A DNA stretch of 64,000 nt from the NCBI GenBank assembly GCA_964630055.1, contig CAZVRA010000002.1, forward strand, positions 143,021-207,020. Direction: 5' to 3'. The stretch comes from an uncultured Candidatus Saccharibacteria bacterium (GTDB lineage Bacteria; Patescibacteriota; Saccharimonadia; Saccharimonadales; CAZVRA01). This document shows, in pieces, positions 1 through 64,000 of this stretch; within the stretch, counting starts at the first letter, position 1, and every line of letters begins with the position of its first letter. Under the pieces are notes generated by a model. It was not told the origin of the DNA, ran no database searches, and worked only from the letters and a program-made list of their open reading frames with translations. The translations under genes and the position numbers were made by a program.

Positions 1-512
1 GGCAAAACGCCAAATTCTTTTGGGGAAACTTCTATTAATTTTTTGTTTTTAGTTTCGCCAATATTGTATGGTTCTGGTAATTCGGGCGGCCTATTCACTT
101 CAAAACCGTTAAATGGATTAGTGTCGTAACCTAAGGCCAAGGGTGTGGAAAAGTCCTGAACGCCACTAAAGCTGCTCACCGACAATAGGTCTAGATTGCT
201 GCTATCTCGGTAGAGCCGAGTAGCTCTAGAGCCAACAATGTATAAGCTCCAAAAGTTTTGCCTGCAACCAGCCAGGTTGCTGCCGACCGTGTTGTTGGCT
301 TGCTCGATCATCACCCGAACCATTCCGCTTACTAGCTCTCTGTTAGGACTGGGTAAACGCATAAAGGCATCCAGGCGGCGCAACGACTTTTTAGCTTCTT
401 GATGAACCGATCCCAAAAGCGGTAAGTCTGATAAATTATTAAAATCAGAGCGCGGCAGCGATTTGTTGAAATGATAATGGAAGGTCTCTTTATCCTGTGC
501 GATATTTTTCAT
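1..512 (-). CDS. hypothetical protein, N-terminal ~170 codons (3' end runs off the window start)
   Basis: Manual minus-strand translation from ATG at 512-510 (MKNIAQDKETFHYHFNKSLPRSDF...) stays open to position 1. Absent from the ORF track because there is no stop inside the window. No family recognised. Confidence 0.45.
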   Translation of the reverse strand, partial: MKNIAQDKETFHYHFNKSLPRSDFNNLSDLPLLGSVHQEAKKSLRRLDAFMRLPSPNRELVSGMVRVMIEQANNTVGSNLAGCRQNFWSLYIVGSRATRLYRDSSNLDLLSVSSFSGVQDFSTPLALGYDTNPFNGFEVNRPPELPEPYNIGETKNKKLIEVSPKEFGVL

Positions 513-591
513 AGGTTTTATATAAATTAATTTTTTAGGCCCGCATTGATTATGCCAAAATTTGGTATTTTTTCCAAAAAAATGACCATTA

Positions 592-1209
592 TTATTTGAC
601 TGGCTTGACTGGCTGGCGCAGAATAGTTCGAAGTTTGGCTGGCGCAGTTTTACGAGGGTCCGATAGATAGATTTCGTGATGGTCAAGGCTTTCTGCGACG
701 CCGCTGCTAGGAATAACTTCTTGATGGAGCGCGGCAAGCTTTGGCGCTTCATCATCGTAACTACCTACATGGAGGCATTGAAAAGCTTGACCTTCGCTGT
801 AGGTTTTAAGCCGCACTTGGTCGTAAGGAGCGCTTGGCCTTTTTTGGCTGGCTACTAGCTTGGCTTGCTTGAGCATGGCAGGCGTTATCCAATCTGGTTG
901 CATTAGCATCATTGTCCATTTGTAAGAATCCTTGTCGGCTTTTTGGAATACGCTCATGTCATCGGCATACCAGAGACCTTCGAGTGGTGGAATAACGTAG
1001 TCTTTGCCGGCAGATTTGCTCATAAATTTTAGCGGATAAGCTAGCGAATACAGTGCTTCGATGGCCCCGGCGTAGACCGGTGAAGTGTTTGGATTACCGG
1101 CTCCATCGATCATTAAATACTGCATCGGCGGCACATTTATGAGCTGCCAGTCGCTGTTTTTGGGCGAGTAAAGTTCTTTTAGAGTCTTTTTAAAATCAAT
1201 TTTGGGCAT
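592..1209 (-). CDS. GyrI-like small-molecule-binding domain protein
   Basis: 205-aa ORF. Overall resemblance (MPKIDFKK...YLMIDGAGNPN...HHEIYLSDPRKT) to GyrI-like/SOUL-type effector-binding proteins. Overlaps mpg by 14 nt. Confidence 0.6.
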   Translation of the reverse strand: MPKIDFKKTLKELYSPKNSDWQLINVPPMQYLMIDGAGNPNTSPVYAGAIEALYSLAYPLKFMSKSAGKDYVIPPLEGLWYADDMSVFQKADKDSYKWTMMLMQPDWITPAMLKQAKLVASQKRPSAPYDQVRLKTYSEGQAFQCLHVGSYDDEAPKLAALHQEVIPSSGVAESLDHHEIYLSDPRKTAPAKLRTILRQPVKPVK

Positions 1210-1813
1210 TATATTCCTCCGTAGGCTTAAGCTTGGGTTTTATAAACTTTGACACAAAAGGATTGTTGGCTATAAAGTAGCGTCTATGAACGGCTTGGGC
1301 TTTGGAAATACCAATACGCGGTGAGGTGGCGATTTTTTCGTCGGCTCGTAAACTGCCGGCTAACAACTTTAGTGGTTGATGTCGTAAATCGTGACCATTT
1401 AGCGATAAGTCTATACCTAACGCCTGACATAATTTAGCTGGGCCATTAGTGACGCTTGTGCCCCGAACGCCTCGTCGTTGTTCCAATAATTCGTGGCCGA
1501 TAATTGGCTCGGCGGCTCGAATTAAGCAGCCGGAACCATAGCCGGCGTGACCGGTTACGATATTGGCGCAATAGTGCATGCCGTATGTAAAATAAACATA
1601 CAAGTGGCCGGACGAGCCGAACATGGTTGCGTTGCGGGCGCGCTGACCGCCAAAAGCGTGGCTGGCTGGATCTTCTTGGGAGTAGGCTTCGGTTTCGACA
1701 ATTCTTACCCGCACTATGTTGCCTTCTAGCTCGCGCTCGAGTACACAGCCGAGCAGCTGCTGCGCCGCTTTTTCTACTGGCAGATTCAGAAAGTTAGGAA
1801 ATTTATTCTTCAA
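1196..1813 (-). CDS. mpg: DNA-3-methyladenine glycosylase (Mpg/AAG family)
   Basis: 205 aa. Typical family strings: RIVETEAY...DPASHAF, GHLYVYFTYGMHYCANIV, LIRAAEP, GPAKLCQALGI. Confidence 0.85.
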   Translation of the reverse strand: MKNKFPNFLNLPVEKAAQQLLGCVLERELEGNIVRVRIVETEAYSQEDPASHAFGGQRARNATMFGSSGHLYVYFTYGMHYCANIVTGHAGYGSGCLIRAAEPIIGHELLEQRRGVRGTSVTNGPAKLCQALGIDLSLNGHDLRHQPLKLLAGSLRADEKIATSPRIGISKAQAVHRRYFIANNPFVSKFIKPKLKPTEEYNAQN

Positions 1814-1972
1814 GGTTTTTGCTCAGATATTTGCCAGTCGCACTAAGTGCCAACGACCATAGTTAATATATACCACTTGGACCTAACTGATATTATACTC
1901 GTCTTGTTTGGTAGTGCGCCAGTATTGTCAGCATTGTCAGTATCGGCTAAAAGTTCTGCTACAATATCTGTT

Positions 1973-2284
1973 ATGGATCAATCTAAAATACCCGAAGGCA
2001 CTGTTCATAAACTGCCGGCTGACTTGCGACAAGCTTTGCTTGATGATCCCAAAACATTAGCCATTTGGCGCCAAAAAACTCAGCTAGGCCGCAATGAATT
2101 TATTTGCTGGGTCGAGGATGCAAAAAAGCCACAAACGCGCGAGCGTCGTATAAGGCGAACGCTTGAAGAGCTGAACGAGGGCAAAGGTCGACCATGCTGC
2201 TGGATAGGCTGCATTCATCGAACCGACAAAGAAATCAGCCCATCCATTAAAGGCATACTCGCCAAGCGATCTAAAAAACCTTAG
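1973..2284 (+). CDS. YdeI/OmpD-associated family protein
   Basis: C-terminal part of the 1847..2284 ORF (LPADLRQALLDDPKTLAIW...RNEFICWVEDAKKPQTRERRI). ATG at 1973 is preferred because TGcTACAAT lies 7 nt upstream (leaderless-type promoter). Confidence 0.6.
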   Translation: MDQSKIPEGTVHKLPADLRQALLDDPKTLAIWRQKTQLGRNEFICWVEDAKKPQTRERRIRRTLEELNEGKGRPCCWIGCIHRTDKEISPSIKGILAKRSKKP

Positions 2285-2303
2285 CAGCTACACAAACCAA
2301 TTT

Positions 2304-3308
2304 TTATTTTTCCCAGGGCAGTTCGGAGTGACCAAAGTGCCCATAACGAGCAGTCTGTTCGTAAATTGGCCTTTTTAGGTCCAGTTGTTTTATGATTCCT
2401 AGCGGTGTCAAATCGTAACCTGTCACGGTTTGCTGTTTGCCATCTATGGTCACGGTGGCCTCTAGCGGTTGGTCATAGCCAATGGCATAGGCCAAGTGGC
2501 AAAAAACTTCTTTGGCGCCAGATTTTTGCAGATAGTCGCGGGCAATTTTGCGGGCCATGTAGGCGGCCGAACGGTCGACTTTGCTGGGGTCTTTACCGCT
2601 AAAACAGCCGCCACCAATCGGTATGCTGGGGCCATAGTTGTCTACGACTAGCTTGCGACCAGTTAGGCCAGCGTCGGCGTCGAACCCGCCCTGGTTCCAG
2701 TCACCTGCTGGGTTGATATGCAACTGCAATTGGTCGCCCGATGCTTTGTTGGGTTGAGCCGCCAGCCAGGTTTTAACCTGGTCTGTTAGCTCGGCAGTTG
2801 GTGCGCTCTGAAAGCTGGCCACAACCGCCACAATCAGGCCATCTTTTAATGTAACCTGAGTTTTGCCATCGGTAGTCCAGTATTTGTCGGTCTTAAGGCC
2901 GCCGTCGGTTTTGCCCCGGTACAAAAACTGATTTAAACTACGCGACAAGACCGTCTCTAGCGGCAAAAGCTCTGGCGTTTCGGCGCAGGCATAGCCAACC
3001 ATAATCCCCTGGTCGCCGGCTCCGCCGCTGTCTACGCCCTGAGCAATTTCGGGGCTTTGTTTTACTAGATGCACTATTAGCTCGACATCTCCAGCCAGGC
3101 GCTTAACAATTAGCTCGATGCCGGGATGAGCCTGGCTGGTAACTTCGCCAGTAATAAATACTTTGCCATGCCCACCGACTGTTTCTACTGCTACTCGGGC
3201 GTTGGGGTCCGCGCCCAAATAAGCGTCCAATATGGCGTCCGAAATTTGGTCGCATAGTTTGTCGGGGTGTTTTGGCGAAACACTCTCGGCTGTTTTGTAA
3301 TTTGACAT
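2304..3308 (-). CDS. metK: S-adenosylmethionine synthetase (compact form, ~334 aa)
   Basis: ESVSPKHPDKLCDQISDAILDA, GAGDQGIMVGYA, GGGCFSGKDPSKVDRSAAYMAR. Second ATG (3308) chosen because AAGGAG lies 8 nt upstream of it. Confidence 0.9.
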   Translation of the reverse strand: MSNYKTAESVSPKHPDKLCDQISDAILDAYLGADPNARVAVETVGGHGKVFITGEVTSQAHPGIELIVKRLAGDVELIVHLVKQSPEIAQGVDSGGAGDQGIMVGYACAETPELLPLETVLSRSLNQFLYRGKTDGGLKTDKYWTTDGKTQVTLKDGLIVAVVASFQSAPTAELTDQVKTWLAAQPNKASGDQLQLHINPAGDWNQGGFDADAGLTGRKLVVDNYGPSIPIGGGCFSGKDPSKVDRSAAYMARKIARDYLQKSGAKEVFCHLAYAIGYDQPLEATVTIDGKQQTVTGYDLTPLGIIKQLDLKRPIYEQTARYGHFGHSELPWEK

Positions 3309-3500
3309 AAAAATAACTCCTTTCATGTCGTTTTAGCGACGCATCTCCTGCCCGCAGGCAGAAGACAAAAGGAGCTCTGAATGTTCTAAGATAATCAGGA
3401 CCTATTTTCCGCTAGGGCTAGAAGGGGCACCGTTTGGTGGTTGGGTTTTGCCGCCCCGCCAATGGTTGCCAGTGGGTCATTGAGCTAGTTCTCTCGCCAC
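3309..3500 (-). promoter_or_regulatory. candidate SAM riboswitch (SAM-I/SAM-IV clan-like aptamer plus SD-sequestering platform) in the metK leader
   Basis: Minus-strand RNA reads ...CUCAAUGACCCACUGGCAACCAUUGG...CCAAACGGUGCCCC... This matches the conserved AUGA-CCC-GGCAACC...GGUGCC core. CUCCUUU (3368-3374) is complementary to the SD AAAGGAG (3317-3323). There is an 8-bp hairpin at 3345-3364. Confidence 0.45.
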
Positions 3501-3562
3501 ATTCTTAATACGTCAAATTGTTAATGTAGTTAAATTTTAGCATAAGTTTGGCGTACAGCAAA

Positions 3563-5017
3563 TTAATTGTGGGTTATGACCTGGGTGCCAATGTCGGCCC
3601 AGCCGTAAAGCCAGGCGGCGTCGGTGTTAGTTACTCCAATGCAGCCGTGCGAGCTATTGATATTGCCAAAGTAGCTGGTTGGTCGCCAATAATTGCCATG
3701 AATAGCGTAGTCACGGTAGAAATAGTTTACATAGCGCACGTTTGGTTGATTGTATCGGCTGCCGTCGGCATTGCGTCCGGTCATGGTTTGCACCGGAAAC
3801 TTGCTAAAAATCTGAAATTGGCCGGTAACGGTGGGTGTGGCCGGTGCACCAGCACTAATCAAGAAGCTGTTAACAAGTTCGCTGTGCTCGTAGGCGTACA
3901 TGCGTTTTGTGGTTAAGTCGGCAATCAGCATTTTGGGGTAATCGCCGGCGTTGACGACGCCGTGGGTTTGGTAAGCGACTGGCAGTTCTACACTCACCTG
4001 GCCATTACCGCTCGATAGCTGCTTAACAAGATCGGCGGCAATTTTGTCTTTGCCAGGTATATCGAGACCATTTTTGCCAGCAATTAGGACCGAAACACTA
4101 CCATCGGAGTTGGTCATATTAACCTGACTAACTGGCGGGCTAGTATAACGACGACTAACAGCATTTATATAAGCGGCAACATTGCCACTATTTAGGCTGA
4201 TATCTATAGTGTGTTTTTCGGGGACAGGGTTTATGTCTACCCAGTTTACGATGTCCGATGACTGGGGCGAGACTGATTGCCCGGCAATGTTTAAAACAAT
4301 TGGCCGATTTATAAGAGATTCAACGTTTTGTTTGGCCGACTCGGCTTCTTTGATGGTTATGGCTGGCTGAACAGTTTGAGGCGTCAATGTCAGTGTCGCC
4401 GGATCTAAACGAGCTAATTTTTGTTGTAAATAATTACCGCCGCCTGGAATACTATAATTTGAGCCAACTTTATGCTCCACAACCACTGGTTTGCCGCTAG
4501 ATAAGTCTAGCGAGGCGTCGGACGCTGGTTGGTTAGCAGTGCTAGCGGCACTATTTATAAACTCATCTAGTTTTTGCTGGTCGGTCTTAAGCGCAAGCGT
4601 ATATTGCATTGGTCGCCACCAAGCTAAACGACGCGGTCCGGCCAAGCGTAATCGACGATTGATATCGCTTAAGCTGGCAGCCTCATTAACACTAATACCA
4701 GCATCTTCCATATGGAAAGTTTTTGTGCTTTTATCGGGATAATTGATGGTAAACTGATACGCTTTAGCCGCATCTTTAATTGAAGCGGTACTATGGTTGG
4801 GCCTAAAACCGGTTGGCACCCTGGCTGTGCCAGCGTATATCGGTGCTAGCGACAAGGTAGTGCCGTACAATATAAAACCAACAACTGCTGCCATAAATGC
4901 CGTTATACTGGCAGCTATTAAGCGGTGCTTTTGGAGATGTAGACCGTGTGCATGAGCAGGTTTATGATCTGGCTCGACTGATTTATCTTTGGATTTGGCG
5001 GTGGTTTTTTCGGTCAT
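3563..5017 (-). CDS. L,D-transpeptidase (YkuD domain) with N-terminal membrane anchor
   Basis: 484 aa. TM segment near the N-terminus. C-terminal YkuD catalytic signature ...YAIHGN...SSHGCIGV (His-Gly-Cys). Confidence 0.8.
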   Translation of the reverse strand: MTEKTTAKSKDKSVEPDHKPAHAHGLHLQKHRLIAASITAFMAAVVGFILYGTTLSLAPIYAGTARVPTGFRPNHSTASIKDAAKAYQFTINYPDKSTKTFHMEDAGISVNEAASLSDINRRLRLAGPRRLAWWRPMQYTLALKTDQQKLDEFINSAASTANQPASDASLDLSSGKPVVVEHKVGSNYSIPGGGNYLQQKLARLDPATLTLTPQTVQPAITIKEAESAKQNVESLINRPIVLNIAGQSVSPQSSDIVNWVDINPVPEKHTIDISLNSGNVAAYINAVSRRYTSPPVSQVNMTNSDGSVSVLIAGKNGLDIPGKDKIAADLVKQLSSGNGQVSVELPVAYQTHGVVNAGDYPKMLIADLTTKRMYAYEHSELVNSFLISAGAPATPTVTGQFQIFSKFPVQTMTGRNADGSRYNQPNVRYVNYFYRDYAIHGNYWRPTSYFGNINSSHGCIGVTNTDAAWLYGWADIGTQVITHN

Positions 5018-5093
5018 AATACCCTGGTTAGCTTAAGCGTTACAAACATATTATACTAATGTTGAGGCACATAACATAGCTAGGAGCATAAAC

Positions 5094-5888
5094 GTGAACT
5101 TACAGGACAAAGTTATTGCGGTAACTGGTGCGGGTGGCGGTATTGGCGCCGAAATTGTCAAAGCCCTAATTGCCCAGGGCGCACGGGTATTGGCGCTGGA
5201 CATAAAAGCCGAATCCATGCAAAAACTGGTAAGTAATGGCGAAAGTAGTCTAGTCACTTGGGCAGTGGATATTACCGATCGAACCGCTGTCGAGGCCCTG
5301 CCCGACCAAGCTATCAAGCAGCTGGGCCAAATAGATGGCATAATTAACTGCGCCGGTGTTATCCAGCCTTTTGTAAAAATAAATGACCTCGATTATGATG
5401 CTATTGAGCGGGTCATGAACATTAATTTTTATGGAACGCTCTATATGGTCAAAGCTTTTTTGCCGCATTTACTAGATCGGCCCGAGGCCTGCGTTGTTAA
5501 TGTGTCTAGCATGGGCGGCTTTTTGCCAGTACCCGGCCAAGGTGTATATGGTGCTTCAAAAGCAGCAGTTAAGCTACTAACCGAAGCGCTGTACGCCGAG
5601 CTTATGGGGACTAATGTGCACGTTTCGGTGGTTTTTCCGGGCGGCACGCAAACCGATATCACCAAAAATTCTGGTGTTACCATGAAGAGTCTGTCGCCAG
5701 AAGATGCCAAAAAAGTTCCTATGTTATCGCCTGCCGCGGTAGCGGACCTAATTGTCAGAGGTATCCAAAAGAACCAGCCACAAATTTATACTGGCAAAGA
5801 CTCGCGAAGTATGAACTTGCTGTATCGGCTAGCGCCAGTTTTTGCAACCAAATTTATTGCCAAAAAAATGGGTGCTCTTTTAGGCTGA
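5094..5888 (+). CDS. short-chain dehydrogenase/reductase (SDR)
   Basis: TGAGGGIG Rossmann motif, NCAG, S...YGASKAA catalytic triad region. GTG start with AGGAG 7 nt upstream. Confidence 0.85.
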   Translation: MNLQDKVIAVTGAGGGIGAEIVKALIAQGARVLALDIKAESMQKLVSNGESSLVTWAVDITDRTAVEALPDQAIKQLGQIDGIINCAGVIQPFVKINDLDYDAIERVMNINFYGTLYMVKAFLPHLLDRPEACVVNVSSMGGFLPVPGQGVYGASKAAVKLLTEALYAELMGTNVHVSVVFPGGTQTDITKNSGVTMKSLSPEDAKKVPMLSPAAVADLIVRGIQKNQPQIYTGKDSRSMNLLYRLAPVFATKFIAKKMGALLG

Positions 5889-5923
5889 GCCTAATGTGCC
5901 GAAAAATAATTTGGCAAACTTAG

Positions 5924-7135
5924 CTAGGCCCAATTAATGAGCTGATAAGCAATTGTGCAAATACATAGCATCGTTCCCAAAACTGGAACAATCAACGGTA
6001 CGGTAATATAGCCTTTATGCTTATGGCTGCGCCTTTTGATAATAATTAACGAGGCGTTGACTAGCGTAAAGATAGTTAAAACCAACAAACTACTAATTTG
6101 CGCCAACGAAACGAGCGGCAACAGGATGGTCCCGGCCATCATAGCCGCGACTACCAACAATGTAGCAGTCACCGGTGTTTGATGCTTGCTGTGAACCTGC
6201 GCCAATTTACGGCTGATCCAGCCCTGTTTTGCTAGGCCATACAGTACTCTTGAGCCCATAATAATTTGCACTATTATGCCGTTGACCGCTGCCACCATGC
6301 CAATGGCGCTTAATACCCAGGCGGCCTTAACTCCGCTTTGTTTAAAAACCAGTGTTAGAGGAGCGTTACTGTTGGCCAGTTCGGCAGAACTGACCAAATT
6401 GGTCGACACAATAACCACTAACAAATAAAGCACTGTAGCGGCCACAAGAGCAATTAAAATAGCCAGAGGCATGGTTCTTTTGGGATTTTTGGCTTCTTCG
6501 GCGACATTTACCATATCTTCAAAACCAATAAAAGCGTAAAAAGCCAAAAACGAGCCGGCCACTACGCCACCAAATCCGACTGCCGGGTCGATGGTAAAAA
6601 CTGTGCTTAGGCCCGCTGGGCTCAACGCATTTCTGCCAAACCAGATAATTAATAAAAGCCCGATAACTTCTACGGCGGTAAATAAAGCGGCGGTTTTGGC
6701 GGATTCGCCGATGCCTTTTAGGGCAATTGCGCCCAAAACAAGTAGCAAAACAACGCTAGCGACAATTTTAGGAATGTGTACGAAGGAACCTAGATAACCA
6801 GCAAAACCCTGGGCCAAGGCTGCCGCCGAAGCAACGCCTCCGGCAATCATTATTAAACCTATAACGACGGATAGCCGCTGTTTACCAAAGGCCTTGTGCA
6901 AGTAAACCGACACACTGGCGCTAACGGGGTAGCGGCCAGCAAGCTCCATGTATGAAAAAGCTGTAAAGGCGGCAATAACCATGGCAATCAAAAACGCCAA
7001 GGTAGTGCTGGAGCCGGCGTAACCAGCAACCTTGCCTATTAGCACGTATATACCAGCGCCAAGAATGTTGCCCAGCCCATAAAGAGTCACAAGCGGTAGT
7101 CCCAGCGACCGTTTTAGTTTTGGGTTAGGGCTCAT
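5924..7135 (-). CDS. APC-family amino-acid permease
   Basis: 403-aa polytopic membrane protein. N-terminal GLGNILGAGIYVLIG and FIGFE motifs typical of APC transporters. Confidence 0.8.
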   Translation of the reverse strand: MSPNPKLKRSLGLPLVTLYGLGNILGAGIYVLIGKVAGYAGSSTTLAFLIAMVIAAFTAFSYMELAGRYPVSASVSVYLHKAFGKQRLSVVIGLIMIAGGVASAAALAQGFAGYLGSFVHIPKIVASVVLLLVLGAIALKGIGESAKTAALFTAVEVIGLLLIIWFGRNALSPAGLSTVFTIDPAVGFGGVVAGSFLAFYAFIGFEDMVNVAEEAKNPKRTMPLAILIALVAATVLYLLVVIVSTNLVSSAELANSNAPLTLVFKQSGVKAAWVLSAIGMVAAVNGIIVQIIMGSRVLYGLAKQGWISRKLAQVHSKHQTPVTATLLVVAAMMAGTILLPLVSLAQISSLLVLTIFTLVNASLIIIKRRSHKHKGYITVPLIVPVLGTMLCICTIAYQLINWA

Positions 7136-7496
7136 GCTTGTGAGTAGCTTTTTTGAGGCTCCAGCCTTCGCCGCGCATTTCGGATTCTAGAGTAATGCCC
7201 AGGACTATTCTGATTGCTACAATGCCAGCCAGGACCGCCACGCCTTCCAGGGTGAGCGCGCCAGTGACTGTTCGGATGATGTCGCCAGCCACCAAAAACT
7301 CTAGACCAATCAATATAGATTGCGCCAGATGGCGCCGGTAGCTAATAAACAAACTTTGTTTGGGGGGCGCTTGTAGCTCTACTTTTTGGATTGCCATAAT
7401 GGTCGAGGCCACAAATCCGACTACAATAGATATCACCCCAATAAATTCCAGCGAAAGACCGATGACATAAATTATTTCGTGCATAGATTCTTGCAT
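7125..7496 (-). CDS. DUF1622-like small membrane protein
   Basis: 123 aa with 3-4 TM segments. GLEFLVAGDIIRTV string typical of DUF1622. Overlaps the permease gene by 11 nt. Confidence 0.55.
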   Translation of the reverse strand: MQESMHEIIYVIGLSLEFIGVISIVVGFVASTIMAIQKVELQAPPKQSLFISYRRHLAQSILIGLEFLVAGDIIRTVTGALTLEGVAVLAGIVAIRIVLGITLESEMRGEGWSLKKATHKHEP

Positions 7497-7507
7497 ATGC
7501 TTATACT

Positions 7508-8467
7508 TTATAAGAGCTTAACTTTTTTAGCAACGAAATAAACCCCAAACACAAAAAACCCGCTCAGCCCCATAACGGCAAAATAAGCCCATTCCTCGTG
7601 CATAAACGGTAGAGCAATGTTCATGCCATACATGCCAAAAAACACGTTGGGCAGCGCCACCAATAGTGTTAGAACGGTCAATATACGCATGCGTTGGTTT
7701 AGGGTGTTGTTGGCTACTGTGCCATAAGCTCGGTCAATACTGTTGATGGCCTGAGCGTGGCTGCCTATTTCTACCAACAGCTGTTTTATAAAAAGTCTGA
7801 TGTCGTCGATGTGTTCCTTGTCTGTTTTATTGGACGATAGGTCAAATAATTTTTCGGCCACCACTAGCAGGCCGTCCAAGCTCATGCGGCTGCGGTTGAG
7901 GCTACCCTCTATGGTTACGAAGCTAAAGAAGTCTTTGTTGGTGGCTTCGTGGCTGCGCATTAGCTTTTCGGTTTTTTCGATTCGCGAGCCAATAACATCA
8001 ATTAACGCTTCGTAGTGTTTAATAATTTCCATAAGACTGGTAATTAATAGCTCGCCCGGAGCAATTTTGGTGGCATAAGACACCGGTTTGGTCAAGGCAT
8101 CTGGCAAGTTATTGTGCGCCGAAATGCAGGCGAACAGCGTTTTGCTGGCTATAAACAACATCGGTCGTGATACTATTTTGTCGCCGTTCATCTCTGGCGA
8201 CCTAGCAAAAACATAGTTAATATCATCTACCACTTCTACGCGAGGCAGTTCATTGGCGTCAAAAACATCGGTAAGCAAATGGTGTGGTAACTCAAAATCT
8301 GCTGCTAACTTCTTGGCCTCTGGGGCACTTAGACGCTCACCATAAATTAAGCACGGTTGGTCATGGTCTGGCTGAGTGGTCTGGGCAAGCTGGGAATTGT
8401 TTGACTGGTAATACGTTAGCATTACGACCAGTATAGCAAAAATTAAAATAGCAGCAATCTCCTGCAA
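7508..8467 (-). CDS. CorA-like divalent-cation (Mg2+/Co2+) transporter
   Basis: 319 aa. Two C-terminal TM helices with the YGMN signature (FFGMYGMNIALPF). Confidence 0.75.
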   Translation of the reverse strand: MQEIAAILIFAILVVMLTYYQSNNSQLAQTTQPDHDQPCLIYGERLSAPEAKKLAADFELPHHLLTDVFDANELPRVEVVDDINYVFARSPEMNGDKIVSRPMLFIASKTLFACISAHNNLPDALTKPVSYATKIAPGELLITSLMEIIKHYEALIDVIGSRIEKTEKLMRSHEATNKDFFSFVTIEGSLNRSRMSLDGLLVVAEKLFDLSSNKTDKEHIDDIRLFIKQLLVEIGSHAQAINSIDRAYGTVANNTLNQRMRILTVLTLLVALPNVFFGMYGMNIALPFMHEEWAYFAVMGLSGFFVFGVYFVAKKVKLL

Positions 8468-8485
8468 AGGTGATACTATAGGGTT

Positions 8486-9076
8486 ATGAATAATAATGCC
8501 GGTCTCAAAAATATCATAATAGCAGTACTAATTGTGGTTTTGGCGGGATTAGGCTATCTGTACTTTGTAAAAGAAAAATCTGCCCCATCGACTGCCGATG
8601 GGAACGGTTCTGCTAGCGCTAATGCTAGTAGTGGATCGGCCCAAAACTCGCCCGTTAAATCCGAGCAAAGTCAGTCAGCTGATAGCAATAAAAACAGTGT
8701 TAGAACCATTAATTTGTCTGGCAAGGGGTTGACGGAGTTGTCAAAAAAATTGCTGGACGATAGCTCGGTCACTGCGCTTGATGTTAGTGGCAACCAGCTT
8801 AGTGGTGCGTTGCCGGCCGAAATCCGCAAACTTAGTAGCCTAGAGGTACTTAATGCGTCGAACAACAAAATGACCGGTATCCCGGCCGAAATCGGCCAAC
8901 TCAGCAAACTTCGGGTTGCGAATTTTGCAAACAACCAGCTGTCGGGCTTGCCAATGGAAATTGGCAATCTCAAAAATTTGCAGACTTTGGATTTGCGTGG
9001 CAATGCCAATATTTCTAAACAAGACCTTAGCCAAATCCAGTCCAAAATCCCCAATGCCAAAATCTTGACTGATTAA
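8486..9076 (+). CDS. membrane-anchored leucine-rich-repeat protein
   Basis: N-terminal TM, low-complexity Ser/Ala linker, then about 5 LRR units (LxxLxLxxNxLxGxLPxEI). TGaTACTAT lies 6 nt upstream of the ATG. Confidence 0.75.
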   Translation: MNNNAGLKNIIIAVLIVVLAGLGYLYFVKEKSAPSTADGNGSASANASSGSAQNSPVKSEQSQSADSNKNSVRTINLSGKGLTELSKKLLDDSSVTALDVSGNQLSGALPAEIRKLSSLEVLNASNNKMTGIPAEIGQLSKLRVANFANNQLSGLPMEIGNLKNLQTLDLRGNANISKQDLSQIQSKIPNAKILTD

Positions 9077-9091
9077 CACAGGTTAACTCGA

Positions 9092-9382
9092 TTATTTGCT
9101 GGTTTTTTGGTTTGCTTGGTTTGACCAGTAGGCCTCGCCTTCGGCCTCCATTTTGGCTAACCGAGTGTAATAATCTGGGATTTCCTTAAGGTGCGCCCAG
9201 GCGATTTTGCCTGCCAAGCTTGGGTCATCGTTGATGACATTGGTTTCTGGGTCGTGACTGCCGTGTTCTAGCTCGACGGTCAGGCCTTGGACGAACTCAG
9301 ATATGTCGATTTTGTCCCAGTCTATCCCAATTGCTTGGCCAATTGCCCTAGCCTCTTGTTCGGTGAATGTTCGTTTTGCCAT
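9092..9382 (-). CDS. small conserved protein (DUF5661-like)
   Basis: VELEHGSHDPETNVINDDP...AWAHLKEIPDYYTRLAKME. Internal ATG (9382) preferred because TATAAT (9389-9394, minus strand) lies 6 nt upstream. Confidence 0.5.
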   Translation of the reverse strand: MAKRTFTEQEARAIGQAIGIDWDKIDISEFVQGLTVELEHGSHDPETNVINDDPSLAGKIAWAHLKEIPDYYTRLAKMEAEGEAYWSNQANQKTSK

Positions 9383-9469
9383 AACTATATTATATACCAG
9401 AATTACCAATAGATAATCTGCTAAATTTATTAACTAATTGCCAGTGCGTCTTAGATTGAAAGGTTTTTA

Positions 9470-9498
9470 TTGAAATGACCATAACGCTTATGTATAAT
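9470..9498 (+). promoter_or_regulatory. sigma70-type promoter for the 9529 gene
   Basis: TTGAAA (9470-9475), 17-nt spacer, TATAAT (9493-9498). Downstream SD AAGGGGGA precedes the ATG. Confidence 0.45.
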
Positions 9499-9528
9499 GC
9501 AGATAGATCTTTAACTTAAGGGGGACGT

Positions 9529-10179
9529 ATGGGTAATCTAGTGGGCGACTATTTTGTGCCTTTATTCTTTGTGATGGGCACTGGAGCGATGTGGTTTTTG
9601 GCTTATAAATTCTTGCTAGCCAAAGATGCTACTTATCGTCATTTTGGTGCTGGGCTTGGGCTTTACGGCCTGGCTTTTGCTATATGGACCGTCCTGGTTT
9701 TTACCAAACCCGAAAATCTCGAAGTTCTTACAACCTTGGGTGTCATTCCGTTTGCGCTGGCTCACTTGTTCTTTCTGATGTCTAGTACAGAAAGCCTCAA
9801 GGCCAAAAACCGTTCCCTGATTATTATGAGCGGCGTTGTTTATCTGGCTGCACTATTTTTGCTCAGAACTTTTGTTTATCCATCGCACCCCGGATTTTCC
9901 GAAAACGGCTTGTTTTATTTTAACGCCCAACCACCGGTTGTTGCCTTTTACATCGGTGCTTTCGCGGCTTCTTTGGTACCAGCTATTTATTCGGTTAGTC
10001 AAAAAATGAAAGACGAAACGCTAAAGTACGTCACACAAATAGGATTTACCATTGCCGCAATTGGCGGAATAGTGCTGGTTACTAGCCTAGACGATAATTT
10101 GCAGACCATTAACGGCTGGGTTATGGGATTTACCTACGCCGTACTACTTTGGACCTACTCCGTTAAAAAAATCAAGTAG
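9529..10179 (+). CDS. hypothetical 7-TM membrane protein
   Basis: 216 aa. Seven hydrophobic segments by eye. Own promoter and SD. No family recognised. Confidence 0.6.
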   Translation: MGNLVGDYFVPLFFVMGTGAMWFLAYKFLLAKDATYRHFGAGLGLYGLAFAIWTVLVFTKPENLEVLTTLGVIPFALAHLFFLMSSTESLKAKNRSLIIMSGVVYLAALFLLRTFVYPSHPGFSENGLFYFNAQPPVVAFYIGAFAASLVPAIYSVSQKMKDETLKYVTQIGFTIAAIGGIVLVTSLDDNLQTINGWVMGFTYAVLLWTYSVKKIK

Positions 10180-10701
10180 TCAAACAGAAGACTTTTTAGC
10201 TCGCTTTAAACTTATAACTATAAGTACGGTGCTGATAATAGCAAGTAAAATAGCTACTGGACTGAAGATTATACCAAAAAGTTGAATAAACGGTATTACA
10301 TTTAGGACAATAATAAAATTCCTGACTCCTATAAGACACGCGACAACTTTGTCCATATTGCTTGTTGGGGTGTCTTTTAATTTACTGCCAGCCCACCGTT
10401 CAAACAGAAAGCAGCAGATAAAAAAGCCAACAGCAATTAGCATGAGAATAAAGAACGTTGATAGGGCCGGATTCTTTAAAAGTATTGGCAGATCTACGAC
10501 AATTAGTATACCCAAGCATAAGCCTAAACAGATTAGATTAATAGTTTTTATCCAAGATGACCATACATTATTAACAGCTGGCGGATTACTAGCGGGCAAA
10601 GTTACCTCCGGGGGCACTGCAGTAGCTGTGGTAGCTGTGGTTGCGAGTTCGGGTTCTGATATATTATTAGGTTCTTGATTTGGTTGTTGATTTGGTTGCA
10701 T
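10180..10701 (-). CDS. hypothetical membrane protein with Pro/Gln/Thr-rich N-terminus
   Basis: 173 aa. MQPNQQPNQEPNN low-complexity head followed by 3-4 TM segments. No family recognised. Confidence 0.5.
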   Translation of the reverse strand: MQPNQQPNQEPNNISEPELATTATTATAVPPEVTLPASNPPAVNNVWSSWIKTINLICLGLCLGILIVVDLPILLKNPALSTFFILMLIAVGFFICCFLFERWAGSKLKDTPTSNMDKVVACLIGVRNFIIVLNVIPFIQLFGIIFSPVAILLAIISTVLIVISLKRAKKSSV

Positions 10702-10792
10702 ACTGCGTAGTATAGCTTATATTTAGTAAATAATTTAGTGGTTATTTTATCATCACCGGCAAAGTATTTAAACATGTATAATTACCTGTATT

Positions 10793-11965
10793 ATGAGCAT
10801 GGTAAATCTTCTAGATACTATTTTTAGTCAGGTAGAGGGCGTGCGTTTTGATATTGATCTGTGGAATGGCCAAAGCCTGCAATATGGCAGTGGTCGCAGC
10901 AAAGCGTTTACGCTAGTTTTTAAAGACGAATGGACGGCCAAGCGTCTTTTGTCGCAGGGCGCGCTGGGGTTTGGCGAATCTTACATGGAGGGCAAGCTGC
11001 TTGTTGAGGGCGATTTGGAGGCATACCTTAGTCTGCGGCATCAGTTTAAAAAAATTAAACTTTCGCCCCGGATGATGGCTGCCGCTTATTTGTCTACCAG
11101 AAGCGTGCCCAAAAATACCAAAGAGCAAATCTCTTACCACTACGATATTGGCAATGATTTTTTTGGCCTAATATTAGACCAAAAGTCGATGTCATATTCG
11201 TGCGGGCTTTACGACAAAGGGGTCGAAAGCCTTGCCGCTGCCCAACAAAACAAAATAAAACTGGTCTGCGATTGGCTAGACTTGCCCGCTGGCGCGAATG
11301 TGCTGGATCTTGGTTGTGGCTGGGGCGGGTTTGCCGTTTACGCTGCCCAAAAACATAACTGGAAAATCACTGCCTGTACGCTCAGCAAACAGCAGTACAA
11401 ATATTGCCAAAAATTGGTTAAAGCGAATGCGTTGCACAAAAAAGTTAGCTTAAAGTGCCAAGACATGCTAAAAGATTTGCCCGCAGGCGAGTTCGACGCA
11501 ATAGTGATGATCGAATCAATCGAACACGTTGGCAAATCCAATTTAGAAGATTTTATTAACAAATTGTATGACAAATTAAGGCCTGGCGGAGTTCTCTATA
11601 TCCAGACAACTGGCAAATATAAACCCAAAATGCCAGATAAGTGGACGCTCAAATATGTTTTTCCGGGTGGATATTTGCCGTCGCAGCAGGAGCTGGTCGA
11701 CGCCGCCTCCGGCGCCGGATTTGAGCTCCAAAAGTTTATAGACGACACGCCAAGTTATGTACTAACGCTAAAGGAATGGATTAAAAACCTCGAGTCAAAT
11801 CGCTCAAAAATAGAGCAGATGTTTGACCCGAAATTCTACCGCCTGTGGGAGCTGTGGATGCACGGCGCTAAAGTGGCATTTGAGGTTAATTCGATGGGCT
11901 TGTTTCGCATAAAATTGCGAAAACCCTTAAGGCTTGGTGCGGAGCCAGCAAACAATAAGCGGTAG
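10793..11965 (+). CDS. cfa: cyclopropane-fatty-acyl-phospholipid synthase family SAM-dependent methyltransferase
   Basis: 390 aa. VLDLGCGWGGFAVYAA SAM motif, YSCGLY and IESIEHVG strings typical of Cfa/mycolic-acid cyclopropane synthases. Confidence 0.85.
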   Translation: MSMVNLLDTIFSQVEGVRFDIDLWNGQSLQYGSGRSKAFTLVFKDEWTAKRLLSQGALGFGESYMEGKLLVEGDLEAYLSLRHQFKKIKLSPRMMAAAYLSTRSVPKNTKEQISYHYDIGNDFFGLILDQKSMSYSCGLYDKGVESLAAAQQNKIKLVCDWLDLPAGANVLDLGCGWGGFAVYAAQKHNWKITACTLSKQQYKYCQKLVKANALHKKVSLKCQDMLKDLPAGEFDAIVMIESIEHVGKSNLEDFINKLYDKLRPGGVLYIQTTGKYKPKMPDKWTLKYVFPGGYLPSQQELVDAASGAGFELQKFIDDTPSYVLTLKEWIKNLESNRSKIEQMFDPKFYRLWELWMHGAKVAFEVNSMGLFRIKLRKPLRLGAEPANNKR

Positions 11966-11967
11966 AA

Positions 11968-12663
11968 CTAGCTTAATTTAACTATTTTTTTCATGACCCG
12001 CCTGGCCGCCGTTTCGCAGGCTCTTTGGCTACTCTTGGTTATTGAGCTGCTCGGTTCGTTAAAAATATCTTGCGCAAATATTGGCTCGCCAAATGTTATG
12101 GTCAACTTCGGTCTGCGCTTTAGGTAATCTTTGAACGAAGTTTGTCTGTTTATGCCTTTTATGTGCATAGGAATTATTGGCAAACCAGTTTTTGCTGCCA
12201 AGTAGGCTACGCCACCCCTGGCTTCTAGGTAGTCGCCGTCATTATGTATCCGGCCAACCGGAAAAATGCACACAGAAAACCCTTTTTTTATGGCTTTTAG
12301 GTGGTTGGCTAGTGCCTTTTGGTAGTTGTTTAGGCCGCTATGCGCCTCGTAGCCGCCAATAATATTAAAGAAAAATCCCCCATAAAAAATTTTGCGTAGA
12401 CCTGTCCAGTTGGATGCGTAAAAGCCCTTGCCTTTTACCACATAAATCAGCGGTATTATGTCAGAAAAAAATGGCAAACACGACACTATTATAAGCGGGT
12501 CAAGCTCGCTAACATGATTGCTAGCAATAATGACGTTACCTTTTGTGGCTTTAATATTATCCAGGCCGTTAATTTTGGCCGAACCGCCAACAAGTATTAG
12601 CAGCCTAATTGGCAGCCAAATAATACGCTGAAAAAAACTAGGCCAGCTGAATTTTGTTGTCAC
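11968..12663 (-). CDS. 1-acyl-sn-glycerol-3-phosphate (lysophospholipid) acyltransferase family protein
   Basis: NHVSELD (HX4D) and FPVGR(I) motifs. GTG start overlaps the stop of the upstream UbiA gene (GTGA). Confidence 0.8.
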   Translation of the reverse strand: MTTKFSWPSFFQRIIWLPIRLLILVGGSAKINGLDNIKATKGNVIIASNHVSELDPLIIVSCLPFFSDIIPLIYVVKGKGFYASNWTGLRKIFYGGFFFNIIGGYEAHSGLNNYQKALANHLKAIKKGFSVCIFPVGRIHNDGDYLEARGGVAYLAAKTGLPIIPMHIKGINRQTSFKDYLKRRPKLTITFGEPIFAQDIFNEPSSSITKSSQRACETAARRVMKKIVKLS

Positions 12664-13637
12664 GGGCCAGGCATCCTCTTGGTCAATAAAAATAGTGCTA
12701 ACCCTGGAACTAATGGTAGCAAGACATGCTCCGTGGTTTGATGCGGCAAGTAGTTTTTGCTTGCAAAATAAACCAGCAAAGTCAGTATCGAGCAGTTGCC
12801 TATTTGGGCCGTGACCTTAATTAGCCGTAACTGATCGGACATTTTTTTTGTTGCTGCCAGCTTGCTTAGTAGCCACAGTACAATAATATTACCCAAGGCC
12901 AACGAAACTAGTGCTCCCGGCGAAAAATTTATGGCTACTGCAATAAATACCAGCGAAGCAAAGGCACAAATTCCGCTAACTATGCAAGTTGCTTTGCTGC
13001 CAAAACGTATTAAAAAAGTTTGTTTGCCAAATTTTTTGTCGCCTTTTACGTCGCGGAAATCTTTTAGCAAAATTCGGGCAATAAAACCAAAATAAATGCC
13101 AATTGCCAGTAACCACGTGTAGTAACTGGGGCGATTAGCCGAAAAATAGCCAACTATAAAGGGCTGGAATGTGTAAGTGGCAGGTAGTGTTAGCGGCGAC
13201 AAAATGGTTTTGTCGGTGATCCGCAGTGGGCTCAGCGAATAAGCGTAGCTGTAGGTAGCCACAATGATGGTGGCAGCTCCGGCAATGGGACCCAATAAAA
13301 ATGACAAACCAACTGCTGCTAGTCCGCAGACTGCCTGAAGGATCCAGAGCTGCCGCCGGGTGATATCTTGGCTCAAAAGTGGCCGGTCACTCGCGTTTTT
13401 TAAATTAATTTTGTCTATACTGTAATCTGCCAGGTCGTTTATGGCGTTGCCGTGGACTAATAGCAGCACTATAACTAACACGGCCACGACAATGCTAGGA
13501 GCTATGCCACCAGAGGCCAGGCTGCCCAAAACGGCGATGCTACAGCAAGATACAACAATAGGGATTCTGGCCAACTTGCGAGCAGCCGTTAACATGCCGA
13601 CTAACATGCTTGCATCTTTTTGATTCCTGAAATCCAC
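12660..13637 (-). CDS. UbiA-family prenyltransferase
   Basis: 325 aa with 8-9 TM segments. First Asp-rich motif NAINDLADYSIDKIN...RPL. Second region KDFRDVKGDKKFG. Confidence 0.8.
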   Translation of the reverse strand: MDFRNQKDASMLVGMLTAARKLARIPIVVSCCSIAVLGSLASGGIAPSIVVAVLVIVLLLVHGNAINDLADYSIDKINLKNASDRPLLSQDITRRQLWILQAVCGLAAVGLSFLLGPIAGAATIIVATYSYAYSLSPLRITDKTILSPLTLPATYTFQPFIVGYFSANRPSYYTWLLAIGIYFGFIARILLKDFRDVKGDKKFGKQTFLIRFGSKATCIVSGICAFASLVFIAVAINFSPGALVSLALGNIIVLWLLSKLAATKKMSDQLRLIKVTAQIGNCSILTLLVYFASKNYLPHQTTEHVLLPLVPGLALFLLTKRMPGP

Positions 13638-13659
13638 AACTGCTAGTATACTTTAATTA

Positions 13660-14589
13660 ATGTCTAAAGCAGAACCAAGCCGACTTGATAAGATTTACAA
13701 ACAGAGCAAATTAAAGCCGCCATACAAAGACTGGCCTTTTGTTAAACGTTTCTGGGTATTCCAGAATGAGCGGGCACCTATTATTGCATTGTTTGTTGTT
13801 GGTCTGGCGCTGGCGGCTGCGGTTTCTCGTATTAGCGGTGGCCCTAATTGGCTCCGAGTGCTAATTGCCGCCTCGATGTCTGCCCTGTATTTTTTGCAGA
13901 TCAGACTGGCCGACGAGCCCAAGGACTTTGAGCACGACAACCAGTTTCACCCCAACCGACCAGTGCAAAGAGGCTTAATTACTCTATCAGAGCTTAATAC
14001 GGTCAAAAAGATATGTATTTTTTTGTTTTTGGCGCTGGCTTGTCTGACTAAGTCGCCACTAATTATTGCTTTAGCGCTAGTGCAGCAATGCTACTCGTTT
14101 TTAACCCGCAAAGAGTTTTTTATTCGCGATTGGCTAAGGCAGCACTTTTTTATTTACCAATATTCGCATTATGCTCAGCTGTTAATTTTGAGCTGGCTAA
14201 GCGTAACGGTTTTAGGAATCCAGGGCTTGCATGAGCAGCTGATATATTTTGGATTTTTCCTGAGCATGATTGCCCCGGTCGAAGCTTCCAGAACAATTGG
14301 TGGCAGCGACGGTAAACAGGCCGATGATCGGTTTTCTTTTAAAATGGGCGTTGGCGTAGCGCTTATGAGCTTTTTGCTGGTTACTGCTATTGCAATTGCC
14401 TACGCCGTATTTTTATTGGCGCATACGGGCAAAAACCTCAATCCGATAATGCTTGGGCTTGGCCTGCTTGTAGTCGCCGCCGCCGCGATTCGCTACGAGC
14501 ACGACCCGGTGACCAAAAACGCCCAAATATTAAATGTTTCGTCGCTAGTGATGTACTTGTGTATTGCCGGCACTCTGTTGATAGGCTAG
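13660..14589 (+). CDS. divergent UbiA-superfamily-like polytopic membrane protein
   Basis: 309 aa, about 8 TM segments. DEPKDFEHD (DxxxDxxxD) followed by NRPVQRG, resembling the UbiA first motif. TATACT lies 7 nt upstream of the ATG. Confidence 0.55.
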   Translation: MSKAEPSRLDKIYKQSKLKPPYKDWPFVKRFWVFQNERAPIIALFVVGLALAAAVSRISGGPNWLRVLIAASMSALYFLQIRLADEPKDFEHDNQFHPNRPVQRGLITLSELNTVKKICIFLFLALACLTKSPLIIALALVQQCYSFLTRKEFFIRDWLRQHFFIYQYSHYAQLLILSWLSVTVLGIQGLHEQLIYFGFFLSMIAPVEASRTIGGSDGKQADDRFSFKMGVGVALMSFLLVTAIAIAYAVFLLAHTGKNLNPIMLGLGLLVVAAAAIRYEHDPVTKNAQILNVSSLVMYLCIAGTLLIG

Positions 14590-14596
14590 CCAAATT

Positions 14597-16999
14597 ATGC
14601 ACGGTAATAAAGCAAATAACCTACAATCCGTTGGCAAGCTGGGATTGCCCGTACCCGAATTTTATGTTGTAGACGCTGAGTCCTTGAGTAAAATATGCCA
14701 AAAAAAAGCTGCGGCAAAATTGGCAACAATAACAGAGGCAAAGCTACTCAAAAGTTTTAGGTACTGGTGCCAGCAAAATGATATTAAAGAAGTGGCAGTA
14801 AGGTCGTCGGCAGAGGCCGAAGATTCTAAAGACCAATCTTTTGCCGGACAATTTGCCAGTGTTATGAAGGTGTCTACAGATGAGCAATTTATAAAAGCGC
14901 TGAAAGAAGTTTTTTTGAGTCGCCCCCAGAACGGATACGGCAAAAAAACTAATCACAAGGTGCACGCCATTGTGCAGCGGTATGTCGAACCAAACGCTGC
15001 TGGCGTTTTGTTTACGGTTAACCCTGCTAACGGTTTGTCCGAAATGCTAATAAATGCCAGCGCTGGTCATGGCGGCAAAGTTGTCGATGGCAGCGAAGCA
15101 CAGTCATTTTATGTCGATAGAATTTCTGGCGATATCCGCACCGAAAAAACTGCCAACTTTGGCCTGTTGCCTCAGGCTCAAATTACCGAATTAACAAGCA
15201 TGGGCCTAATGATTGAGCAGCATTTTGGATCGCCCCAGGATATTGAGTGGGCGGTTGCCGCTGGCAAAATATACATTTTACAATCAAGGCCAATTACTAA
15301 CATTAACTACCTAAAAGTGTGGGACAACGCCAATATTGGCGAGAGTTTTCCTGGGATTGTTATGCCCCTGACTTTTTCGATTGCCCGTCGGGGCTACGAG
15401 CTGGTGTATAAATCGCAAGCTTTCGAAGGCGGCATGAGCTGGTATCAGCTGGAAGCAAATCATCGGATATTTCATGATATGGTTGGTTTGTTTGGTGGTC
15501 GTATGTACTACAATTTGGCCAGCTGGTATCAGTTTATTGGCCTCTTCCCTAGCAATCGGCGAAATCAGAAATTTTTGGATGATCAGTTGCAGACTGTCGG
15601 CGACGTTGTCTACTTGCCACCTAGCTCGTATCCGGCGCGCCAGAAAATTGGTTTTTATGCCAGGGCACTTAGGCGCACGCTGCTGTTTGAGCAAGAAAAG
15701 CAGCGATACTGGGATCGGCTGGATGATGCTTTTGCAAAGTACCAGATGCTGCCACAAGGTCAGTCGTTGCCGCTACTGCTTAAGCGATATGTGTTTGTCG
15801 AACAAATGATTGTGCCGCATATGGGCCGCAGCGCCGACAACGATTTTTTTGTTATGACTTATCATGGCCTGCTAAAACGCTACTTACGCAAGTGGTTGGG
15901 CGACAGTCAGGACTCATCCGCTAATTTTTTGGGAGCTTTAAACGACGTTATTAGTGCCCGCCAAGCCGAGCTGCTAACCATCATTGCTAGTAAAATTAAC
16001 AACGACCAAAAAGCCAGCCAGTACTTGGCCCGTGGCAACTTTAAGCAGCTAGACAACCATTTAACGACTGGCGCAGCCGCACCCTTTATAAACGAATATC
16101 GAGCCAAATTTTTGCATCGCTTTGCTGGCGACCAAAAAATTGAATCCACCAACCCGCTGCTAAGTTTGGACGGATTTTACAGCTTAATTAAAACCTACTG
16201 CCAGCTGGATTCGCAAGCCGCCGAATTGAGGCGCTCCCAAGCCATCAAGGCCGATCATGACCGCCGCCGCCAGGTCATGAAGCAGCTGAATCAGTTGCAA
16301 AAAATACTCTACAAAGTGCTACTAAAGCGCCTTAAGCATCATTTACGAATTCGTGAGCACAATCGTTTGACCAGAGGTAAAGCTTACGCTTTGCTACGCG
16401 AGCTTTTTCCTTTGGTTGGCAAGGAGCTGACAGAGCTGGGCATTATAGTCGCCGCCAGCGACGTTTATTATCTTGATATCGAGGAAATTCTGCGCTACGT
16501 TAACGGTACTGGCTATGGTGATGATGCTAGGCAAACGGTTGCGGCTCGCAAGCTTCGGTATAAGTCTTACAAAAAAACCAAAGTTCCTAGCCGTTTTATT
16601 ACAACTATGCTGGCCGATAAATTGCCTGATGCTGCCGCGCCGCCCACCGACCGGTCAATTATTGCGGCCAAATCACTGCCTGGTGCGTTGTCGTCACCAG
16701 GCGACGCCAGAGGTAAAGTTATAGTTTTGGACGAGCCGATATTGCCCAAAGAGCCGTTCGAAATACTGGTGGTGTCGCACACCGATCCTGGTTGGACGCC
16801 GCTGATTGCGCTTGCCAAGGGAGTTATTGTGGAGCACGGCGGAGTATTGTCGCATGCAGCAATTGTTACCCGCGAACTAGGGATCCCTAGCATTATTGGC
16901 GTCAAGGACGCTACTCAGGTATTAAAAAATGGCATGGAAGTTAACATTAACGCAGCCAAAAGTAGCGTCGACATTATTAAGCACAAGCAAGAATTATGA
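14597..16999 (+). CDS. PEP-utilising-enzyme-family dikinase with rifampin-phosphotransferase-like architecture (ATP-grasp, central domain, C-terminal swivel His)
   Basis: N-terminal PPDK_N-type strings (VRSSAEAEDSKDQSFAGQF, IEWA...YILQSRPIT). Extreme C-terminal mobile domain GGVLSHAAIVTRELGIPSIIGV. No PEP/pyruvate TIM-barrel domain follows. Confidence 0.8.
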   Translation: MHGNKANNLQSVGKLGLPVPEFYVVDAESLSKICQKKAAAKLATITEAKLLKSFRYWCQQNDIKEVAVRSSAEAEDSKDQSFAGQFASVMKVSTDEQFIKALKEVFLSRPQNGYGKKTNHKVHAIVQRYVEPNAAGVLFTVNPANGLSEMLINASAGHGGKVVDGSEAQSFYVDRISGDIRTEKTANFGLLPQAQITELTSMGLMIEQHFGSPQDIEWAVAAGKIYILQSRPITNINYLKVWDNANIGESFPGIVMPLTFSIARRGYELVYKSQAFEGGMSWYQLEANHRIFHDMVGLFGGRMYYNLASWYQFIGLFPSNRRNQKFLDDQLQTVGDVVYLPPSSYPARQKIGFYARALRRTLLFEQEKQRYWDRLDDAFAKYQMLPQGQSLPLLLKRYVFVEQMIVPHMGRSADNDFFVMTYHGLLKRYLRKWLGDSQDSSANFLGALNDVISARQAELLTIIASKINNDQKASQYLARGNFKQLDNHLTTGAAAPFINEYRAKFLHRFAGDQKIESTNPLLSLDGFYSLIKTYCQLDSQAAELRRSQAIKADHDRRRQVMKQLNQLQKILYKVLLKRLKHHLRIREHNRLTRGKAYALLRELFPLVGKELTELGIIVAASDVYYLDIEEILRYVNGTGYGDDARQTVAARKLRYKSYKKTKVPSRFITTMLADKLPDAAAPPTDRSIIAAKSLPGALSSPGDARGKVIVLDEPILPKEPFEILVVSHTDPGWTPLIALAKGVIVEHGGVLSHAAIVTRELGIPSIIGVKDATQVLKNGMEVNINAAKSSVDIIKHKQEL

Positions 17000-17622
17000 G
17001 TAAAAACCCAAAACCAACACAAAACCCAAGTGCAAAACCCGGGCACCTACTGGCCGAACTATCTCGGGCAGATTTTGTGACGCTGGCAGCCGTTTTGGCA
17101 ATTGTTAATTCTTTTTGGCTGCTTTGGCACGGCTTGACCGAACTGGCCGTCGCTTTGGCATTTGTCTCTACATTTTTGGACTATTTGGATGGAGTGGTAG
17201 CCAGGCGGCACGGTAGCTCGCCTTACGGCAAGGTGCTGGACTCACTTTATGATGTTTTGGGTTGGGTGCTTTTTCCGGCGCTGGTGGTTAATATTCGGAC
17301 TCATTGGGCTTGGTGGTCGATTGTGGTAACGACCATTTTTTGCCTGTTTGCTATTTTGCGGCTTGGTCGTTTTACGATTGGCGGCTACGAAGAATCCGTG
17401 GCACCTAACAAGCTGCACTACACCGGTTTGCCGGTTTTATTTAGCAAGTATGCCCTGCTGTTGGCTTTTGTCGCCAATGGAGCGCTGGCTGTGGCTACAC
17501 TGGCAATAATGACTCCGCTTATGGTGTCTAATCGGCGTATACCAAAGCCACATAAAATAACGGCCCAAATCGAACTAATATATGCTTTAATTTTTGTTTG
17601 GTTGTATTTTTATCATGGTTAG
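16996..17622 (+). CDS. CDP-alcohol phosphatidyltransferase family protein
   Basis: DGVVARRHGSSPYGKVLDSLYD fits DG(x2)AR(x7-8)G(x3)D(x3)D. Polytopic. ATGA overlap with the upstream dikinase. Confidence 0.85.
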   Translation: MSKNPKPTQNPSAKPGHLLAELSRADFVTLAAVLAIVNSFWLLWHGLTELAVALAFVSTFLDYLDGVVARRHGSSPYGKVLDSLYDVLGWVLFPALVVNIRTHWAWWSIVVTTIFCLFAILRLGRFTIGGYEESVAPNKLHYTGLPVLFSKYALLLAFVANGALAVATLAIMTPLMVSNRRIPKPHKITAQIELIYALIFVWLYFYHG

Positions 17623-18625
17623 CAGGCGCTCGCTTAAAACTAGTCTAAATGCCCTGGTGGAAATTACCAATAAAACGCACAAAACAGATATTGCACCAAT
17701 TGCCAATGCCATTTGGCGTAAGCAGTTGCAGTACAATAACCCTCTCTGGAAACATGTCGATGCCCAGGCTTTTATGGTGCAGCACAAGGACGGCTCGACG
17801 GCACACGTAATGGCCATGGTAGACCAGCGTTTACCTAAGCTTGGCCTGGTTGGATTTTTTGGTGCCACCAACGTCGAGCTTGGTGTCGAAGTTCTGCAAC
17901 AAGCCTGCGAATGGCTCAAGAACCGGCACGGCATTAAAGATGTTTACGGACCAATTAACGGCACTATTACTTGCAGCTATCGGTTTAATTTGGACAACGA
18001 TTATGCCATACCCGGCGAGCCGGTTAACCCGGTGTGGTACGTGGAAGTTTTTAAGCAGGCCGGTTTTAATGTTTTTAACCGATACGTTTCGGGTGTGGCC
18101 AAGCATGCCATGCTCTACATTAAATTTGTCACCCGCAAAAAACCTGCTAAGGGCTATCGGCACATAATTTTACAGCCTTTTGCGGCAGAAAATTCGGCGA
18201 TGGCCGGCAAACCAAGCCCAAATTTAAAAATTTATCATCAGTTAATGAATGACATCTTTCCGCTAAATAGTATCTATTGTCCGGTGATTTCGTTGGAGGA
18301 GCGGGCCTATAATATGGCGGGTTCCGAACACACTTTTGACCCGCGGTATTGTTTTTTTGCTTACGATGGCAAGCGGCCGGTCGGGTTCATTGTGGCCTTT
18401 GCACACAACGGCAATTTGGTGTTAAAGACCGTTGGGCTGTTGCCTGAGTATCGTGGCAAAAAGCTGTCCGACTTGCTGGTGCGCCGCGTTCATGAACAGG
18501 CCAAAAAAGATGGCCTAAAATCTGCAGTTTACTCTACCATCAGAACCACTACCCAAGTTTACAAAATGAAACGACCTGGGGTAAGAGTTTTTAGACGCTA
18601 CATCACCATGCACAAGGCCATATAA
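17615..18625 (+). CDS. GNAT-family N-acyltransferase with extended N-terminal domain
   Basis: C-terminal GNAT core (VGFIVAF...VGLLPEYRGKKLSDLLV...AKKDG). ATG at 17615 preferred over TTG at 17594. Overlaps the upstream stop. Confidence 0.6.
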   Translation: MVSRRSLKTSLNALVEITNKTHKTDIAPIANAIWRKQLQYNNPLWKHVDAQAFMVQHKDGSTAHVMAMVDQRLPKLGLVGFFGATNVELGVEVLQQACEWLKNRHGIKDVYGPINGTITCSYRFNLDNDYAIPGEPVNPVWYVEVFKQAGFNVFNRYVSGVAKHAMLYIKFVTRKKPAKGYRHIILQPFAAENSAMAGKPSPNLKIYHQLMNDIFPLNSIYCPVISLEERAYNMAGSEHTFDPRYCFFAYDGKRPVGFIVAFAHNGNLVLKTVGLLPEYRGKKLSDLLVRRVHEQAKKDGLKSAVYSTIRTTTQVYKMKRPGVRVFRRYITMHKAI

Positions 18626-18639
18626 AAACTATTGCAGAT

Positions 18640-19767
18640 TTATATAATAATTTTGTCGAGTATGGCAGTAACGTCGCTTGCCTGGACGACGCGCGGATTG
18701 TTTTTTAAGCGTTCGGCGCCAACCGACCGAGCAATCAGCTGTTTGGCTTGCTGTTTGTGCCGAACTTTTATGTTTGGGCGCAGGCCAATCGCGCTGGCTA
18801 TAGATTCAATTTTTTGACTAGCCTCCGTCCCATCGGACGCACCAAGCATTTGCGCGATTTCTTGAACACGCTTTTTTACCAGCCCAGCGCCTCGCGGGTC
18901 TTGGCAGGTTGCCGTACTTATAGCCGCGTTAAAAAGCATAAAAAATGGCAGCGTTAAGCCAACGGCTTCCCCGTGGTCAATGCCGTAGTGAGCCGTAAAA
19001 CCATAGGATAGCGCATGTGGCCCAGTTGTTTGCGCAATCTGGATTGATCGACCTGCCAAATTTGCGCCTTCGAGCATGGCCTTTCTTGTTTCGACCGTCG
19101 GGGCATCAACAGCTTGCTTAATGTTAGGGATTAATTTTTGCAGCGCGCCGCGACTATAACGGCGCGACTGGTCGGTGGATTTTATTGACCAATAAGCCTC
19201 AATGGCTTGGGCTATAGCATCCATGCCAGCCGAAGCGGTAACCTGCCTGGGCAGGCTGTATGTTAAAGCCGGGTCCAGCACAACAAACTTAGCAAGCGCC
19301 AAAGGGTGCGACAAAGAATACTTGCGCTTATCTATATAAATAGCCGAGAAATGGGTCGACTCTGCACCGCTGCCCGCCGTGGTTGGTACGGCAATAAATA
19401 TAGCTATCGGGGCTTTAGTTGCAGAATTATTTTTAATTATTTGTTCGATTTCGCCATCTTGCGGCGACAGCGGCGACAAAATTAAGGCGGCCTTGGCCGT
19501 ATCAATTGAGCTACCACCGCCAATAGCGATAATAGTATCGGCCTGATGATTGCGGCACAAGCGCACGATCTTTTTAATGTCCGCCAGTTTGGGGTTTGGC
19601 CTAGCTTTAAAGTGAGCGACGCGGTAGTTTTTCGGCAGTAGCTGCAGCAGCTCGGCGATGCCTGGCTGCTGGTACGAATGCTCCCCCGTTACAAACAAAA
19701 TATTTTTAGCGCCGCTACTTTTAAGAACGCCATCTATTTTTTTAATGTTGTTAAGGAATTGCTGCAT
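18640..19767 (-). CDS. iron-containing (group III) alcohol dehydrogenase superfamily protein, atypical metal motif
   Basis: GGGSSIDTAKA, VPTTAGSGAE, GMDAIAQAIEAY (Gln where the canonical motif has His), GPHALSY...HYGIDHGEAVG. Confidence 0.8.
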   Translation of the reverse strand: MQQFLNNIKKIDGVLKSSGAKNILFVTGEHSYQQPGIAELLQLLPKNYRVAHFKARPNPKLADIKKIVRLCRNHQADTIIAIGGGSSIDTAKAALILSPLSPQDGEIEQIIKNNSATKAPIAIFIAVPTTAGSGAESTHFSAIYIDKRKYSLSHPLALAKFVVLDPALTYSLPRQVTASAGMDAIAQAIEAYWSIKSTDQSRRYSRGALQKLIPNIKQAVDAPTVETRKAMLEGANLAGRSIQIAQTTGPHALSYGFTAHYGIDHGEAVGLTLPFFMLFNAAISTATCQDPRGAGLVKKRVQEIAQMLGASDGTEASQKIESIASAIGLRPNIKVRHKQQAKQLIARSVGAERLKNNPRVVQASDVTAILDKIII

Positions 19768-19805
19768 AAATATATTGTTATAATTCTGCTGATCAGAGAC
19801 TGGCC

Positions 19806-20273
19806 TTAGGCCTTAGTATTTTTAGTATCATCCAGCCTTTGACTCAACTTGCGCTGCAACAAAGTGCTAGAAATTCCGCTGGTGTAATCGGGCTCTACCA
19901 ATTGTCCGTCCCATCGAGCCAGGGTGTCAATAACCTGTTGCCGCGTTTGCTTTTGAATACCGTGCTGCCAATCGGTGCCATGCACAACATAATTTGGTTT
20001 TAATTTAATTAAATTTGGCCGATAGTCCAAAGTCTCTTGGGCAACAACTTTTGTCACTCCTTTTATGTTACTTACAATTTCTAGCCGATGCCGGTAGTTA
20101 ATTAACGGCGTGCGCTTATAGCTGGCAATTGCCTGGTCGGTCAGTAGCCCAACAATAACATCACCCAATTTTTGGCCCTGTTTTATTATGTTAATATGGC
20201 CCGGATGCACGATGTCGGCACACATCGCAATGTAGACTGTTTTTTTATTTGTCAGTTTACTGGGCATAGGCAT
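19806..20273 (-). CDS. cytidylyltransferase-family protein (TagD/ECT-like, HxGH)
   Basis: VYIAMCADIVHPGHINII nucleotidyltransferase motif, YVVHGTDW, SGISST(L). 1-nt overlap (TAATG) with the upstream Nudix gene. Confidence 0.8.
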   Translation of the reverse strand: MPMPSKLTNKKTVYIAMCADIVHPGHINIIKQGQKLGDVIVGLLTDQAIASYKRTPLINYRHRLEIVSNIKGVTKVVAQETLDYRPNLIKLKPNYVVHGTDWQHGIQKQTRQQVIDTLARWDGQLVEPDYTSGISSTLLQRKLSQRLDDTKNTKA

Positions 20274-20680
20274 TACGATGTGGCATGTTTGATAGTGTCG
20301 TGGACCATGTGCATGTAGGTGTCTTTGGCGCTTTTGGCTTTTTGGAGGAATTCACAGCGATCTACCCACGCGTAAGACGAGTGTTCCTGACTTAATGCGA
20401 TTTTAGGATAGGATTTAAGGTTGGCGATAAAAAGAACATAATGCGTATTGTCTGCCGAATATTCTGCCCCCGAATATATCTCGCGCGTATCATGGGCGTC
20501 AATAACCACTCCGGACTCCTCTCGAACTTTGCGTAGCATTGTCTGCAGTGGCATCTCTGCACCTTCCGACGAGCCGCCCGGTATATCCGGATCGTCGCCA
20601 AACTTAGGGTGTTTGTTTCGGTGCATTATAAGAAATTTGCCGTCAGGGTTAATCATTACCAGTTTTGCAGCTTTTTTCAT
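20273..20680 (-). CDS. Nudix hydrolase
   Basis: Nudix box GSSEGAEMPLQTMLRKVREESGV (Gx5Ex7R[E/K]UxEExGU). Confidence 0.8.
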   Translation of the reverse strand: MKKAAKLVMINPDGKFLIMHRNKHPKFGDDPDIPGGSSEGAEMPLQTMLRKVREESGVVIDAHDTREIYSGAEYSADNTHYVLFIANLKSYPKIALSQEHSSYAWVDRCEFLQKAKSAKDTYMHMVHDTIKHATS

Positions 20681-20738
20681 TACTTTTAGTATAGCAAGTT
20701 CGGACGGTTATGGCGCTTCTTGAGTGCCGCAAGCGCCG

Positions 20739-21490
20739 CTAGCTAAATTCCAGCATTAGCGGCAAATGGTCCGAGACCACATCTGGCAGCACCTCAAATT
20801 TTTTGACCGGCAAATCTTTGGAAACAATGGCGTAGTCGGCGAACTTATTGGGCCATTTGTACAAGTGGCTGCGGGTTGAGGTTATGCCGTTTTCGGCAAT
20901 AAGGTTGCGCATGTCTACCTCTAAAATTGCCATGCTTTGAGTGTGCGGCTCCAGATTAAAATCGCCAATTAGAATTACTTTGCCACTGGCTTTTGTTGCT
21001 ATAAAGTCCCGTATTTTTTCGGATTGTTCGATTCTGTCTGGTGTGTCGTTTTTGCCTTTGCCATTCCAAAGTCCGTGAAAGTTAACGACTGTATATTCCT
21101 GCCTGCCGGCCATTAGGCGAGCATATTGTATGTTGCGGCCAAGCGTGGAGCCGTCGTTATTTTTTAGAGCGTTTAAATGGCGGTGCACAAAAACGCTGCC
21201 CACATCGTTAATTTTAATATGCGGTTTTATGTTTATAAATAGCGCCAAGCCTTCGTCATGGTCCTGGGATGGTGCGTAAAAACCTTTGTGGTTTGGCAGC
21301 AGACCGGTCAGTGTTTTGTACAGATTGATGTCAATTTTGCCGCCATCAAGTGCAGCGACTCGCGGGTTATCGGCGTTGTCAAAAACCTCCTGAAAACAAA
21401 AAATGTCGGTCGTTCCGGCCTGCGCTTTTATAAACTCGTGCAGCTGTTTTTTACTATGTCACCACAAGTATTTAAGGATATTAGTTTCAT
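20739..21490 (-). pseudogene. endonuclease/exonuclease/phosphatase (EEP) family gene, split by a 1-nt frameshift in a homopolymer
   Basis: ATG at 21490 gives MKLISLNTCGDIV... then a stop. The neighbouring frame continues KKQLHEFIKAQAGTTDIFCFQEVFD... into ORF 20739..21248 (ends SDHLPLMLEF). One extra A in the A6 run (plus T6 at 21447-21452) restores the frame. Confidence 0.75.
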
Positions 21491-21712
21491 GGTTTTATTT
21501 TACTTGGTTGTTTTTGGGGAGTCTAGCAAAGGGGATGTCATTTATTTTACTTTGGTTTGTCCAAGCACACATTATTTAAGGTCAAACAGTATATTATACT
21601 CTAAATATGAACGCAAATCTTAGGTACATCAAGAAGAATGACAAAAAACTTGTTAAGAAACTTGCTAAAGAGTTGAAGCCTGCTCTTATTTCTCTTTCTG
21701 AAAAGTAGATGG

Positions 21713-24682
21713 TTATCTACCCTCAACTATTGCTATTTCTTCCTCTGTAAGACCGTATAGTTCGTACACTAGCTGATCAATCATTTTGTCTGTCTGCTGT
21801 ATCTCTTTGTCTATAGATTGCAGTTCGCTACGATACTTATCAAAGAGTTGCAATAGCTCATCTTTTTGTTGCAAAGTTAAATTAACTTTCAAAAGATTAG
21901 TAAACTCGATGTAGTCAAGAGACCACCATTGAAGTAATTTTGTTGGTAGTTTATCAATATTAAACTCACTTTGTAAAAGCTTTTGGAAATTATAATTCTT
22001 AGTCTTTAGGCGGGCTAATTTATCCCTAAATTGGTCATGCAGAGCCGCAAACTTATTACTTTGAATGGAATTAGGCGTAACTATAGGTAATTGTTCTAAC
22101 GTGGATTTGTTAATTGCCAAATAGCCGCCTGCAAGATGTTTATCGGCAAACTCTTTTAGTAAGTAATGCGTCATAAACCTGCTATTTAGAATGGCAGTTA
22201 GTGCCTTAGGATTTTGTCCCGCATAGTCGTATATAGCATATACGCCAACCCCTAGAGCAAGAGGTTTTGGTGCATAGACTGCTTCGATTCTTTTGGTCAT
22301 TCCTGCAATAACGATTTTTTCGTTGTTCCAAAATCTGTATTTTGATTCTGATACTTCTTGGCGGTAACTATAAATATATGGATGTGAATACCTTGATTTC
22401 ATGTAAGGGACAAGGGTCGTGTCAATTGTGTATGGATCTATACTCCCGCTAACCGCAAAAGGTATGCCATCATTATTCTCGTTTAGTAGTGGTTTTATTT
22501 TCTGCGCTTCAAAGCCGGTTGTGCCAGAATTAATTTTAATACCAACACTAGCTAAACTTTCGAATCTTTTTAAAGGATTGTCTTTTGCTTGATACTCTTC
22601 AACACTATTTAAATGTTCTGGATTAGTGATGTCATAGCGGATTGAACCAGATTCTTTGCGATTAAGACTGCCAATAACTATTATCGGGTATACTCCGACA
22701 CCGTTAAAAACGGATAATTTTGATACATTAACTACCATTTTCAGTGATTTATTTTCAAGTGTTCTTAAAACTTTTTTGGCGTAGTCGGCTATCAGCAACT
22801 TGTTAGGTATGATCCAACCGTATCGACCGGTTTGTTTTAGTAAATCGTGTGCTTTAAGCAAGAATGCAGCATAGAGGTCGTAGGATCCTTGCAATGCTTT
22901 ATACTTTTCATTAAGATATTTTCTATCAATTATATCCATATTGCGAGCGTTCACATAAGGCGGATTACCTACCACTACATCAAAGCCTCCGTCTTTAAAA
23001 ATGTCGGGAAATTCTTTGTGCCAGCCAAAGGCTTTGTTGCCCGCAACCGAAGGGTCATCGATTAGGCTGTTGCCGCATTTGATATTTGCGTCGAGGGCGG
23101 TTAATTTTTTGCCCTTTTGGGCGGTTTTGAGCCACAAAGATAATTTGGTAATTTCTACTGACTCCTCGTTGAGGTCGACCCCATAAATATTGTTACGCAA
23201 TATGTCCTTAACATATGCTTCGGAGCTAAATAAATCGTTGCCAAGAATCTCGCCCACCCGTTTGTTTTCGGCCAGCAAATAGTCAAAAACGTACACCAAA
23301 AAGGCGCCGCTACCGCAAGCAGGGTCTACCACCTTTATATTTTGCAAAAAGGTTTGGTAGTGTCGGTATGCCTGCTTTTCGCGCTTTTCGTATGTTTTGT
23401 CTTGTATGCCTTCGTGCAGCTTAAATTCATCTTTGAGCTGCTCTTCGCGTTCGCGCAAATAAGCGCCAAGCGAATTATCGACAATGTAGCGCACAATGTA
23501 GTCTGGCGTGTAAAATATGCCATCTTTTTTGCGTCTACTTATTGCCAGCGTCTCTAAATTGTTTGTTTGGTTAACTTTTTGCTTAATTTCTTCGATATCA
23601 CTGATTGACTGCTCAAATATGTGACCTAAAATGTTTACGCTCAGATCTTCTGCAAAGTTGTAGTTACTAAGCTCTAGTACTGAACGCAACGGTGCTTCGT
23701 TTACTTTAAGGTTATTAAGTACTTCGTCGTGGGCAAACAGTCCGCCGTTATAACCTTCGGGGATTTCGAGCTTGTCGCTGCCAGCATCGATGGCCTCAAA
23801 AAATCCTTTTAGTGTATTCCATAAGCTGCCGCCAAAGACCGAACTGTCGGCCGCCCGCACAACTTTGGCAAGCGTGTTGTCGGGGAGTAGACCCCTGTCT
23901 TCGGCAAAGCAAGCAAAAACAATCCGGTCAATTACTTTTTGAGCTTTTTCGACGCCGACATCAATGTTTTTTCGTATGTGAGCATTGTTGGCGTAAATAT
24001 CGCGCAGTAGTTCCAACCGCACCTGCTTATAAACTTTGTAAAACTTTTTACCAATTTCCTCTTGATCTATACGTATGTCGGTAAGGAGCTGCTCTGTTTT
24101 GCTGGGGCCTGTTTGGCTAATAAAATTTTGCCGCTTCAGCAGCGAATACCACATTTTAAACTGAATATAATCGTCATTAGGGTCGACAAGATCATCGAGC
24201 GTCCATGCTTCGTAGTCGAGCAGGTTGTCGTGGTATAGGCGGAATTCGTAAAAGTTACTAACAATTACAAACGGACAATTACGGTACTGCGTTTTGTACT
24301 TGAAGCCCTGCTGCACGGGGCTCATATTGCCTTCGCGTCGTTGCGGGCGATCGAGCGGCGTGCTTGCACTTTTGAGCTCTATAACAGCCGACACATTTTT
24401 GCCGTTATAGCTTATGACCGCGTCCGGCAACTGCCCTTTTTGGGTGGTAGCTTTTGGCTCAAAACAATAAACTGTTGCCGGTTTTTCGCGGTAGCCTAAA
24501 ATGTTTAAGAAAAAATCACGGTTGTATTGCTGCTCACGAGACGTTTCTTTATCGAATTTTAGAGTACCGTGGTGGTAGTCGTTGTGCCACTTTTTGGCAA
24601 TTTCGATGAAGCTTGCGATTTGGTCGTCGCTAACTTTGCTTGCAATTTCTCTTAGTCTGTTTTTTCCAAATAAGCTTGCCAT
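21713..24682 (-). CDS. Type IIG (Eco57I/MmeI-like) single-chain restriction endonuclease / N6-adenine DNA methyltransferase
   Basis: 989 aa. N-terminal PD-ExK (PDAVISY...VIELKS). Methyltransferase motif I VVDPACGSGAFLV and motif IV VVGNPPYV. C-terminal specificity region ending LVYELYGLTEEEIAIVEG. Confidence 0.85.
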   Translation of the reverse strand: MASLFGKNRLREIASKVSDDQIASFIEIAKKWHNDYHHGTLKFDKETSREQQYNRDFFLNILGYREKPATVYCFEPKATTQKGQLPDAVISYNGKNVSAVIELKSASTPLDRPQRREGNMSPVQQGFKYKTQYRNCPFVIVSNFYEFRLYHDNLLDYEAWTLDDLVDPNDDYIQFKMWYSLLKRQNFISQTGPSKTEQLLTDIRIDQEEIGKKFYKVYKQVRLELLRDIYANNAHIRKNIDVGVEKAQKVIDRIVFACFAEDRGLLPDNTLAKVVRAADSSVFGGSLWNTLKGFFEAIDAGSDKLEIPEGYNGGLFAHDEVLNNLKVNEAPLRSVLELSNYNFAEDLSVNILGHIFEQSISDIEEIKQKVNQTNNLETLAISRRKKDGIFYTPDYIVRYIVDNSLGAYLREREEQLKDEFKLHEGIQDKTYEKREKQAYRHYQTFLQNIKVVDPACGSGAFLVYVFDYLLAENKRVGEILGNDLFSSEAYVKDILRNNIYGVDLNEESVEITKLSLWLKTAQKGKKLTALDANIKCGNSLIDDPSVAGNKAFGWHKEFPDIFKDGGFDVVVGNPPYVNARNMDIIDRKYLNEKYKALQGSYDLYAAFLLKAHDLLKQTGRYGWIIPNKLLIADYAKKVLRTLENKSLKMVVNVSKLSVFNGVGVYPIIVIGSLNRKESGSIRYDITNPEHLNSVEEYQAKDNPLKRFESLASVGIKINSGTTGFEAQKIKPLLNENNDGIPFAVSGSIDPYTIDTTLVPYMKSRYSHPYIYSYRQEVSESKYRFWNNEKIVIAGMTKRIEAVYAPKPLALGVGVYAIYDYAGQNPKALTAILNSRFMTHYLLKEFADKHLAGGYLAINKSTLEQLPIVTPNSIQSNKFAALHDQFRDKLARLKTKNYNFQKLLQSEFNIDKLPTKLLQWWSLDYIEFTNLLKVNLTLQQKDELLQLFDKYRSELQSIDKEIQQTDKMIDQLVYELYGLTEEEIAIVEGR

Positions 24683-24741
24683 CTTGTATTTATCTTACAA
24701 TAAAAACAGGCACAAAGCACATGTGGAATGTGGTTTAGTAT

Positions 24742-25206
24742 CTATTTAATAAATAAATACCATTTAAAAGTGCGTTTTTTCTTTTTAATTTTTTTACCTG
24801 TTTTTGGATCTATTTCGTACTGATCATCATCATGATTGTGTTCGCTGTGCAGTTCATCGCCGTGGCTGTGTTTATTATCTGCCTTATGGCTGTCCATAAA
24901 ACCAGAAATTGCTTCACTGCCCAGCATAGATTGACTTAGCGAATGATCGTGATTGCATATCATTTCCATTTGGGCTGCCATCTGTCTAAAGTCAACAAAG
25001 TCATTATAAACTGGGCTAACGCTCTCGCTTACAATAACTTCCATACGGCGTACCTTTTCTTCTAGAGCCAGCTCGGAATCACTTACTACGCTCGAAATAG
25101 CTTCCAAGAAAGCAGCGTTTATATCAAATTCTGCGATTGTGCCAAATTTTTCTATATCAAAACTGGGAAATTCTTGATATAGCGGCATTTTCTCTAATGA
25201 ATTCAT
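24742..25206 (-). CDS. hypothetical acidic protein with His-rich and Lys-rich C-terminus
   Basis: 154 aa. ATGA overlap with the upstream ORF. ...HKADNKHSHGDELHSEHNHDDD...KKIKKKKRTFKWYLFIK. No family recognised. Confidence 0.6.
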   Translation of the reverse strand: MNSLEKMPLYQEFPSFDIEKFGTIAEFDINAAFLEAISSVVSDSELALEEKVRRMEVIVSESVSPVYNDFVDFRQMAAQMEMICNHDHSLSQSMLGSEAISGFMDSHKADNKHSHGDELHSEHNHDDDQYEIDPKTGKKIKKKKRTFKWYLFIK

Positions 25207-26048
25207 GAAATCAATCTTTTTAAGTTGTCAATTGCTTGTGGGCTACTTTTTCTAAGTGCTTCAAAGCCCAATCCCTGGATGACTACTAAGGCACCGTCTT
25301 TTGTCGCTGTTTCTGGTAGTCCATTATGCTCGGCCCTCATGCTTTCGTGCCATAAAATCATTGCTTGACCATTTTCAACCTGCTGCCTTTTTATTGTTAG
25401 TGTTGTTTGGGGCACTTCTGTGCCAAAAAGGCGTCTATTGACCTCGGATGTAACCGAATTGTTAGTTTGCTTACGCCACAAATGGTTAATATGCTGACCA
25501 GATTTCCATGCTCTTTGCACATTAGCATCATTGCCGGCAGCTAGTAGAGTTGCGAAATGTTCAGCCTCGATGCTGTCACTGCCTTTTCTGCCATGCTCGC
25601 CAATGCCTTTGGTTTCCGACTGGCCGGCGGCCGATAAAACCATAGATACGCCATAACGAACTTGCTGTCTGTAGGGCTGCTTTAATACATGCAAACGTAA
25701 ACCATCGGTTTTTATGCCATCTTCACTGACTACCGCAGGATAGAATGAGGATGTCCCCTGATCTATTAATGCTGATGGAACAAGCACCATATAGCCTGGC
25801 AGCACTGTAGTTGCCTCGGTGTAGCTATTAGCATTAAATTTACTTAATGGTACATACAAGCCATCTAGCTTAGGGTGCGGTATTGAAGTTAATAAAGCTT
25901 CCGCGCGATCTTTAACTGCTTCAACCTGTTCCGCAACTTGGCGGCTTGCAAAATCACCATCAATTCTTGAGTTGCGCTCTGTTGCTAAAAAGGCGTTTGT
26001 ATTAGAGATGGCATCTTCAACTCTTGATTGGGTAATAATTTCTGACAT
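25203..26048 (-). CDS. hypothetical protein
   Basis: 281-aa ORF. TTGCAA-N18-TATGAT promoter-like sequence upstream. No motif or family recognised. Confidence 0.65.
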   Translation of the reverse strand: MSEIITQSRVEDAISNTNAFLATERNSRIDGDFASRQVAEQVEAVKDRAEALLTSIPHPKLDGLYVPLSKFNANSYTEATTVLPGYMVLVPSALIDQGTSSFYPAVVSEDGIKTDGLRLHVLKQPYRQQVRYGVSMVLSAAGQSETKGIGEHGRKGSDSIEAEHFATLLAAGNDANVQRAWKSGQHINHLWRKQTNNSVTSEVNRRLFGTEVPQTTLTIKRQQVENGQAMILWHESMRAEHNGLPETATKDGALVVIQGLGFEALRKSSPQAIDNLKRLIS

Positions 26049-26176
26049 ACCACCAGCTTAGTCAATCATACTAATTTTTGCAATTTTGTTGCAATTATAC
26101 TTATTAATGCAACATTTCATACGGAGCGAACTAGTAACCGGCTAGCCAGACCCGTTTAGAAAATTCGGAAAGTTAC

Positions 26177-26704
26177 TTACGATGCTGATTTATCTGTTGG
26201 GTAGGTAATGTTGGTGCCGCTAACTACGGCGAATGGCGTGAGTTTGTGTGGCTTAGCACTGGTTTTGCTCATGATGTCTAGCACCGTGACGCCACGCACA
26301 AGCAAAGCGTCGCCTACTAGTGAGCGGTGGCAGCGCCAGGGCACAGCTTCGGCACACATAATGCTAACTTGCTGCTTCTTGGCCAGTTGTATTAGTCCGT
26401 CCAAAGCGGCCGCGAACTCGGGCGTTTGCATGTAGTCGGCGTAGTTGCGGAACGATTGGTTGTGCAAGCCGGCATTGACGGAATCTTTGACTTTTGGTCG
26501 CAGACCGCCGAGGTTTTTCATATATGTATAGTCAATGCCGCTTTTGGGCAGCGATTTTTGTAGCGCCGTTTGTTCGAACTGAGGGTTATGGCGCGAACGC
26601 AGCACGGTGCGGATGTCGACCAGCTGCTGCACACCATTGGCCTGCAAAAGCTCCACAAACTCCTCAATAGGGTGCGTCGAATGCCCAATAGTATAAATGG
26701 TCAT
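26177..26704 (-). CDS. DUF488 family protein
   Basis: IYTIGHSTHPIEEFVELL...VDIRT...SRHNPQF...CAEAVPWRCHRSLV, characteristic of DUF488. Internal ATG (MTIYTIGHS) preferred. Confidence 0.8.
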   Translation of the reverse strand: MTIYTIGHSTHPIEEFVELLQANGVQQLVDIRTVLRSRHNPQFEQTALQKSLPKSGIDYTYMKNLGGLRPKVKDSVNAGLHNQSFRNYADYMQTPEFAAALDGLIQLAKKQQVSIMCAEAVPWRCHRSLVGDALLVRGVTVLDIMSKTSAKPHKLTPFAVVSGTNITYPTDKSAS

Positions 26705-26765
26705 AGTTATAGTATACCTCTTCATATCTCTTCGCAGGATTGTCTGCCCGGCGCAACGCCTAGAT

Positions 26766-28487
26766 TTAGCGTCGTTTTTGCTTGTAGATCATTGCTCCCA
26801 ACAATATCGATACTAAAGCAACGATGCCGTAAATGCCAGCATGTTGTTTGGCTAGCCCCGTATTTGGCGTGGCAGCAGGGTTAGCCGGGGCGGCCGCTGC
26901 AGCTGCTTGGGCTGGGTTTGGTGACTGTATGTTAGTTGGTACCTGGGTGGCAGTGCCTAAGTAAGTTATGGTGACATCATTACCATCTCCGCCAACGTAG
27001 CTAATCTTGTAGCTGTGACCATTCGAACTAAAGCTGGCGCCCTCGGCAAGGCCATTGAATGTGCCAGATACCGCATCTGAGCCATCATTGGTAATGATAG
27101 TGTAGACAGAGTTAACACTCGGAACGTAAGAATTGTATAATGGAACGTCTAGGGTCGCGTTGTTGAGTGTCAGGCTACCGGTCACCTGCAATTGGTCGTA
27201 GCCAGAACAAGCGGTGGTGCCACCTAGTTCTGCTGTTAAGGTTCCAGAATAGGTAGTACTGCCAGCGCTCATACATCCAGGCGAATTGCCGGGCAGTACT
27301 TCGCCACCACTCATAACCGTTAGTGTCCCTGTAATGCGTCCGGTGCCTCGCAGTTTTGACCCTTTGTAGACAATAACATTGCCAGTGGAGCCATTCTGCC
27401 CAATGGTAAGGTCAGTGTTACGTATAGGGTAGTTGTAAGAGTTTAGTGATTCGTTAATAGTATAGTTTTTGGCTGTTGCATTGTCTATGGTTGTTACAGG
27501 AAATGCTATTGGCGAAACACTGCCTTTAAAGATTGGGCTGTCAGTCTGTGCGGTTTCTACAATGGCTCCATTATTGCCCTGGGTGATGCCATATATACTG
27601 TCTGTGCCCCGCTCGATTCGACTTGATCCCTCTGTAAAATACACCTTGGTTGTATCGTAATTGGCAAAGAAGTTGCCATAATATAGCAAGTTGGTCGTCG
27701 AGGAATTGGTGATGTTAATAGTGCTGCCAGAAAGCGTACCTTGCTTGATGTGCGCAGTGCCGCCAGTAAGTGTAAAGTAAGTTATTTTGGTGCCACCAGC
27801 AGATAGCACATAACTATATTTGTTATTAACTACTGAGTCGTTAACCATAGTCGGAGTATTGTTGGTTGCAGTGTCGACTATAAAATACTCGGTACGGGTA
27901 TTGGTGTCATCAAGTGCTCTAAATAAAACCTTGGTTGAATCGTCGACAAAGGTAGGGTAAGTTGCATTATAGTCAGTGTTGCCAGTAGGTCGTGAAACTA
28001 CCTCTCGCATATTGGTACCATCCGAATTCACCATGGTTAGACCACATTCTTTTGCAAATATGATCTTGGTACCGTCTGGAGAAAACGCTGGACTTTGAGT
28101 TGGTGTGTAGCATGTGGTGTTTAATGTCTCGGAGTTGGGAATAGCGGTTAAATTGGAGCCATCGCTATTAACCACGTATATACGATTTTTAGAATTGGTA
28201 ACCGAATTGTAGGCCGCAAAGGCAATTTTAGACTCGTCTGGGGACACTGCAATTGCGCTAGCGTTCATTAAGCTTATGGTATCGTCTGCCAATTTGCGCT
28301 CGTCGCTACCATCAGTATTGGAAGAGTAAAGTACTTGCGTAAAAGTAGTGTCATTATATTTTGCATAGTACATCCTCCCTACCATAATGGCCGCGCTTGC
28401 GGGGGAGCTCCTTAAGAAAATAGCAGCTACCAATAAACCGGACAGCACTAAGATTGATGCTGTTTTTATGTTCTTTTTTATTGTCAT
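26766..28487 (-). CDS. sortase-anchored surface protein: signal peptide, TolB/PD40-like beta-propeller repeats, Cys-containing beta-helix-type module, TPNTG sorting signal
   Basis: SPDESKIAFAA...VVNSDGSN and SPDGTKIIFA...MVNSDGTN repeats. C-terminal SPGCM...TACSGYDQLQVTG...GGDGNDVTITY. TPNTG (26856-26870), TM, then KQKRR. Confidence 0.8.
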   Translation of the reverse strand: MTIKKNIKTASILVLSGLLVAAIFLRSSPASAAIMVGRMYYAKYNDTTFTQVLYSSNTDGSDERKLADDTISLMNASAIAVSPDESKIAFAAYNSVTNSKNRIYVVNSDGSNLTAIPNSETLNTTCYTPTQSPAFSPDGTKIIFAKECGLTMVNSDGTNMREVVSRPTGNTDYNATYPTFVDDSTKVLFRALDDTNTRTEYFIVDTATNNTPTMVNDSVVNNKYSYVLSAGGTKITYFTLTGGTAHIKQGTLSGSTINITNSSTTNLLYYGNFFANYDTTKVYFTEGSSRIERGTDSIYGITQGNNGAIVETAQTDSPIFKGSVSPIAFPVTTIDNATAKNYTINESLNSYNYPIRNTDLTIGQNGSTGNVIVYKGSKLRGTGRITGTLTVMSGGEVLPGNSPGCMSAGSTTYSGTLTAELGGTTACSGYDQLQVTGSLTLNNATLDVPLYNSYVPSVNSVYTIITNDGSDAVSGTFNGLAEGASFSSNGHSYKISYVGGDGNDVTITYLGTATQVPTNIQSPNPAQAAAAAAPANPAATPNTGLAKQHAGIYGIVALVSILLGAMIYKQKRR

Positions 28488-28609
28488 ATTATTGTATCTT
28501 ACTAACTGCTTATTATACTTGGTATATTAGCGTAAGCCTATTACATTGTAAACCACAATTTGTTAGATTATTTTGCTACTGGTATGTAGTGTAATTGAGA
28601 CATTAATGA

Positions 28610-28705
28610 TGTTATTGCTGCTGGATCTGCTGCATCCATAGCACTGACCTGATTAGCCCACCCATTAAAGGCATACTGGCCAAGCGCAAAAAGCCCCAAA
28701 GCTAA
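28610..28705 (+). pseudogene. remnant of the last ~31 codons of a YdeI-family paralog
   Basis: Translates CYCCWICCIHSTDLISPPIKGILAKRKKPQS*. Compare the C-terminus of the 1973..2284 gene: CCWIGCIHRTDKEISPSIKGILAKRSKKP*. A stop lies immediately upstream, with no start. Confidence 0.55.
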
Positions 28706-28723
28706 AACTATTGCTAAAATAGT

Positions 28724-28933
28724 CTATGATTTTTTGTTCAAATATTTGCCAGCTACGCTCAGCGCAAACGATGGCAATATTATGAAAACGGTGGCAAACA
28801 GACAGCGTATAAGCACATGTGTGAGTGGAGTGTCGGGTGTATCTGGTCCGCCAGCGGTCATGACTATTAGTATACCAATAACACCAAAGGTGATCGAGGC
28901 GTAACTGAATACTTTGGTGGCGAACTTCTGCAT
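28724..28933 (-). CDS. hypothetical small membrane protein
   Basis: 69 aa with two hydrophobic segments. No homology recognised. Confidence 0.4.
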   Translation of the reverse strand: MQKFATKVFSYASITFGVIGILIVMTAGGPDTPDTPLTHVLIRCLFATVFIILPSFALSVAGKYLNKKS

Positions 28934-29020
28934 GTCTATACTATACTACTTTTAAACATAAAAAGGCGTTAATTAAGCCGATAATGGCATTAACAAAGAC
29001 CATGTTATGGCCAAGTTTAG

Positions 29021-29704
29021 CTAGTTTTGTAGCGCAGCTTTGACGATGATACGGTCGGCAAACTGCTCGGTTTTTTTATCGAAGCTGCCGCCACAGGTTA
29101 TTAGAGTCAGTAGTGCTTTGCCTCCATCTGCCGATTCGTCAAATATAGCCGCTTGGGATTGAGCTTCTGGTACTTGCTGTACGCTGACAACGCTGTAAAT
29201 GTGGATCGTGGATTCGTCGCCCATTTGGATATCGATAGTTTGGCCTCTTTGAACTTTTTGTAAATTTTTAAAGATAGCGTCGGCGTAGCGCCCAGATACA
29301 TGGCCATCAATAATGCTATTGCCCTTTTGGCCCGGTGGCGAGCTGCTCACAAACCAGCCGGCAAAGTGAATATTGTTTGGCACGGCAATTCGCTTTTCTG
29401 GTGTGGTGCCCACCAGCTGGATATAGCCCTCTACATTTACGCCTGGGATGCTGATTTTGCGTGGTTTGTCGGCTGCAACTTTGTAGGTTACGTTTGGATC
29501 CGGCTTTTGCTCAGACGGGGTGTCGGTGTCGTGATTGACCACTTGGCTAGCGTTTGGAAGTTGCTGTGTGGTCTGCCTGGCGCGCCAAAACGGCACTAAA
29601 TTGTACACGGCAAACACGACTGCTACTATACATAGGGCTGACAGCAGCCAGGTCGTAACTGACGACGATACTTTGACTTTGTTCCGTTTATTTTTTACCA
29701 ACAC
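29021..29704 (-). CDS. sortase (transpeptidase)
   Basis: N-terminal TM. IIDGHVSGRY (catalytic His), LTLITCGG (TLxTC Cys), ADRIIVKA (Arg). Start overlaps the stop of the upstream surface-protein gene by 17 nt. Confidence 0.85.
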   Translation of the reverse strand: MLVKNKRNKVKVSSSVTTWLLSALCIVAVVFAVYNLVPFWRARQTTQQLPNASQVVNHDTDTPSEQKPDPNVTYKVAADKPRKISIPGVNVEGYIQLVGTTPEKRIAVPNNIHFAGWFVSSSPPGQKGNSIIDGHVSGRYADAIFKNLQKVQRGQTIDIQMGDESTIHIYSVVSVQQVPEAQSQAAIFDESADGGKALLTLITCGGSFDKKTEQFADRIIVKAALQN

Positions 29705-31778
29705 GTATTAGGCTTAAGTGGCGATTAACAATTACGAGGCACCCAACTAGGCCGACAATAACAACGGCGCTGTAGACAGAGGTGCTCTTTTGCCACAGAC
29801 CAGTATTTGGCGCATTGTTTTTGCCATTGGCGTTAGTGATGCTGTTGGGTGTAGTAGCGTTTGGTGTAACATCTGCCGGCAAAACAGTCAGCGTTACATC
29901 TGCGCTAGCGGTGTAGTTGATGCGGTATTTGGTATTGCCGACTTTGAACACAGCCCCGTCCGTAAGGCCGTTGAAGGTGCCGGTCAGGCTAGCCCCGTCT
30001 ATAATGGTAAAGACAGTTCCAACTACAGGGTCAAAGCCAGATAACTGAGATATGTTCAGGGTAGCGCCACCTAGGTCTACTGCACCGGTGACTGTCGCCT
30101 GGTCGTAGCCAGAACAAGCAGTGTCGGTATTGATTTCTTGGCTGTAGTTAGAGCCTGAACTTAGTGTTAATGATGCGAATGTCATACAGCCAGGTGATGT
30201 GCCAACTGCAATTGTTCCGCCAGATAATGCCTTAACAGCACCGACTGAGCCAGTCCCTTTTAGCGTGCCGGTGCCGCCAATTTCGATACGAGCGTTAGCA
30301 AGTGACGCCAGAACAACTAAATCGCCATTATTGATTGTTAGTTTGCCATCGGCCGACACGGGAAGTGATGCTCCAGATGCAATCGTCCATGTACCATTAC
30401 CACTTTTAATGACTTCGGTGCTAGTGCCGCCGCTAAACTGTACTGTTCCGGTAAAGTTTCCTGGGGTATTGCCGCTTAGCGTTATGCCTGCACCATTGCC
30501 GGCAATGACCACCGTACCGTTACCGGCCACTGAACCAACTATCTCTGTTTTATCGTAGGCAGATAGGGTTGCTTGCTTTGCGCCATTAGTGAGTGTTATC
30601 ACGGCATTATCGGCAATCTGATTGCTGGCGCCAGTGTTGTAGAATACCGCAAGAGATCCCGCCAGTTGTGCGCCAGTTATGGTCAAGTTGCCTGGAACGG
30701 CTATGGTTTGGTTCGCTTTTTGCAGGTAGAGTGCACCACCACTCTGAATATAGGTTGTGCCTGTGTAGGTGTTTGGGCTGCTGCCTGTCAGAGATATTTT
30801 GCCACTTGAGTTTGTTAGATCATCGCTGCGAAAAGTTGGAGAGTATGCCCCAGATATCACGCCCGAAAGCGTTAACCCATTTGCGCCTGCCGGAACGGAG
30901 GCAAAGGTAGCGTCGTCCGTCATTATGATATTCCCGCTGAGAGTTATGTTACTTGACCCCAAGCGTCGAATAGCTCCTTTGCCTCCAATGCCATTGCCGG
31001 CCACGTTGAAGTTCTCAGAAAAAGTTGTGTCTGCGGCTAGATCGAACTCTAGTGCTCCACCAGACTGTACGGTAGTAGTTCCGGTGGTGTTGCCTAGCGC
31101 TGCAGCGTTTTTAACGACCAGTGTTGCGCCGCTGCCAGCGGTAAAACTAGAACTAGCTGAGGCACTGGCTGCAGTTAAAATTACCGACCGGCCAACAGAT
31201 GACCCCCCGCCACCTTGTGTAACAATAGAATGGCTAGAAAACCCAAACGAGCCACTAATCGTTAGGGCGGTATTGTCGGTATCCCCCGCGATGTATAGCG
31301 AGCCGGTTCCGCTGGTGGCGATAGCCGAACTAATGGTGTTATTACCAGAAAAGGTAATATAGCTATTGTCATTAAGGGCCATTTGCAACGTATCAAGCCC
31401 CAGAGTACTGTCACTACCAGTAAAGGTTATATATTTGTTTATTCCGCCAATATTCTTGCCCGACACACCTATATAGTTGCCAGTTATGGCGTAGCCGCTG
31501 CCGACCGAGACATGACTAAAAGACCTGCCAAAAATACCGTTAACTAACGTTTTTTTGGTAGCGTTATCTGGGAATACAATCTCGTCTCCGGGTTCTGGCA
31601 CGTTGCCGTTGTCGCAACCTGTCCAGCTAGCAGCATTGTTGAGGTTGTTAGTGCCGTTGCCTGTCCAGGTACAGGTGTCAACGGCGGCATGCGCTCGCCC
31701 AGTATTAGCAAACAAAACAACGCCGCAAAAAGCCAATAAAAATAAGCTAACCTTAACAAAACTATTGATTTTCCTCAT
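29688..31778 (-). CDS. sortase-anchored surface protein with autotransporter-type beta-strand (PATR-like) repeats and APNTG sorting signal
   Basis: 696 aa. Signal peptide, long Gly/Thr/Ser-rich beta-helix repeats (G..L..G.GTL.L.G.NTYTG.T), SPGCM...TACSGYDQATVTG module. APNTG (29799-29813), TM, then basic tail. Confidence 0.8.
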   Translation of the reverse strand: MRKINSFVKVSLFLLAFCGVVLFANTGRAHAAVDTCTWTGNGTNNLNNAASWTGCDNGNVPEPGDEIVFPDNATKKTLVNGIFGRSFSHVSVGSGYAITGNYIGVSGKNIGGINKYITFTGSDSTLGLDTLQMALNDNSYITFSGNNTISSAIATSGTGSLYIAGDTDNTALTISGSFGFSSHSIVTQGGGGSSVGRSVILTAASASASSSFTAGSGATLVVKNAAALGNTTGTTTVQSGGALEFDLAADTTFSENFNVAGNGIGGKGAIRRLGSSNITLSGNIIMTDDATFASVPAGANGLTLSGVISGAYSPTFRSDDLTNSSGKISLTGSSPNTYTGTTYIQSGGALYLQKANQTIAVPGNLTITGAQLAGSLAVFYNTGASNQIADNAVITLTNGAKQATLSAYDKTEIVGSVAGNGTVVIAGNGAGITLSGNTPGNFTGTVQFSGGTSTEVIKSGNGTWTIASGASLPVSADGKLTINNGDLVVLASLANARIEIGGTGTLKGTGSVGAVKALSGGTIAVGTSPGCMTFASLTLSSGSNYSQEINTDTACSGYDQATVTGAVDLGGATLNISQLSGFDPVVGTVFTIIDGASLTGTFNGLTDGAVFKVGNTKYRINYTASADVTLTVLPADVTPNATTPNSITNANGKNNAPNTGLWQKSTSVYSAVVIVGLVGCLVIVNRHLSLIRVGKK

Positions 31779-31823
31779 AAAGTCCCCTCTCCTGGTAACG
31801 TTAAATTACTCCGCTTATGCCTA

Positions 31824-31852
31824 ATTATACATTTACAAGATAATTAGTTCAA
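31824..31852 (-). promoter_or_regulatory. sigma70-type promoter for the surface-protein/sortase operon
   Basis: Minus strand: TTGAAC (31852-31847), 17-nt spacer, TATAAT (31829-31824). GGAGAGGGG SD precedes the ATG at 31778. Confidence 0.45.
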
Positions 31853-31867
31853 CAGCTTTTTAGTTTT

Positions 31868-32344
31868 TTACAGGTACTGTTCTATATCCCCGCGAATAGA
31901 TACTGGAGAGGTTGTGGGCGCATAGCGCCTGATTTTTTTGCCATCTGTACTTACTAAAAATTTGGTAAAGTTCCACTTAATGTCTTTGCCTAAGCGCGAA
32001 CGACTGTTGTTTTTAAGATATTCAAAAATTGGATGAGCATGCGGCCCATTGACATTAATTTTTTGGCTCAGCGCAAACGTGACACCAAAGTTCACTTGAC
32101 AAACACCTGCCATGTTATCGTTGGTCTCGGGCTCTTGTCCACCAAACTGGTCGCATGGGAAGCCGATCACGACCAATCCTTTGTCTTTATAGTCCTGATA
32201 GATTTGCTCTAGCTGCGTAAACTGTGGTGCCAGCCCGCACTTTGTGGCCGTGTTCACTAGCAACAGCAACTTGCCTTTGTAGTCTGCGAGACTGACTTCG
32301 GCTCCATCACTGCGGTTAAATAAGTGGCTGTATATATTTTCCAT
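31868..32344 (-). CDS. glutathione peroxidase family protein
   Basis: LLLVNTATKCGLAPQF (active-site Cys), GFPCDQFGGQEP, WNFTKFLV. Confidence 0.9.
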   Translation of the reverse strand: MENIYSHLFNRSDGAEVSLADYKGKLLLLVNTATKCGLAPQFTQLEQIYQDYKDKGLVVIGFPCDQFGGQEPETNDNMAGVCQVNFGVTFALSQKINVNGPHAHPIFEYLKNNSRSRLGKDIKWNFTKFLVSTDGKKIRRYAPTTSPVSIRGDIEQYL

Positions 32345-32353
32345 GAAGGCAAG

Positions 32354-32911
32354 CTACAAATTGTTTTTTACTGCTTCGTAAATTTTTAGAGTGGTATCTT
32401 TTTTGGCAGTGGCTGGGTTGGCCCTGTCTAGCTGGCTAATAATGTACCAATTGTCGTTTTTAAGCACACTTAGTTGACCCAGTGTCGGGTTCCAGTAGGC
32501 TTTGTCGCCTACTCCAGATACATCTTCTACGCCAGCTGGCTTTTGATCCCCAAACATATCGGCGTTAGATTTTTTGCCGTCGGTGTCGAGCGCGCTGCGC
32601 GCCAGTAGGTTCATCGTAGTGTACGGCTGTCCGCTGGTAATATAATTGCACGATGACACCTTAATGCTGTCGGTTGAGGCATTAGAATTTTGGCCATCGC
32701 CTTTTTGGATGCCGGGCACCAATTGAGCGGCAATTTCTGGTGTTAGGATGGCGCAGGCCTCTTTGCCGGCTTTGGGTGCGCTGCTTGATTGCGAACTAGC
32801 ACTACTTGATGGAGCGGCTGCGTTATTGACCTTTTTATTTGTAATTGCAAAGTAGCCACCGGCCAAGATAATGACAACTGCAATTGCGCCTATGATTACG
32901 TTTTTATTCAT
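32354..32911 (-). CDS. hypothetical membrane-anchored/secreted protein
   Basis: 185 aa. N-terminal TM, Ser/Ala-rich linker, globular domain. No family recognised. Confidence 0.6.
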   Translation of the reverse strand: MNKNVIIGAIAVVIILAGGYFAITNKKVNNAAAPSSSASSQSSSAPKAGKEACAILTPEIAAQLVPGIQKGDGQNSNASTDSIKVSSCNYITSGQPYTTMNLLARSALDTDGKKSNADMFGDQKPAGVEDVSGVGDKAYWNPTLGQLSVLKNDNWYIISQLDRANPATAKKDTTLKIYEAVKNNL

Positions 32912-33082
32912 AATTAGCCTCCGAAAGTATTAAATAATCTCCCTAGCAGTTTACTATATTTTAATTACTCAATCTATAAACAATATTTAAGCATTCTGCC
33001 GAGGTGGCCCAGCAGCAACAATTCTGATTGACTGATAATAATTAAACTCGTAAAATCATAAGCACTACATGAAGAAGACTAG

Positions 33083-34522
33083 ATGATTATATACAGAAAT
33101 GTAATCTTAAGGAAGGCCATAAGCTCGTTTGTCCGGATGTTGGCTGCATTAGTCTTTGTGACAATATTTAGCACTGGTAATCTTTTGGCCGCAGGCAACA
33201 ATCAAGCGAACTTTACTGTCAGCAGTCAAGGCAGTAGACAATATGTGGGGATGTTTGGGTCGGCCGGCACCGACAACGGAGAGTTTAATGTTCCAGGATA
33301 TATAGCCATAAATTCCTTGCAACAAATCTATGTCGCCGATCACGACAACAACCGCATCCAAAAGTTCGACAGTAACGATTAGTACTTAAGTCAGTTTGGT
33401 AGCGAGGGTAGCGGCAGTGGGCAGCTGGAATCTCCTTACGAAATTGTTATTGACGCTCAGGATAATATTTATGTAGCCGATGCTCTTAATCATCGTATCC
33501 AGAAATTTGACAGTAATGGCCAGTATCTAAGTCAATTCGGTTCATATGGCACCGGCAACGGACAGTTTCAAATTGTCCCTAGCGTAGCGTTAGACAAACA
33601 AGGTTATATTTATGCTGGTGATGCCGAGGATTGTCGTGTGCAAAAGTTTAATAGCGCCGGCCAGTACCTAAGCCAAATTGGCGGCACGTGCGGAAATGGT
33701 AATTCAGAATTTGGCGCCTGGGTTGATTTAGCCGTAGATGCAGACAATAACGTAATTGTTTCAGATTTGAATAATTGTCTTATTAAAATATTTAATAGAG
33801 CCGGTAATTACTTGAGCCAAATTGGGACTACCTGTGGGAGTGATGCTTCGCAGTTTGATACCGTGTATAGTTTGCATGTAGATAATAAGAACAACATGTT
33901 CATTGCAGATGCTTTCAACGATCGTGTCAAAATCTATTCGTCTGCCAAGACCGCCAGCTACAACACTCAACCCGCAGGAATTGAAACTAGCGCTCCAGTC
34001 TTGAATGTACCTGCAACTGTAGTTGACATTAGTGCATACACCACTAAACCAGAATCGGCCATGGCTGCTCAAGATAGTAGTTATAACTACCCTGCCGGTA
34101 TAACCAACTTCAGGCTGTCTGCCATGGCGGGCTCTACCCAAACAGTTTCTTTGACATATAAAACTAACCTTAAGCCTAGCGAAGTCACTCCGCGTAAATA
34201 CAATTCCACCGCCAAAACCTACTCTACCCTATCGGGCAATAATCTAACCATAACCGAAACCACTGCAGACGGCCAAACAGCCCTAAAAATATCTTACGAT
34301 GTCACCGACGGTGGCTCGCTAGACGAAGACGGCGCCGTTAACGGTAGTATTACCGACCCAGTTGGTCTTGGTGTGGTTCAGGGGGCATCTACGGCTAGCT
34401 CCGTCGCCGGATCTCCTAAGACTGGCATAAAGCGCCACGCTATTTATGGCGCTATTTTACCTTTAATAATTGTTACGGCCATCACAGGTATATGCCTAGT
34501 GCGCCGCTATTTACTTGCATAG
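33083..34522 (+). pseudogene. NHL-repeat surface protein with SPKTG sorting signal, interrupted by one in-frame TAG
   Basis: ORFs 33083..33382 and 33638..34522 are in the same frame. The interval is open and continues the NHL repeats (..NHRIQKFDSNGQYLSQFG..). TAG at 33380-33382 sits where the next repeat has CAG (DSND*YLSQFG vs DSNGQYLSQFG). Confidence 0.75.
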
Positions 34523-35044
34523 ATCGACGAGCTTGTTGACTGTATTGGCGTTACGAATTGTTACAAACCGGTACGCTTTGGTGCCGACAATTTTACTGTA
34601 GCGAGTCCTGCTAAACGTCTTGATTGGTGCTGACCAGAAAATGATCGGGTGGTAGGCGACGACGTGTTCGTATTCTGGCTTCGTCTCGCCTATATCCGCC
34701 ATTATCTGGTCGACGCGCTTTGGAGCGATCACAAATATGGCATTGTGTTTGGCATCGCCATTGTTCCACCACGGCGGGGCATGCTTTATTGCGTCGAGTA
34801 GTTCATCGGCAGACACTACCGCGCAAATGACGTGAAACCCAAACTGTTCTTCTATGGCCTTTTCGCAGATTGCCACAAGCTTAGCAGCATCTGTTTGTAC
34901 AGATTCAAAAATAACGTTGCCTGAGTTAATATAGGTTACCACATTGGTGAAGCCAGCTTTTTCAAAGCAAGCTTTAAGATCGGCCATTGCTACCTTATTG
35001 TTGCCACCGACGTTAATTCCGCGTAAGAGTGCGACAAACTTCAT
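34511..35044 (-). CDS. DUF1697 family protein
   Basis: MKFVALLRGINVGGNNKVAMADLK...TYINSGNVIF, the hallmark of DUF1697. Confidence 0.8.
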   Translation of the reverse strand: MKFVALLRGINVGGNNKVAMADLKACFEKAGFTNVVTYINSGNVIFESVQTDAAKLVAICEKAIEEQFGFHVICAVVSADELLDAIKHAPPWWNNGDAKHNAIFVIAPKRVDQIMADIGETKPEYEHVVAYHPIIFWSAPIKTFSRTRYSKIVGTKAYRFVTIRNANTVNKLVDLCK

Positions 35045-35122
35045 GTAAACATCATAGCAGAAAAGTTATTGTTATTTATGCCACAAGCGTTATAATAGGG
35101 GCATCAATAACTAACGTAAATT

Positions 35123-36664
35123 ATGAAACAAAACAAAAAGTTTAATAGCAAAATACTTCTAACAGCTACTTTAGTAGCAGCATTTATCGTCGTTTCTGGT
35201 CTATCAACAGTCAATGCCCTAACAACCGACGGCGCCATAACTACAACAGATGATTTTTATCAGGTATCTGACTACCCGAGTGTTGATGGCCTAGCGGGTA
35301 CCAATACTAGTGATATTGCAGCCGACAAAGACAAAAACACATATATTGGAACAGATGGCGTTGTTCGAGTGTATGCACCATCGGGAAGCTTAATCAGGCA
35401 AATAGGCGACGGTGTGAGCGGTTGTCATGTTGAAGACGACCCCTGTATCGGATACGGCCCGTTGACCGTGGTTGATTCGCAAGGGATTACGTACATAATG
35501 AGCTCGCTGAGCGATCCTGTGAGCCGGAGGACTATCAAAAAGTTCTCTGCCGACGGAACGTTTCTTGGGGCATTACCGCAGCCCGGCAGCGGGTCAATGG
35601 CTGCGACATTATTCATTGATAACAGCGATAACTTGTACTATCTGTATACGACAGAACTTTATAAGTTAGCCCCAGGGTCTACTAACCCTACCCGAATAGA
35701 CATTGACGGCGGCATTTATACTCTTGAGAAAGTGGTGGTATCAAAAAACGGAGATATATACTGTGCTGGAATGTACAGGCCTGAGTATACCTATAGTGTT
35801 CTTCACTATTCAAGTTCGGGTACATATGTAAATAATTTTTTTGACACCGGAAACTCCGACATCATCAACAAGATCGCACTAGATGATAGCGGGAACATGT
35901 ACCTTAGTATGCGTTCAAGCGTGCGCAAAATCAATTCGTCTGGCACAGAGGTAGATAGCTATCCGTTTACGTCAGACTATCAAAATGTTGGTCTTGACCC
36001 ATATGGCAGCCTGTATTCCACGAATGGTGGTGGCTTTACCAAGCTGGCCAAGCAAAAGCAATACAAAAAGACTTACAAAACAGGCAAACAAAACGCTTTA
36101 TCTATCCCCGCTGTTGCCAATTTCTCTACTGTTAAAACCTACGATGAAGCAGACAACACCAGCCAAGATTCTAGCCATGATTACCTCCAGGGCATGATAG
36201 ATTTCGCTATTGATGTCCCTAGCGGCTCGACCCAAAGTATAGACGCTATATTTGAAACCGATCTGCCGCTTTCGCAGATTAAAGCGCGCAAATACAATGC
36301 TACTACAAAAACCTACAGTGATATTTCCGGAGCGTCTGTAACAGAGACTACGCTTGACGGCAAGCGAGCCGTGATGGTGTCATATGTGGCTACAGATGGA
36401 GGTCTTAACGACGACGACGGCACGGCAAACGGTGTAATCGTGGACCCAGTTGGCATAGGTACGGCGGTTTCTGCAGCGTCTTCTGCGCCATCTTCAATAC
36501 CTTCGAGCTCTGCTAGTCCTGCTATGCCAGCAGCTGCTAAAGCTCCTAATACTGGACTGCGCTACCAAGGTCAAAATTTGGCTATATTCGGCACATTGGC
36601 GATAGTGTGTCTAGGAATTATGGCTTTTTTAGCCAGACGATTCGGCTTTAAAAGGTTTAAATAG
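35123..36664 (+). CDS. sortase-anchored surface protein (beta-propeller-like N-terminal region, shared C-terminal module, APNTG sorting signal)
   Basis: 513 aa. Signal/TM at the N-terminus. C-terminal module shared with the NHL protein (...TDGGLNDDDGTANGVIVDPVGIG). APNTG (36542-36556), TM, then RRFGFKRFK. Confidence 0.8.
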   Translation: MKQNKKFNSKILLTATLVAAFIVVSGLSTVNALTTDGAITTTDDFYQVSDYPSVDGLAGTNTSDIAADKDKNTYIGTDGVVRVYAPSGSLIRQIGDGVSGCHVEDDPCIGYGPLTVVDSQGITYIMSSLSDPVSRRTIKKFSADGTFLGALPQPGSGSMAATLFIDNSDNLYYLYTTELYKLAPGSTNPTRIDIDGGIYTLEKVVVSKNGDIYCAGMYRPEYTYSVLHYSSSGTYVNNFFDTGNSDIINKIALDDSGNMYLSMRSSVRKINSSGTEVDSYPFTSDYQNVGLDPYGSLYSTNGGGFTKLAKQKQYKKTYKTGKQNALSIPAVANFSTVKTYDEADNTSQDSSHDYLQGMIDFAIDVPSGSTQSIDAIFETDLPLSQIKARKYNATTKTYSDISGASVTETTLDGKRAVMVSYVATDGGLNDDDGTANGVIVDPVGIGTAVSAASSAPSSIPSSSASPAMPAAAKAPNTGLRYQGQNLAIFGTLAIVCLGIMAFLARRFGFKRFK

Positions 36665-36665
36665 C

Positions 36666-36750
36666 GGCTCGGGAGGCCGGACAGCGCACGTTCGCGTCCG
36701 TTCTCGAAGCAAGCTTCTGCGAGCGAGCTTAACGACCGAACCGGCAACCT
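36666..36750 (-). repeat. duplicated 3' portion of tRNA-Asn split by a 54-nt insertion in the T-loop
   Basis: 36666-36682 is identical to 36839-36855 (17 nt: acceptor 3' strand plus T-stem). 36737-36750 is identical to 36857-36870 (14 nt: T-stem 5' strand plus variable loop). 54 nt replace the single T-loop base. Confidence 0.7.
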
Positions 36751-36800
36751 TACCCGAGCAAAGCTCGGCTGGTTGCCTAGACTCAGGCGCGACTCCAGAA

Positions 36801-36836
36801 AATAAAAAACACCAGTCGAAAAACTGGTATTTTTTA
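36801..36836. terminator. bidirectional rho-independent terminator
   Basis: Hairpin ACCAGT-CGAAAA-ACTGGT (36811-36828), flanked by an A-run upstream and a T-run downstream. Can terminate both the plus-strand surface-protein gene and the minus-strand smpB/tRNA-Asn transcript. Confidence 0.7.
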
Positions 36837-36837
36837 T

Positions 36838-36912
36838 TGGCTCGGGAGGCCGGACTCGAACCGGCAACCTCGAAGTTAACAGCTTCTTGCTCCACCATTG
36901 AGCTACTCCCGA
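36838..36912 (-). tRNA. tRNA-Asn (anticodon GUU), CCA encoded
   Basis: Manual cloverleaf: UCGGGAG-UA-GCUC-AAUGGUG-GAGC-A-AGAAG-CUGUUAA-CUUCG-AGGUU-GCCGG-UUCGAGU-CCGGC-CUCCCGA-G-CCA, 75 nt. Confidence 0.95.
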
Positions 36913-36922
36913 ATATCGACAA

Positions 36923-37411
36923 TTATACCAAAAATGAACGGTTTTTCGCAAGCGCGCCGGCTTGTCGGGCGGCGTCTTTGGCGGCCAAAGCCTGCCTTTT
37001 GTCGTAGTTGCGCCGGCCGCGGCCAGCGGCGATGCGTAATTTTATGAATCGGCCGCCAGTCAAAAGTTCGACTGGCACAATGGTCCTACCCTGTTTCTTG
37101 GCGGCAATCAGCTCGTCTATCTGGCGCCTTTTGGCCAGTAATTTGCGCGTTCGGGCTACTTGGTCTTCGGCAATAAAAATGCCAGCACCCCCGTTAATTT
37201 GGGCGCCCAGCAGCCAGATTTCGTCGTCTTTGACCGTAACGTAAGCACCGCGCAGTTGGCCGTGTCCGCGGCGCAGCGCCTTGGTTTCGGCGCCGGTCAG
37301 TTGGATGCCAACAACCAAATCGTCGTTTAGCTCGTAGTCGTATGAGGCTCGGCGATTAACGATTTTCTTGGGCGCTTTTTGCGCTTTGGCGGATTTGTTT
37401 TTCTTGGCCAT
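36923..37411 (-). CDS. smpB: SsrA-binding protein
   Basis: 162 aa. NRRASYDYEL...GIQLTGAETKALR..., KLLAKRRQIDEL, GRFIKLRIA(A)GRGRRNYDKRQ. Confidence 0.9.
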   Translation of the reverse strand: MAKKNKSAKAQKAPKKIVNRRASYDYELNDDLVVGIQLTGAETKALRRGHGQLRGAYVTVKDDEIWLLGAQINGGAGIFIAEDQVARTRKLLAKRRQIDELIAAKKQGRTIVPVELLTGGRFIKLRIAAGRGRRNYDKRQALAAKDAARQAGALAKNRSFLV

Positions 37412-37481
37412 GGTAGTTTATAGTTTATCACAAGCGAGTGCGCCGCTTGCGAACACTATTTAAAAGTTGTAATATATCTTC

Positions 37482-38471
37482 ATGAAGAGTATTGAAGTGT
37501 CTACAGCCGAGCGTTTAAACAAATATTATCCGTTTGACGAGGTCGTGGTAGCTACAGTTGCCGAAACTGCAGCTCAGCAGCATTTGGGCGAAAAATACTG
37601 GCAGTTTATTGAATCCAATGGCTACCGCGGCAAGACTGAGATTATCGGTGCAAACGGTCACTGGTCGGAGTTGGTTGATATGCGCCGCGACGACGAGGCC
37701 GAGACTCTTGTGTATCATCTGCCGATGGCAAACCCAATTGATCCAAACCAACTTTATCAGATGGCGACGATTGCTGCAGTTTTGCCTAATCATCGATTAA
37801 TTGCGGTTGGTAACCCAAGCGGATTGTCTTGGATCAATGGCGGGCTGAGTTTTGACCAGCGACGCCGGGTGGCGCACGGCGATTTTGCTCCGCTCGTAGC
37901 TGTCGAGTCAAAGTATTTGGAGCAAAGCAAGATCGAAAAAGTCAGTCAAGTTGGGCTGAGCTACGGCGCAGACAAAGCGGCCGAACTAGCGAATTACCAC
38001 GAAACAGGGTCGCTGGTGGCGATTGAGCCAGTTATTGGGCCTAGGTCGTTGTTTGGTCTGGCTCGTGATTTTGGGTCAACTGCCAAGCAGCTTCAGCGCT
38101 ACTTGGACGCCTCTGGCACACCAGAGTTTGATAAGGCACGCCAAGACAGCATATCGGTTTCACAGTACGCGCTGGGCTTGACTCGTTTGTCGAACTTTGC
38201 CATTGCCCGAGGATTAACCGATGGCGCATTTTTGAGTCGTCTTAAAAATGCTATTGTTATATGGCCCGAGATGTCAGTAACTTATACCTATGGTACAAGC
38301 ACGGAGTTATCAAAGCAGCCAACATTTGAGAATTCAAATCTGCAGGTTATTGGCTTGGAGGGTCAATATCATGCCTTAATAAACGATATTCACTTGCAGG
38401 CAGCTATTGTAATGCAAGGTTTGCGCAGTGTTGTCGCCGGTAGGTCTGGGTCTACGGTTTCTGCTGAGTAG
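37482..38471 (+). CDS. putative alpha/beta-hydrolase-fold protein
   Basis: 329 aa. GLSYG (GxSxG nucleophile elbow) and a late His (GQYHAL). Assignment by motif only. Confidence 0.45.
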   Translation: MKSIEVSTAERLNKYYPFDEVVVATVAETAAQQHLGEKYWQFIESNGYRGKTEIIGANGHWSELVDMRRDDEAETLVYHLPMANPIDPNQLYQMATIAAVLPNHRLIAVGNPSGLSWINGGLSFDQRRRVAHGDFAPLVAVESKYLEQSKIEKVSQVGLSYGADKAAELANYHETGSLVAIEPVIGPRSLFGLARDFGSTAKQLQRYLDASGTPEFDKARQDSISVSQYALGLTRLSNFAIARGLTDGAFLSRLKNAIVIWPEMSVTYTYGTSTELSKQPTFENSNLQVIGLEGQYHALINDIHLQAAIVMQGLRSVVAGRSGSTVSAE

Positions 38472-39401
38472 CCTTTTGGACGGCTTGCCACGGTGCCGGG
38501 TCTTTATGCACCGTCGCTCGCCAATACCACCATTCGCCGCCCCACAAGTCGATTGGCCACAGGCCTGTCTGCTGGGCCAGCTGCAAATTGCGCTCAATCT
38601 GCTCTACCGACATCGAGTGGTCTTGCTCGGAGCAAGTCATTTCCCAGATATTTTTGGGCCCCAAGGTTCGCATTGGAGCTCGTGAATAAAACTTTGCCGA
38701 TGCCAAAGTATGCGTATGGCTAGAGCGCGCAGTCTGTCCAGCCACGGCCGATGAAAAGACAATGTGTAGTCATTTTTTTGGCTGCTGTAAAGCATTTGAT
38801 AAAAGCTAAAGCCAACAATGTCTGGCAGCGGCCGGCGCAGCGGTATACCCCAAGAGGTGCTGGTGGTCATAATAATTGGCCGGTGTGGGTCCAGTTGCTT
38901 GACTAGTTTGAACTCGCGGCGCAAACGGGCTCGGTCGGTATCGGGTCGTTCGCCAAAATTGGTTAGTAGCGCCTCATTTTCTAGCTGATAGCTAATAACG
39001 GCTGAGTTGCTGCGGTACCGCCTAACTACCCGGCCAATGAAGCGACTAAGATGCTTGTTGCGCTCTGCGGGTGGTAGCTGCCAGGCCCAATCTGGCCAGT
39101 GGTTTTCTGGCCAGCGTGGCTGCCTTGCGCCTAGGCACAGCGTTACTATCCCGCCACTTTTGGCAATGGTCTTAACTTGGCGGTCTAGTTCGGTAAAATC
39201 AAAAGTGCCTGGCTCGGGCTGACATTGGTCCCAGTAGCTCATTAAGCGAAAACGGCGCCAGCCTTGATCTATTAGCCAGTCTAAAACGGCAACTGGCGAC
39301 TGGCTAAAATTGGCGCATTGTTTGGCCGAAAAACTGACCCCAAAATGGTCTGGGTTTATAATTTTTGTGGTTGGGTTTATGGCTCGGCGCATTCGGTGCA
39401 C
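38452..39401 (-). pseudogene. clan GH-A-like glycoside hydrolase paralog with a frameshift near its 3' end
   Basis: ORF 38637..39401 ends ...IHELQCEPWGPKISGK*. ORF 38452..38745 continues in another frame (GPKNIWEM...LWGGEWWYWR...). This matches the C-terminus of the 39377..40615 paralog. The shift lies in the T5/G3/C4 runs at 38651-38662. Confidence 0.7.
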
Positions 39402-40615
39402 TGCCTATTGCTAAGTGATTTTTTGACGGCGTTCCACAGGCTACTATCGCCCTGTTTTACCTTGCGCCAATACCACATTTCGGATCCCCACAGGTAAATT
39501 TCGCGCATGCCGGTGGCTTCGCCGTAGCTAATTCTGTCGCTGAGACGGTGGGCATCTAGGGATTTGTTTTGCTCGACAATCGAGGCATCTTTAACGCCAA
39601 TGTCGGGCGGCCAAGGTTCGGCCTGCAATTCATGAATGATCATATTTTTGCCAGTTAAAAGCTCGCCCCAACCGGCCAGTGAGGCGTAGAACCAGGCTGG
39701 ATGCGGATATTCGACGTAGCGTTTGGTCAGGGTTTTGTCCCAAACTCGTTTGTAAACCGATATGGCAAAAGTGTCGGGCCGTGGCTGTCCAACCGGCACC
39801 CCGCCCCAGTTATTGCTTCGGCTAATAATTAATTTGTGGTCGGGGTCAATGCGTCTAACCAGAGCGGCTTCGTCTATTAGGCGGTCGCGGCTAAAATCGG
39901 TGCACTCGCCAAATACACTCATAAAATACTCGTTTTCTAGCTGGTAACTGCGTAGTGCCGGGCTGGTTTTGTAGCGCTCCATAACTTTTTGCATAAAGGC
40001 GGTTAGCTTGGGGTACCACTGATCTTTGGTGTCGCCGTGGGCCCAGCTTGGCATGTGGCATTCCGGCCAACGCGGTTGCCGAAGGCCGATGGACAAACTG
40101 ACCGTACCGTTAACCTGCTCTATTTGTTTAAACTGCCAGTCTAGCTCGGTAAAATCGTATTGGCCAGGTGATTTTTCGATTTCGTCCCAGTAGCTAACCA
40201 GGCGGAAATGCCGAATGCCGAGGTCGCTAATTATGGCGTGAAGCGTGGTCTCGGGGTCGAGGTCGTAGTAACGGGCATAGCTAGGAATAAAAGTAGTGCC
40301 TATTAGTAGCGGTTCGTGAGCATGGCGAGCAATGTACCAACGAGCAACGGCATAAGAAGACCCTGTTGTAAAAATTACCAATGCCAAGACTACCGAAAGT
40401 ATTTTCGACAACACCCCTTGTCTGCGCCACCAAATCCCCGGCTTTTCTATTCTTAGCCGGCGTAATAATCTCTGTCGCCGTCGCTCCTCTTTGCTACCAA
40501 GACGACTGTTAAGTAGCCTGCGCTCGGCTTGTGATTGCCGAGCAGATAATCGTTTTATAAAAGCTGGCAATGAGCGTTTAAATTTTTTGGTTGGCTTGGT
40601 GGCTTGGCGTTTCAT
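39377..40615 (-). CDS. membrane-anchored glycoside hydrolase (TIM-barrel clan GH-A-like; GH5/GH42-like)
   Basis: 412 aa. N-terminal basic region plus TM. FRLVSYWDEIEKSPGQYDF, SYQLENEYF (NE acid/base motif), IHELQAEPW. Confidence 0.65.
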   Translation of the reverse strand: MKRQATKPTKKFKRSLPAFIKRLSARQSQAERRLLNSRLGSKEERRRQRLLRRLRIEKPGIWWRRQGVLSKILSVVLALVIFTTGSSYAVARWYIARHAHEPLLIGTTFIPSYARYYDLDPETTLHAIISDLGIRHFRLVSYWDEIEKSPGQYDFTELDWQFKQIEQVNGTVSLSIGLRQPRWPECHMPSWAHGDTKDQWYPKLTAFMQKVMERYKTSPALRSYQLENEYFMSVFGECTDFSRDRLIDEAALVRRIDPDHKLIISRSNNWGGVPVGQPRPDTFAISVYKRVWDKTLTKRYVEYPHPAWFYASLAGWGELLTGKNMIIHELQAEPWPPDIGVKDASIVEQNKSLDAHRLSDRISYGEATGMREIYLWGSEMWYWRKVKQGDSSLWNAVKKSLSNRQCTECAEP

Positions 40616-40685
40616 TGGTGGCTTTTTAGGGTTATGAATGGTTTTGATAGCATGGTTTTGATAGTATGAATGGTATTGGTTAATT

Positions 40686-41531
40686 ATGGCCGCAAAAGCA
40701 CAAACACTTTCGATTATTATACCAGTTTATAATGAACAGGACTATATCGGCCTGTGTTTAGAGGCAATTTCTAAGCAATCGGTTATGCCCGACAAGGTTT
40801 TTGTAGTCGACAATAATTGCCACGATCAAACAGTTGCTATTGCCCGTCGCTACCCTTTTGTTAGCATACTGCGCGAAAAAAAACCTGGCCAAAGCTGGGC
40901 TCGTAACAAAGGTTTTGATGCATCCAAGACTGACCTGCTAGCCAGAATTGACGCCGACACTATTTTAACGCCCGATTGGGTAAAAACAGTCAAACAAATT
41001 TTTGATGAGGATAAGGAATTGGCTGCTGTCACTGGTCCTGGCAATACGGCTTTGTTGCCGGGTTTGCCGTGGCCGCGCGGCTACATCGGCAGCTGGCTGT
41101 ACTTTTTATGGTCGGTAGCCTACTACGGTAATGAGACACTTTGGGGTTCTAACATGGCGCTTCGCAAAACGGCCTGGCATAGCGTAAAGTCCAAAACAGC
41201 AACCAATGATCATAAGTATCACGAAGATATAGACTTGGCCCTGTTGCTGCTTAAATATGGCTTTGCAGTCAAGCGTTCCAGTAGGCTTAGAGTCAGCCTA
41301 TCTCGGCAGTCTTATTTGTACCTTCCACAGGTTTTGCATTATATGAAAAAGGCCGTGGCAACAAAAAAACGTTTGCAAAAAGACAAGCTGATGCCTAGCC
41401 CCAGCTATAATTTGCCATATAGAATACTGTTACTATGTGGTCTTATCATACCGGCGATTATTTTTTATTGCCTTTGTTTGCTGGCATGGCCGATTATGGA
41501 GCTGCCGGCCTATATACGCAAGCGTGCTTAG
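40686..41531 (+). CDS. family 2 glycosyltransferase
   Basis: LSIIIPVYNEQDYIGLCLEAISKQS, VVDNNCHD, RIDADT (DxD-type), C-terminal TM helices. Confidence 0.85.
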   Translation: MAAKAQTLSIIIPVYNEQDYIGLCLEAISKQSVMPDKVFVVDNNCHDQTVAIARRYPFVSILREKKPGQSWARNKGFDASKTDLLARIDADTILTPDWVKTVKQIFDEDKELAAVTGPGNTALLPGLPWPRGYIGSWLYFLWSVAYYGNETLWGSNMALRKTAWHSVKSKTATNDHKYHEDIDLALLLLKYGFAVKRSSRLRVSLSRQSYLYLPQVLHYMKKAVATKKRLQKDKLMPSPSYNLPYRILLLCGLIIPAIIFYCLCLLAWPIMELPAYIRKRA

Positions 41532-41561
41532 CCAAGAAGATTCTCTCCTGCTATGGTTGAC

Positions 41562-42146
41562 CTATGGTTGGCCACTGTTAACGTATCCGTTTGATTCGAT
41601 GATTGGTACGCAGCTACCCCATAAACCACGGCCGCTGGTGCGGGCCTCTTTTTCTAAATTGCGGAATTCGTCGGCTCGAGTAAATGGGAAGTTAGTGTAG
41701 GCGAACGCGTATCCCTGTTTGAGCAGCTCGCTGTTAACAAATGTGCCATCTGGTAAATAAACGTAGCGCAGCAGACGATTGTAACGATCACGGTTGGTGC
41801 TCAAGCCATCCGACTCTAGCCTGACTCGGTTATTGCCGATTAAGCTTTTAGTAAAACTAGCAGCATTTTGGCCAAAGCACTGGACAGTTTTACGGGGGTC
41901 ATGTGTCTCTGGTGTGTCAACTCCAATAAAACGAATTTTTTCTGGATTGCCGTTCATGTCGATTGTTATGGTGTCGCCATCGGCAAAACTTATGACTCGG
42001 TATAATCCAGGCTGGGCTTTTTGGGCGGCATCTAAAGCTGGTTTTAAATAGCCGTGCTGCTGGGCAATGGCCAGACCCAGGGTCAATATTATCCCGGCTA
42101 GACGCCAATATTTTTTTAGCCGCCGTCGGCTTAAGCGCTTAGGCAT
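41562..42146 (-). CDS. secreted/membrane-anchored thermonuclease (SNase family)
   Basis: N-terminal TM/signal. DGDTITID...IRFIGVDTPET...RYNRLLRYVY...NSELLKQGYA. Confidence 0.85.
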   Translation of the reverse strand: MPKRLSRRRLKKYWRLAGIILTLGLAIAQQHGYLKPALDAAQKAQPGLYRVISFADGDTITIDMNGNPEKIRFIGVDTPETHDPRKTVQCFGQNAASFTKSLIGNNRVRLESDGLSTNRDRYNRLLRYVYLPDGTFVNSELLKQGYAFAYTNFPFTRADEFRNLEKEARTSGRGLWGSCVPIIESNGYVNSGQP

Positions 42147-42675
42147 TGTTGTTGAGTCTTAGGCGTTCGGCGATATAGGAATCGCTTAAGCGAGTGCCAT
42201 CAAAAATAATAAAATTTTCGTTTTTGCGCGGCGGTTCAATTTGTTTTATTAACCTATCAAAATTTTGCTGGCTCATATTGCCATATGGTCGGTTGGGGTC
42301 TCTGCTGGCCTGCAAGGTAGCCCTGGTCCTGGCCAGTGGGGTTGGTGCTTGCACCCAAATGAGTACCGGCTCTATTGCCATGTCGCGGCAAATTTTGTAT
42401 TTTTCCTCCCTGTGAATAAACCGGTTGAGGTTAGCATCGTATATAACGCTATGACCTTGCTTTAGCAGACTTATGGCTCGATTGTTGATTTGGTCGTAGA
42501 GCTGTTTGTGTTCTGACTGGCTAAAAACTGGCTGTTTGAACATCGATAAACGGATTTCGTCCGACGAAAGACGCACAGCGCCGGTTAATTGGGCAATGAT
42601 TTTAGCGGCAGTAGTTTTGCCGGCGCCAGGGTAGCCTAATAACAAATAAAGCTTGGGTTGTGATGCGTGTGCCAT
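42139..42675 (-). CDS. P-loop kinase/ATPase (AAA_33-like)
   Basis: Walker A GYPGAGKTT, VIYDANLN. Overlaps the downstream nuclease gene by 8 nt. Confidence 0.7.
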   Translation of the reverse strand: MAHASQPKLYLLLGYPGAGKTTAAKIIAQLTGAVRLSSDEIRLSMFKQPVFSQSEHKQLYDQINNRAISLLKQGHSVIYDANLNRFIHREEKYKICRDMAIEPVLIWVQAPTPLARTRATLQASRDPNRPYGNMSQQNFDRLIKQIEPPRKNENFIIFDGTRLSDSYIAERLRLNNNA

Positions 42676-42754
42676 GCATTTAGCCTAGCATAAGGCTGCG
42701 ACCGCGCAACGCTAAAATTGGCAAAATTTAACAATTATTTAACAATTTTATTGT

Positions 42755-43324
42755 TTAATAATCTATACCAGGGTTCGCCAGGTATTTGTTGTCAAAATGG
42801 TGTTTGATTTTTTCCATATTGGTGGCAATATCTACTTTGTCGAGTAGCTCTGGTGGAAAATCGCGCCCGGTTAAACAGAGGCTAGTTTTTGGGTGCTTAT
42901 TGACCAGTAGCTTTTTTAAAGCACTCTTAGTAATTAGTCCATCGTTGACAGCGTTATTAATTTCATCGCAAATTACTAGGTTCCACTTACCACTGGTAGC
43001 GTGTTCATAGGCTATGTTGTAGGTTGCGGCAGCTGCTTCTTTGTGTTGTTTGGTTGTAATGTCTGGAGCGCTGATGTCCCCTGCTTTGTAAAAGCCTTTG
43101 CCACCCTTAAAAAAATGCAAGGAGTCTTGGTAAATGCTTGCTATATCACGAATAAAAACGTGCTCGCCGACGCCCCAGTATTTAACAAATTGTATATAGC
43201 TAACGCGCCAACCGCTGCCCAGTGCCCTGACCATAAGTCCTAGGCTGGCACTGGTTTTGCCCTTGCCATCACCAGTATAGACAATGGTCACCGACGGTTT
43301 TGTTTGGTAGTCTTCGAAGGCCAT
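42755..43324 (-). CDS. cob(I)yrinic acid a,c-diamide / cob(I)alamin adenosyltransferase (CobA/CobO/BtuR family)
   Basis: VYTGDGKGKTSASLGLMVRALG, VSYIQFVK, LVICDEINNAV, LCLTGR. Confidence 0.8.
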   Translation of the reverse strand: MAFEDYQTKPSVTIVYTGDGKGKTSASLGLMVRALGSGWRVSYIQFVKYWGVGEHVFIRDIASIYQDSLHFFKGGKGFYKAGDISAPDITTKQHKEAAAATYNIAYEHATSGKWNLVICDEINNAVNDGLITKSALKKLLVNKHPKTSLCLTGRDFPPELLDKVDIATNMEKIKHHFDNKYLANPGIDY

Positions 43325-43351
43325 TGGCAGATTAGATTATTAACAGCCTGC

Positions 43352-43615
43352 CTATTTGTCGGCTTTTTTGGTTGTTTTTAAGTCTTTCGCCTTTTTTAAC
43401 AGGTGAGCAATAGTTTCGCGGTCAAAACCAACCACAAATGATCCATCAATTTCTGTAACCGGTACGGCCAATTGCCCGGTTTGTTGTTGTACCCAAGCAG
43501 CGGCAGTAGGATTTTCGCTGATGTCTACCTCTTTGAACGTGACTTTATGTTGTTTTAGGTAGTCGCGCGCCATGTGACAATAGGCGCAAGTTGGTGTCGA
43601 ATAGAGCTTTATCAT
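43352..43615 (-). CDS. glutaredoxin-like protein (NrdH/Grx family)
   Basis: 87 aa. MIKLYSTPTCAYCHMARDYL (CxxC), VPVTEIDG. Confidence 0.8.
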   Translation of the reverse strand: MIKLYSTPTCAYCHMARDYLKQHKVTFKEVDISENPTAAAWVQQQTGQLAVPVTEIDGSFVVGFDRETIAHLLKKAKDLKTTKKADK

Positions 43616-43717
43616 GGTCTAAATTATATCACAAAGAGCCGCGGCTGTTAGTAATTAGCATATAAATTTTCGCAGGAATTTTCCGGGATTTTAAATCATG
43701 AAATGCAACATAAATTC

Positions 43718-43754
43718 TTGACTCTTGACCAGTAGGACTCCCCCCTGTTATACT
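43718..43754 (+). promoter_or_regulatory. sigma70-type promoter of the atp operon
   Basis: TTGACC (43725-43730; an overlapping TTGACT at 43718-43723), 18-nt spacer, TATACT (43749-43754), about 105 nt upstream of atpB. Confidence 0.5.
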
Positions 43755-43860
43755 TGGCCCGAATGAGGAAAAAAGACGCCGCGCATCAGACGACGATTAT
43801 TGCTCACCGTGATTTTACAGCGGTGATTGGTTTTTGGCTAGCCTCCAGGGAGGCTATTAA

Positions 43861-44739
43861 ATGCTAGGCGCAAAGGGTTTTGCCAATTTCTTGTCTTTTT
43901 TTGCCAGCGAGGCAGCGCACGATGGCCCGCATATTGCCCTAACCCCCGAAAAAATTACTTCGATAGGTGGTTTCGATATAACCAACTCAGTTATTTACGG
44001 CATGGTTTGCGCTGTTTTGTTGGCGGCCATATTGTTAAGCGCCCGGTTTAAAATACATCAAAAAGCAGCTCGTGGTTTTGCCCAGCTCATAGAAATATTG
44101 GCAGAATTCATCATTGGGCTGGTCGAAGGGCCGCTAGGCAGTCGTAAAAAGGCCGTCCAGTATGCACCTATTTTTGGAACATTTTTTTTGTTTATTATTT
44201 TTAGCAACCTAATGGGCCTGTTGCCCATAGTCGGCCCTGGGGTTTTTGCTCATACCACCGAAGGTAACGCGCCGCTTTTTAGGCCGCTGACGGCCGACCT
44301 AAATGGCACACTCGCTTTGTCGATTATTGCCATTGTAACTGTCCAATATTTATCTATTAAGGAGTCGGGGTTTATGGGTCACCTTAAGCACTATTTTACC
44401 GACAAGCCGCTTAACCCAATCAATTTGTTTATTGGTATTTTAGAAGTTTTTGGCGAATTCACTCGCGTGGTTAGCCTGTCGCTGCGACTGTTTTTAAACA
44501 CGGCAGTTGGCGAAATATTGATTAGCGTTTTTACCTATATTGGCCGAGATTTTCGGTCGTTTACAATTCTGCCAATCGCTATGTTTGAGATGCTTGTGGC
44601 GGGCATCCAGGCTTATGTATTTACAGTACTTTGCGCCACATATCTGGGTTTGGCTATAAGCCATGCCCATGACGATGAACATCCAACACATGAGCCTGAC
44701 CCGGTGGTTGCGGCAATTGAGGGGGATGTTAGCCATTAA
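43861..44739 (+). CDS. atpB: F0F1 ATP synthase subunit a
   Basis: 292 aa, polytopic. LSLRLFLN with the essential Arg, first gene of the operon. Confidence 0.85.
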   Translation: MLGAKGFANFLSFFASEAAHDGPHIALTPEKITSIGGFDITNSVIYGMVCAVLLAAILLSARFKIHQKAARGFAQLIEILAEFIIGLVEGPLGSRKKAVQYAPIFGTFFLFIIFSNLMGLLPIVGPGVFAHTTEGNAPLFRPLTADLNGTLALSIIAIVTVQYLSIKESGFMGHLKHYFTDKPLNPINLFIGILEVFGEFTRVVSLSLRLFLNTAVGEILISVFTYIGRDFRSFTILPIAMFEMLVAGIQAYVFTVLCATYLGLAISHAHDDEHPTHEPDPVVAAIEGDVSH

Positions 44740-44837
44740 CTAAAATAATCCCTGCTTTAGTTCGAGGGGTCTAGCGTTGCAACGGCATCACTAGATCAAG
44801 CGGGCGGGTATGGTACAAAGTAAAAAAGGAGTAAAAA

Positions 44838-45104
44838 ATGGCACCATTAGTAACACGTTTCGCGGCCGACGCTGTAGAGGTAGCTCAGCGCGGTGGTTGG
44901 AACCCAACAGCTAGCAAAGCTTTTATGCTAGGCATTGCCTTTGCAGCTGCAGCCGGTGGCCTAGGTATGCTGGGCGCAAATTATATGAAGGCTTTAGGCC
45001 GTAACCCAGAAGCCGGTAAAGCTGCTGGCCAAATTGTGATCATCGCCGCTATGATCGAGGTCACCGCGCTGTTGGCCTTTTTGGGCGCGTTAATCATCAA
45101 ATAG
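44838..45104 (+). CDS. atpE: F0F1 ATP synthase subunit c
   Basis: 88 aa hairpin. GLGMLG...RNPE loop...AAMIEVTALLAF (carboxylate Glu). AAGGAG SD. Confidence 0.85.
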   Translation: MAPLVTRFAADAVEVAQRGGWNPTASKAFMLGIAFAAAAGGLGMLGANYMKALGRNPEAGKAAGQIVIIAAMIEVTALLAFLGALIIK

Positions 45105-45318
45105 GAACCGTTTGCATGAAAATTACATTGCATCCCCAGAATCTGCGATCCGCACTCATTGTACCTACAAGTCCGATTGTTTTGCGGTGCTCGGTTCTGG
45201 GGCGCAGTGTAGTTGCTCATATATTCGGCTCTTCATTAGCATGCCAGCATGGAACCAGGCGGTTCGGCGGTGTTTTGTGGCAAGGGCTAAACTTTCAAAA
45301 TGAATCAAGGAGATCGGC

Positions 45319-45885
45319 GTGAACATAATGACAATTGTGCAAGTGGCCAGTGCTGCTGCTGAAGGCGGCGAGAAGTCTGGTATTGCAGTTCTTGGCATAG
45401 ATCCCAAAGCTGTTATTTTGCAGGCGGGCACTTTTTTACTGCTCTTTTTAATTGTCAAAAAATTTGCCCTACGCGGTATTATTGACACTCTAGAGCAGCG
45501 GCGCTTAACCATCGACAAAGGTGTTGAGCTGGGCCAAGAAATGGAAAAAAAGAAGATCGAGTTTGATGCTGAGGTCGACAAACTGCGTCGACAAGCTCGA
45601 TCGGCTGCCGACGATATTATTGCGGCCGCTCACAAGGATGCCGGGCAAATTATCAAAGATGGCGAAGCCTCGGCGGCTCAGAAGGTTCAGTCTATGCTCG
45701 ATGATGCCGAAGCAAGGATTGGCCGCGAAATGGCTAAGGCTCGGACTGAGCTCAGGGCCGAGATGCAAAATTTAGTGGCCGACGCGACAGAGGTGATAAT
45801 TCACGAAAAGCTCGATGCCAAAAAAGATGCAAGTTTACTCGCCAGGGCGCTGTCGTCACTTAACTCCCTGAAGGGGGCCAACTAA
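45319..45885 (+). CDS. atpF: F0F1 ATP synthase subunit b
   Basis: 188 aa. One N-terminal TM, then a long charged coiled coil. GTG start with AAGGAG 6 nt upstream. Confidence 0.8.
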   Translation: MNIMTIVQVASAAAEGGEKSGIAVLGIDPKAVILQAGTFLLLFLIVKKFALRGIIDTLEQRRLTIDKGVELGQEMEKKKIEFDAEVDKLRRQARSAADDIIAAAHKDAGQIIKDGEASAAQKVQSMLDDAEARIGREMAKARTELRAEMQNLVADATEVIIHEKLDAKKDASLLARALSSLNSLKGAN

Positions 45886-46265
45886 TGCCCAGGCACTCTA
45901 ACGCCGATATTGCCAAAATTGTCCAACAAAGGCTAATATCTGGTGCCGCGACAGCCGATGTAGCTAGCTCATTGGCTGCCTATTTGTTGGTTGAGCGTCG
46001 CACTAAAGACGCAAAAGCCATCGTCCAGGAAGTTGCCCGTTTGCAGGCGGCTGCCGGCACTAAAGAGGTGGTCATAACATCGGCATTTCCGCTGGATAGC
46101 CAGCTGCAAAAGCAGTTAGCCGGCCTGTTCCCTGCACCCAAGCATGAAATTGTAAATATAACTGACCCGTCTGTAATTGGCGGCGTGTTGGTCGAATCGG
46201 GCGACGAGCAGCTCGACTGGACTATACGCCGACGATTACAGCGGCTAAGAAAGATTGGAGTATAA
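45885..46265 (+). CDS. atpH: F0F1 ATP synthase subunit delta (short, 126 aa)
   Basis: Position between atpF and atpA. C-terminal OSCP-type string [29 protein letters not shown]-terminal domain much shorter than usual. Confidence 0.75.
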
Positions 46266-46269
46266 AATA

Positions 46270-47799
46270 ATGGCTGATATTTCTGTCAAAGCCCTTTCGG
46301 CTGATATCCGTGAGGCAATCGAACAACTCAAGACTAATGGCTCAACAGAGACCGTTGGTGTAGTAACTCGTGTTGGCGACGGCATTGTTTGGATATACGG
46401 ATTGAGATCTACCGGTTACAGCGAAATGCTTGAAATAGAAAGCAGTGACGGGACTTTGGTGCCGGCATTTGCCCTCAACCTGATGGAGGACGAGATTGGT
46501 GCTGTGCTAATGGGCGACGACATAAAAATTAAAGCTGGTGCCAAGGTTCGGCTAACTGGCGAGGTTTTGTCGGTGCCAATTGGACCAGAGCTAATCGGGC
46601 GAATTGTTGACCCCCTGGGCCGACCTATCGATGGTGGCGGGCCTATCAAAACTAAGCAACGTGGCCTGATCGAGCAATCTGCTCCTGGTGTTTTGGATCG
46701 TAAAAGTGTTAACGAACCACTGATGACCGGTTTGTTATCTATTGATGCCATGGTGCCAATTGGCCGTGGTCAACGAGAGCTGATTATTGGCGACCGTCAG
46801 ACCGGTAAAACCGCTTTGGCGCTCGATACCATGATTAACCAGCACCGCCAAAAAACTGGCGTTATTAATATATATGTAGCAATTGGCCAAAAACTTAGCA
46901 AAGTGTCGCGTTTGGTGGAACGTCTCAAGCGCGAAGGTGTTATGGATCAAACTATTGTGGTGGCCACTAGCGCCAGCGATCCGGCCAGTTTGCAGTACCT
47001 GGCCCCTTATGCCGGTGCTGCCATGGGTGAGTATTTCCGCGACAACAAAGGCCACGCACTAATTATTTACGACGACCTTACTAAGCACGCGGTGGCTTAT
47101 CGCCAAATGTCGCTACTGCTGCGCCGTCCACCCGGCCGCGAAGCCTACCCTGGCGATGTTTTTTACCTGCATTCGCGTTTGTTGGAACGGGCCGCAAAAT
47201 TAAGCGACGAATTAGGCGGTGGTTCCTTAACTGCCCTGCCAATTATCGAAACCCAGGCTGGCGATATTAGCGCCTACATTCCAACCAACGTCATTTCTAT
47301 TACCGACGGCCAAATTTTTATGGAAACCAATTTGTTCTACCAAGGTATCCGTCCAGCTGTGTCGGTTGGCTTGAGTGTTAGCCGTGTCGGTGGCGCTGCC
47401 CAAACCAAGGCTGTTAAAAGCGTGGCTGGCAGCTTGCGCCTGGACCTAGCTCAGTTCCGTGAACTGGCGGCTTTTGCTCAGTTTAGTACCGACCTGGACC
47501 CGGAGACAAAGGCTAAGATTGCCCGTGGTCAGCGTTTGACCGAGCTGCTCAAGCAGCCGCAATATAGCCCCTTGAGCGTCTGGCAGCAAACTGCTAGCCT
47601 GCTGGCGGCTACCGAGGGGGCCTTTGACCATGTTCCAGTCGACAAGGTTAAAGAAGCGCAAGGTTTGTTGCTGCACGAGCTCGGCAGCCAGCACAAAAAC
47701 GTCATGACCGAGCTAGACAAGGGCGACAAGCCGTCGGATAAAACTAAGGAAATAATTTTGTCGGTAGCTAAAGATATTACTAAAGGCTTAGAGGCGTAA
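46270..47799 (+). CDS. atpA: F0F1 ATP synthase subunit alpha
   Basis: GDRQTGKTA Walker A, ...[27 protein letters not shown]... ATG at 46270, just after the atpH stop. Confidence 0.95.
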
Positions 47800-47813
47800 A
47801 AGAGCAATAAATT

Positions 47814-48827
47814 ATGGCATCGCAACAGCAAATCAAGCAGCGAATTGGCAGTGTTAAGAACACTAGACAAATCACCAAGGCTATGGAGTTGGTTAGTGCC
47901 AGCAAAATGCGGCGGGCCCAAGAGGCAGTTATGCGAGGCCGCGATTATAGTCGCATGGCAGCTAAATTACTGACTCGGTTACGAGAATTAACTGACGTTA
48001 ATAAGAACGAATTGTTCGCACTCAGGCCTCAGCCCAAGGCGCGGCTGCATATAGTCATTACTAGCGATCGTGGTCTGGCTGGTGCTTACAATAGCAGTGT
48101 TCTGAGGGCGTTTGCGCAAGCAGTTCAGAATGATCGCAACCATAACTTGGCCAGCTACGTTATTACAATTGGTCGGCAAGGCAGCAACTTTGCTGGTAAG
48201 TTGGAGTATGTGCAAAGTTTGGGCGCTTACACCGACTTCCCTGACCGTCCTACGGCTAATGACCTAAGCCCAATTTTGGACACTGCACTAAGCGCTTTTA
48301 TTAAAGGCGGACGCCAGCCTATCAGCGACGAGGAAATTGCTGTCTTGGCCGAAAAAGCTGACCAAAAAATATCGGCTGATGGTAAAACAGATCCAAGCGT
48401 GGGGCAGCCGCTGCCCAAAGCTCAAGAGCTTGCCGAGGAATTAGTCGTGCCTGGTGTAGACTATGTCGACGTTATTTTTACTGATTATAAATCAAGCATA
48501 GTGCAAGAAGTCTCGACCCTCTGTTTGCTGCCAGCTGCTTTTGTCGAAGAGCCGGTTGATAGCGACCTGGAACTAGCCGTATTTGAGCCCAGTGCTAGCG
48601 CAGTGCTAGATAGCGTCGCTCAGCGCTTGGTCGAGTCACAATTGTATCAGGCCCTGCTGGAAAGTTCTGCCAGCGAGCAGTCTTCGCGCATGATGGCCAT
48701 GAAAAACGCTAGCGACAACGCCGGTGATATTATCGACGATCTGACATTGGCATTCAATACCGCCCGGCAAGCTAGCATTACCCAAGAGTTGGCCGAAATA
48801 ACCGGTGGTGCCGAGGCCATAAGCTAG
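47814..48827 (+). CDS. atpG: F0F1 ATP synthase subunit gamma (337 aa, with internal insertion)
   Basis: IKQRIGSVKNTRQITKAMELVSASKMRRAQ N-terminus and ...ITQELAEITGGAEA C-terminus. Extra ~48 aa at about 48312-48455. Confidence 0.9.
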   Translation: MASQQQIKQRIGSVKNTRQITKAMELVSASKMRRAQEAVMRGRDYSRMAAKLLTRLRELTDVNKNELFALRPQPKARLHIVITSDRGLAGAYNSSVLRAFAQAVQNDRNHNLASYVITIGRQGSNFAGKLEYVQSLGAYTDFPDRPTANDLSPILDTALSAFIKGGRQPISDEEIAVLAEKADQKISADGKTDPSVGQPLPKAQELAEELVVPGVDYVDVIFTDYKSSIVQEVSTLCLLPAAFVEEPVDSDLELAVFEPSASAVLDSVAQRLVESQLYQALLESSASEQSSRMMAMKNASDNAGDIIDDLTLAFNTARQASITQELAEITGGAEAIS

Positions 48828-48846
48828 CGCAATTACCAATAAATAA

Positions 48847-50273
<1,427 letters not shown>

Positions 50274-50274
<1 letters not shown>

Positions 50275-50705
50275 TGATAACTTTTGAGCTGGTAACACTA
50301 GACGGCACAAAATTTGGCGAGCAAGTCGCCGAAGTCGTGCTGCCTACCCCGGACGGCTTGATTGCTGTTTTTCCGGATCACATGCCGCTAGTTAGCCTGG
50401 CAGTTCCAGGCGTAATTAGCGTTCGCCGCCGATCTGGTGACTCCGATAGCAAGTTAGAATATTTTGCTACCAATGGTGGAGTCATAGAAATAACTGGCGA
50501 CACGGTGCGGGTGCTGGTGGACGAGGCTGATCGAGAAGACGAAGTCAACGAGCAAGAGGCTCAGGAAGCATTTGAACGAGCTATTGTTGCCCAGCGTAGC
50601 GCTCGGGACCGAGTCAGCTTAGAGCATGCGCAGGCCATGGTAGATCGCCAGGCCTCACGCTTGCGAGTTGCCGAACTTCGGCGTCGCAAACAGCGACGAA
50701 TATAG
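50274..50705 (+). CDS. atpC: F0F1 ATP synthase subunit epsilon
   Basis: 143 aa. Last operon position, GTG overlapping the atpD stop. Beta-sandwich plus helical C-terminus pattern. Confidence 0.8.
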
Positions 50706-50811
50706 CGACGCATACAGCTTGGCTGCCTTAGCTGCAAAAAAACTTGCGTATATCGTCAATAGTCGCTAGAATCTTTCTGTTATCACAAAATATAAATAAG
50801 GGAAAGTACGC

Positions 50812-51741
50812 ATGAGAGACATTTTTCGCATGTCCCCGGAATCTGAGAGGATGCCCACTATGACCACACAAATTATTGATTTAGGCCCCGGTAACCAGGG
50901 AGCAATTGGCCCCAAATCGCCAGAAGAGCAAAACCAAGTTGAAGCGCGCGTGAATAGCCCAGAATACGTGTCGGCAGTCGATAAATTTTGTGTATGCTGT
51001 ATAGATGGTCGTTTTAAGGCCGAAGATAGGGGGGGGCTTTATCCGATGCAAATCGCTGGCAGCGAACCGGTGTCGCGCATGGCGGCCGATTTAATGCTGC
51101 ACGGCGCCCAAGCTGAATCCATAAGTAAGCTAGCGGCTACTCGCACTAAAGCGGCAGTCGATCATGGTGTAACTGTTTTTGTTCATGGAGACGATCATGC
51201 TGGCGAATCTGGCTGTGCGGCCAACGCCAAACTGCGACAGATACTCACTAGCGCCGCAGATAACGCCGATACTATATCGGCTCTAACGGCTGGAGTAGCC
51301 GAGGCAATAGGCTTGCCGGTTAGCGACAGCGTTAATTCGGATGTTCATGATCTAATTGTTAATGGTGCTAAGGCCGCCGATAAAGACAGTATTTGGGATG
51401 CCACTCCAGCGCAGCTGGCAGCAGTTATGCTTAAAAATGGCGCCAATTATCAAGAGTTTGAGGGCGCACATTTAGAGGACGTAATTGCTTTAACCACCGA
51501 TCCGGACACTACGTTTAATGGTACGCTCTATTCAGTTGCCAGGCAGGCCGAGGCTGAGTCTGCGCAGGCATTTGTGGTGTCTATGGGGGCTTTTGCGCAA
51601 AGCATGATAGAGCGAGATCAAAAAGCTGGCCATGATGAGTCGGCTGTTATGAGCGAAGTTTTGGCAGTAATTGCCTTTCAGGTGGCTGCTGGCAAGTTCT
51701 TGGGCAATAAAAACTTGCAAGTTGCTTTATTGAAAAAGTAG
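50812..51741 (+). CDS. hypothetical protein (Cys/His-containing)
   Basis: 309-aa ORF with AAGGGA SD. Contains FCVCCIDGRF and VHGDDHAGESGCAAN. No family recognised. Confidence 0.65.
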   Translation: MRDIFRMSPESERMPTMTTQIIDLGPGNQGAIGPKSPEEQNQVEARVNSPEYVSAVDKFCVCCIDGRFKAEDRGGLYPMQIAGSEPVSRMAADLMLHGAQAESISKLAATRTKAAVDHGVTVFVHGDDHAGESGCAANAKLRQILTSAADNADTISALTAGVAEAIGLPVSDSVNSDVHDLIVNGAKAADKDSIWDATPAQLAAVMLKNGANYQEFEGAHLEDVIALTTDPDTTFNGTLYSVARQAEAESAQAFVVSMGAFAQSMIERDQKAGHDESAVMSEVLAVIAFQVAAGKFLGNKNLQVALLKK

Positions 51742-51820
51742 TAAATCCTACTACAATATCTTGCATTTTTTGTGCCAACGTATTATGGTTAGTGTATTAA
51801 CAGTTCTTAAGGAGGGTCCT

Positions 51821-52552
51821 ATGGTATTACGAGAAAGGCTTGCCCAGGTGGTAGCCGAGTTTTTGGGTACCGCAGTTTTGGTAATTGCGGTCTATTCTAT
51901 AGCAGCGCGGACATCGTTTCCGCTGTTTAGTGCAATTGCTGCCGCCATGGCAGTCGGTATTGGTATTCTAACAGTTGGCGCCACATCTGGCGGGCATTTT
52001 AATCCGGCGGTCACTTTTGGACTTTGGACTATTCGCAAAGTGCGAACAATGCCAGCAATATTAAACATTGCGGCTCAGTTTTTGGGCGCTTATGCAGCTT
52101 TGGCACTGCTAAAATATTTTTTGGGTCATTCGCTAGAAAGTCTGGCGGCCAAGAACTTTGAATGGAAAGTTTTTTGGGCTGAGCTAATTGGTACGGCAGT
52201 ATTTGTCTTTGGCATTGCGGCTGCAATTTACCAAAGATATGAGGGCGGTCGTTTAGCCACAGCTATTGCTGGATCATTGCTAATCGCTATATTGGTTGCC
52301 TCAATGGCATCTAATGGAGTACTGAACCCGGCGGTAGCTTATGGTATGCAGTCTTGGAACATGACCTATGCCATTGCCCCACTAGTTGGTGGTTTGATAG
52401 GTGCTAACCTTTACTCACTGTTGTTTGCCGCTGATTTTCCAACTGTAAGAATTGTCAGCGCATCTGATTTGTCGCGCAGCAAAAATACAATTGTGCGTTC
52501 TAGCTCTAGTAGCCATAAAAAAATCGTCAAAGGTAACAAAAAATCACGTTAA
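51821..52552 (+). CDS. MIP-family channel (aquaporin/glycerol facilitator-like)
   Basis: Two NPA boxes (GGHFNPAVTFG, GVLNPAVAYG). ATG at 51821 is preceded by AAGGAGG. Confidence 0.85.
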   Translation: MVLRERLAQVVAEFLGTAVLVIAVYSIAARTSFPLFSAIAAAMAVGIGILTVGATSGGHFNPAVTFGLWTIRKVRTMPAILNIAAQFLGAYAALALLKYFLGHSLESLAAKNFEWKVFWAELIGTAVFVFGIAAAIYQRYEGGRLATAIAGSLLIAILVASMASNGVLNPAVAYGMQSWNMTYAIAPLVGGLIGANLYSLLFAADFPTVRIVSASDLSRSKNTIVRSSSSSHKKIVKGNKKSR

Positions 52553-52674
52553 GCTCAAGTGGCTTAAGGCAGCCTGTCTAACAAGTTGCTTTAAGGCGCG
52601 GCATCTAGCAGCACCTCGCAGTTTGCGGGGTGTTGTTATTTTGTGCTTTATCCATCATTTAACACCTTGGAGCG

Positions 52675-52683
52675 TGCTATAAT
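52675..52683 (+). promoter_or_regulatory. extended -10 promoter element driving a leaderless GT4 transcript
   Basis: TGcTATAAT (52675-52683), then 6 nt, then ATG at 52690. No SD. Confidence 0.45.
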
Positions 52684-52689
52684 AAACTT

Positions 52690-53853
52690 ATGCGAATTGG
52701 TTTGGTGTGTCCATATAATTACTTTCGACCAGGCGGTGTGCAGTTGTGCATAGCCGAGCTCGACAAGTACCTAACTGCTCGTGGTCATTATGTCAAAATT
52801 ATTGCTCCCAGACCCGCCGCCGACAAAACACCCCAAAAAATACCCAAGAATATAATTCTGCTTGGTAGGTCTACCGAGCTTAACACCCCTTTTCATACCA
52901 AGGCCGACATAAACATTGCTCGCGACATCGAAGCTATAGACGGTATGTTTGCCCGCGAGCAATTTGATGTAGTTCATTTTCATGAGCCTGGTATCCCTGC
53001 CCTTTCGGTACAGCTGCTTAACCGTTCGCCGGCGGCTAATGTGGGCACTATGCACTCTAGCCTGCCCGAAGGCATGGTCGCTAAATCTTTTCAAAAATTA
53101 ATGGCTCCGTTTGCTCAGTATATTGAACTGCGTCTAGACGCCGTAACTGCCGTCTCGGAGGCGGCACTTGAGACGGCCATGGGCTACGTGCAAACAGAGG
53201 CTCATGACGTTAAAATTATACCTAATGGTGTAGACGTGGCTCGTTTTCGCAAACCCACCAAGCTATCGGCCGATATAGCACAGCAGATAGATCCGACCAA
53301 AAAGATAATTTTGTCTATTGGGCGTTTAGAAAAACGCAAAGGCCCCAGTTATTTGCTGCGAGCCTATCACCAACTGCGCTCTCGTCGCGATGACATCCAG
53401 TTATTAATAGTTGGCGAAGGCCATAAACGGGCTAATTTGGAGCAATACATCGAACGCCACGAAGTACCAGATGTGGCTTTTTTGGGGTTTGTAAGCGAAG
53501 ACGACAAAGTGGCATTACTGCACAAAGCCGATGTTTATACTAGCCCGGCTCTTTTTGGCGAAAGCTTTGGTATTGTGCTGCTCGAGGCTATGGCAGCTGG
53601 CTGCGTTACTGTGGCCGGCGATAACCCAGGCTACACCGCTGTTATGCAGGAAACTGGCAAATTGAGCTTAGTCAACCCGCGCGACACCAGGCATTTCTCT
53701 GAGCGATTAGAGATAATGCTTTTTGATGAGCAAGTGCGCAAGCTTTGGCTCAAATGGGCTAGCCAGTACGTTGAGCAATTTGACTTTAGCCATGTGGTAG
53801 ATCAGTACGAAGCAATATATCGCAGTGTTATAAAAAAGCCTGTTAAGGAGTAG
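52690..53853 (+). CDS. family 4 glycosyltransferase (GT-B)
   Basis: 387 aa. ...GRLEKRKG..., ESFGIVLLEAMAAG (EX7E region). Confidence 0.85.
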   Translation: MRIGLVCPYNYFRPGGVQLCIAELDKYLTARGHYVKIIAPRPAADKTPQKIPKNIILLGRSTELNTPFHTKADINIARDIEAIDGMFAREQFDVVHFHEPGIPALSVQLLNRSPAANVGTMHSSLPEGMVAKSFQKLMAPFAQYIELRLDAVTAVSEAALETAMGYVQTEAHDVKIIPNGVDVARFRKPTKLSADIAQQIDPTKKIILSIGRLEKRKGPSYLLRAYHQLRSRRDDIQLLIVGEGHKRANLEQYIERHEVPDVAFLGFVSEDDKVALLHKADVYTSPALFGESFGIVLLEAMAAGCVTVAGDNPGYTAVMQETGKLSLVNPRDTRHFSERLEIMLFDEQVRKLWLKWASQYVEQFDFSHVVDQYEAIYRSVIKKPVKE

Positions 53854-53859
53854 CCGACA

Positions 53860-55068
53860 TTGCCCAAACAGCATACTAAAACTATTTTAAATAAGTACTC
53901 GATGCCTGGTTCGCTAGACCAGTTAAAAAGCCAGTCTAAAGCGCCACTTTGTATTGGTTTGCTGCTTGATGATTCTCTGGATAGTTCCGATGGCGTCCAG
54001 CAATATGTGCTGACACTTGGTAGCTGGCTAACGCAACAGGGTCACGATGTTCATTATATTTGTGGGCAAACAAAACGGAATGATCTGGCTAATCTACATC
54101 CGCTAAGTCGCAACACTAGGGTACGTTTTAACAAAAATGTTTTGTCGATACCGCGTGGTGCTTCTAGGACTGCTATTCGACTTTTGCTTGACCGCTATAA
54201 GTTCGACGTTTTGCATGTACAGATGCCTTTTAGCCCGTTGTTGGCCGGACGAGTTATTAACGCTGCGCCGTCAACCACCAAAATAATTGGCACTTTTCAT
54301 ATTTTGCCAGCGTCGCGCGGCGCAGCAATTGGCACGCGCTTGCTGGGTCATATCACGCGCCGTCAGCTCAAGCGTTTCGACAGCTGCATTAGCGTTTCCG
54401 AGCCAGCTCGTTTGTACATGAAGCAAGCATTTAAACTAGACAGTGTGGTTATACCAAATGCCATAGAGGTTGCAAAATTTGCAGCTGGCAATGGGCCCAA
54501 GCAGTTGTCTGTTGGAGCTGCTGCCAGCGAAAAAAAGATTGTTTTTTTGGGCCGCTTAGTGCCGCGCAAAGGCGCCAGGTATTTATTAGAAGCCTTTGCC
54601 CATTTGTCGCCCGACCATAACGCAAAACTCATTATTGGCGGCACAGGAAATTTGCTGAGCAGTCTGGTAGCCAGATCAATGCAGTTAGGCCTGGAAGGCA
54701 GGGTTAGATTTGTTGGCTATGTCGATGAGCCTCACAAAAGCCGCTTTTTGGCCGACGCCGATATAGCAGTATTTCCGAGCACCAGCGGCGAAAGTTTTGG
54801 CATTATACTGCTCGAAGCCATGGCGGCCGGCGCCGGTGTAGTTTTGGGCGGTAATAATCCTGGTTATGCTTCGGTTTTAACTGACAAGTCTATGGTATTT
54901 GATCCCAAAGATACTGCCGGTTTGGCCGCCCGCCTAGACGGGCTGCTGAGCTATCCGGTAGTAGCCCAAAAAATGCACAATGTGCAACAAGCAATGGTCA
55001 AAAAGTATGACATTGGCGTTGTTGGCCCGCAGATACTATCTGTTTACCAGGCTGTTGACGGCCAGTAG
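53860..55068 (+). CDS. family 4 glycosyltransferase (GT-B)
   Basis: 402 aa. GRLVPRKG, ESFGIILLEAMAAG. TTG start supported by AAGGAG 9 nt upstream. Confidence 0.85.
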   Translation: MPKQHTKTILNKYSMPGSLDQLKSQSKAPLCIGLLLDDSLDSSDGVQQYVLTLGSWLTQQGHDVHYICGQTKRNDLANLHPLSRNTRVRFNKNVLSIPRGASRTAIRLLLDRYKFDVLHVQMPFSPLLAGRVINAAPSTTKIIGTFHILPASRGAAIGTRLLGHITRRQLKRFDSCISVSEPARLYMKQAFKLDSVVIPNAIEVAKFAAGNGPKQLSVGAAASEKKIVFLGRLVPRKGARYLLEAFAHLSPDHNAKLIIGGTGNLLSSLVARSMQLGLEGRVRFVGYVDEPHKSRFLADADIAVFPSTSGESFGIILLEAMAAGAGVVLGGNNPGYASVLTDKSMVFDPKDTAGLAARLDGLLSYPVVAQKMHNVQQAMVKKYDIGVVGPQILSVYQAVDGQ

Positions 55069-55078
55069 CATTAGTTAG

Positions 55079-56482
55079 CTATTTTTTGAGTATTCGGCTC
55101 CAAATTGGACCGTTTGGCGTGTCGCTGATTTCTATATTTTGTTGTTTTAGTCGGTCGCGTAGTCGGTCGGACTCTGCCCAGTTTTTGGCTTGGCGGGCCG
55201 CCTCGCGCTCGGCAATCATTGCCTTTTGTTTACCGGTTATATCTGGCAGTAGTAAATTTATGCCCAGCAACTCGTTAATATAACGCAAGTTGGATTCCAA
55301 ATGGGCAGCGTAATCTTTGTCGCCATCCATCGTAGCACTCAAGGTTTGGTCAATATATGCCAAAGCGCCCGGTGTGTCGAGGTCGTTCTGCAAAAGTTGC
55401 AGTAGCTCTTGCTCAAAAACGTCGCCGCGTTTTATGGAGGAGTCCGACTGGTTTTGCCAGCGCATGTCGGCTACGGCTTGCCAGCGCTCCAGGCGATTTT
55501 GCGCCGCCTCCAAAATCTCCCAGGTGAAGTTGCCCTCGGTGCGGTAATGTTTGCTCAAAACCAACAGCTTAAAAGCTCGCAAATCATAACCGCGGTCAAT
55601 AATGTCCTGCAGAGTATAAATATTGCCCAGTGATTTACTCATTTTGGTGCCATCAACCTTAATGTGGTTGGCATGAATCCAAAAGTTAGCAAACTTTTGG
55701 CCAGTAATGGCTTCGGTTTGGGCGATTTCGTTGGTGTGGTGCACCGGTATATGGTCAATCCCGCCAGTGTGAATATCGATCTGGTCGCCCAAAAGCTGGC
55801 GTGCCATGACCGAGCATTCTAGGTGCCAGCCTGGGAATCCCATGCGGCCGTCGTCGGTTGGGCTCGGCCACTCCATGTCGCGCTTTTCGCTTGCGTCAGA
55901 AAACTTCCAAACCGCAAAATCGGTTGGGTTTTTTTTGCCACTGTCCTCGACGCGAGCGCCAAACTGCAGCCCATCAATATCTAGCCGCGCCAGCTGGCCG
56001 TAATCTGTCAGTTTAGAGGTGTCGAAATAAATTCCGTCAGCGATTTCGTATGTGTAGCCTTTTTGGGCTAACTGTCGCACAAAATCGGCTTGTTGCTCGA
56101 TGTAATCGGTCGCTCGCGGCATGTGGTTTGGACGCGTCAACTCTAGCAGTTCGTAAGCTTCTTTGTCGGCAACGGCAATGTATTTGTCGGCTACTTGCCA
56201 AGCGCTCAGGCCTTCCTGGAGCGCGCCTTTGAGCATTTTGTCCTCGCCAGCGTCCTCGTCGCTAGTTAGGTGACCGACATCGGTAATATTTTGCACATGA
56301 GTTACTTTGTAGCCGCTAGCTCGCAAAGTTCGAACCAAAACATCCCAGTAAATATAAGCCACCCAGTTGCCAATATGCGGCTGGCTATAGACAGTTAATC
56401 CACAGGCGTACAGGCGTACTTTGCCTGGCTCCACCGGCGTAAATTCGTCAACTTTTCTGGTGAGTGTGTTGTATAGTTTCAT
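55079..56482 (-). CDS. cysS: cysteine--tRNA ligase
   Basis: 467 aa. HIGN (HIGH-class) motif, GWHLECS, KMSKSLGN. Confidence 0.95.
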   Translation of the reverse strand: MKLYNTLTRKVDEFTPVEPGKVRLYACGLTVYSQPHIGNWVAYIYWDVLVRTLRASGYKVTHVQNITDVGHLTSDEDAGEDKMLKGALQEGLSAWQVADKYIAVADKEAYELLELTRPNHMPRATDYIEQQADFVRQLAQKGYTYEIADGIYFDTSKLTDYGQLARLDIDGLQFGARVEDSGKKNPTDFAVWKFSDASEKRDMEWPSPTDDGRMGFPGWHLECSVMARQLLGDQIDIHTGGIDHIPVHHTNEIAQTEAITGQKFANFWIHANHIKVDGTKMSKSLGNIYTLQDIIDRGYDLRAFKLLVLSKHYRTEGNFTWEILEAAQNRLERWQAVADMRWQNQSDSSIKRGDVFEQELLQLLQNDLDTPGALAYIDQTLSATMDGDKDYAAHLESNLRYINELLGINLLLPDITGKQKAMIAEREAARQAKNWAESDRLRDRLKQQNIEISDTPNGPIWSRILKK

Positions 56483-56484
56483 GA

Positions 56485-57483
56485 TTACTTAGTAGAGTTG
56501 TTTAGTAAATCGGTAGTTTGCTTAATAACCTCAGTTTTAAGGTCGCTGTAATGCCAATCGTGAGTTTTAAAGCCGGCCGCGTGAGCGTGGCCACCGCCGC
56601 CGAAGGCGGCGGCTAGGTCGCCGGCCAGCGGTCGGTCGTCGGTGTTATTGCTGCGAATTTTGGCGGTTATTTTGCCGTCTGGGTAGGTTTTGAGCGCCAC
56701 GCTTATTAGCACGCCTTCGGCGTTGCGCAGTTCCTCGAGTGCTAATACGCTAGGGTTGTAATGCGGGCTTATTTGCTGGATATCGGGCCATGGAATATGC
56801 ACCAAAGCCAGCTGGCCATCGCAGGCGTATTCTATAGTTTGCAGCAGCTTGCCTTTGTAATTGATGACTTCGGGCGTTTTTTGCAAGAATTTGCGGCGGC
56901 GGGCGTCAATTTCGGCCAGATTAGCGCCCAAATCAAGCATTTTGGCCACCACCCTTAAGGTATCGCCCTGGACAACCTCGGTGCTTAAGCCCAAAGTGTC
57001 GGCCAACATCGACTCCACAATGTGAGTCGCCGCTGTCTTATTAATCGTCCAACCATTTTGCTCTGCCAAAAAGTAAACAATTTCGCCGGTAGAAACCGGC
57101 TGACCGGGTTCGCTAAAGTATTCGGCTTGGGGCAGAGGCAGGTCACTTTGCACTGGATGATGATCGAGCACCAAAACTGGTTTGTTTTTTACGGCAGTCA
57201 ACTTGCCGCCAACCAGGGTTTTTTCTAGCAAGCTAAGGTTAACAGTGTCGACAATAATAGTTATGTCAAAAGTGGCCGGAAAATCGGCCACAATTCGGTC
57301 GGCGCCGCTTATATAATTTAAATATCCGGGTACTTGAACGTAGCTGTAAATTATAACTTGCTTGCCTAAATCTCCAAAAATTTCTTCTAGTGCCAGGGCC
57401 GATGCTACGCTGTCGCCATCTGGGTTTTCGGGCTGCAAAATGAGCACAGTATTTACTTTGTCCCATTCAATGCTGCTATTCAT
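56485..57483 (-). CDS. DHH-family phosphoesterase (NrnA-like oligoribonuclease/pAp phosphatase)
   Basis: NPDGDSVAS, VLDHH, GGGGHAHAAGF (DHHA1). Confidence 0.8.
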   Translation of the reverse strand: MNSSIEWDKVNTVLILQPENPDGDSVASALALEEIFGDLGKQVIIYSYVQVPGYLNYISGADRIVADFPATFDITIIVDTVNLSLLEKTLVGGKLTAVKNKPVLVLDHHPVQSDLPLPQAEYFSEPGQPVSTGEIVYFLAEQNGWTINKTAATHIVESMLADTLGLSTEVVQGDTLRVVAKMLDLGANLAEIDARRRKFLQKTPEVINYKGKLLQTIEYACDGQLALVHIPWPDIQQISPHYNPSVLALEELRNAEGVLISVALKTYPDGKITAKIRSNNTDDRPLAGDLAAAFGGGGHAHAAGFKTHDWHYSDLKTEVIKQTTDLLNNSTK

Positions 57484-57672
57484 GCAAATAGTATAGCCTA
57501 TTAGTATTGGTTATAACAGTGGTGAGCTAAAAAACAGCAATATTTGCTAGGTCGGACATTAGATTTAGGATATAATGAAATAATAGGCTACTTTTATGCT
57601 TCCAGTTCGAATCGTTTTTTTTGAAAAGCAGAAACAGCCACAGCGTAATATATAGGATAAACGAGGGTAAAA

Positions 57673-59304
57673 ATGTCGCGGATAATTAGACGCATAACTG
57701 CATTAGCTACTGCTACTTTTTTTTGGTTAATTTTGGTGCTGGCTTCCGGTGCTGTGCCAGTTAGTGCTTTAGCAGTAACAATAACCAGCCCTACAGCTAA
57801 TCAAGAATTATCGGGCAAAAATGTTAGTATTACTGGCACAACTTCGCCAAAAACCACTGTAGTTTTATATAACGGGTCAACAGCTTTTGCTCAAACGGTC
57901 TCCGATGCTTCGGGTCAATGGTCTGTTACTACGCCCTTGCCCCCAGGCACACTGCATATTACCGCTAAAGCCACCCAGAACCCTCAATTTGGTTATTTTA
58001 CTAGTATATTGTCAAATGGCGAAACAAAATTCAATCAAATAAGATATAGCGATTCTGTTATTAATCCCACGGCTGGCTGGCCAATTGCCATAGGTCCAGA
58101 GGGCATGATTTTTAGGTCTTCACCAACCCAGAATGTTTTATATAGTGGTAACCCTTTTGGTTTTGGCTCACCAAGTGGTAAAACTATGAAGATAGATCTT
58201 AACAATCCGTTTTCGCCACAGCTTGCTACCGGTTATGCACCAAGTTCTACGGCCATGACTGGCGCCTATAGCTTGGACGGTGCCAAGTATTATGCTCCTG
58301 TAAACAATACTGCAACAGTTAATGTAATCAATGTTGCAACCAACGCTTACATAAAGACTATAGATTTAAATAACTCATCGTTTAGTCAAGGTGCTTGGAC
58401 ATCCCCTTCCAGTGGTAAAATATATATCCCAATGACCGATAGCCACATTGGCGTTATTAATGCCAATAACGACACGGTTGATAAAACTATTACCGTGCCC
58501 TGCAACGCTACGACTGTTTTCTATACTGTCGAATTTTCGCAAGATGCTGCCTACCCATACTATTTTGTAAAGTGCAAGGAAGACAAGGTGGTGCATCGTT
58601 ATAAAGTAGCTGATGATTCGCATGATGCTCAATTTTCTATCGACAAAGATCTTAACGTTGGTATGCTATCGCTAGATAATTCTAGGGTATTCTACGGCAG
58701 CTTTCCGGAAGGAGCTAGTGGCTGGGTATATGTTTACGATACCAAAAACTTCAATTTGTTAAAGACAATTGATCTTTCGGGTATGTCTATCGGATTTTTG
58801 CCTAGTGCTGACCAGCAGCGCATTTACGTATCCGTACAAGGTCAAGGTTTTGATCAAACTAAAATTGACATCATAGACATGGAGACGCAATCTGTTGTAT
58901 CGACTGTTAATACTCCGGGTGTGCCGCTACCACTAGAGCGTAGTCTTACCGAGGTGGCAACCGCCACGACCGATGTAACCTTTGTGCTATCTGCCGAGAC
59001 TAATGCAGGTACTACGGGTGCTGGTGCTATATCTGGTGGTGTTGCTCAGCTGGCAGATACTGGTGCAGCTACTTTGGTGCTTTCTATTTTAGCGGCTGTC
59101 TTGCTGCTAATAACTCTTGCATACACCTACCGCGACTATCGCAAACATCGCAAGGCACTAGAGGTGGCAGCCGGCCAGTCTGTAGGTGCTTATACTTATT
59201 GGCATCACCTAAGAGTTGTTTCTATACCGCTAGCTCGCTACAGGGTATCGTTTCGTCTAGAAAAACTAAACCCAGATAAATCCAACAAAATTCGTCACAT
59301 CTAG
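57673..59304 (+). CDS. surface protein: signal peptide, Ig-like domain, beta-propeller-like region, LADTG motif plus TM and an unusually long cytoplasmic tail
   Basis: 543 aa. ITSPTANQELSGKNVSITGTT... Ig-like domain. LADTG at 59050-59064 followed by a TM. About 60 residues follow the TM. Confidence 0.75.
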   Translation: MSRIIRRITALATATFFWLILVLASGAVPVSALAVTITSPTANQELSGKNVSITGTTSPKTTVVLYNGSTAFAQTVSDASGQWSVTTPLPPGTLHITAKATQNPQFGYFTSILSNGETKFNQIRYSDSVINPTAGWPIAIGPEGMIFRSSPTQNVLYSGNPFGFGSPSGKTMKIDLNNPFSPQLATGYAPSSTAMTGAYSLDGAKYYAPVNNTATVNVINVATNAYIKTIDLNNSSFSQGAWTSPSSGKIYIPMTDSHIGVINANNDTVDKTITVPCNATTVFYTVEFSQDAAYPYYFVKCKEDKVVHRYKVADDSHDAQFSIDKDLNVGMLSLDNSRVFYGSFPEGASGWVYVYDTKNFNLLKTIDLSGMSIGFLPSADQQRIYVSVQGQGFDQTKIDIIDMETQSVVSTVNTPGVPLPLERSLTEVATATTDVTFVLSAETNAGTTGAGAISGGVAQLADTGAATLVLSILAAVLLLITLAYTYRDYRKHRKALEVAAGQSVGAYTYWHHLRVVSIPLARYRVSFRLEKLNPDKSNKIRHI

Positions 59305-59313
59305 GCTGGCAGG

Positions 59314-59922
59314 CTAATTTAGGTTAGTGCGGTGCTCTAGAGCGCGTGCCAGAGTTATTTGGTCGGCGTACTCTATATCTACACCTGCTGGCAGACCACG
59401 GGCTAAACGAGTAATTTTAACATTAGATTCAAGCAGTTCTTGTTGCAGGTAAAGAGCTGTTGACTCACCTTCTACCCCACTGCTAATAGCTAATATTAGC
59501 TCTGTAACATTATCTTCTTGAACGCGTTTAATTAGTTCTGCAATATGTAGCTGCTCTGGCCCAAGGCCATCCAGCGGCGATATTAGCCCCCCAAGCACAT
59601 GATAAGTGCCATGGTATTGACCGGTTTTTTCTATTGCCATTATGTCAAATGGCTCGGCGACTACGGCGACGATTTTTTTATTGCGCTCAGGGCTAGTGTA
59701 GAGTGGACTAAGGTCTTGACCCTTTTCGATTAGGGCAAATGTTTTAGGGCAAAAGCCAATATTATTTGGAATGTCCAATATACTTTGGCCCAATTTGGAG
59801 GCTTGAGCCTGATCTGCCCTTAGCAAATAATTAGCGTATCGTTCGGCCGTGCGAGGTCCTACACCGGGTAAGTTGCCTAGTTGTTCAATTAAATTTTGTA
59901 ATGATTTCGGCAGAAGGCTCAT
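59314..59922 (-). CDS. recR: recombination protein RecR (zinc-finger-less variant)
   Basis: LPGVGPRTAERYANYLL (HhH), VAVVAEPFDIMAIEKTGQYHGTYHVLGGLISPLDGLGPEQL (Toprim). The usual CxxC...CxxC segment is absent. Confidence 0.85.
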   Translation of the reverse strand: MSLLPKSLQNLIEQLGNLPGVGPRTAERYANYLLRADQAQASKLGQSILDIPNNIGFCPKTFALIEKGQDLSPLYTSPERNKKIVAVVAEPFDIMAIEKTGQYHGTYHVLGGLISPLDGLGPEQLHIAELIKRVQEDNVTELILAISSGVEGESTALYLQQELLESNVKITRLARGLPAGVDIEYADQITLARALEHRTNLN

Positions 59923-59936
59923 GAATAAGCTACGGG

Positions 59937-60230
59937 TTAAAGGCCCAGATCACCCAATGCGCCCATCATGGGCTGCATTTTTTCGGCCGCCAACTTTTGG
60001 CTTTCGGCAATAGCTGTTTTAACTGCATCTTCGATCCAGCGCTCTAGCTCGCGAATGTCGTCTAAATCTACGCAGTCTGGGTCAATATGTATGCGCTTTA
60101 TTTTTTGTTCGCCAGTGATTTCTACGCGAACTGCACCATCGCCTTCCTCGACTTCAATAATTTGTTTTTGCAATTCTTTTTGTAGTTTTTTTACCTTCAT
60201 AAGCATTTTAGCCTGATCGAATCGACTCAT
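59937..60230 (-). CDS. ybaB: YbaB/EbfC family nucleoid-associated protein
   Basis: 97 aa. ...MKVKKLQKELQK...VEEGDGAVRVEITGEQKIKRIHIDP... Upstream of recR, as is typical. Confidence 0.85.
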   Translation of the reverse strand: MSRFDQAKMLMKVKKLQKELQKQIIEVEEGDGAVRVEITGEQKIKRIHIDPDCVDLDDIRELERWIEDAVKTAIAESQKLAAEKMQPMMGALGDLGL

Positions 60231-60313
60231 AATTGTTGTCCCCTTGCCAAATTACAGATTGAATTAACTATTTTATTATAACATGGCAATCCCGAGTAAC
60301 AAAAATTGGCAGC

Positions 60314-61498
60314 TTACTCATTGGCTGAAAAAACCTGCTTTGTGGCTGGAGCCTGCGGCCAAGCCACAAAATAACTACTAAGATTATAATAGGTTACAAC
60401 TGCTGTGGTTATAGTTAGGAGCGCAATCAAAAGCCCAAATGCAAATGGATTACGCGGGAAAACTCGTAGCCAATTTGTAAAAATATAAGCAATACCGCCG
60501 CCGACCAACAAGTAAATAAACGGCAATAATATGGTCAGGCTAATTACCCCACAACTGATCAGTAAAATGGCAAAAATCATACCACCCAGCACGATTTTGC
60601 TGCGGTCTAGATTGATGTGTTTTATGTAGTTATATAGACCGAGCAGCCCCAGACCAGCCGAACAATAATCGAGCAGTGGCAACCGGCCTAGCCATAGCTG
60701 TGGATTATCTGGCCCATGCCAGAATAGCCTTACAAATACTAGGCCAATTGCTTTAGGCACTGCTGATAGCATGGCTAAACTAGCTGGTAAACCTAGGTAA
60801 CTATGAACTAGTTCGGGTTTTAGCACAAAGGCTCTAGCTAGCGGCAGTATACAAAGCAAAACAAAAAATGTTGCCAGTAAAGCGCCACTACGATTGCGCT
60901 TAATGGTCGACAGAATACGGCGGCGACCAATGATGAATGCAAAGACTACAATCCAAATCATCCCAGGCGTGTATAAAAGATACAAAAAGGCCGCCAATAA
61001 AGCTGGCAGCTCCCAGTGAAGTGGTCGATTTTTTTGGCTCCAGATGCCAAAGGCAATGGCCCCCAATATGCAGGTATGGGCAATGTCTGGCATGGCCATG
61101 CGCCCAACATGCAAAAACCAGCTGCTACAAACATAAAGTATGGTCGTGATAAAAGCCACGCGGTCACTGTGCCATTTGCGAATAATATAAAAGAGTAAAA
61201 TTGCGCTTACCAAAGCAGTTAGTACCGAGCCTAGTCTGGCCCAGCCAATGTTACCCGGAGCAATTTTTTGAGCTATCCAAAGCAGAATCGAGTGCGGTGC
61301 ATAAAGTGGGTTATCTAGAATATTCCGCAAAGAACTGCTGGCTGCCATAGCTTTGTGCTCGCCAGGACTAGTGCCAGCCACTAGGCTACTAAGCTTAAAC
61401 AAAAGCAAGCCGCTTATCAAAGACAGCCCTAAAATAGCCTCAATTAGTACGTGCCAGTAATAATTAACAAAGCGCTTAAGCTGGAATGATTTAGTCAT
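60314..61498 (-). CDS. polytopic membrane protein, possibly a GT-C (family 39/ArnT-like) glycosyltransferase
   Basis: 394 aa, about 10 TM segments. The first extracytoplasmic loop pattern (TSPGEHKA...NILDNPLYAPHSILLW) resembles GT39-type proteins. The function call is weak. Confidence 0.4.
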   Translation of the reverse strand: MTKSFQLKRFVNYYWHVLIEAILGLSLISGLLLFKLSSLVAGTSPGEHKAMAASSSLRNILDNPLYAPHSILLWIAQKIAPGNIGWARLGSVLTALVSAILLFYIIRKWHSDRVAFITTILYVCSSWFLHVGRMAMPDIAHTCILGAIAFGIWSQKNRPLHWELPALLAAFLYLLYTPGMIWIVVFAFIIGRRRILSTIKRNRSGALLATFFVLLCILPLARAFVLKPELVHSYLGLPASLAMLSAVPKAIGLVFVRLFWHGPDNPQLWLGRLPLLDYCSAGLGLLGLYNYIKHINLDRSKIVLGGMIFAILLISCGVISLTILLPFIYLLVGGGIAYIFTNWLRVFPRNPFAFGLLIALLTITTAVVTYYNLSSYFVAWPQAPATKQVFSANE

Positions 61499-61648
61499 AA
61501 TGCAGACTCTGGGTTGATTGACATGAACTTAACGTCCTTCTATGATCTAAGATCGTTGTTTAGTAACATACTTATGGCTTGTATTATACTCGTTTTTTGG
61601 ACTGCTAGGCAAGTATTGCGCACGGAGGCTGGTTGGTGCTAGCTGCAT

Positions 61649-63016
61649 TTAGCTAAAAGGATCATGCTGGCGTGATTCTATGGAGCGAAAGCGTTGTTTC
61701 TCGCGGTCAAAATAGAGCTCAACGGCTCCAGTCGGTCCATTACGATGTTTTTTGATTAGTATATCTATGATGTTTTTGCGCTCGGATTCGGGATTGTAGT
61801 AATCTTCGCGGTACAAAAAAGCCACCACATCGGCATCTTGCTCGATGCTGCCCGATTCTCGCAAGTCCTGCAATTGTGGAATTTGTGGATTTCGACTTTC
61901 GACACTTCGGCTAAGCTGACTCAGGGCAATTAGCGGCACGTTTAGTTCGCGGGCGATGCCTTTTAGGCCGCGGGAAATTTCGGAAATCTCCTGAACGCGG
62001 TTACCGTCGCCGCCAAATTTGGCTCCACCGCTCATTAGTTGTAGATAGTCAACGATGATTAGACCTAAAGGGTGGGTGTGAGCTTCGCGTCGAGCTTTGG
62101 TGCGTAAGTCGCTAACGGTTATACCGGGAGTGTCATCTATGTAGACCGAGGCTTCACTGAGCGCACCCATGGCCTGACCAATTTTTTCGAAGTCAGCATC
62201 GGTAAGGTTGCCGGTACGCAGTGCCCAGGCATCAACGCCAGATTCCATGGCAAGCATACGATCGACCAACTGTTCTTTGCTCATTTCTAGGCTAAAAATT
62301 AAAACTGGTACCTTTGCTTGCAGCGCAATGTTATGAGCAAGCGCTAACGAAAAAGCGGTTTTACCCATGCTGGGCCGAGCCGCCAATATAAACAAGTCCG
62401 ACTTTTGCAAGCCAGCCAAAATTTTGTCTAGATCGACAAAGCCCGTAGGTACGCCGCGGATCTTGCCTTTGTCTTTGTGCAAGTCATCAAGTCGGTCAAA
62501 GCTGTCTGCTAGGATGCTTTCCAGGCTGGTTATATCTTGTTTGACATGTTGTTGGCTGACCTCAAATAATTTTGTTTCTGCCGACTCTATCAGATGCGCT
62601 AAATTTTGCTCCTCTTGATATCCCAGCTTTATGATGTCCTGCGAAGCTTTAATCAGCCGTCGTCTCATAGATTTTTGAGCGACAATTTCGGCGTATTGCT
62701 CCACATGAGCAGCCGTTGGCACAAAATTGGTCAACTGAGTTAGATACGCCGGCCCGCCGATATAGTCTAGGTAACCGGTGTTTTTGAGCTGATCGGACAA
62801 GGTGAGCACATCGATTGGGCTATGTTTTTCGTAAAGCTGGGCAATCGATTCGTAAATGCGACCGTGACGTTGGTCGTAAAAATCTCCAGGTTGAATTAGA
62901 TCGGCAATTTTAACAATGGCATCGCTGTCAATTAGTATAGCCCCTAGTAAACTAGCTTCGGCATCGGTGTTCTGAGGGGGCATTATTGCCTGGCTGGGTT
63001 GATTCATGTTAGTCAT
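61649..63016 (-). CDS. dnaB: replicative DNA helicase
   Basis: 455 aa. PPQNTDAEASLLGAIL, GFVDLD, AARPSMGKTAF Walker A, IIVDYLQLM, SQLSR. Confidence 0.95.
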   Translation of the reverse strand: MTNMNQPSQAIMPPQNTDAEASLLGAILIDSDAIVKIADLIQPGDFYDQRHGRIYESIAQLYEKHSPIDVLTLSDQLKNTGYLDYIGGPAYLTQLTNFVPTAAHVEQYAEIVAQKSMRRRLIKASQDIIKLGYQEEQNLAHLIESAETKLFEVSQQHVKQDITSLESILADSFDRLDDLHKDKGKIRGVPTGFVDLDKILAGLQKSDLFILAARPSMGKTAFSLALAHNIALQAKVPVLIFSLEMSKEQLVDRMLAMESGVDAWALRTGNLTDADFEKIGQAMGALSEASVYIDDTPGITVSDLRTKARREAHTHPLGLIIVDYLQLMSGGAKFGGDGNRVQEISEISRGLKGIARELNVPLIALSQLSRSVESRNPQIPQLQDLRESGSIEQDADVVAFLYREDYYNPESERKNIIDILIKKHRNGPTGAVELYFDREKQRFRSIESRQHDPFS

Positions 63017-63039
63017 CCGTCTTTAGTTGGCCGAACAGT

Positions 63040-64000
63040 TTACTCTAGCGATTGTAGCACTTCCCCGCCACCAAAAATATTGCTTACGTTATCTATAGGT
63101 GATGCTTTTGACTCTTTAATGTCTTTGACTTCTTTATCTTTGGCCGCGTCGCAAATTATGGCCACAGGCTGCCCGGCTAGCTCTTTGGCAATTCCAGCAA
63201 TAATATTACGGTTATTTTTTTGATTGATTTGTTTTTGATGAAAAGCGTATCTGAAGTGCAGATGAATCGTTTGTTCATCTGGCACGACCTCGGCCTGAGC
63301 CATCCGTAAAATACCATATAAGGTGTTGTGCTGCTGTTTTATGCGGGCCAACACTAATGGCCAGGTAGATTGCGATAATTCTCCGGCAATTTCCGATTTG
63401 GTGCTATTTGGTTGGGCTGGTTTGTTAGGCGCTTTAGCGCTAGGAGCTTTGCTGGAATTGACGGCGGCTAATTTTGGTTTTGTGCTGGATTGGTCGGCAT
63501 GAGCGGCAGATTTTTTTTCGACTGGTTTTGCGGGTTGATTGGGTTGTCGCTCAAGCGTGTGCCGCAGGATAACTACCTCCAGCAATGCTGCTGGCTGAGA
63601 GCTGGCCGGAATATCCAGTAGGCTTTGAGCTAAATCTAGCCACCAGATATCTGGCGTGTTGGAACTAAGCAGCCGCTTGCGGGCGTCTCTGCCCAATTGT
63701 GTCGCCAGTTGAGCCGGCTGATTGCCATTATTAAAAAAATCTTGTAATTGAGCTAGGACTTGATCGGCCTGACCGCTCTGCACGGAATCGAGCAATTTTG
63801 CTACTGCTTGGTTGTTTGCTATGCCGAGTAAACGGTTTATATGGTCGATGTCTATTTGGTTGGCACTATGCTGAGCTTGATCAAGCAAACTGATACTGTC
63901 GCGAAAACTGCCGTTACCATGCTGAGCGATCAGCTCCAGCGCGTCACCAGAAATATTAATTTTTTCCAAATCGGCTATCTGCCGGAGATGGCTAACTAAA
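63040..64000 (-). CDS. dnaX: DNA polymerase III subunit gamma/tau, C-terminal part (5' end beyond the window)
   Basis: ...GDALELIAQHGNGSFRDSISLLDQ... (clamp-loader domain III) followed by a low-complexity Pro/Ala/Lys linker and C-terminal domain. The reading frame stays open to position 64000. Confidence 0.85.
   Translation of the reverse strand, partial: LVSHLRQIADLEKINISGDALELIAQHGNGSFRDSISLLDQAQHSANQIDIDHINRLLGIANNQAVAKLLDSVQSGQADQVLAQLQDFFNNGNQPAQLATQLGRDARKRLLSSNTPDIWWLDLAQSLLDIPASSQPAALLEVVILRHTLERQPNQPAKPVEKKSAAHADQSSTKPKLAAVNSSKAPSAKAPNKPAQPNSTKSEIAGELSQSTWPLVLARIKQQHNTLYGILRMAQAEVVPDEQTIHLHFRYAFHQKQINQKNNRNIIAGIAKELAGQPVAIICDAAKDKEVKDIKESKASPIDNVSNIFGGGEVLQSLE

Follow-up and report, generated by a model that had tools for sequence, protein, structure and literature searches.

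Which molecule is phosphorylated by a protein that is built like a rifampin phosphotransferase (RPH) and encoded among genes for lipid enzymes and membrane proteins is the question raised by this locus. The gene concerned starts with ATG and occupies positions 14597-16999 (+ strand) of the window, i.e., the whole stretch of 64,000 nucleotides analysed, and its 800-residue product was assigned by Pfam to PPDK_N (E 1.7e-40) and, at residues 722-787, to the PEP-utilizers mobile (swivel) domain (E 1.6e-21). The chain ends 13 residues past the swivel domain; the PEP/pyruvate barrel PEP-utilizers_C (PF02896) had no Pfam match within the 800 residues, the next ORF encodes a different protein, and a hidden C-terminal PEP-binding domain was found neither by Pfam nor by Foldseek. 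The domain assignment agrees with the first-pass annotation, which had described a dikinase with an N-terminal ATP-grasp, a terminal swivel domain and no such barrel. Within the swivel domain the motif TDPGW was identified at residue 729 and the motif GGVLSH provides a histidine at residue 753, and a precomputed domain annotation (PF27448 Rph_4th) exists for the protein. It possesses no hydrophobic segments, its gene being flanked by those of two polytopic membrane enzymes. The source names of its orthologues include 'rifampicin phosphotransferase' (JGI, several), 'pyruvate, water dikinase' and 'phosphoenolpyruvate synthase', and the latter two, along with the PPDK_N domain, would fit a central-metabolic PEP synthase or pyruvate phosphate dikinase. 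The missing PEP-utilizers_C barrel, the C-terminal position of the swivel domain and the score obtained with the PEP synthase model TIGR01418 (174 vs a cut-off of 740) speak against this assignment, the probability of which is practically negligible.

The AlphaFold2 model of the dikinase (mean pLDDT 84) gave a whole-chain Foldseek match to RPH-Lm (5HV1/5FBS, E 3e-33; 2.9e-33 for 5HV1), hence the three-domain layout of RPH to which the protein had first been likened is real. This layout is, however, not specific for RPH, as it is common to the prodiginine ligases PigC, RedH and HapC (PMC13534948) and to the split phenol and hydroxyphenylethanone dikinases (PMC12167813). The latter, namely the two-component systems PpsAB, CreHI and HpeHI, belong to the same family, with HpeI matching the ATP-grasp part, and their division into two polypeptides recurs in those orthologues of the window dikinase in which the ATP-grasp forms a protein of its own and the central and swivel domains make up another of 565 aa (L025, P0087-P0097); unlike the window clade, which resides in biosynthetic membrane-lipid operons, they start soluble-aromatic catabolism (PMC12167813). 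With the prodiginine ligases the window dikinase has in common the layout, the predicted phosphohistidine mechanism and NCBIfam scores near that for RPH, while their products are condensed pyrroles, not lipids (PMC13534948), and prodiginine genes are not near the window dikinase. Given that these three domains carry out a condensation in HapC and PigC (PMC13534948), the dikinase could be imagined as an activating ligase, in which phosphoryl transfer would turn a carbonyl or hydroxyl oxygen into a short-lived leaving group and would drive a condensation (e.g., formation of an ether or C-C bond) without yielding a stable phosphate ester. The RedH (241.9 bits) and PigC (200.8 bits) models do score at least as high as the rph model NF041857 (183 bits), but these values are far under the cut-offs of 1350 and 1300, neither pig nor red genes were found nearby and prenyl condensation is already supplied by UbiA enzymes, so that this type of function is judged very unlikely.

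Alignment with RPH-Lm revealed that the catalytic residues of both half-reactions, whose functional roles have been described (PMC4844700), are kept in the dikinase. His753 (codon 16853-16855) corresponds to the RPH-Lm residue His825, the block R586-E587-x-x-R590 (codons 16352-16366) to Arg666-Glu667-Lys670, with Arg590 in the place of Lys670, and Arg69 and Glu217 correspond to Arg117 and Glu297; all of these were found to be invariant in 28 orthologues (HMMER alignment). Thr136 of RPH-Lm is matched by Ser88, and Lys5 is the putative counterpart of Lys22 as judged from its GxK motif only, residues 1-65 lying outside the alignment. The best explanation for these observations is that the 800-residue protein would be catalytically active as an RPH-type dikinase of a small molecule, which is considered fairly probable.

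Next to this conserved phosphotransfer machinery, which follows the same order of ATP-grasp, central acceptor domain and C-terminal His-swivel as in RPH-Lm (Stogios et al. 2016, PMC4844700), the rifampin side differs. The contact segment of RPH-Lm (residues 317-490; contact residues considered were Gln336/337, Tyr351, Pro356, Val368, Leu387, Leu478, Phe479 and Met673) could not be aligned with dikinase residues 237-410, either by phmmer or by the 28-sequence profile, and Met673 aligns with Arg593, which is invariant in the orthologues. Identity to RPH-Lm amounts to about 21% (20-22% in Foldseek alignments) as compared to more than 42% in the validated clade A (PMC4844700), and the rph model score stands against a cut-off of 999; judged by sequence comparison, the dikinase is not an RPH orthologue. 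The window dikinase rather corresponds to the 'distant clades' of the RPH report, which were predicted to keep phosphotransfer activity towards other substrates and of which a tested homologue conferred no resistance (PMC4844700). A genuine phosphotransferase inactivating rifamycin or another antibiotic, as automatic annotation has it, is consequently regarded as extremely unlikely, despite the JGI names and RPH being the nearest solved structure; the conserved, lipid-related operon context points in the same direction, and the earlier proposal that this is no antibiotic-resistance gene is supported.

Table 1. Domains of the dikinase and neighbouring genes within the window (positions refer to the 64,000-nucleotide stretch).
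Feature	Position	Strand	Evidence
memb216, 216-aa polytopic membrane protein	9529..10179	+	~5 hydrophobic segments; 8/8 close loci
Cyclopropane-fatty-acyl-phospholipid-synthase-like SAM methyltransferase (CMAS type)	10793..11965	+	Pfam CMAS E 1.4e-73
PlsC-type acyltransferase	11968..12663	-	Pfam Acyltransferase E 1.3e-15; HX4D motif HVSELD at residue 50
UbiA1, UbiA-family prenyltransferase	12660..13637	-	Pfam UbiA 109.6 bits; motif NDLADYSID
UbiA2, divergent UbiA-like membrane protein, 309 aa	13660..14589	+	Asp-rich DEPKDFEHD; ~7 hydrophobic segments
Dikinase ATP-grasp domain, residues 1-236	14597..15304	+	Pfam PPDK_N; aligns with RPH-Lm 114-316
Dikinase central acceptor-binding domain (predicted), residues 237-692	15305..16672	+	R586-E587-x-x-R590 block; PF27448 Rph_4th
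Dikinase phosphohistidine swivel domain, residues 693-800 and stop codon	16673..16999	+	Pfam PEP-utilizers 722-787; TDPGW; GVLSH
CDP-alcohol phosphatidyltransferase (CDPOH), PssA-like, 208 aa, ATG start	16996..17622	+	Pfam PF01066 CDP-OH_P_transf; intact motif
Tandem-GNAT acyltransferase, 336 aa from ATG 17615	17615..18625	+	Pfam Acetyltransf_1 residues 235-317, C-terminal half
Iron-containing alcohol dehydrogenase (Fe-ADH)	18640..19767	-	Pfam Fe-ADH and ADH_Fe_C
Soluble cytidylyltransferase (CTase), PF01467	19806..20273	-	Pfam CTP_transf_like E 1.3e-14
NUDIX hydrolase	20273..20680	-	Pfam NUDIX E 1.8e-11; stop shares one base with CTase start

UbiA2, dikinase, CDPOH and tandem GNAT form a tightly packed four-gene unit on the + strand (Table 1), whereby the UbiA2 stop lies 7 nt ahead of the dikinase start, the dikinase stop and the CDPOH start overlap by 4 nt (gaattATGAgt, read directly at 16996-16999, as had been described) and the CDPOH stop (17620-17622) overlaps the GNAT ATG by 8 nt. 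All ten non-dikinase protein genes between 9529 and 20680 code either for enzymes of lipid or head-group metabolism or for membrane proteins without an assigned function. CDPOH scored 50.1 bits with CDP-OH_P_transf (cut-off 22), comprises about six hydrophobic segments and possesses the motif D(x)2DG(x)2AR...G(x)3D(x)3D intact at residue 62 (DYLDGVVARRHGSSPYGKVLDSLYD). With 72.7 bits for NCBIfam pssA TIGR00473 (cut-off 107), 61.8, 58.8 and 55 bits for archaetidylserine synthase models (cut-offs 200-240) and M. jannaschii PssA (7B1K, E 6.5e-9) as nearest solved structure, it resembles the PssA/archaetidylserine synthase subfamily, of which it is a candidate member. For UbiA1 the best NCBIfam models were PRK12884 and PRK12882 (the DGGGP-synthase and chlorophyll-synthase groups), both under cut-off. 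The window copy of UbiA2 reached 25.8 bits for Pfam UbiA PF01040 (cut-off 34.2); its homologues adjoining dikinases in loci L075, L077 and L094 pass, and in L075 and L077 they match PRK13592 best (70-80 bits). The mechanical ORF of the GNAT starts at TTG 17594, the database gene call (100% identity) giving 336 residues. Its AlphaFold2 model (pLDDT 90.6) matches tandem GNATs such as MshD, GlcN N-acetyltransferase and MAB_4324 (Foldseek: 3TT2, 7Q3A, 5KGH and 1OZP over ~300 columns), according to which the protein is predicted to be a tandem GNAT with two GNAT folds, the C-terminal one bearing the acyl-CoA-binding signature. The CMAS-type protein scored 236 bits with PRK11705, under the cut-off of 400; memb216 had no Pfam match in its window copy, and its L074 orthologue showed a weak match to PF07947 YhhN.

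A stop/start overlap of 4 nt is common in operons and unremarkable by itself. It is, however, kept in all seven loci in which CDPOH lies directly downstream of and co-directional with the dikinase (six distinct sequences, as L074 and L078 look identical), and it is this conservation rather than the overlap itself which is informative. Comparison covered a close clade of eight loci, mainly from Saccharimonadia-type genomes, and a distant branch of 24 loci with dikinases 28-35% identical, whose hosts include Bacteroidales, Schleiferiaceae, Victivallis and Spirulina, many with non-reduced genomes. The pairing of the dikinase and CDPOH genes is kept, overlap included, in the close clade only, the stoichiometric functional pair argued for by the first-pass annotation being hypothetical, and CDPOH is not the defining partner: CDPOH and a DUF3419/BtaA-like protein, which takes the head-group position, are mutually exclusive (8/8 vs 1/24 and 0/8 vs 22/24 in close and distant loci, respectively), while UbiA2-like and tandem-GNAT genes each occur in all eight close loci and in 23 of the 24 distant ones. 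In L003 and L004 the CDPOH-GNAT pair is inverted onto the other strand than the dikinase, hence CDPOH travels with the GNAT and not with the dikinase. With decreasing dikinase identity, the share of loci having a UbiA gene no more than 1.5 kb away from the dikinase changes from 8/8 to 24/28 and 11/29. Among the further neighbours, UbiA1 is present in all eight close loci and missing in the distant branch; the PlsC-type and CTase genes occur in seven of the close loci each and the CMAS-type gene in six. The partners kept across phyla are the upstream UbiA-like prenyltransferase and the downstream tandem GNAT, and the conserved core consists of these two and the dikinase as its soluble member, combined per lineage with differing head-group enzymes, either the PssA-like CDPOH and a Fom1-like CTase or the BtaA-like DUF3419 protein. 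Within the central domain of the dikinase, conservation across close and distant branches is highest at residues 243-325, and the conservation of the acceptor-side blocks 243-325 and 586-593 in both argues for an acceptor that does not change with the head-group enzyme.

Since the dikinase is part of a tightly packed, conserved membrane-lipid operon, an isoprenoid lipid building block, not an antibiotic, would be what is most likely phosphorylated. That the enzyme functions in membrane-lipid biosynthesis is held with good confidence; that its acceptor is an isoprenoid is an evenly balanced matter. The suggested reaction mechanism assumes that ATP and the acceptor would be converted to AMP, Pi and the phospho-acceptor via a phosphohistidine on the swivelling C-terminal domain, the acceptor being an isoprenoid alcohol or its monophosphate. 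The phosphorylated prenyl donor would then pass to the adjacent UbiA-like transferase, CDPOH would subsequently attach the polar head group, which would be N-acylated by the GNAT. As a whole, the dikinase is probably a lipid-pathway small-molecule enzyme which provides the UbiA partner with its phosphorylated isoprenoid substrate or processes the latter, whereas the specific assumption that it supplies the donor for UbiA2 is tentative and somewhat doubtful. A pathway with an RPH-type dikinase for an isoprenoid lipid building block was not found described in the literature searched.

Several distant loci fit the isoprenoid reading. In 18 of the 24 a membrane protein named phytol or dolichol kinase by JGI is added (PF01148 on some members), and HMG-CoA reductase adjoins more distant dikinase-UbiA pairs in five loci, fused to a small-molecule kinase in L094, L096, L115 and L118 and alone in L009. 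A prenyl-diphosphate synthase (PF00348) was not listed in the five Pfam-annotated neighbourhoods L073-L077, which also fits. In phytol salvage, the CTP-dependent phytol kinase VTE5 and the phytyl-phosphate kinase VTE6 phosphorylate the free prenol stepwise to the diphosphate which VTE2, a UbiA-family prenyltransferase, uses as donor. The distant loci similarly place an annotated phytol kinase beside the dikinase and a UbiA gene, so the dikinase may work in this manner, by analogy and not by homology: it is unrelated to VTE6, and no VTE6 homologue was seen. A phytol-kinase-like gene is moreover absent from the window and the close clade, which counts against donor supply, as does the GNAT, an equally universal partner left unexplained by it. 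Those hosts of the distant branch which have non-reduced genomes would presumably produce their own prenyl diphosphates, and a dedicated salvage kinase would then be less obviously needed. Further objections are the sub-threshold Pfam score of the window UbiA2 and locus L090, where a related dikinase lies beside DAG-kinase, CdsA and PssA-like genes without UbiA. Finally, all characterised enzymes of the same layout have phenols, enol-like oxygens or secondary alcohols as acceptors, and neither lipids nor phosphate monoesters are among them (PMC4844700, PMC12167813, PMC13534948).

A resemblance to the archaeal-type CDP-archaeol route (DGGGP synthase UbiA, CarS, archaetidylserine synthase, decarboxylase) is given by the nearest models of UbiA1 and CDPOH and by L094, where the dikinase and UbiA genes are accompanied by genes of the CarS-like, PssA-like and PS decarboxylase types; all window scores, however, are under the equivalog cut-offs, and GGGP synthase, G1P dehydrogenase and CarS were not found in the window. 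The gene order of L094 implies a chain in need of a lipid phosphate and would thereby fit a dikinase acting downstream of UbiA2, where it would phosphorylate the free hydroxyl of a prenylated or acylated backbone, the phosphatidate-like product being CDP-activated and receiving its head group from the PssA-like CDPOH, an enzyme type which uses a CDP-lipid donor and a small alcohol. Pairing of CDPOH with a CarS-like sequence in L005 and L007 and the conserved dikinase-to-CDPOH translational coupling favour this order of events as well. The distant branch, however, keeps the dikinase and swaps CDPOH for a BtaA-like enzyme, characterised BtaA using a free lipid hydroxyl and not a lipid phosphate, and both the window and the close loci were devoid of CdsA and CarS genes; such a lipid-alcohol kinase is therefore rather unlikely.

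The head-group genes also have a phosphonate connection. Some close relatives encode a Fom1-like cytidylyltransferase-PEP mutase (PepM) fusion and a phosphonopyruvate decarboxylase (Ppd); in L073 PepM scored 320.8 (cut-off 319.55; motif EDKCGQKRNS) and Ppd 408 (cut-off 312.5), and both enzymes are present in L003 and L004. These relatives unite CTase-PEP mutase fusion, Ppd, Fe-ADH and CDPOH like the predicted phosphonolipid clusters 'Burkholderiales_CDP-OH' (PMC8942020) and the Fom1 route (PMC6697681), in which CMP activation acts on 2-hydroxyethylphosphonate (PMC6697681); no mention of 'dikinase' or 'UbiA' was found in PMC8942020, nor of 'CDP-alcohol' in PMC6697681. The window differs from these systems, as tblastn revealed neither PEP mutase nor decarboxylase within its 64 kb, although its CTase is equivalent to the N-terminal domain of the Fom1-like fusions (61% identical to residues 5-141 of that from L073) and its Fe-ADH, for which the best NCBIfam model was the phosphonate-associated TIGR03405 Phn_Fe-ADH (163 bits, under the cut-off of 423.7), is 42% identical to the one adjoining Ppd and PepM in L073. 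With Fe-ADH, CTase and CDPOH present and mutase and decarboxylase missing, some phospho-alcohol has to be supplied, and a Kennedy-like role could be envisaged for the dikinase: it would phosphorylate a small head-group alcohol, possibly the Fe-ADH product, which the soluble CTase would activate with CTP and CDPOH would move onto the lipid. The dikinase is, however, kept in relatives whose phosphonate head group is already formed by a kinase-free route (L073, L003, L004) and in 22 of the 24 distant loci, which are devoid of both cytidylyltransferase and CDPOH, with the acceptor-site blocks conserved across all of them, and a head-group alcohol kinase is accordingly considered distinctly unlikely. 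Of the alternatives discussed, it is the one closest to the idea of the first-pass annotation.

The gene of the dikinase, an 800-aa protein with the layout of rifampin phosphotransferases (RPH), is part of a compact plus-strand unit together with the gene of a 208-aa CDP-alcohol transferase (CDPOH), whereby the stop codon of the former and the start codon of the latter overlap by 4 nt (...gaattATGAgt...). The upstream UbiA-like gene (UbiA2) ends 7 nt before the dikinase ATG, and the CDPOH stop overlaps by 8 nt with the ATG (17615) of a 336-aa acyltransferase gene, whose modelled product (pLDDT 90.6) was identified as a tandem GNAT protein resembling MshD, glucosamine N-acetyltransferase and MAB_4324. 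A simple hydropathy count gave no membrane segments for the dikinase and the GNAT protein, about seven for UbiA2 and about six for CDPOH. DUF3419, a phytol-kinase-like protein, CdsA, CarS, PS decarboxylase and HMG-CoA reductase were not found in the 64-kb window by tblastn. The 173-aa protein encoded inside the lipid cluster possesses a Pro/Thr/Ala-rich N-terminus and several hydrophobic segments, and a weak homologue of it adjoins the PlsC gene in one of the compared loci (L012).

Features of the lipid gene cluster and of its surroundings
Feature	Position	Strand	Remark
SAM synthetase	2304-3326	-	
SAM riboswitch	3399-3514	-	
memb216, 216-aa membrane protein	9529-10179	+	weak YhhN match in an orthologue
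173-aa membrane protein	10180-10701	-	without family match
CFA-synthase-like methyltransferase	10793-11965	+	
PlsC-type acyltransferase	11968-12663	-	
UbiA1 prenyltransferase	12660-13637	-	nearest models: DGGGP-synthase, chlorophyll-synthase
UbiA2	13660-14589	+	
Dikinase	14597-16999	+	PPDK_N, PEP-utilizers mobile domain (Pfam)
CDP-alcohol transferase (CDPOH)	16996-17622	+	CDP-OH_P_transf (Pfam)
Tandem GNAT	17615-18625	+	
Fe-ADH	18640-19767	-	best model: phosphonate-associated TIGR03405
Cytidylyltransferase (CTase)	19806-20273	-	PF01467
NUDIX hydrolase	20273-20680	-	
169-aa ORF	20739-21248	-	
989-aa ORF	21713-24682	-	

The two Pfam domains of the dikinase end with the mobile domain (722-787), after which no further domain follows, and a hidden PEP-binding domain was detected neither by Pfam or NCBIfam nor in the AlphaFold2 model. 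The first-pass annotation, according to which nothing comes after the swivel domain and the PEP/pyruvate barrel is lacking, was hence upheld. Along its entire length the model, derived from 28 orthologues and with a mean pLDDT of 84, fits structures of rifampin phosphotransferases (best 5HV1, E 2.9e-33), while PEP synthase and PPDK structures match through the ATP-grasp and swivel parts only. HMMER aligned dikinase residues 66-236 and 423-794 with the rifampin phosphotransferase reference RPH-Lm, and residue roles were assigned from this alignment and from the mutational data reported for RPH-Lm (PMC4844700). Accordingly aligned are Arg117, Thr136 and Glu297 of RPH-Lm with Arg69, Ser88 and Glu217 of the dikinase, the phospho-carrier His825 with His753, and Arg666-Glu667 and Lys670, whose role is to orient the phosphoryl group in the second transfer step (PMC4844700), with Arg586-Glu587 and Arg590; with the exception of Ser88 all of these dikinase residues are invariant among the orthologues. 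RPH-Lm Lys22 probably corresponds to Lys5, judged from an invariant G3-x-K5 motif located outside the printed alignment. As its catalytic residues correspond to those of RPH-Lm, the dikinase looks catalytically competent for both half-reactions. Some close orthologues (P0087-P0097 and that of locus L025) occur in split form: the central and swivel domains reside in a protein of about 565 aa, and in L025 a separate 354-aa ATP-grasp ORF lies elsewhere in the locus; this organization resembles the two-component HpeHI and PpsAB dikinases.

Nearly all rifampin contacts of RPH-Lm reside within residues 317-490 (Gln336/337, Tyr351, Thr354, Pro356, Ala357, Met359, Val368, Leu387, Leu478 and Phe479). 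This region was aligned with the dikinase neither by phmmer with the single sequence nor by the profile, both leaving out dikinase residues 237-410, a result which is to be read as the site not being alignable in sequence searches, not as each contact residue being different. The remaining contact, Met673, is replaced by the invariant Arg593, so that the comparison of the central domain with the rifampin site, as proposed with the first-pass annotation, speaks for its view that the dikinase is not an antibiotic-resistance gene. The rph model (183 bits as compared to a cut-off of 999) and the lipid gene context point in the same direction, and true antibiotic inactivation is regarded as extremely unlikely. 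Automatic annotation names members of the clade rifampicin phosphotransferase or PEP synthase, and rph-like genes have been counted in resistome surveys of candidate-phyla bacteria (PMC8651080); the evidence says that the window dikinase clade is neither. A PEP synthase function, for which TIGR01418 scores 174 bits with a cut-off of 740, has a practically negligible probability. An activating ligase of the PigC type is considered very unlikely, the PigC and RedH models reaching 201 and 242 bits with cut-offs of 1300 and 1350, respectively. The best curated model, the uncharacterised PRK06241.2-2, gives 424 bits, and its cut-off of 883 is also missed. Stogios et al. anticipated a non-antibiotic role for distant clades in 2016, predicting that these keep the Arg-Glu-Lys block and phosphotransfer activity with other substrates (PMC4844700), a prediction which the features of the dikinase match.

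The loci compared for dikinase relatives were 72 from species-representative genomes, 80 from metagenomes and five obtained by exact protein look-up, whereby window proteins and recurrent neighbours were mapped by tblastn and counts refer to loci with adequate flanks.

Occurrence of neighbour genes in close (dikinase identity at least 45%, n=8, of which L074 and L078 look identical) and distant (28-35%, n=24) loci
Gene	Close	Distant
UbiA2	8/8	23/24
Tandem GNAT	8/8	23/24
CDPOH	8/8	1/24
UbiA1	8/8	not found
memb216	8/8	6/24
Soluble CTase	7/8	not found
DUF3419 (BtaA-like)	0/8	22/24
Membrane protein of about 210 aa	0/8	18/24

UbiA2, dikinase and GNAT thus form the constant core, and a head-group position is filled either by CDPOH or by DUF3419, which exclude each other. 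In L005 (37% dikinase identity) and in six of the eight close loci, CDPOH follows the dikinase immediately on the same strand, and these junctions all overlap, by ATGA in the window, L074/L078, L025 and L005, by GTGA in L073, and by 8 nt in L001 and L002; the CDPOH-GNAT pair of L003 and L004 is inverted as one unit. The gene pairing of dikinase and CDPOH noticed by the first-pass annotation therefore stands for the close clade, overlap included, but is specific to this lineage. The distant group comprises MAGs named Parcubacteria/Paceibacterota, Peribacteria, Bacteroidales, Schleiferiaceae/Cryomorphaceae, Victivallis and Gammaproteobacteria, with cyanobacterial loci (Spirulina, Pantanalinema) at the edge of its identity range. 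Its membrane protein of about 210 aa gave no Pfam, NCBIfam or PDB match and no hhalign similarity to CarS, the designation phytol-kinase-like being taken only from JGI source names (phytol kinase or dolichol kinase) and from PF01148 on a few members of the family. Non-CPR examples of this branch add a gene of the fatty-acid-CoA-ligase family. Further recurrent genes, noted in L012, L023, L029, L079, L109 and L120, are a radical-SAM gene (about 380 aa) in or beside the UbiA-dikinase-GNAT core of some distant loci and an NAD_binding_4 (fatty-acyl-reductase-type) gene in Parcubacteria-type loci.

When 35 dikinases of both branches were aligned, the central domain was found to be best conserved at residues 243-325 and in the R586-E587/R590/R593 block, and the matching regions of RPH surround the phosphoryl acceptor. 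This conservation argues for an acceptor that stays the same whichever head-group enzyme is present, and consequently weighs against a dikinase acting on the head-group alcohol; a Kennedy-type head-group kinase is thus held to be quite improbable.

As to the head group itself, the indications on the polarity of CDPOH diverge: this transferase is nearest in sequence to PssA and archaetidylserine synthases, which are CDP-lipid donor types, in contrast to the only cytidylyltransferase of the window cluster, which is of the soluble, small-molecule type. In L073 the GNAT gene is followed by genes for Fe-ADH, a phosphonopyruvate decarboxylase (TIGR03297, 408 bits, cut-off 312.5) and a fusion of CTase and PEP mutase (TIGR02320, 320.8 bits, cut-off 319.55) in which the diagnostic EDKCGQKRNS motif is present; L003 and L004 carry such a fusion and the decarboxylase just upstream of UbiA2. 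These fusions show the Fom1-type arrangement, which makes CMP-2-hydroxyethylphosphonate, and clusters predicted to make phosphonolipids and phosphonoglycans often contain PF01467-PEP mutase fusions (PMC6697681, PMC8942020). The window CTase is 61% identical to the N-terminus of the L073 fusion and the window Fe-ADH 42% identical to its L073 counterpart, and both PEP mutase and phosphonopyruvate decarboxylase are absent from the 64-kb window; L001, L002 and L074 are similar to it. The window product may carry a phosphate ester in place of a phosphonate; alternatively, the two missing genes may reside elsewhere in the genome. The stop of the NUDIX hydrolase gene has one base in common with the CTase start, and at the equivalent position L073 has the PEP-mutase domain and the decarboxylase; the hydrolase may act on a CMP conjugate or on a prenyl diphosphate. 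A CarS-like (CDP-archaeol synthase) segment was seen in 387-390-aa PlsC-like proteins of L005 (10712-11266) and L007 (7689-8198), which suggests an acyltransferase-cytidylyltransferase fusion.

With dikinase identity decreasing from at least 45% to 24-28%, the share of loci having a UbiA gene at most 1.5 kb from the dikinase gene goes from 8/8 via 24/28 to 11/29. Among the most distant of the dikinase-UbiA loci is L094, a metagenomic contig with an archaeal-style lipid cluster (3652-11926) in which an HMG-CoA reductase-EcKL/APH-type kinase fusion, an 864-aa RPH-type dikinase, UbiA, a PssA-like protein, PS decarboxylase and a CarS-like CDP-archaeol synthase follow each other. HMG-CoA reductase adjoins the dikinase in four more loci, as kinase fusion in L096, L115 and L118 and stand-alone in L009, and L090 combines DAG-kinase, CdsA, a PssA-like transferase and the dikinase without UbiA. 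Gene clusters for isoprenoids and phospholipids have therefore taken up RPH-type dikinases on repeated occasions.

Considering this context, the window enzyme is probably a lipid-pathway dikinase, with an isoprenoid alcohol or its monophosphate as the most likely acceptor. Its product would, as a tentative proposal with somewhat less than an even chance, serve the adjacent UbiA-like transferase as phosphorylated prenyl donor; CDPOH would then install the head group, which the GNAT protein would N-acylate. This mechanism was proposed because the adjacency of dikinase and UbiA is near-universal whatever the head-group chemistry, because other branches have the phytol-kinase-like protein or HMG-CoA reductase-kinase fusions, and because no prenyl-diphosphate synthase was found among the five Pfam-annotated neighbourhoods. 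A precedent is given by VTE5 and VTE6, which feed the UbiA enzyme VTE2. A conjecture that could account for the universal presence of GNAT is that the head group put on by either enzyme is an alpha-amino acid (serine via the PssA-like transferase, homoserine via the BtaA-like protein) whose amine is then acylated. As main rival, phosphorylation of the UbiA product by the dikinase would yield a phosphatidate-like lipid for CDP activation, which fits L094 and the PssA-like transferase but not the BtaA-like branch, and was judged unlikely.

The superfamily comprises 33,083 representatives at 50% identity with E<=1e-3 and 3,397 with E<=1e-30. The clade of the window dikinase is small, with about 97 clusters (90% identity) at 45-68% identity before scores drop abruptly to 33%; clustering at 50% leaves five representatives, with at least 570 bits (39-57% identity), separated from the next one at 402 bits. 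Archaeal relatives (Woesearchaeota and others) were set aside, being proteins of about 1,215 aa with another architecture. Named relatives are mostly Saccharimonadia/Patescibacteria MAGs (L001-L006), and the close-clade cluster was also found in MAGs labelled Verrucomicrobiae and Burkholderiaceae and on the 4.28-Mb, 68% GC contig of L073, where it is entire from memb216 to the CTase-PEP mutase fusion, encodes a dikinase 53% identical to that of the window and is flanked by shikimate kinase, type II dehydroquinase and LigD primase-polymerase genes. The cluster may have spread horizontally, being exchanged between other phyla and Saccharimonadia-like bacteria, or mis-binning may be the cause.

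The enzyme family and its chemistry are already known. Full-text literature searches found no description of a conserved UbiA-dikinase-GNAT module with interchangeable head-group enzymes, or of its occurrence in Patescibacteria-type genomes, where some members include phosphonate genes. The constant core with its mutually exclusive head-group enzymes represents a defined, testable module. If the proposal holds true, a biosynthetic membrane-lipid function would be added to a family whose members known so far inactivate antibiotics, condense pigments or take part in aromatic catabolism. Ultra-small Patescibacteria are generally regarded as incapable of lipid synthesis. A lipid operon of about 11 kb in genomes close to Saccharimonadia, some relatives of which carry phosphonate head-group genes, is thus relevant to the question of how such reduced bacteria acquire or alter their membranes. 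The joint reading, that the core constitutes a hitherto undescribed pathway by which isoprenoid-containing membrane lipids are made, one used by ultra-small Patescibacteria and several other phyla and involving a dikinase reaction new to the family, is speculative and distinctly improbable as a whole. The new reaction could be the phosphorylation of a prenyl monophosphate. In the boldest version, the His-PP intermediate would pass its entire pyrophosphoryl group on to a prenol, which would make the enzyme a prenol diphosphokinase feeding UbiA directly. For the close clade, this reading would imply an isoprenoid lipid bearing a CMP-activated phosphono- or phospho-alcohol, or an N-acylated serine-type head group.

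The outer window genes (SAM synthetase, L,D-transpeptidase, transporters and a large restriction-modification-like ORF) are unrelated to the lipid cluster. Directly upstream of the SAM synthetase gene a SAM riboswitch was identified (44.7 bits, gathering score 44.4). The 989-aa ORF bordering the cluster contains 'VVGNPPYV', by eye motif IV of N6-adenine methyltransferases; its probable product is a fused type IIG restriction-modification enzyme. Of the Exo_endo_phos profile, the 169-aa ORF covers only the C-terminal portion (positions 139-225 of 225), and it may be a truncated gene or have a mis-set start.
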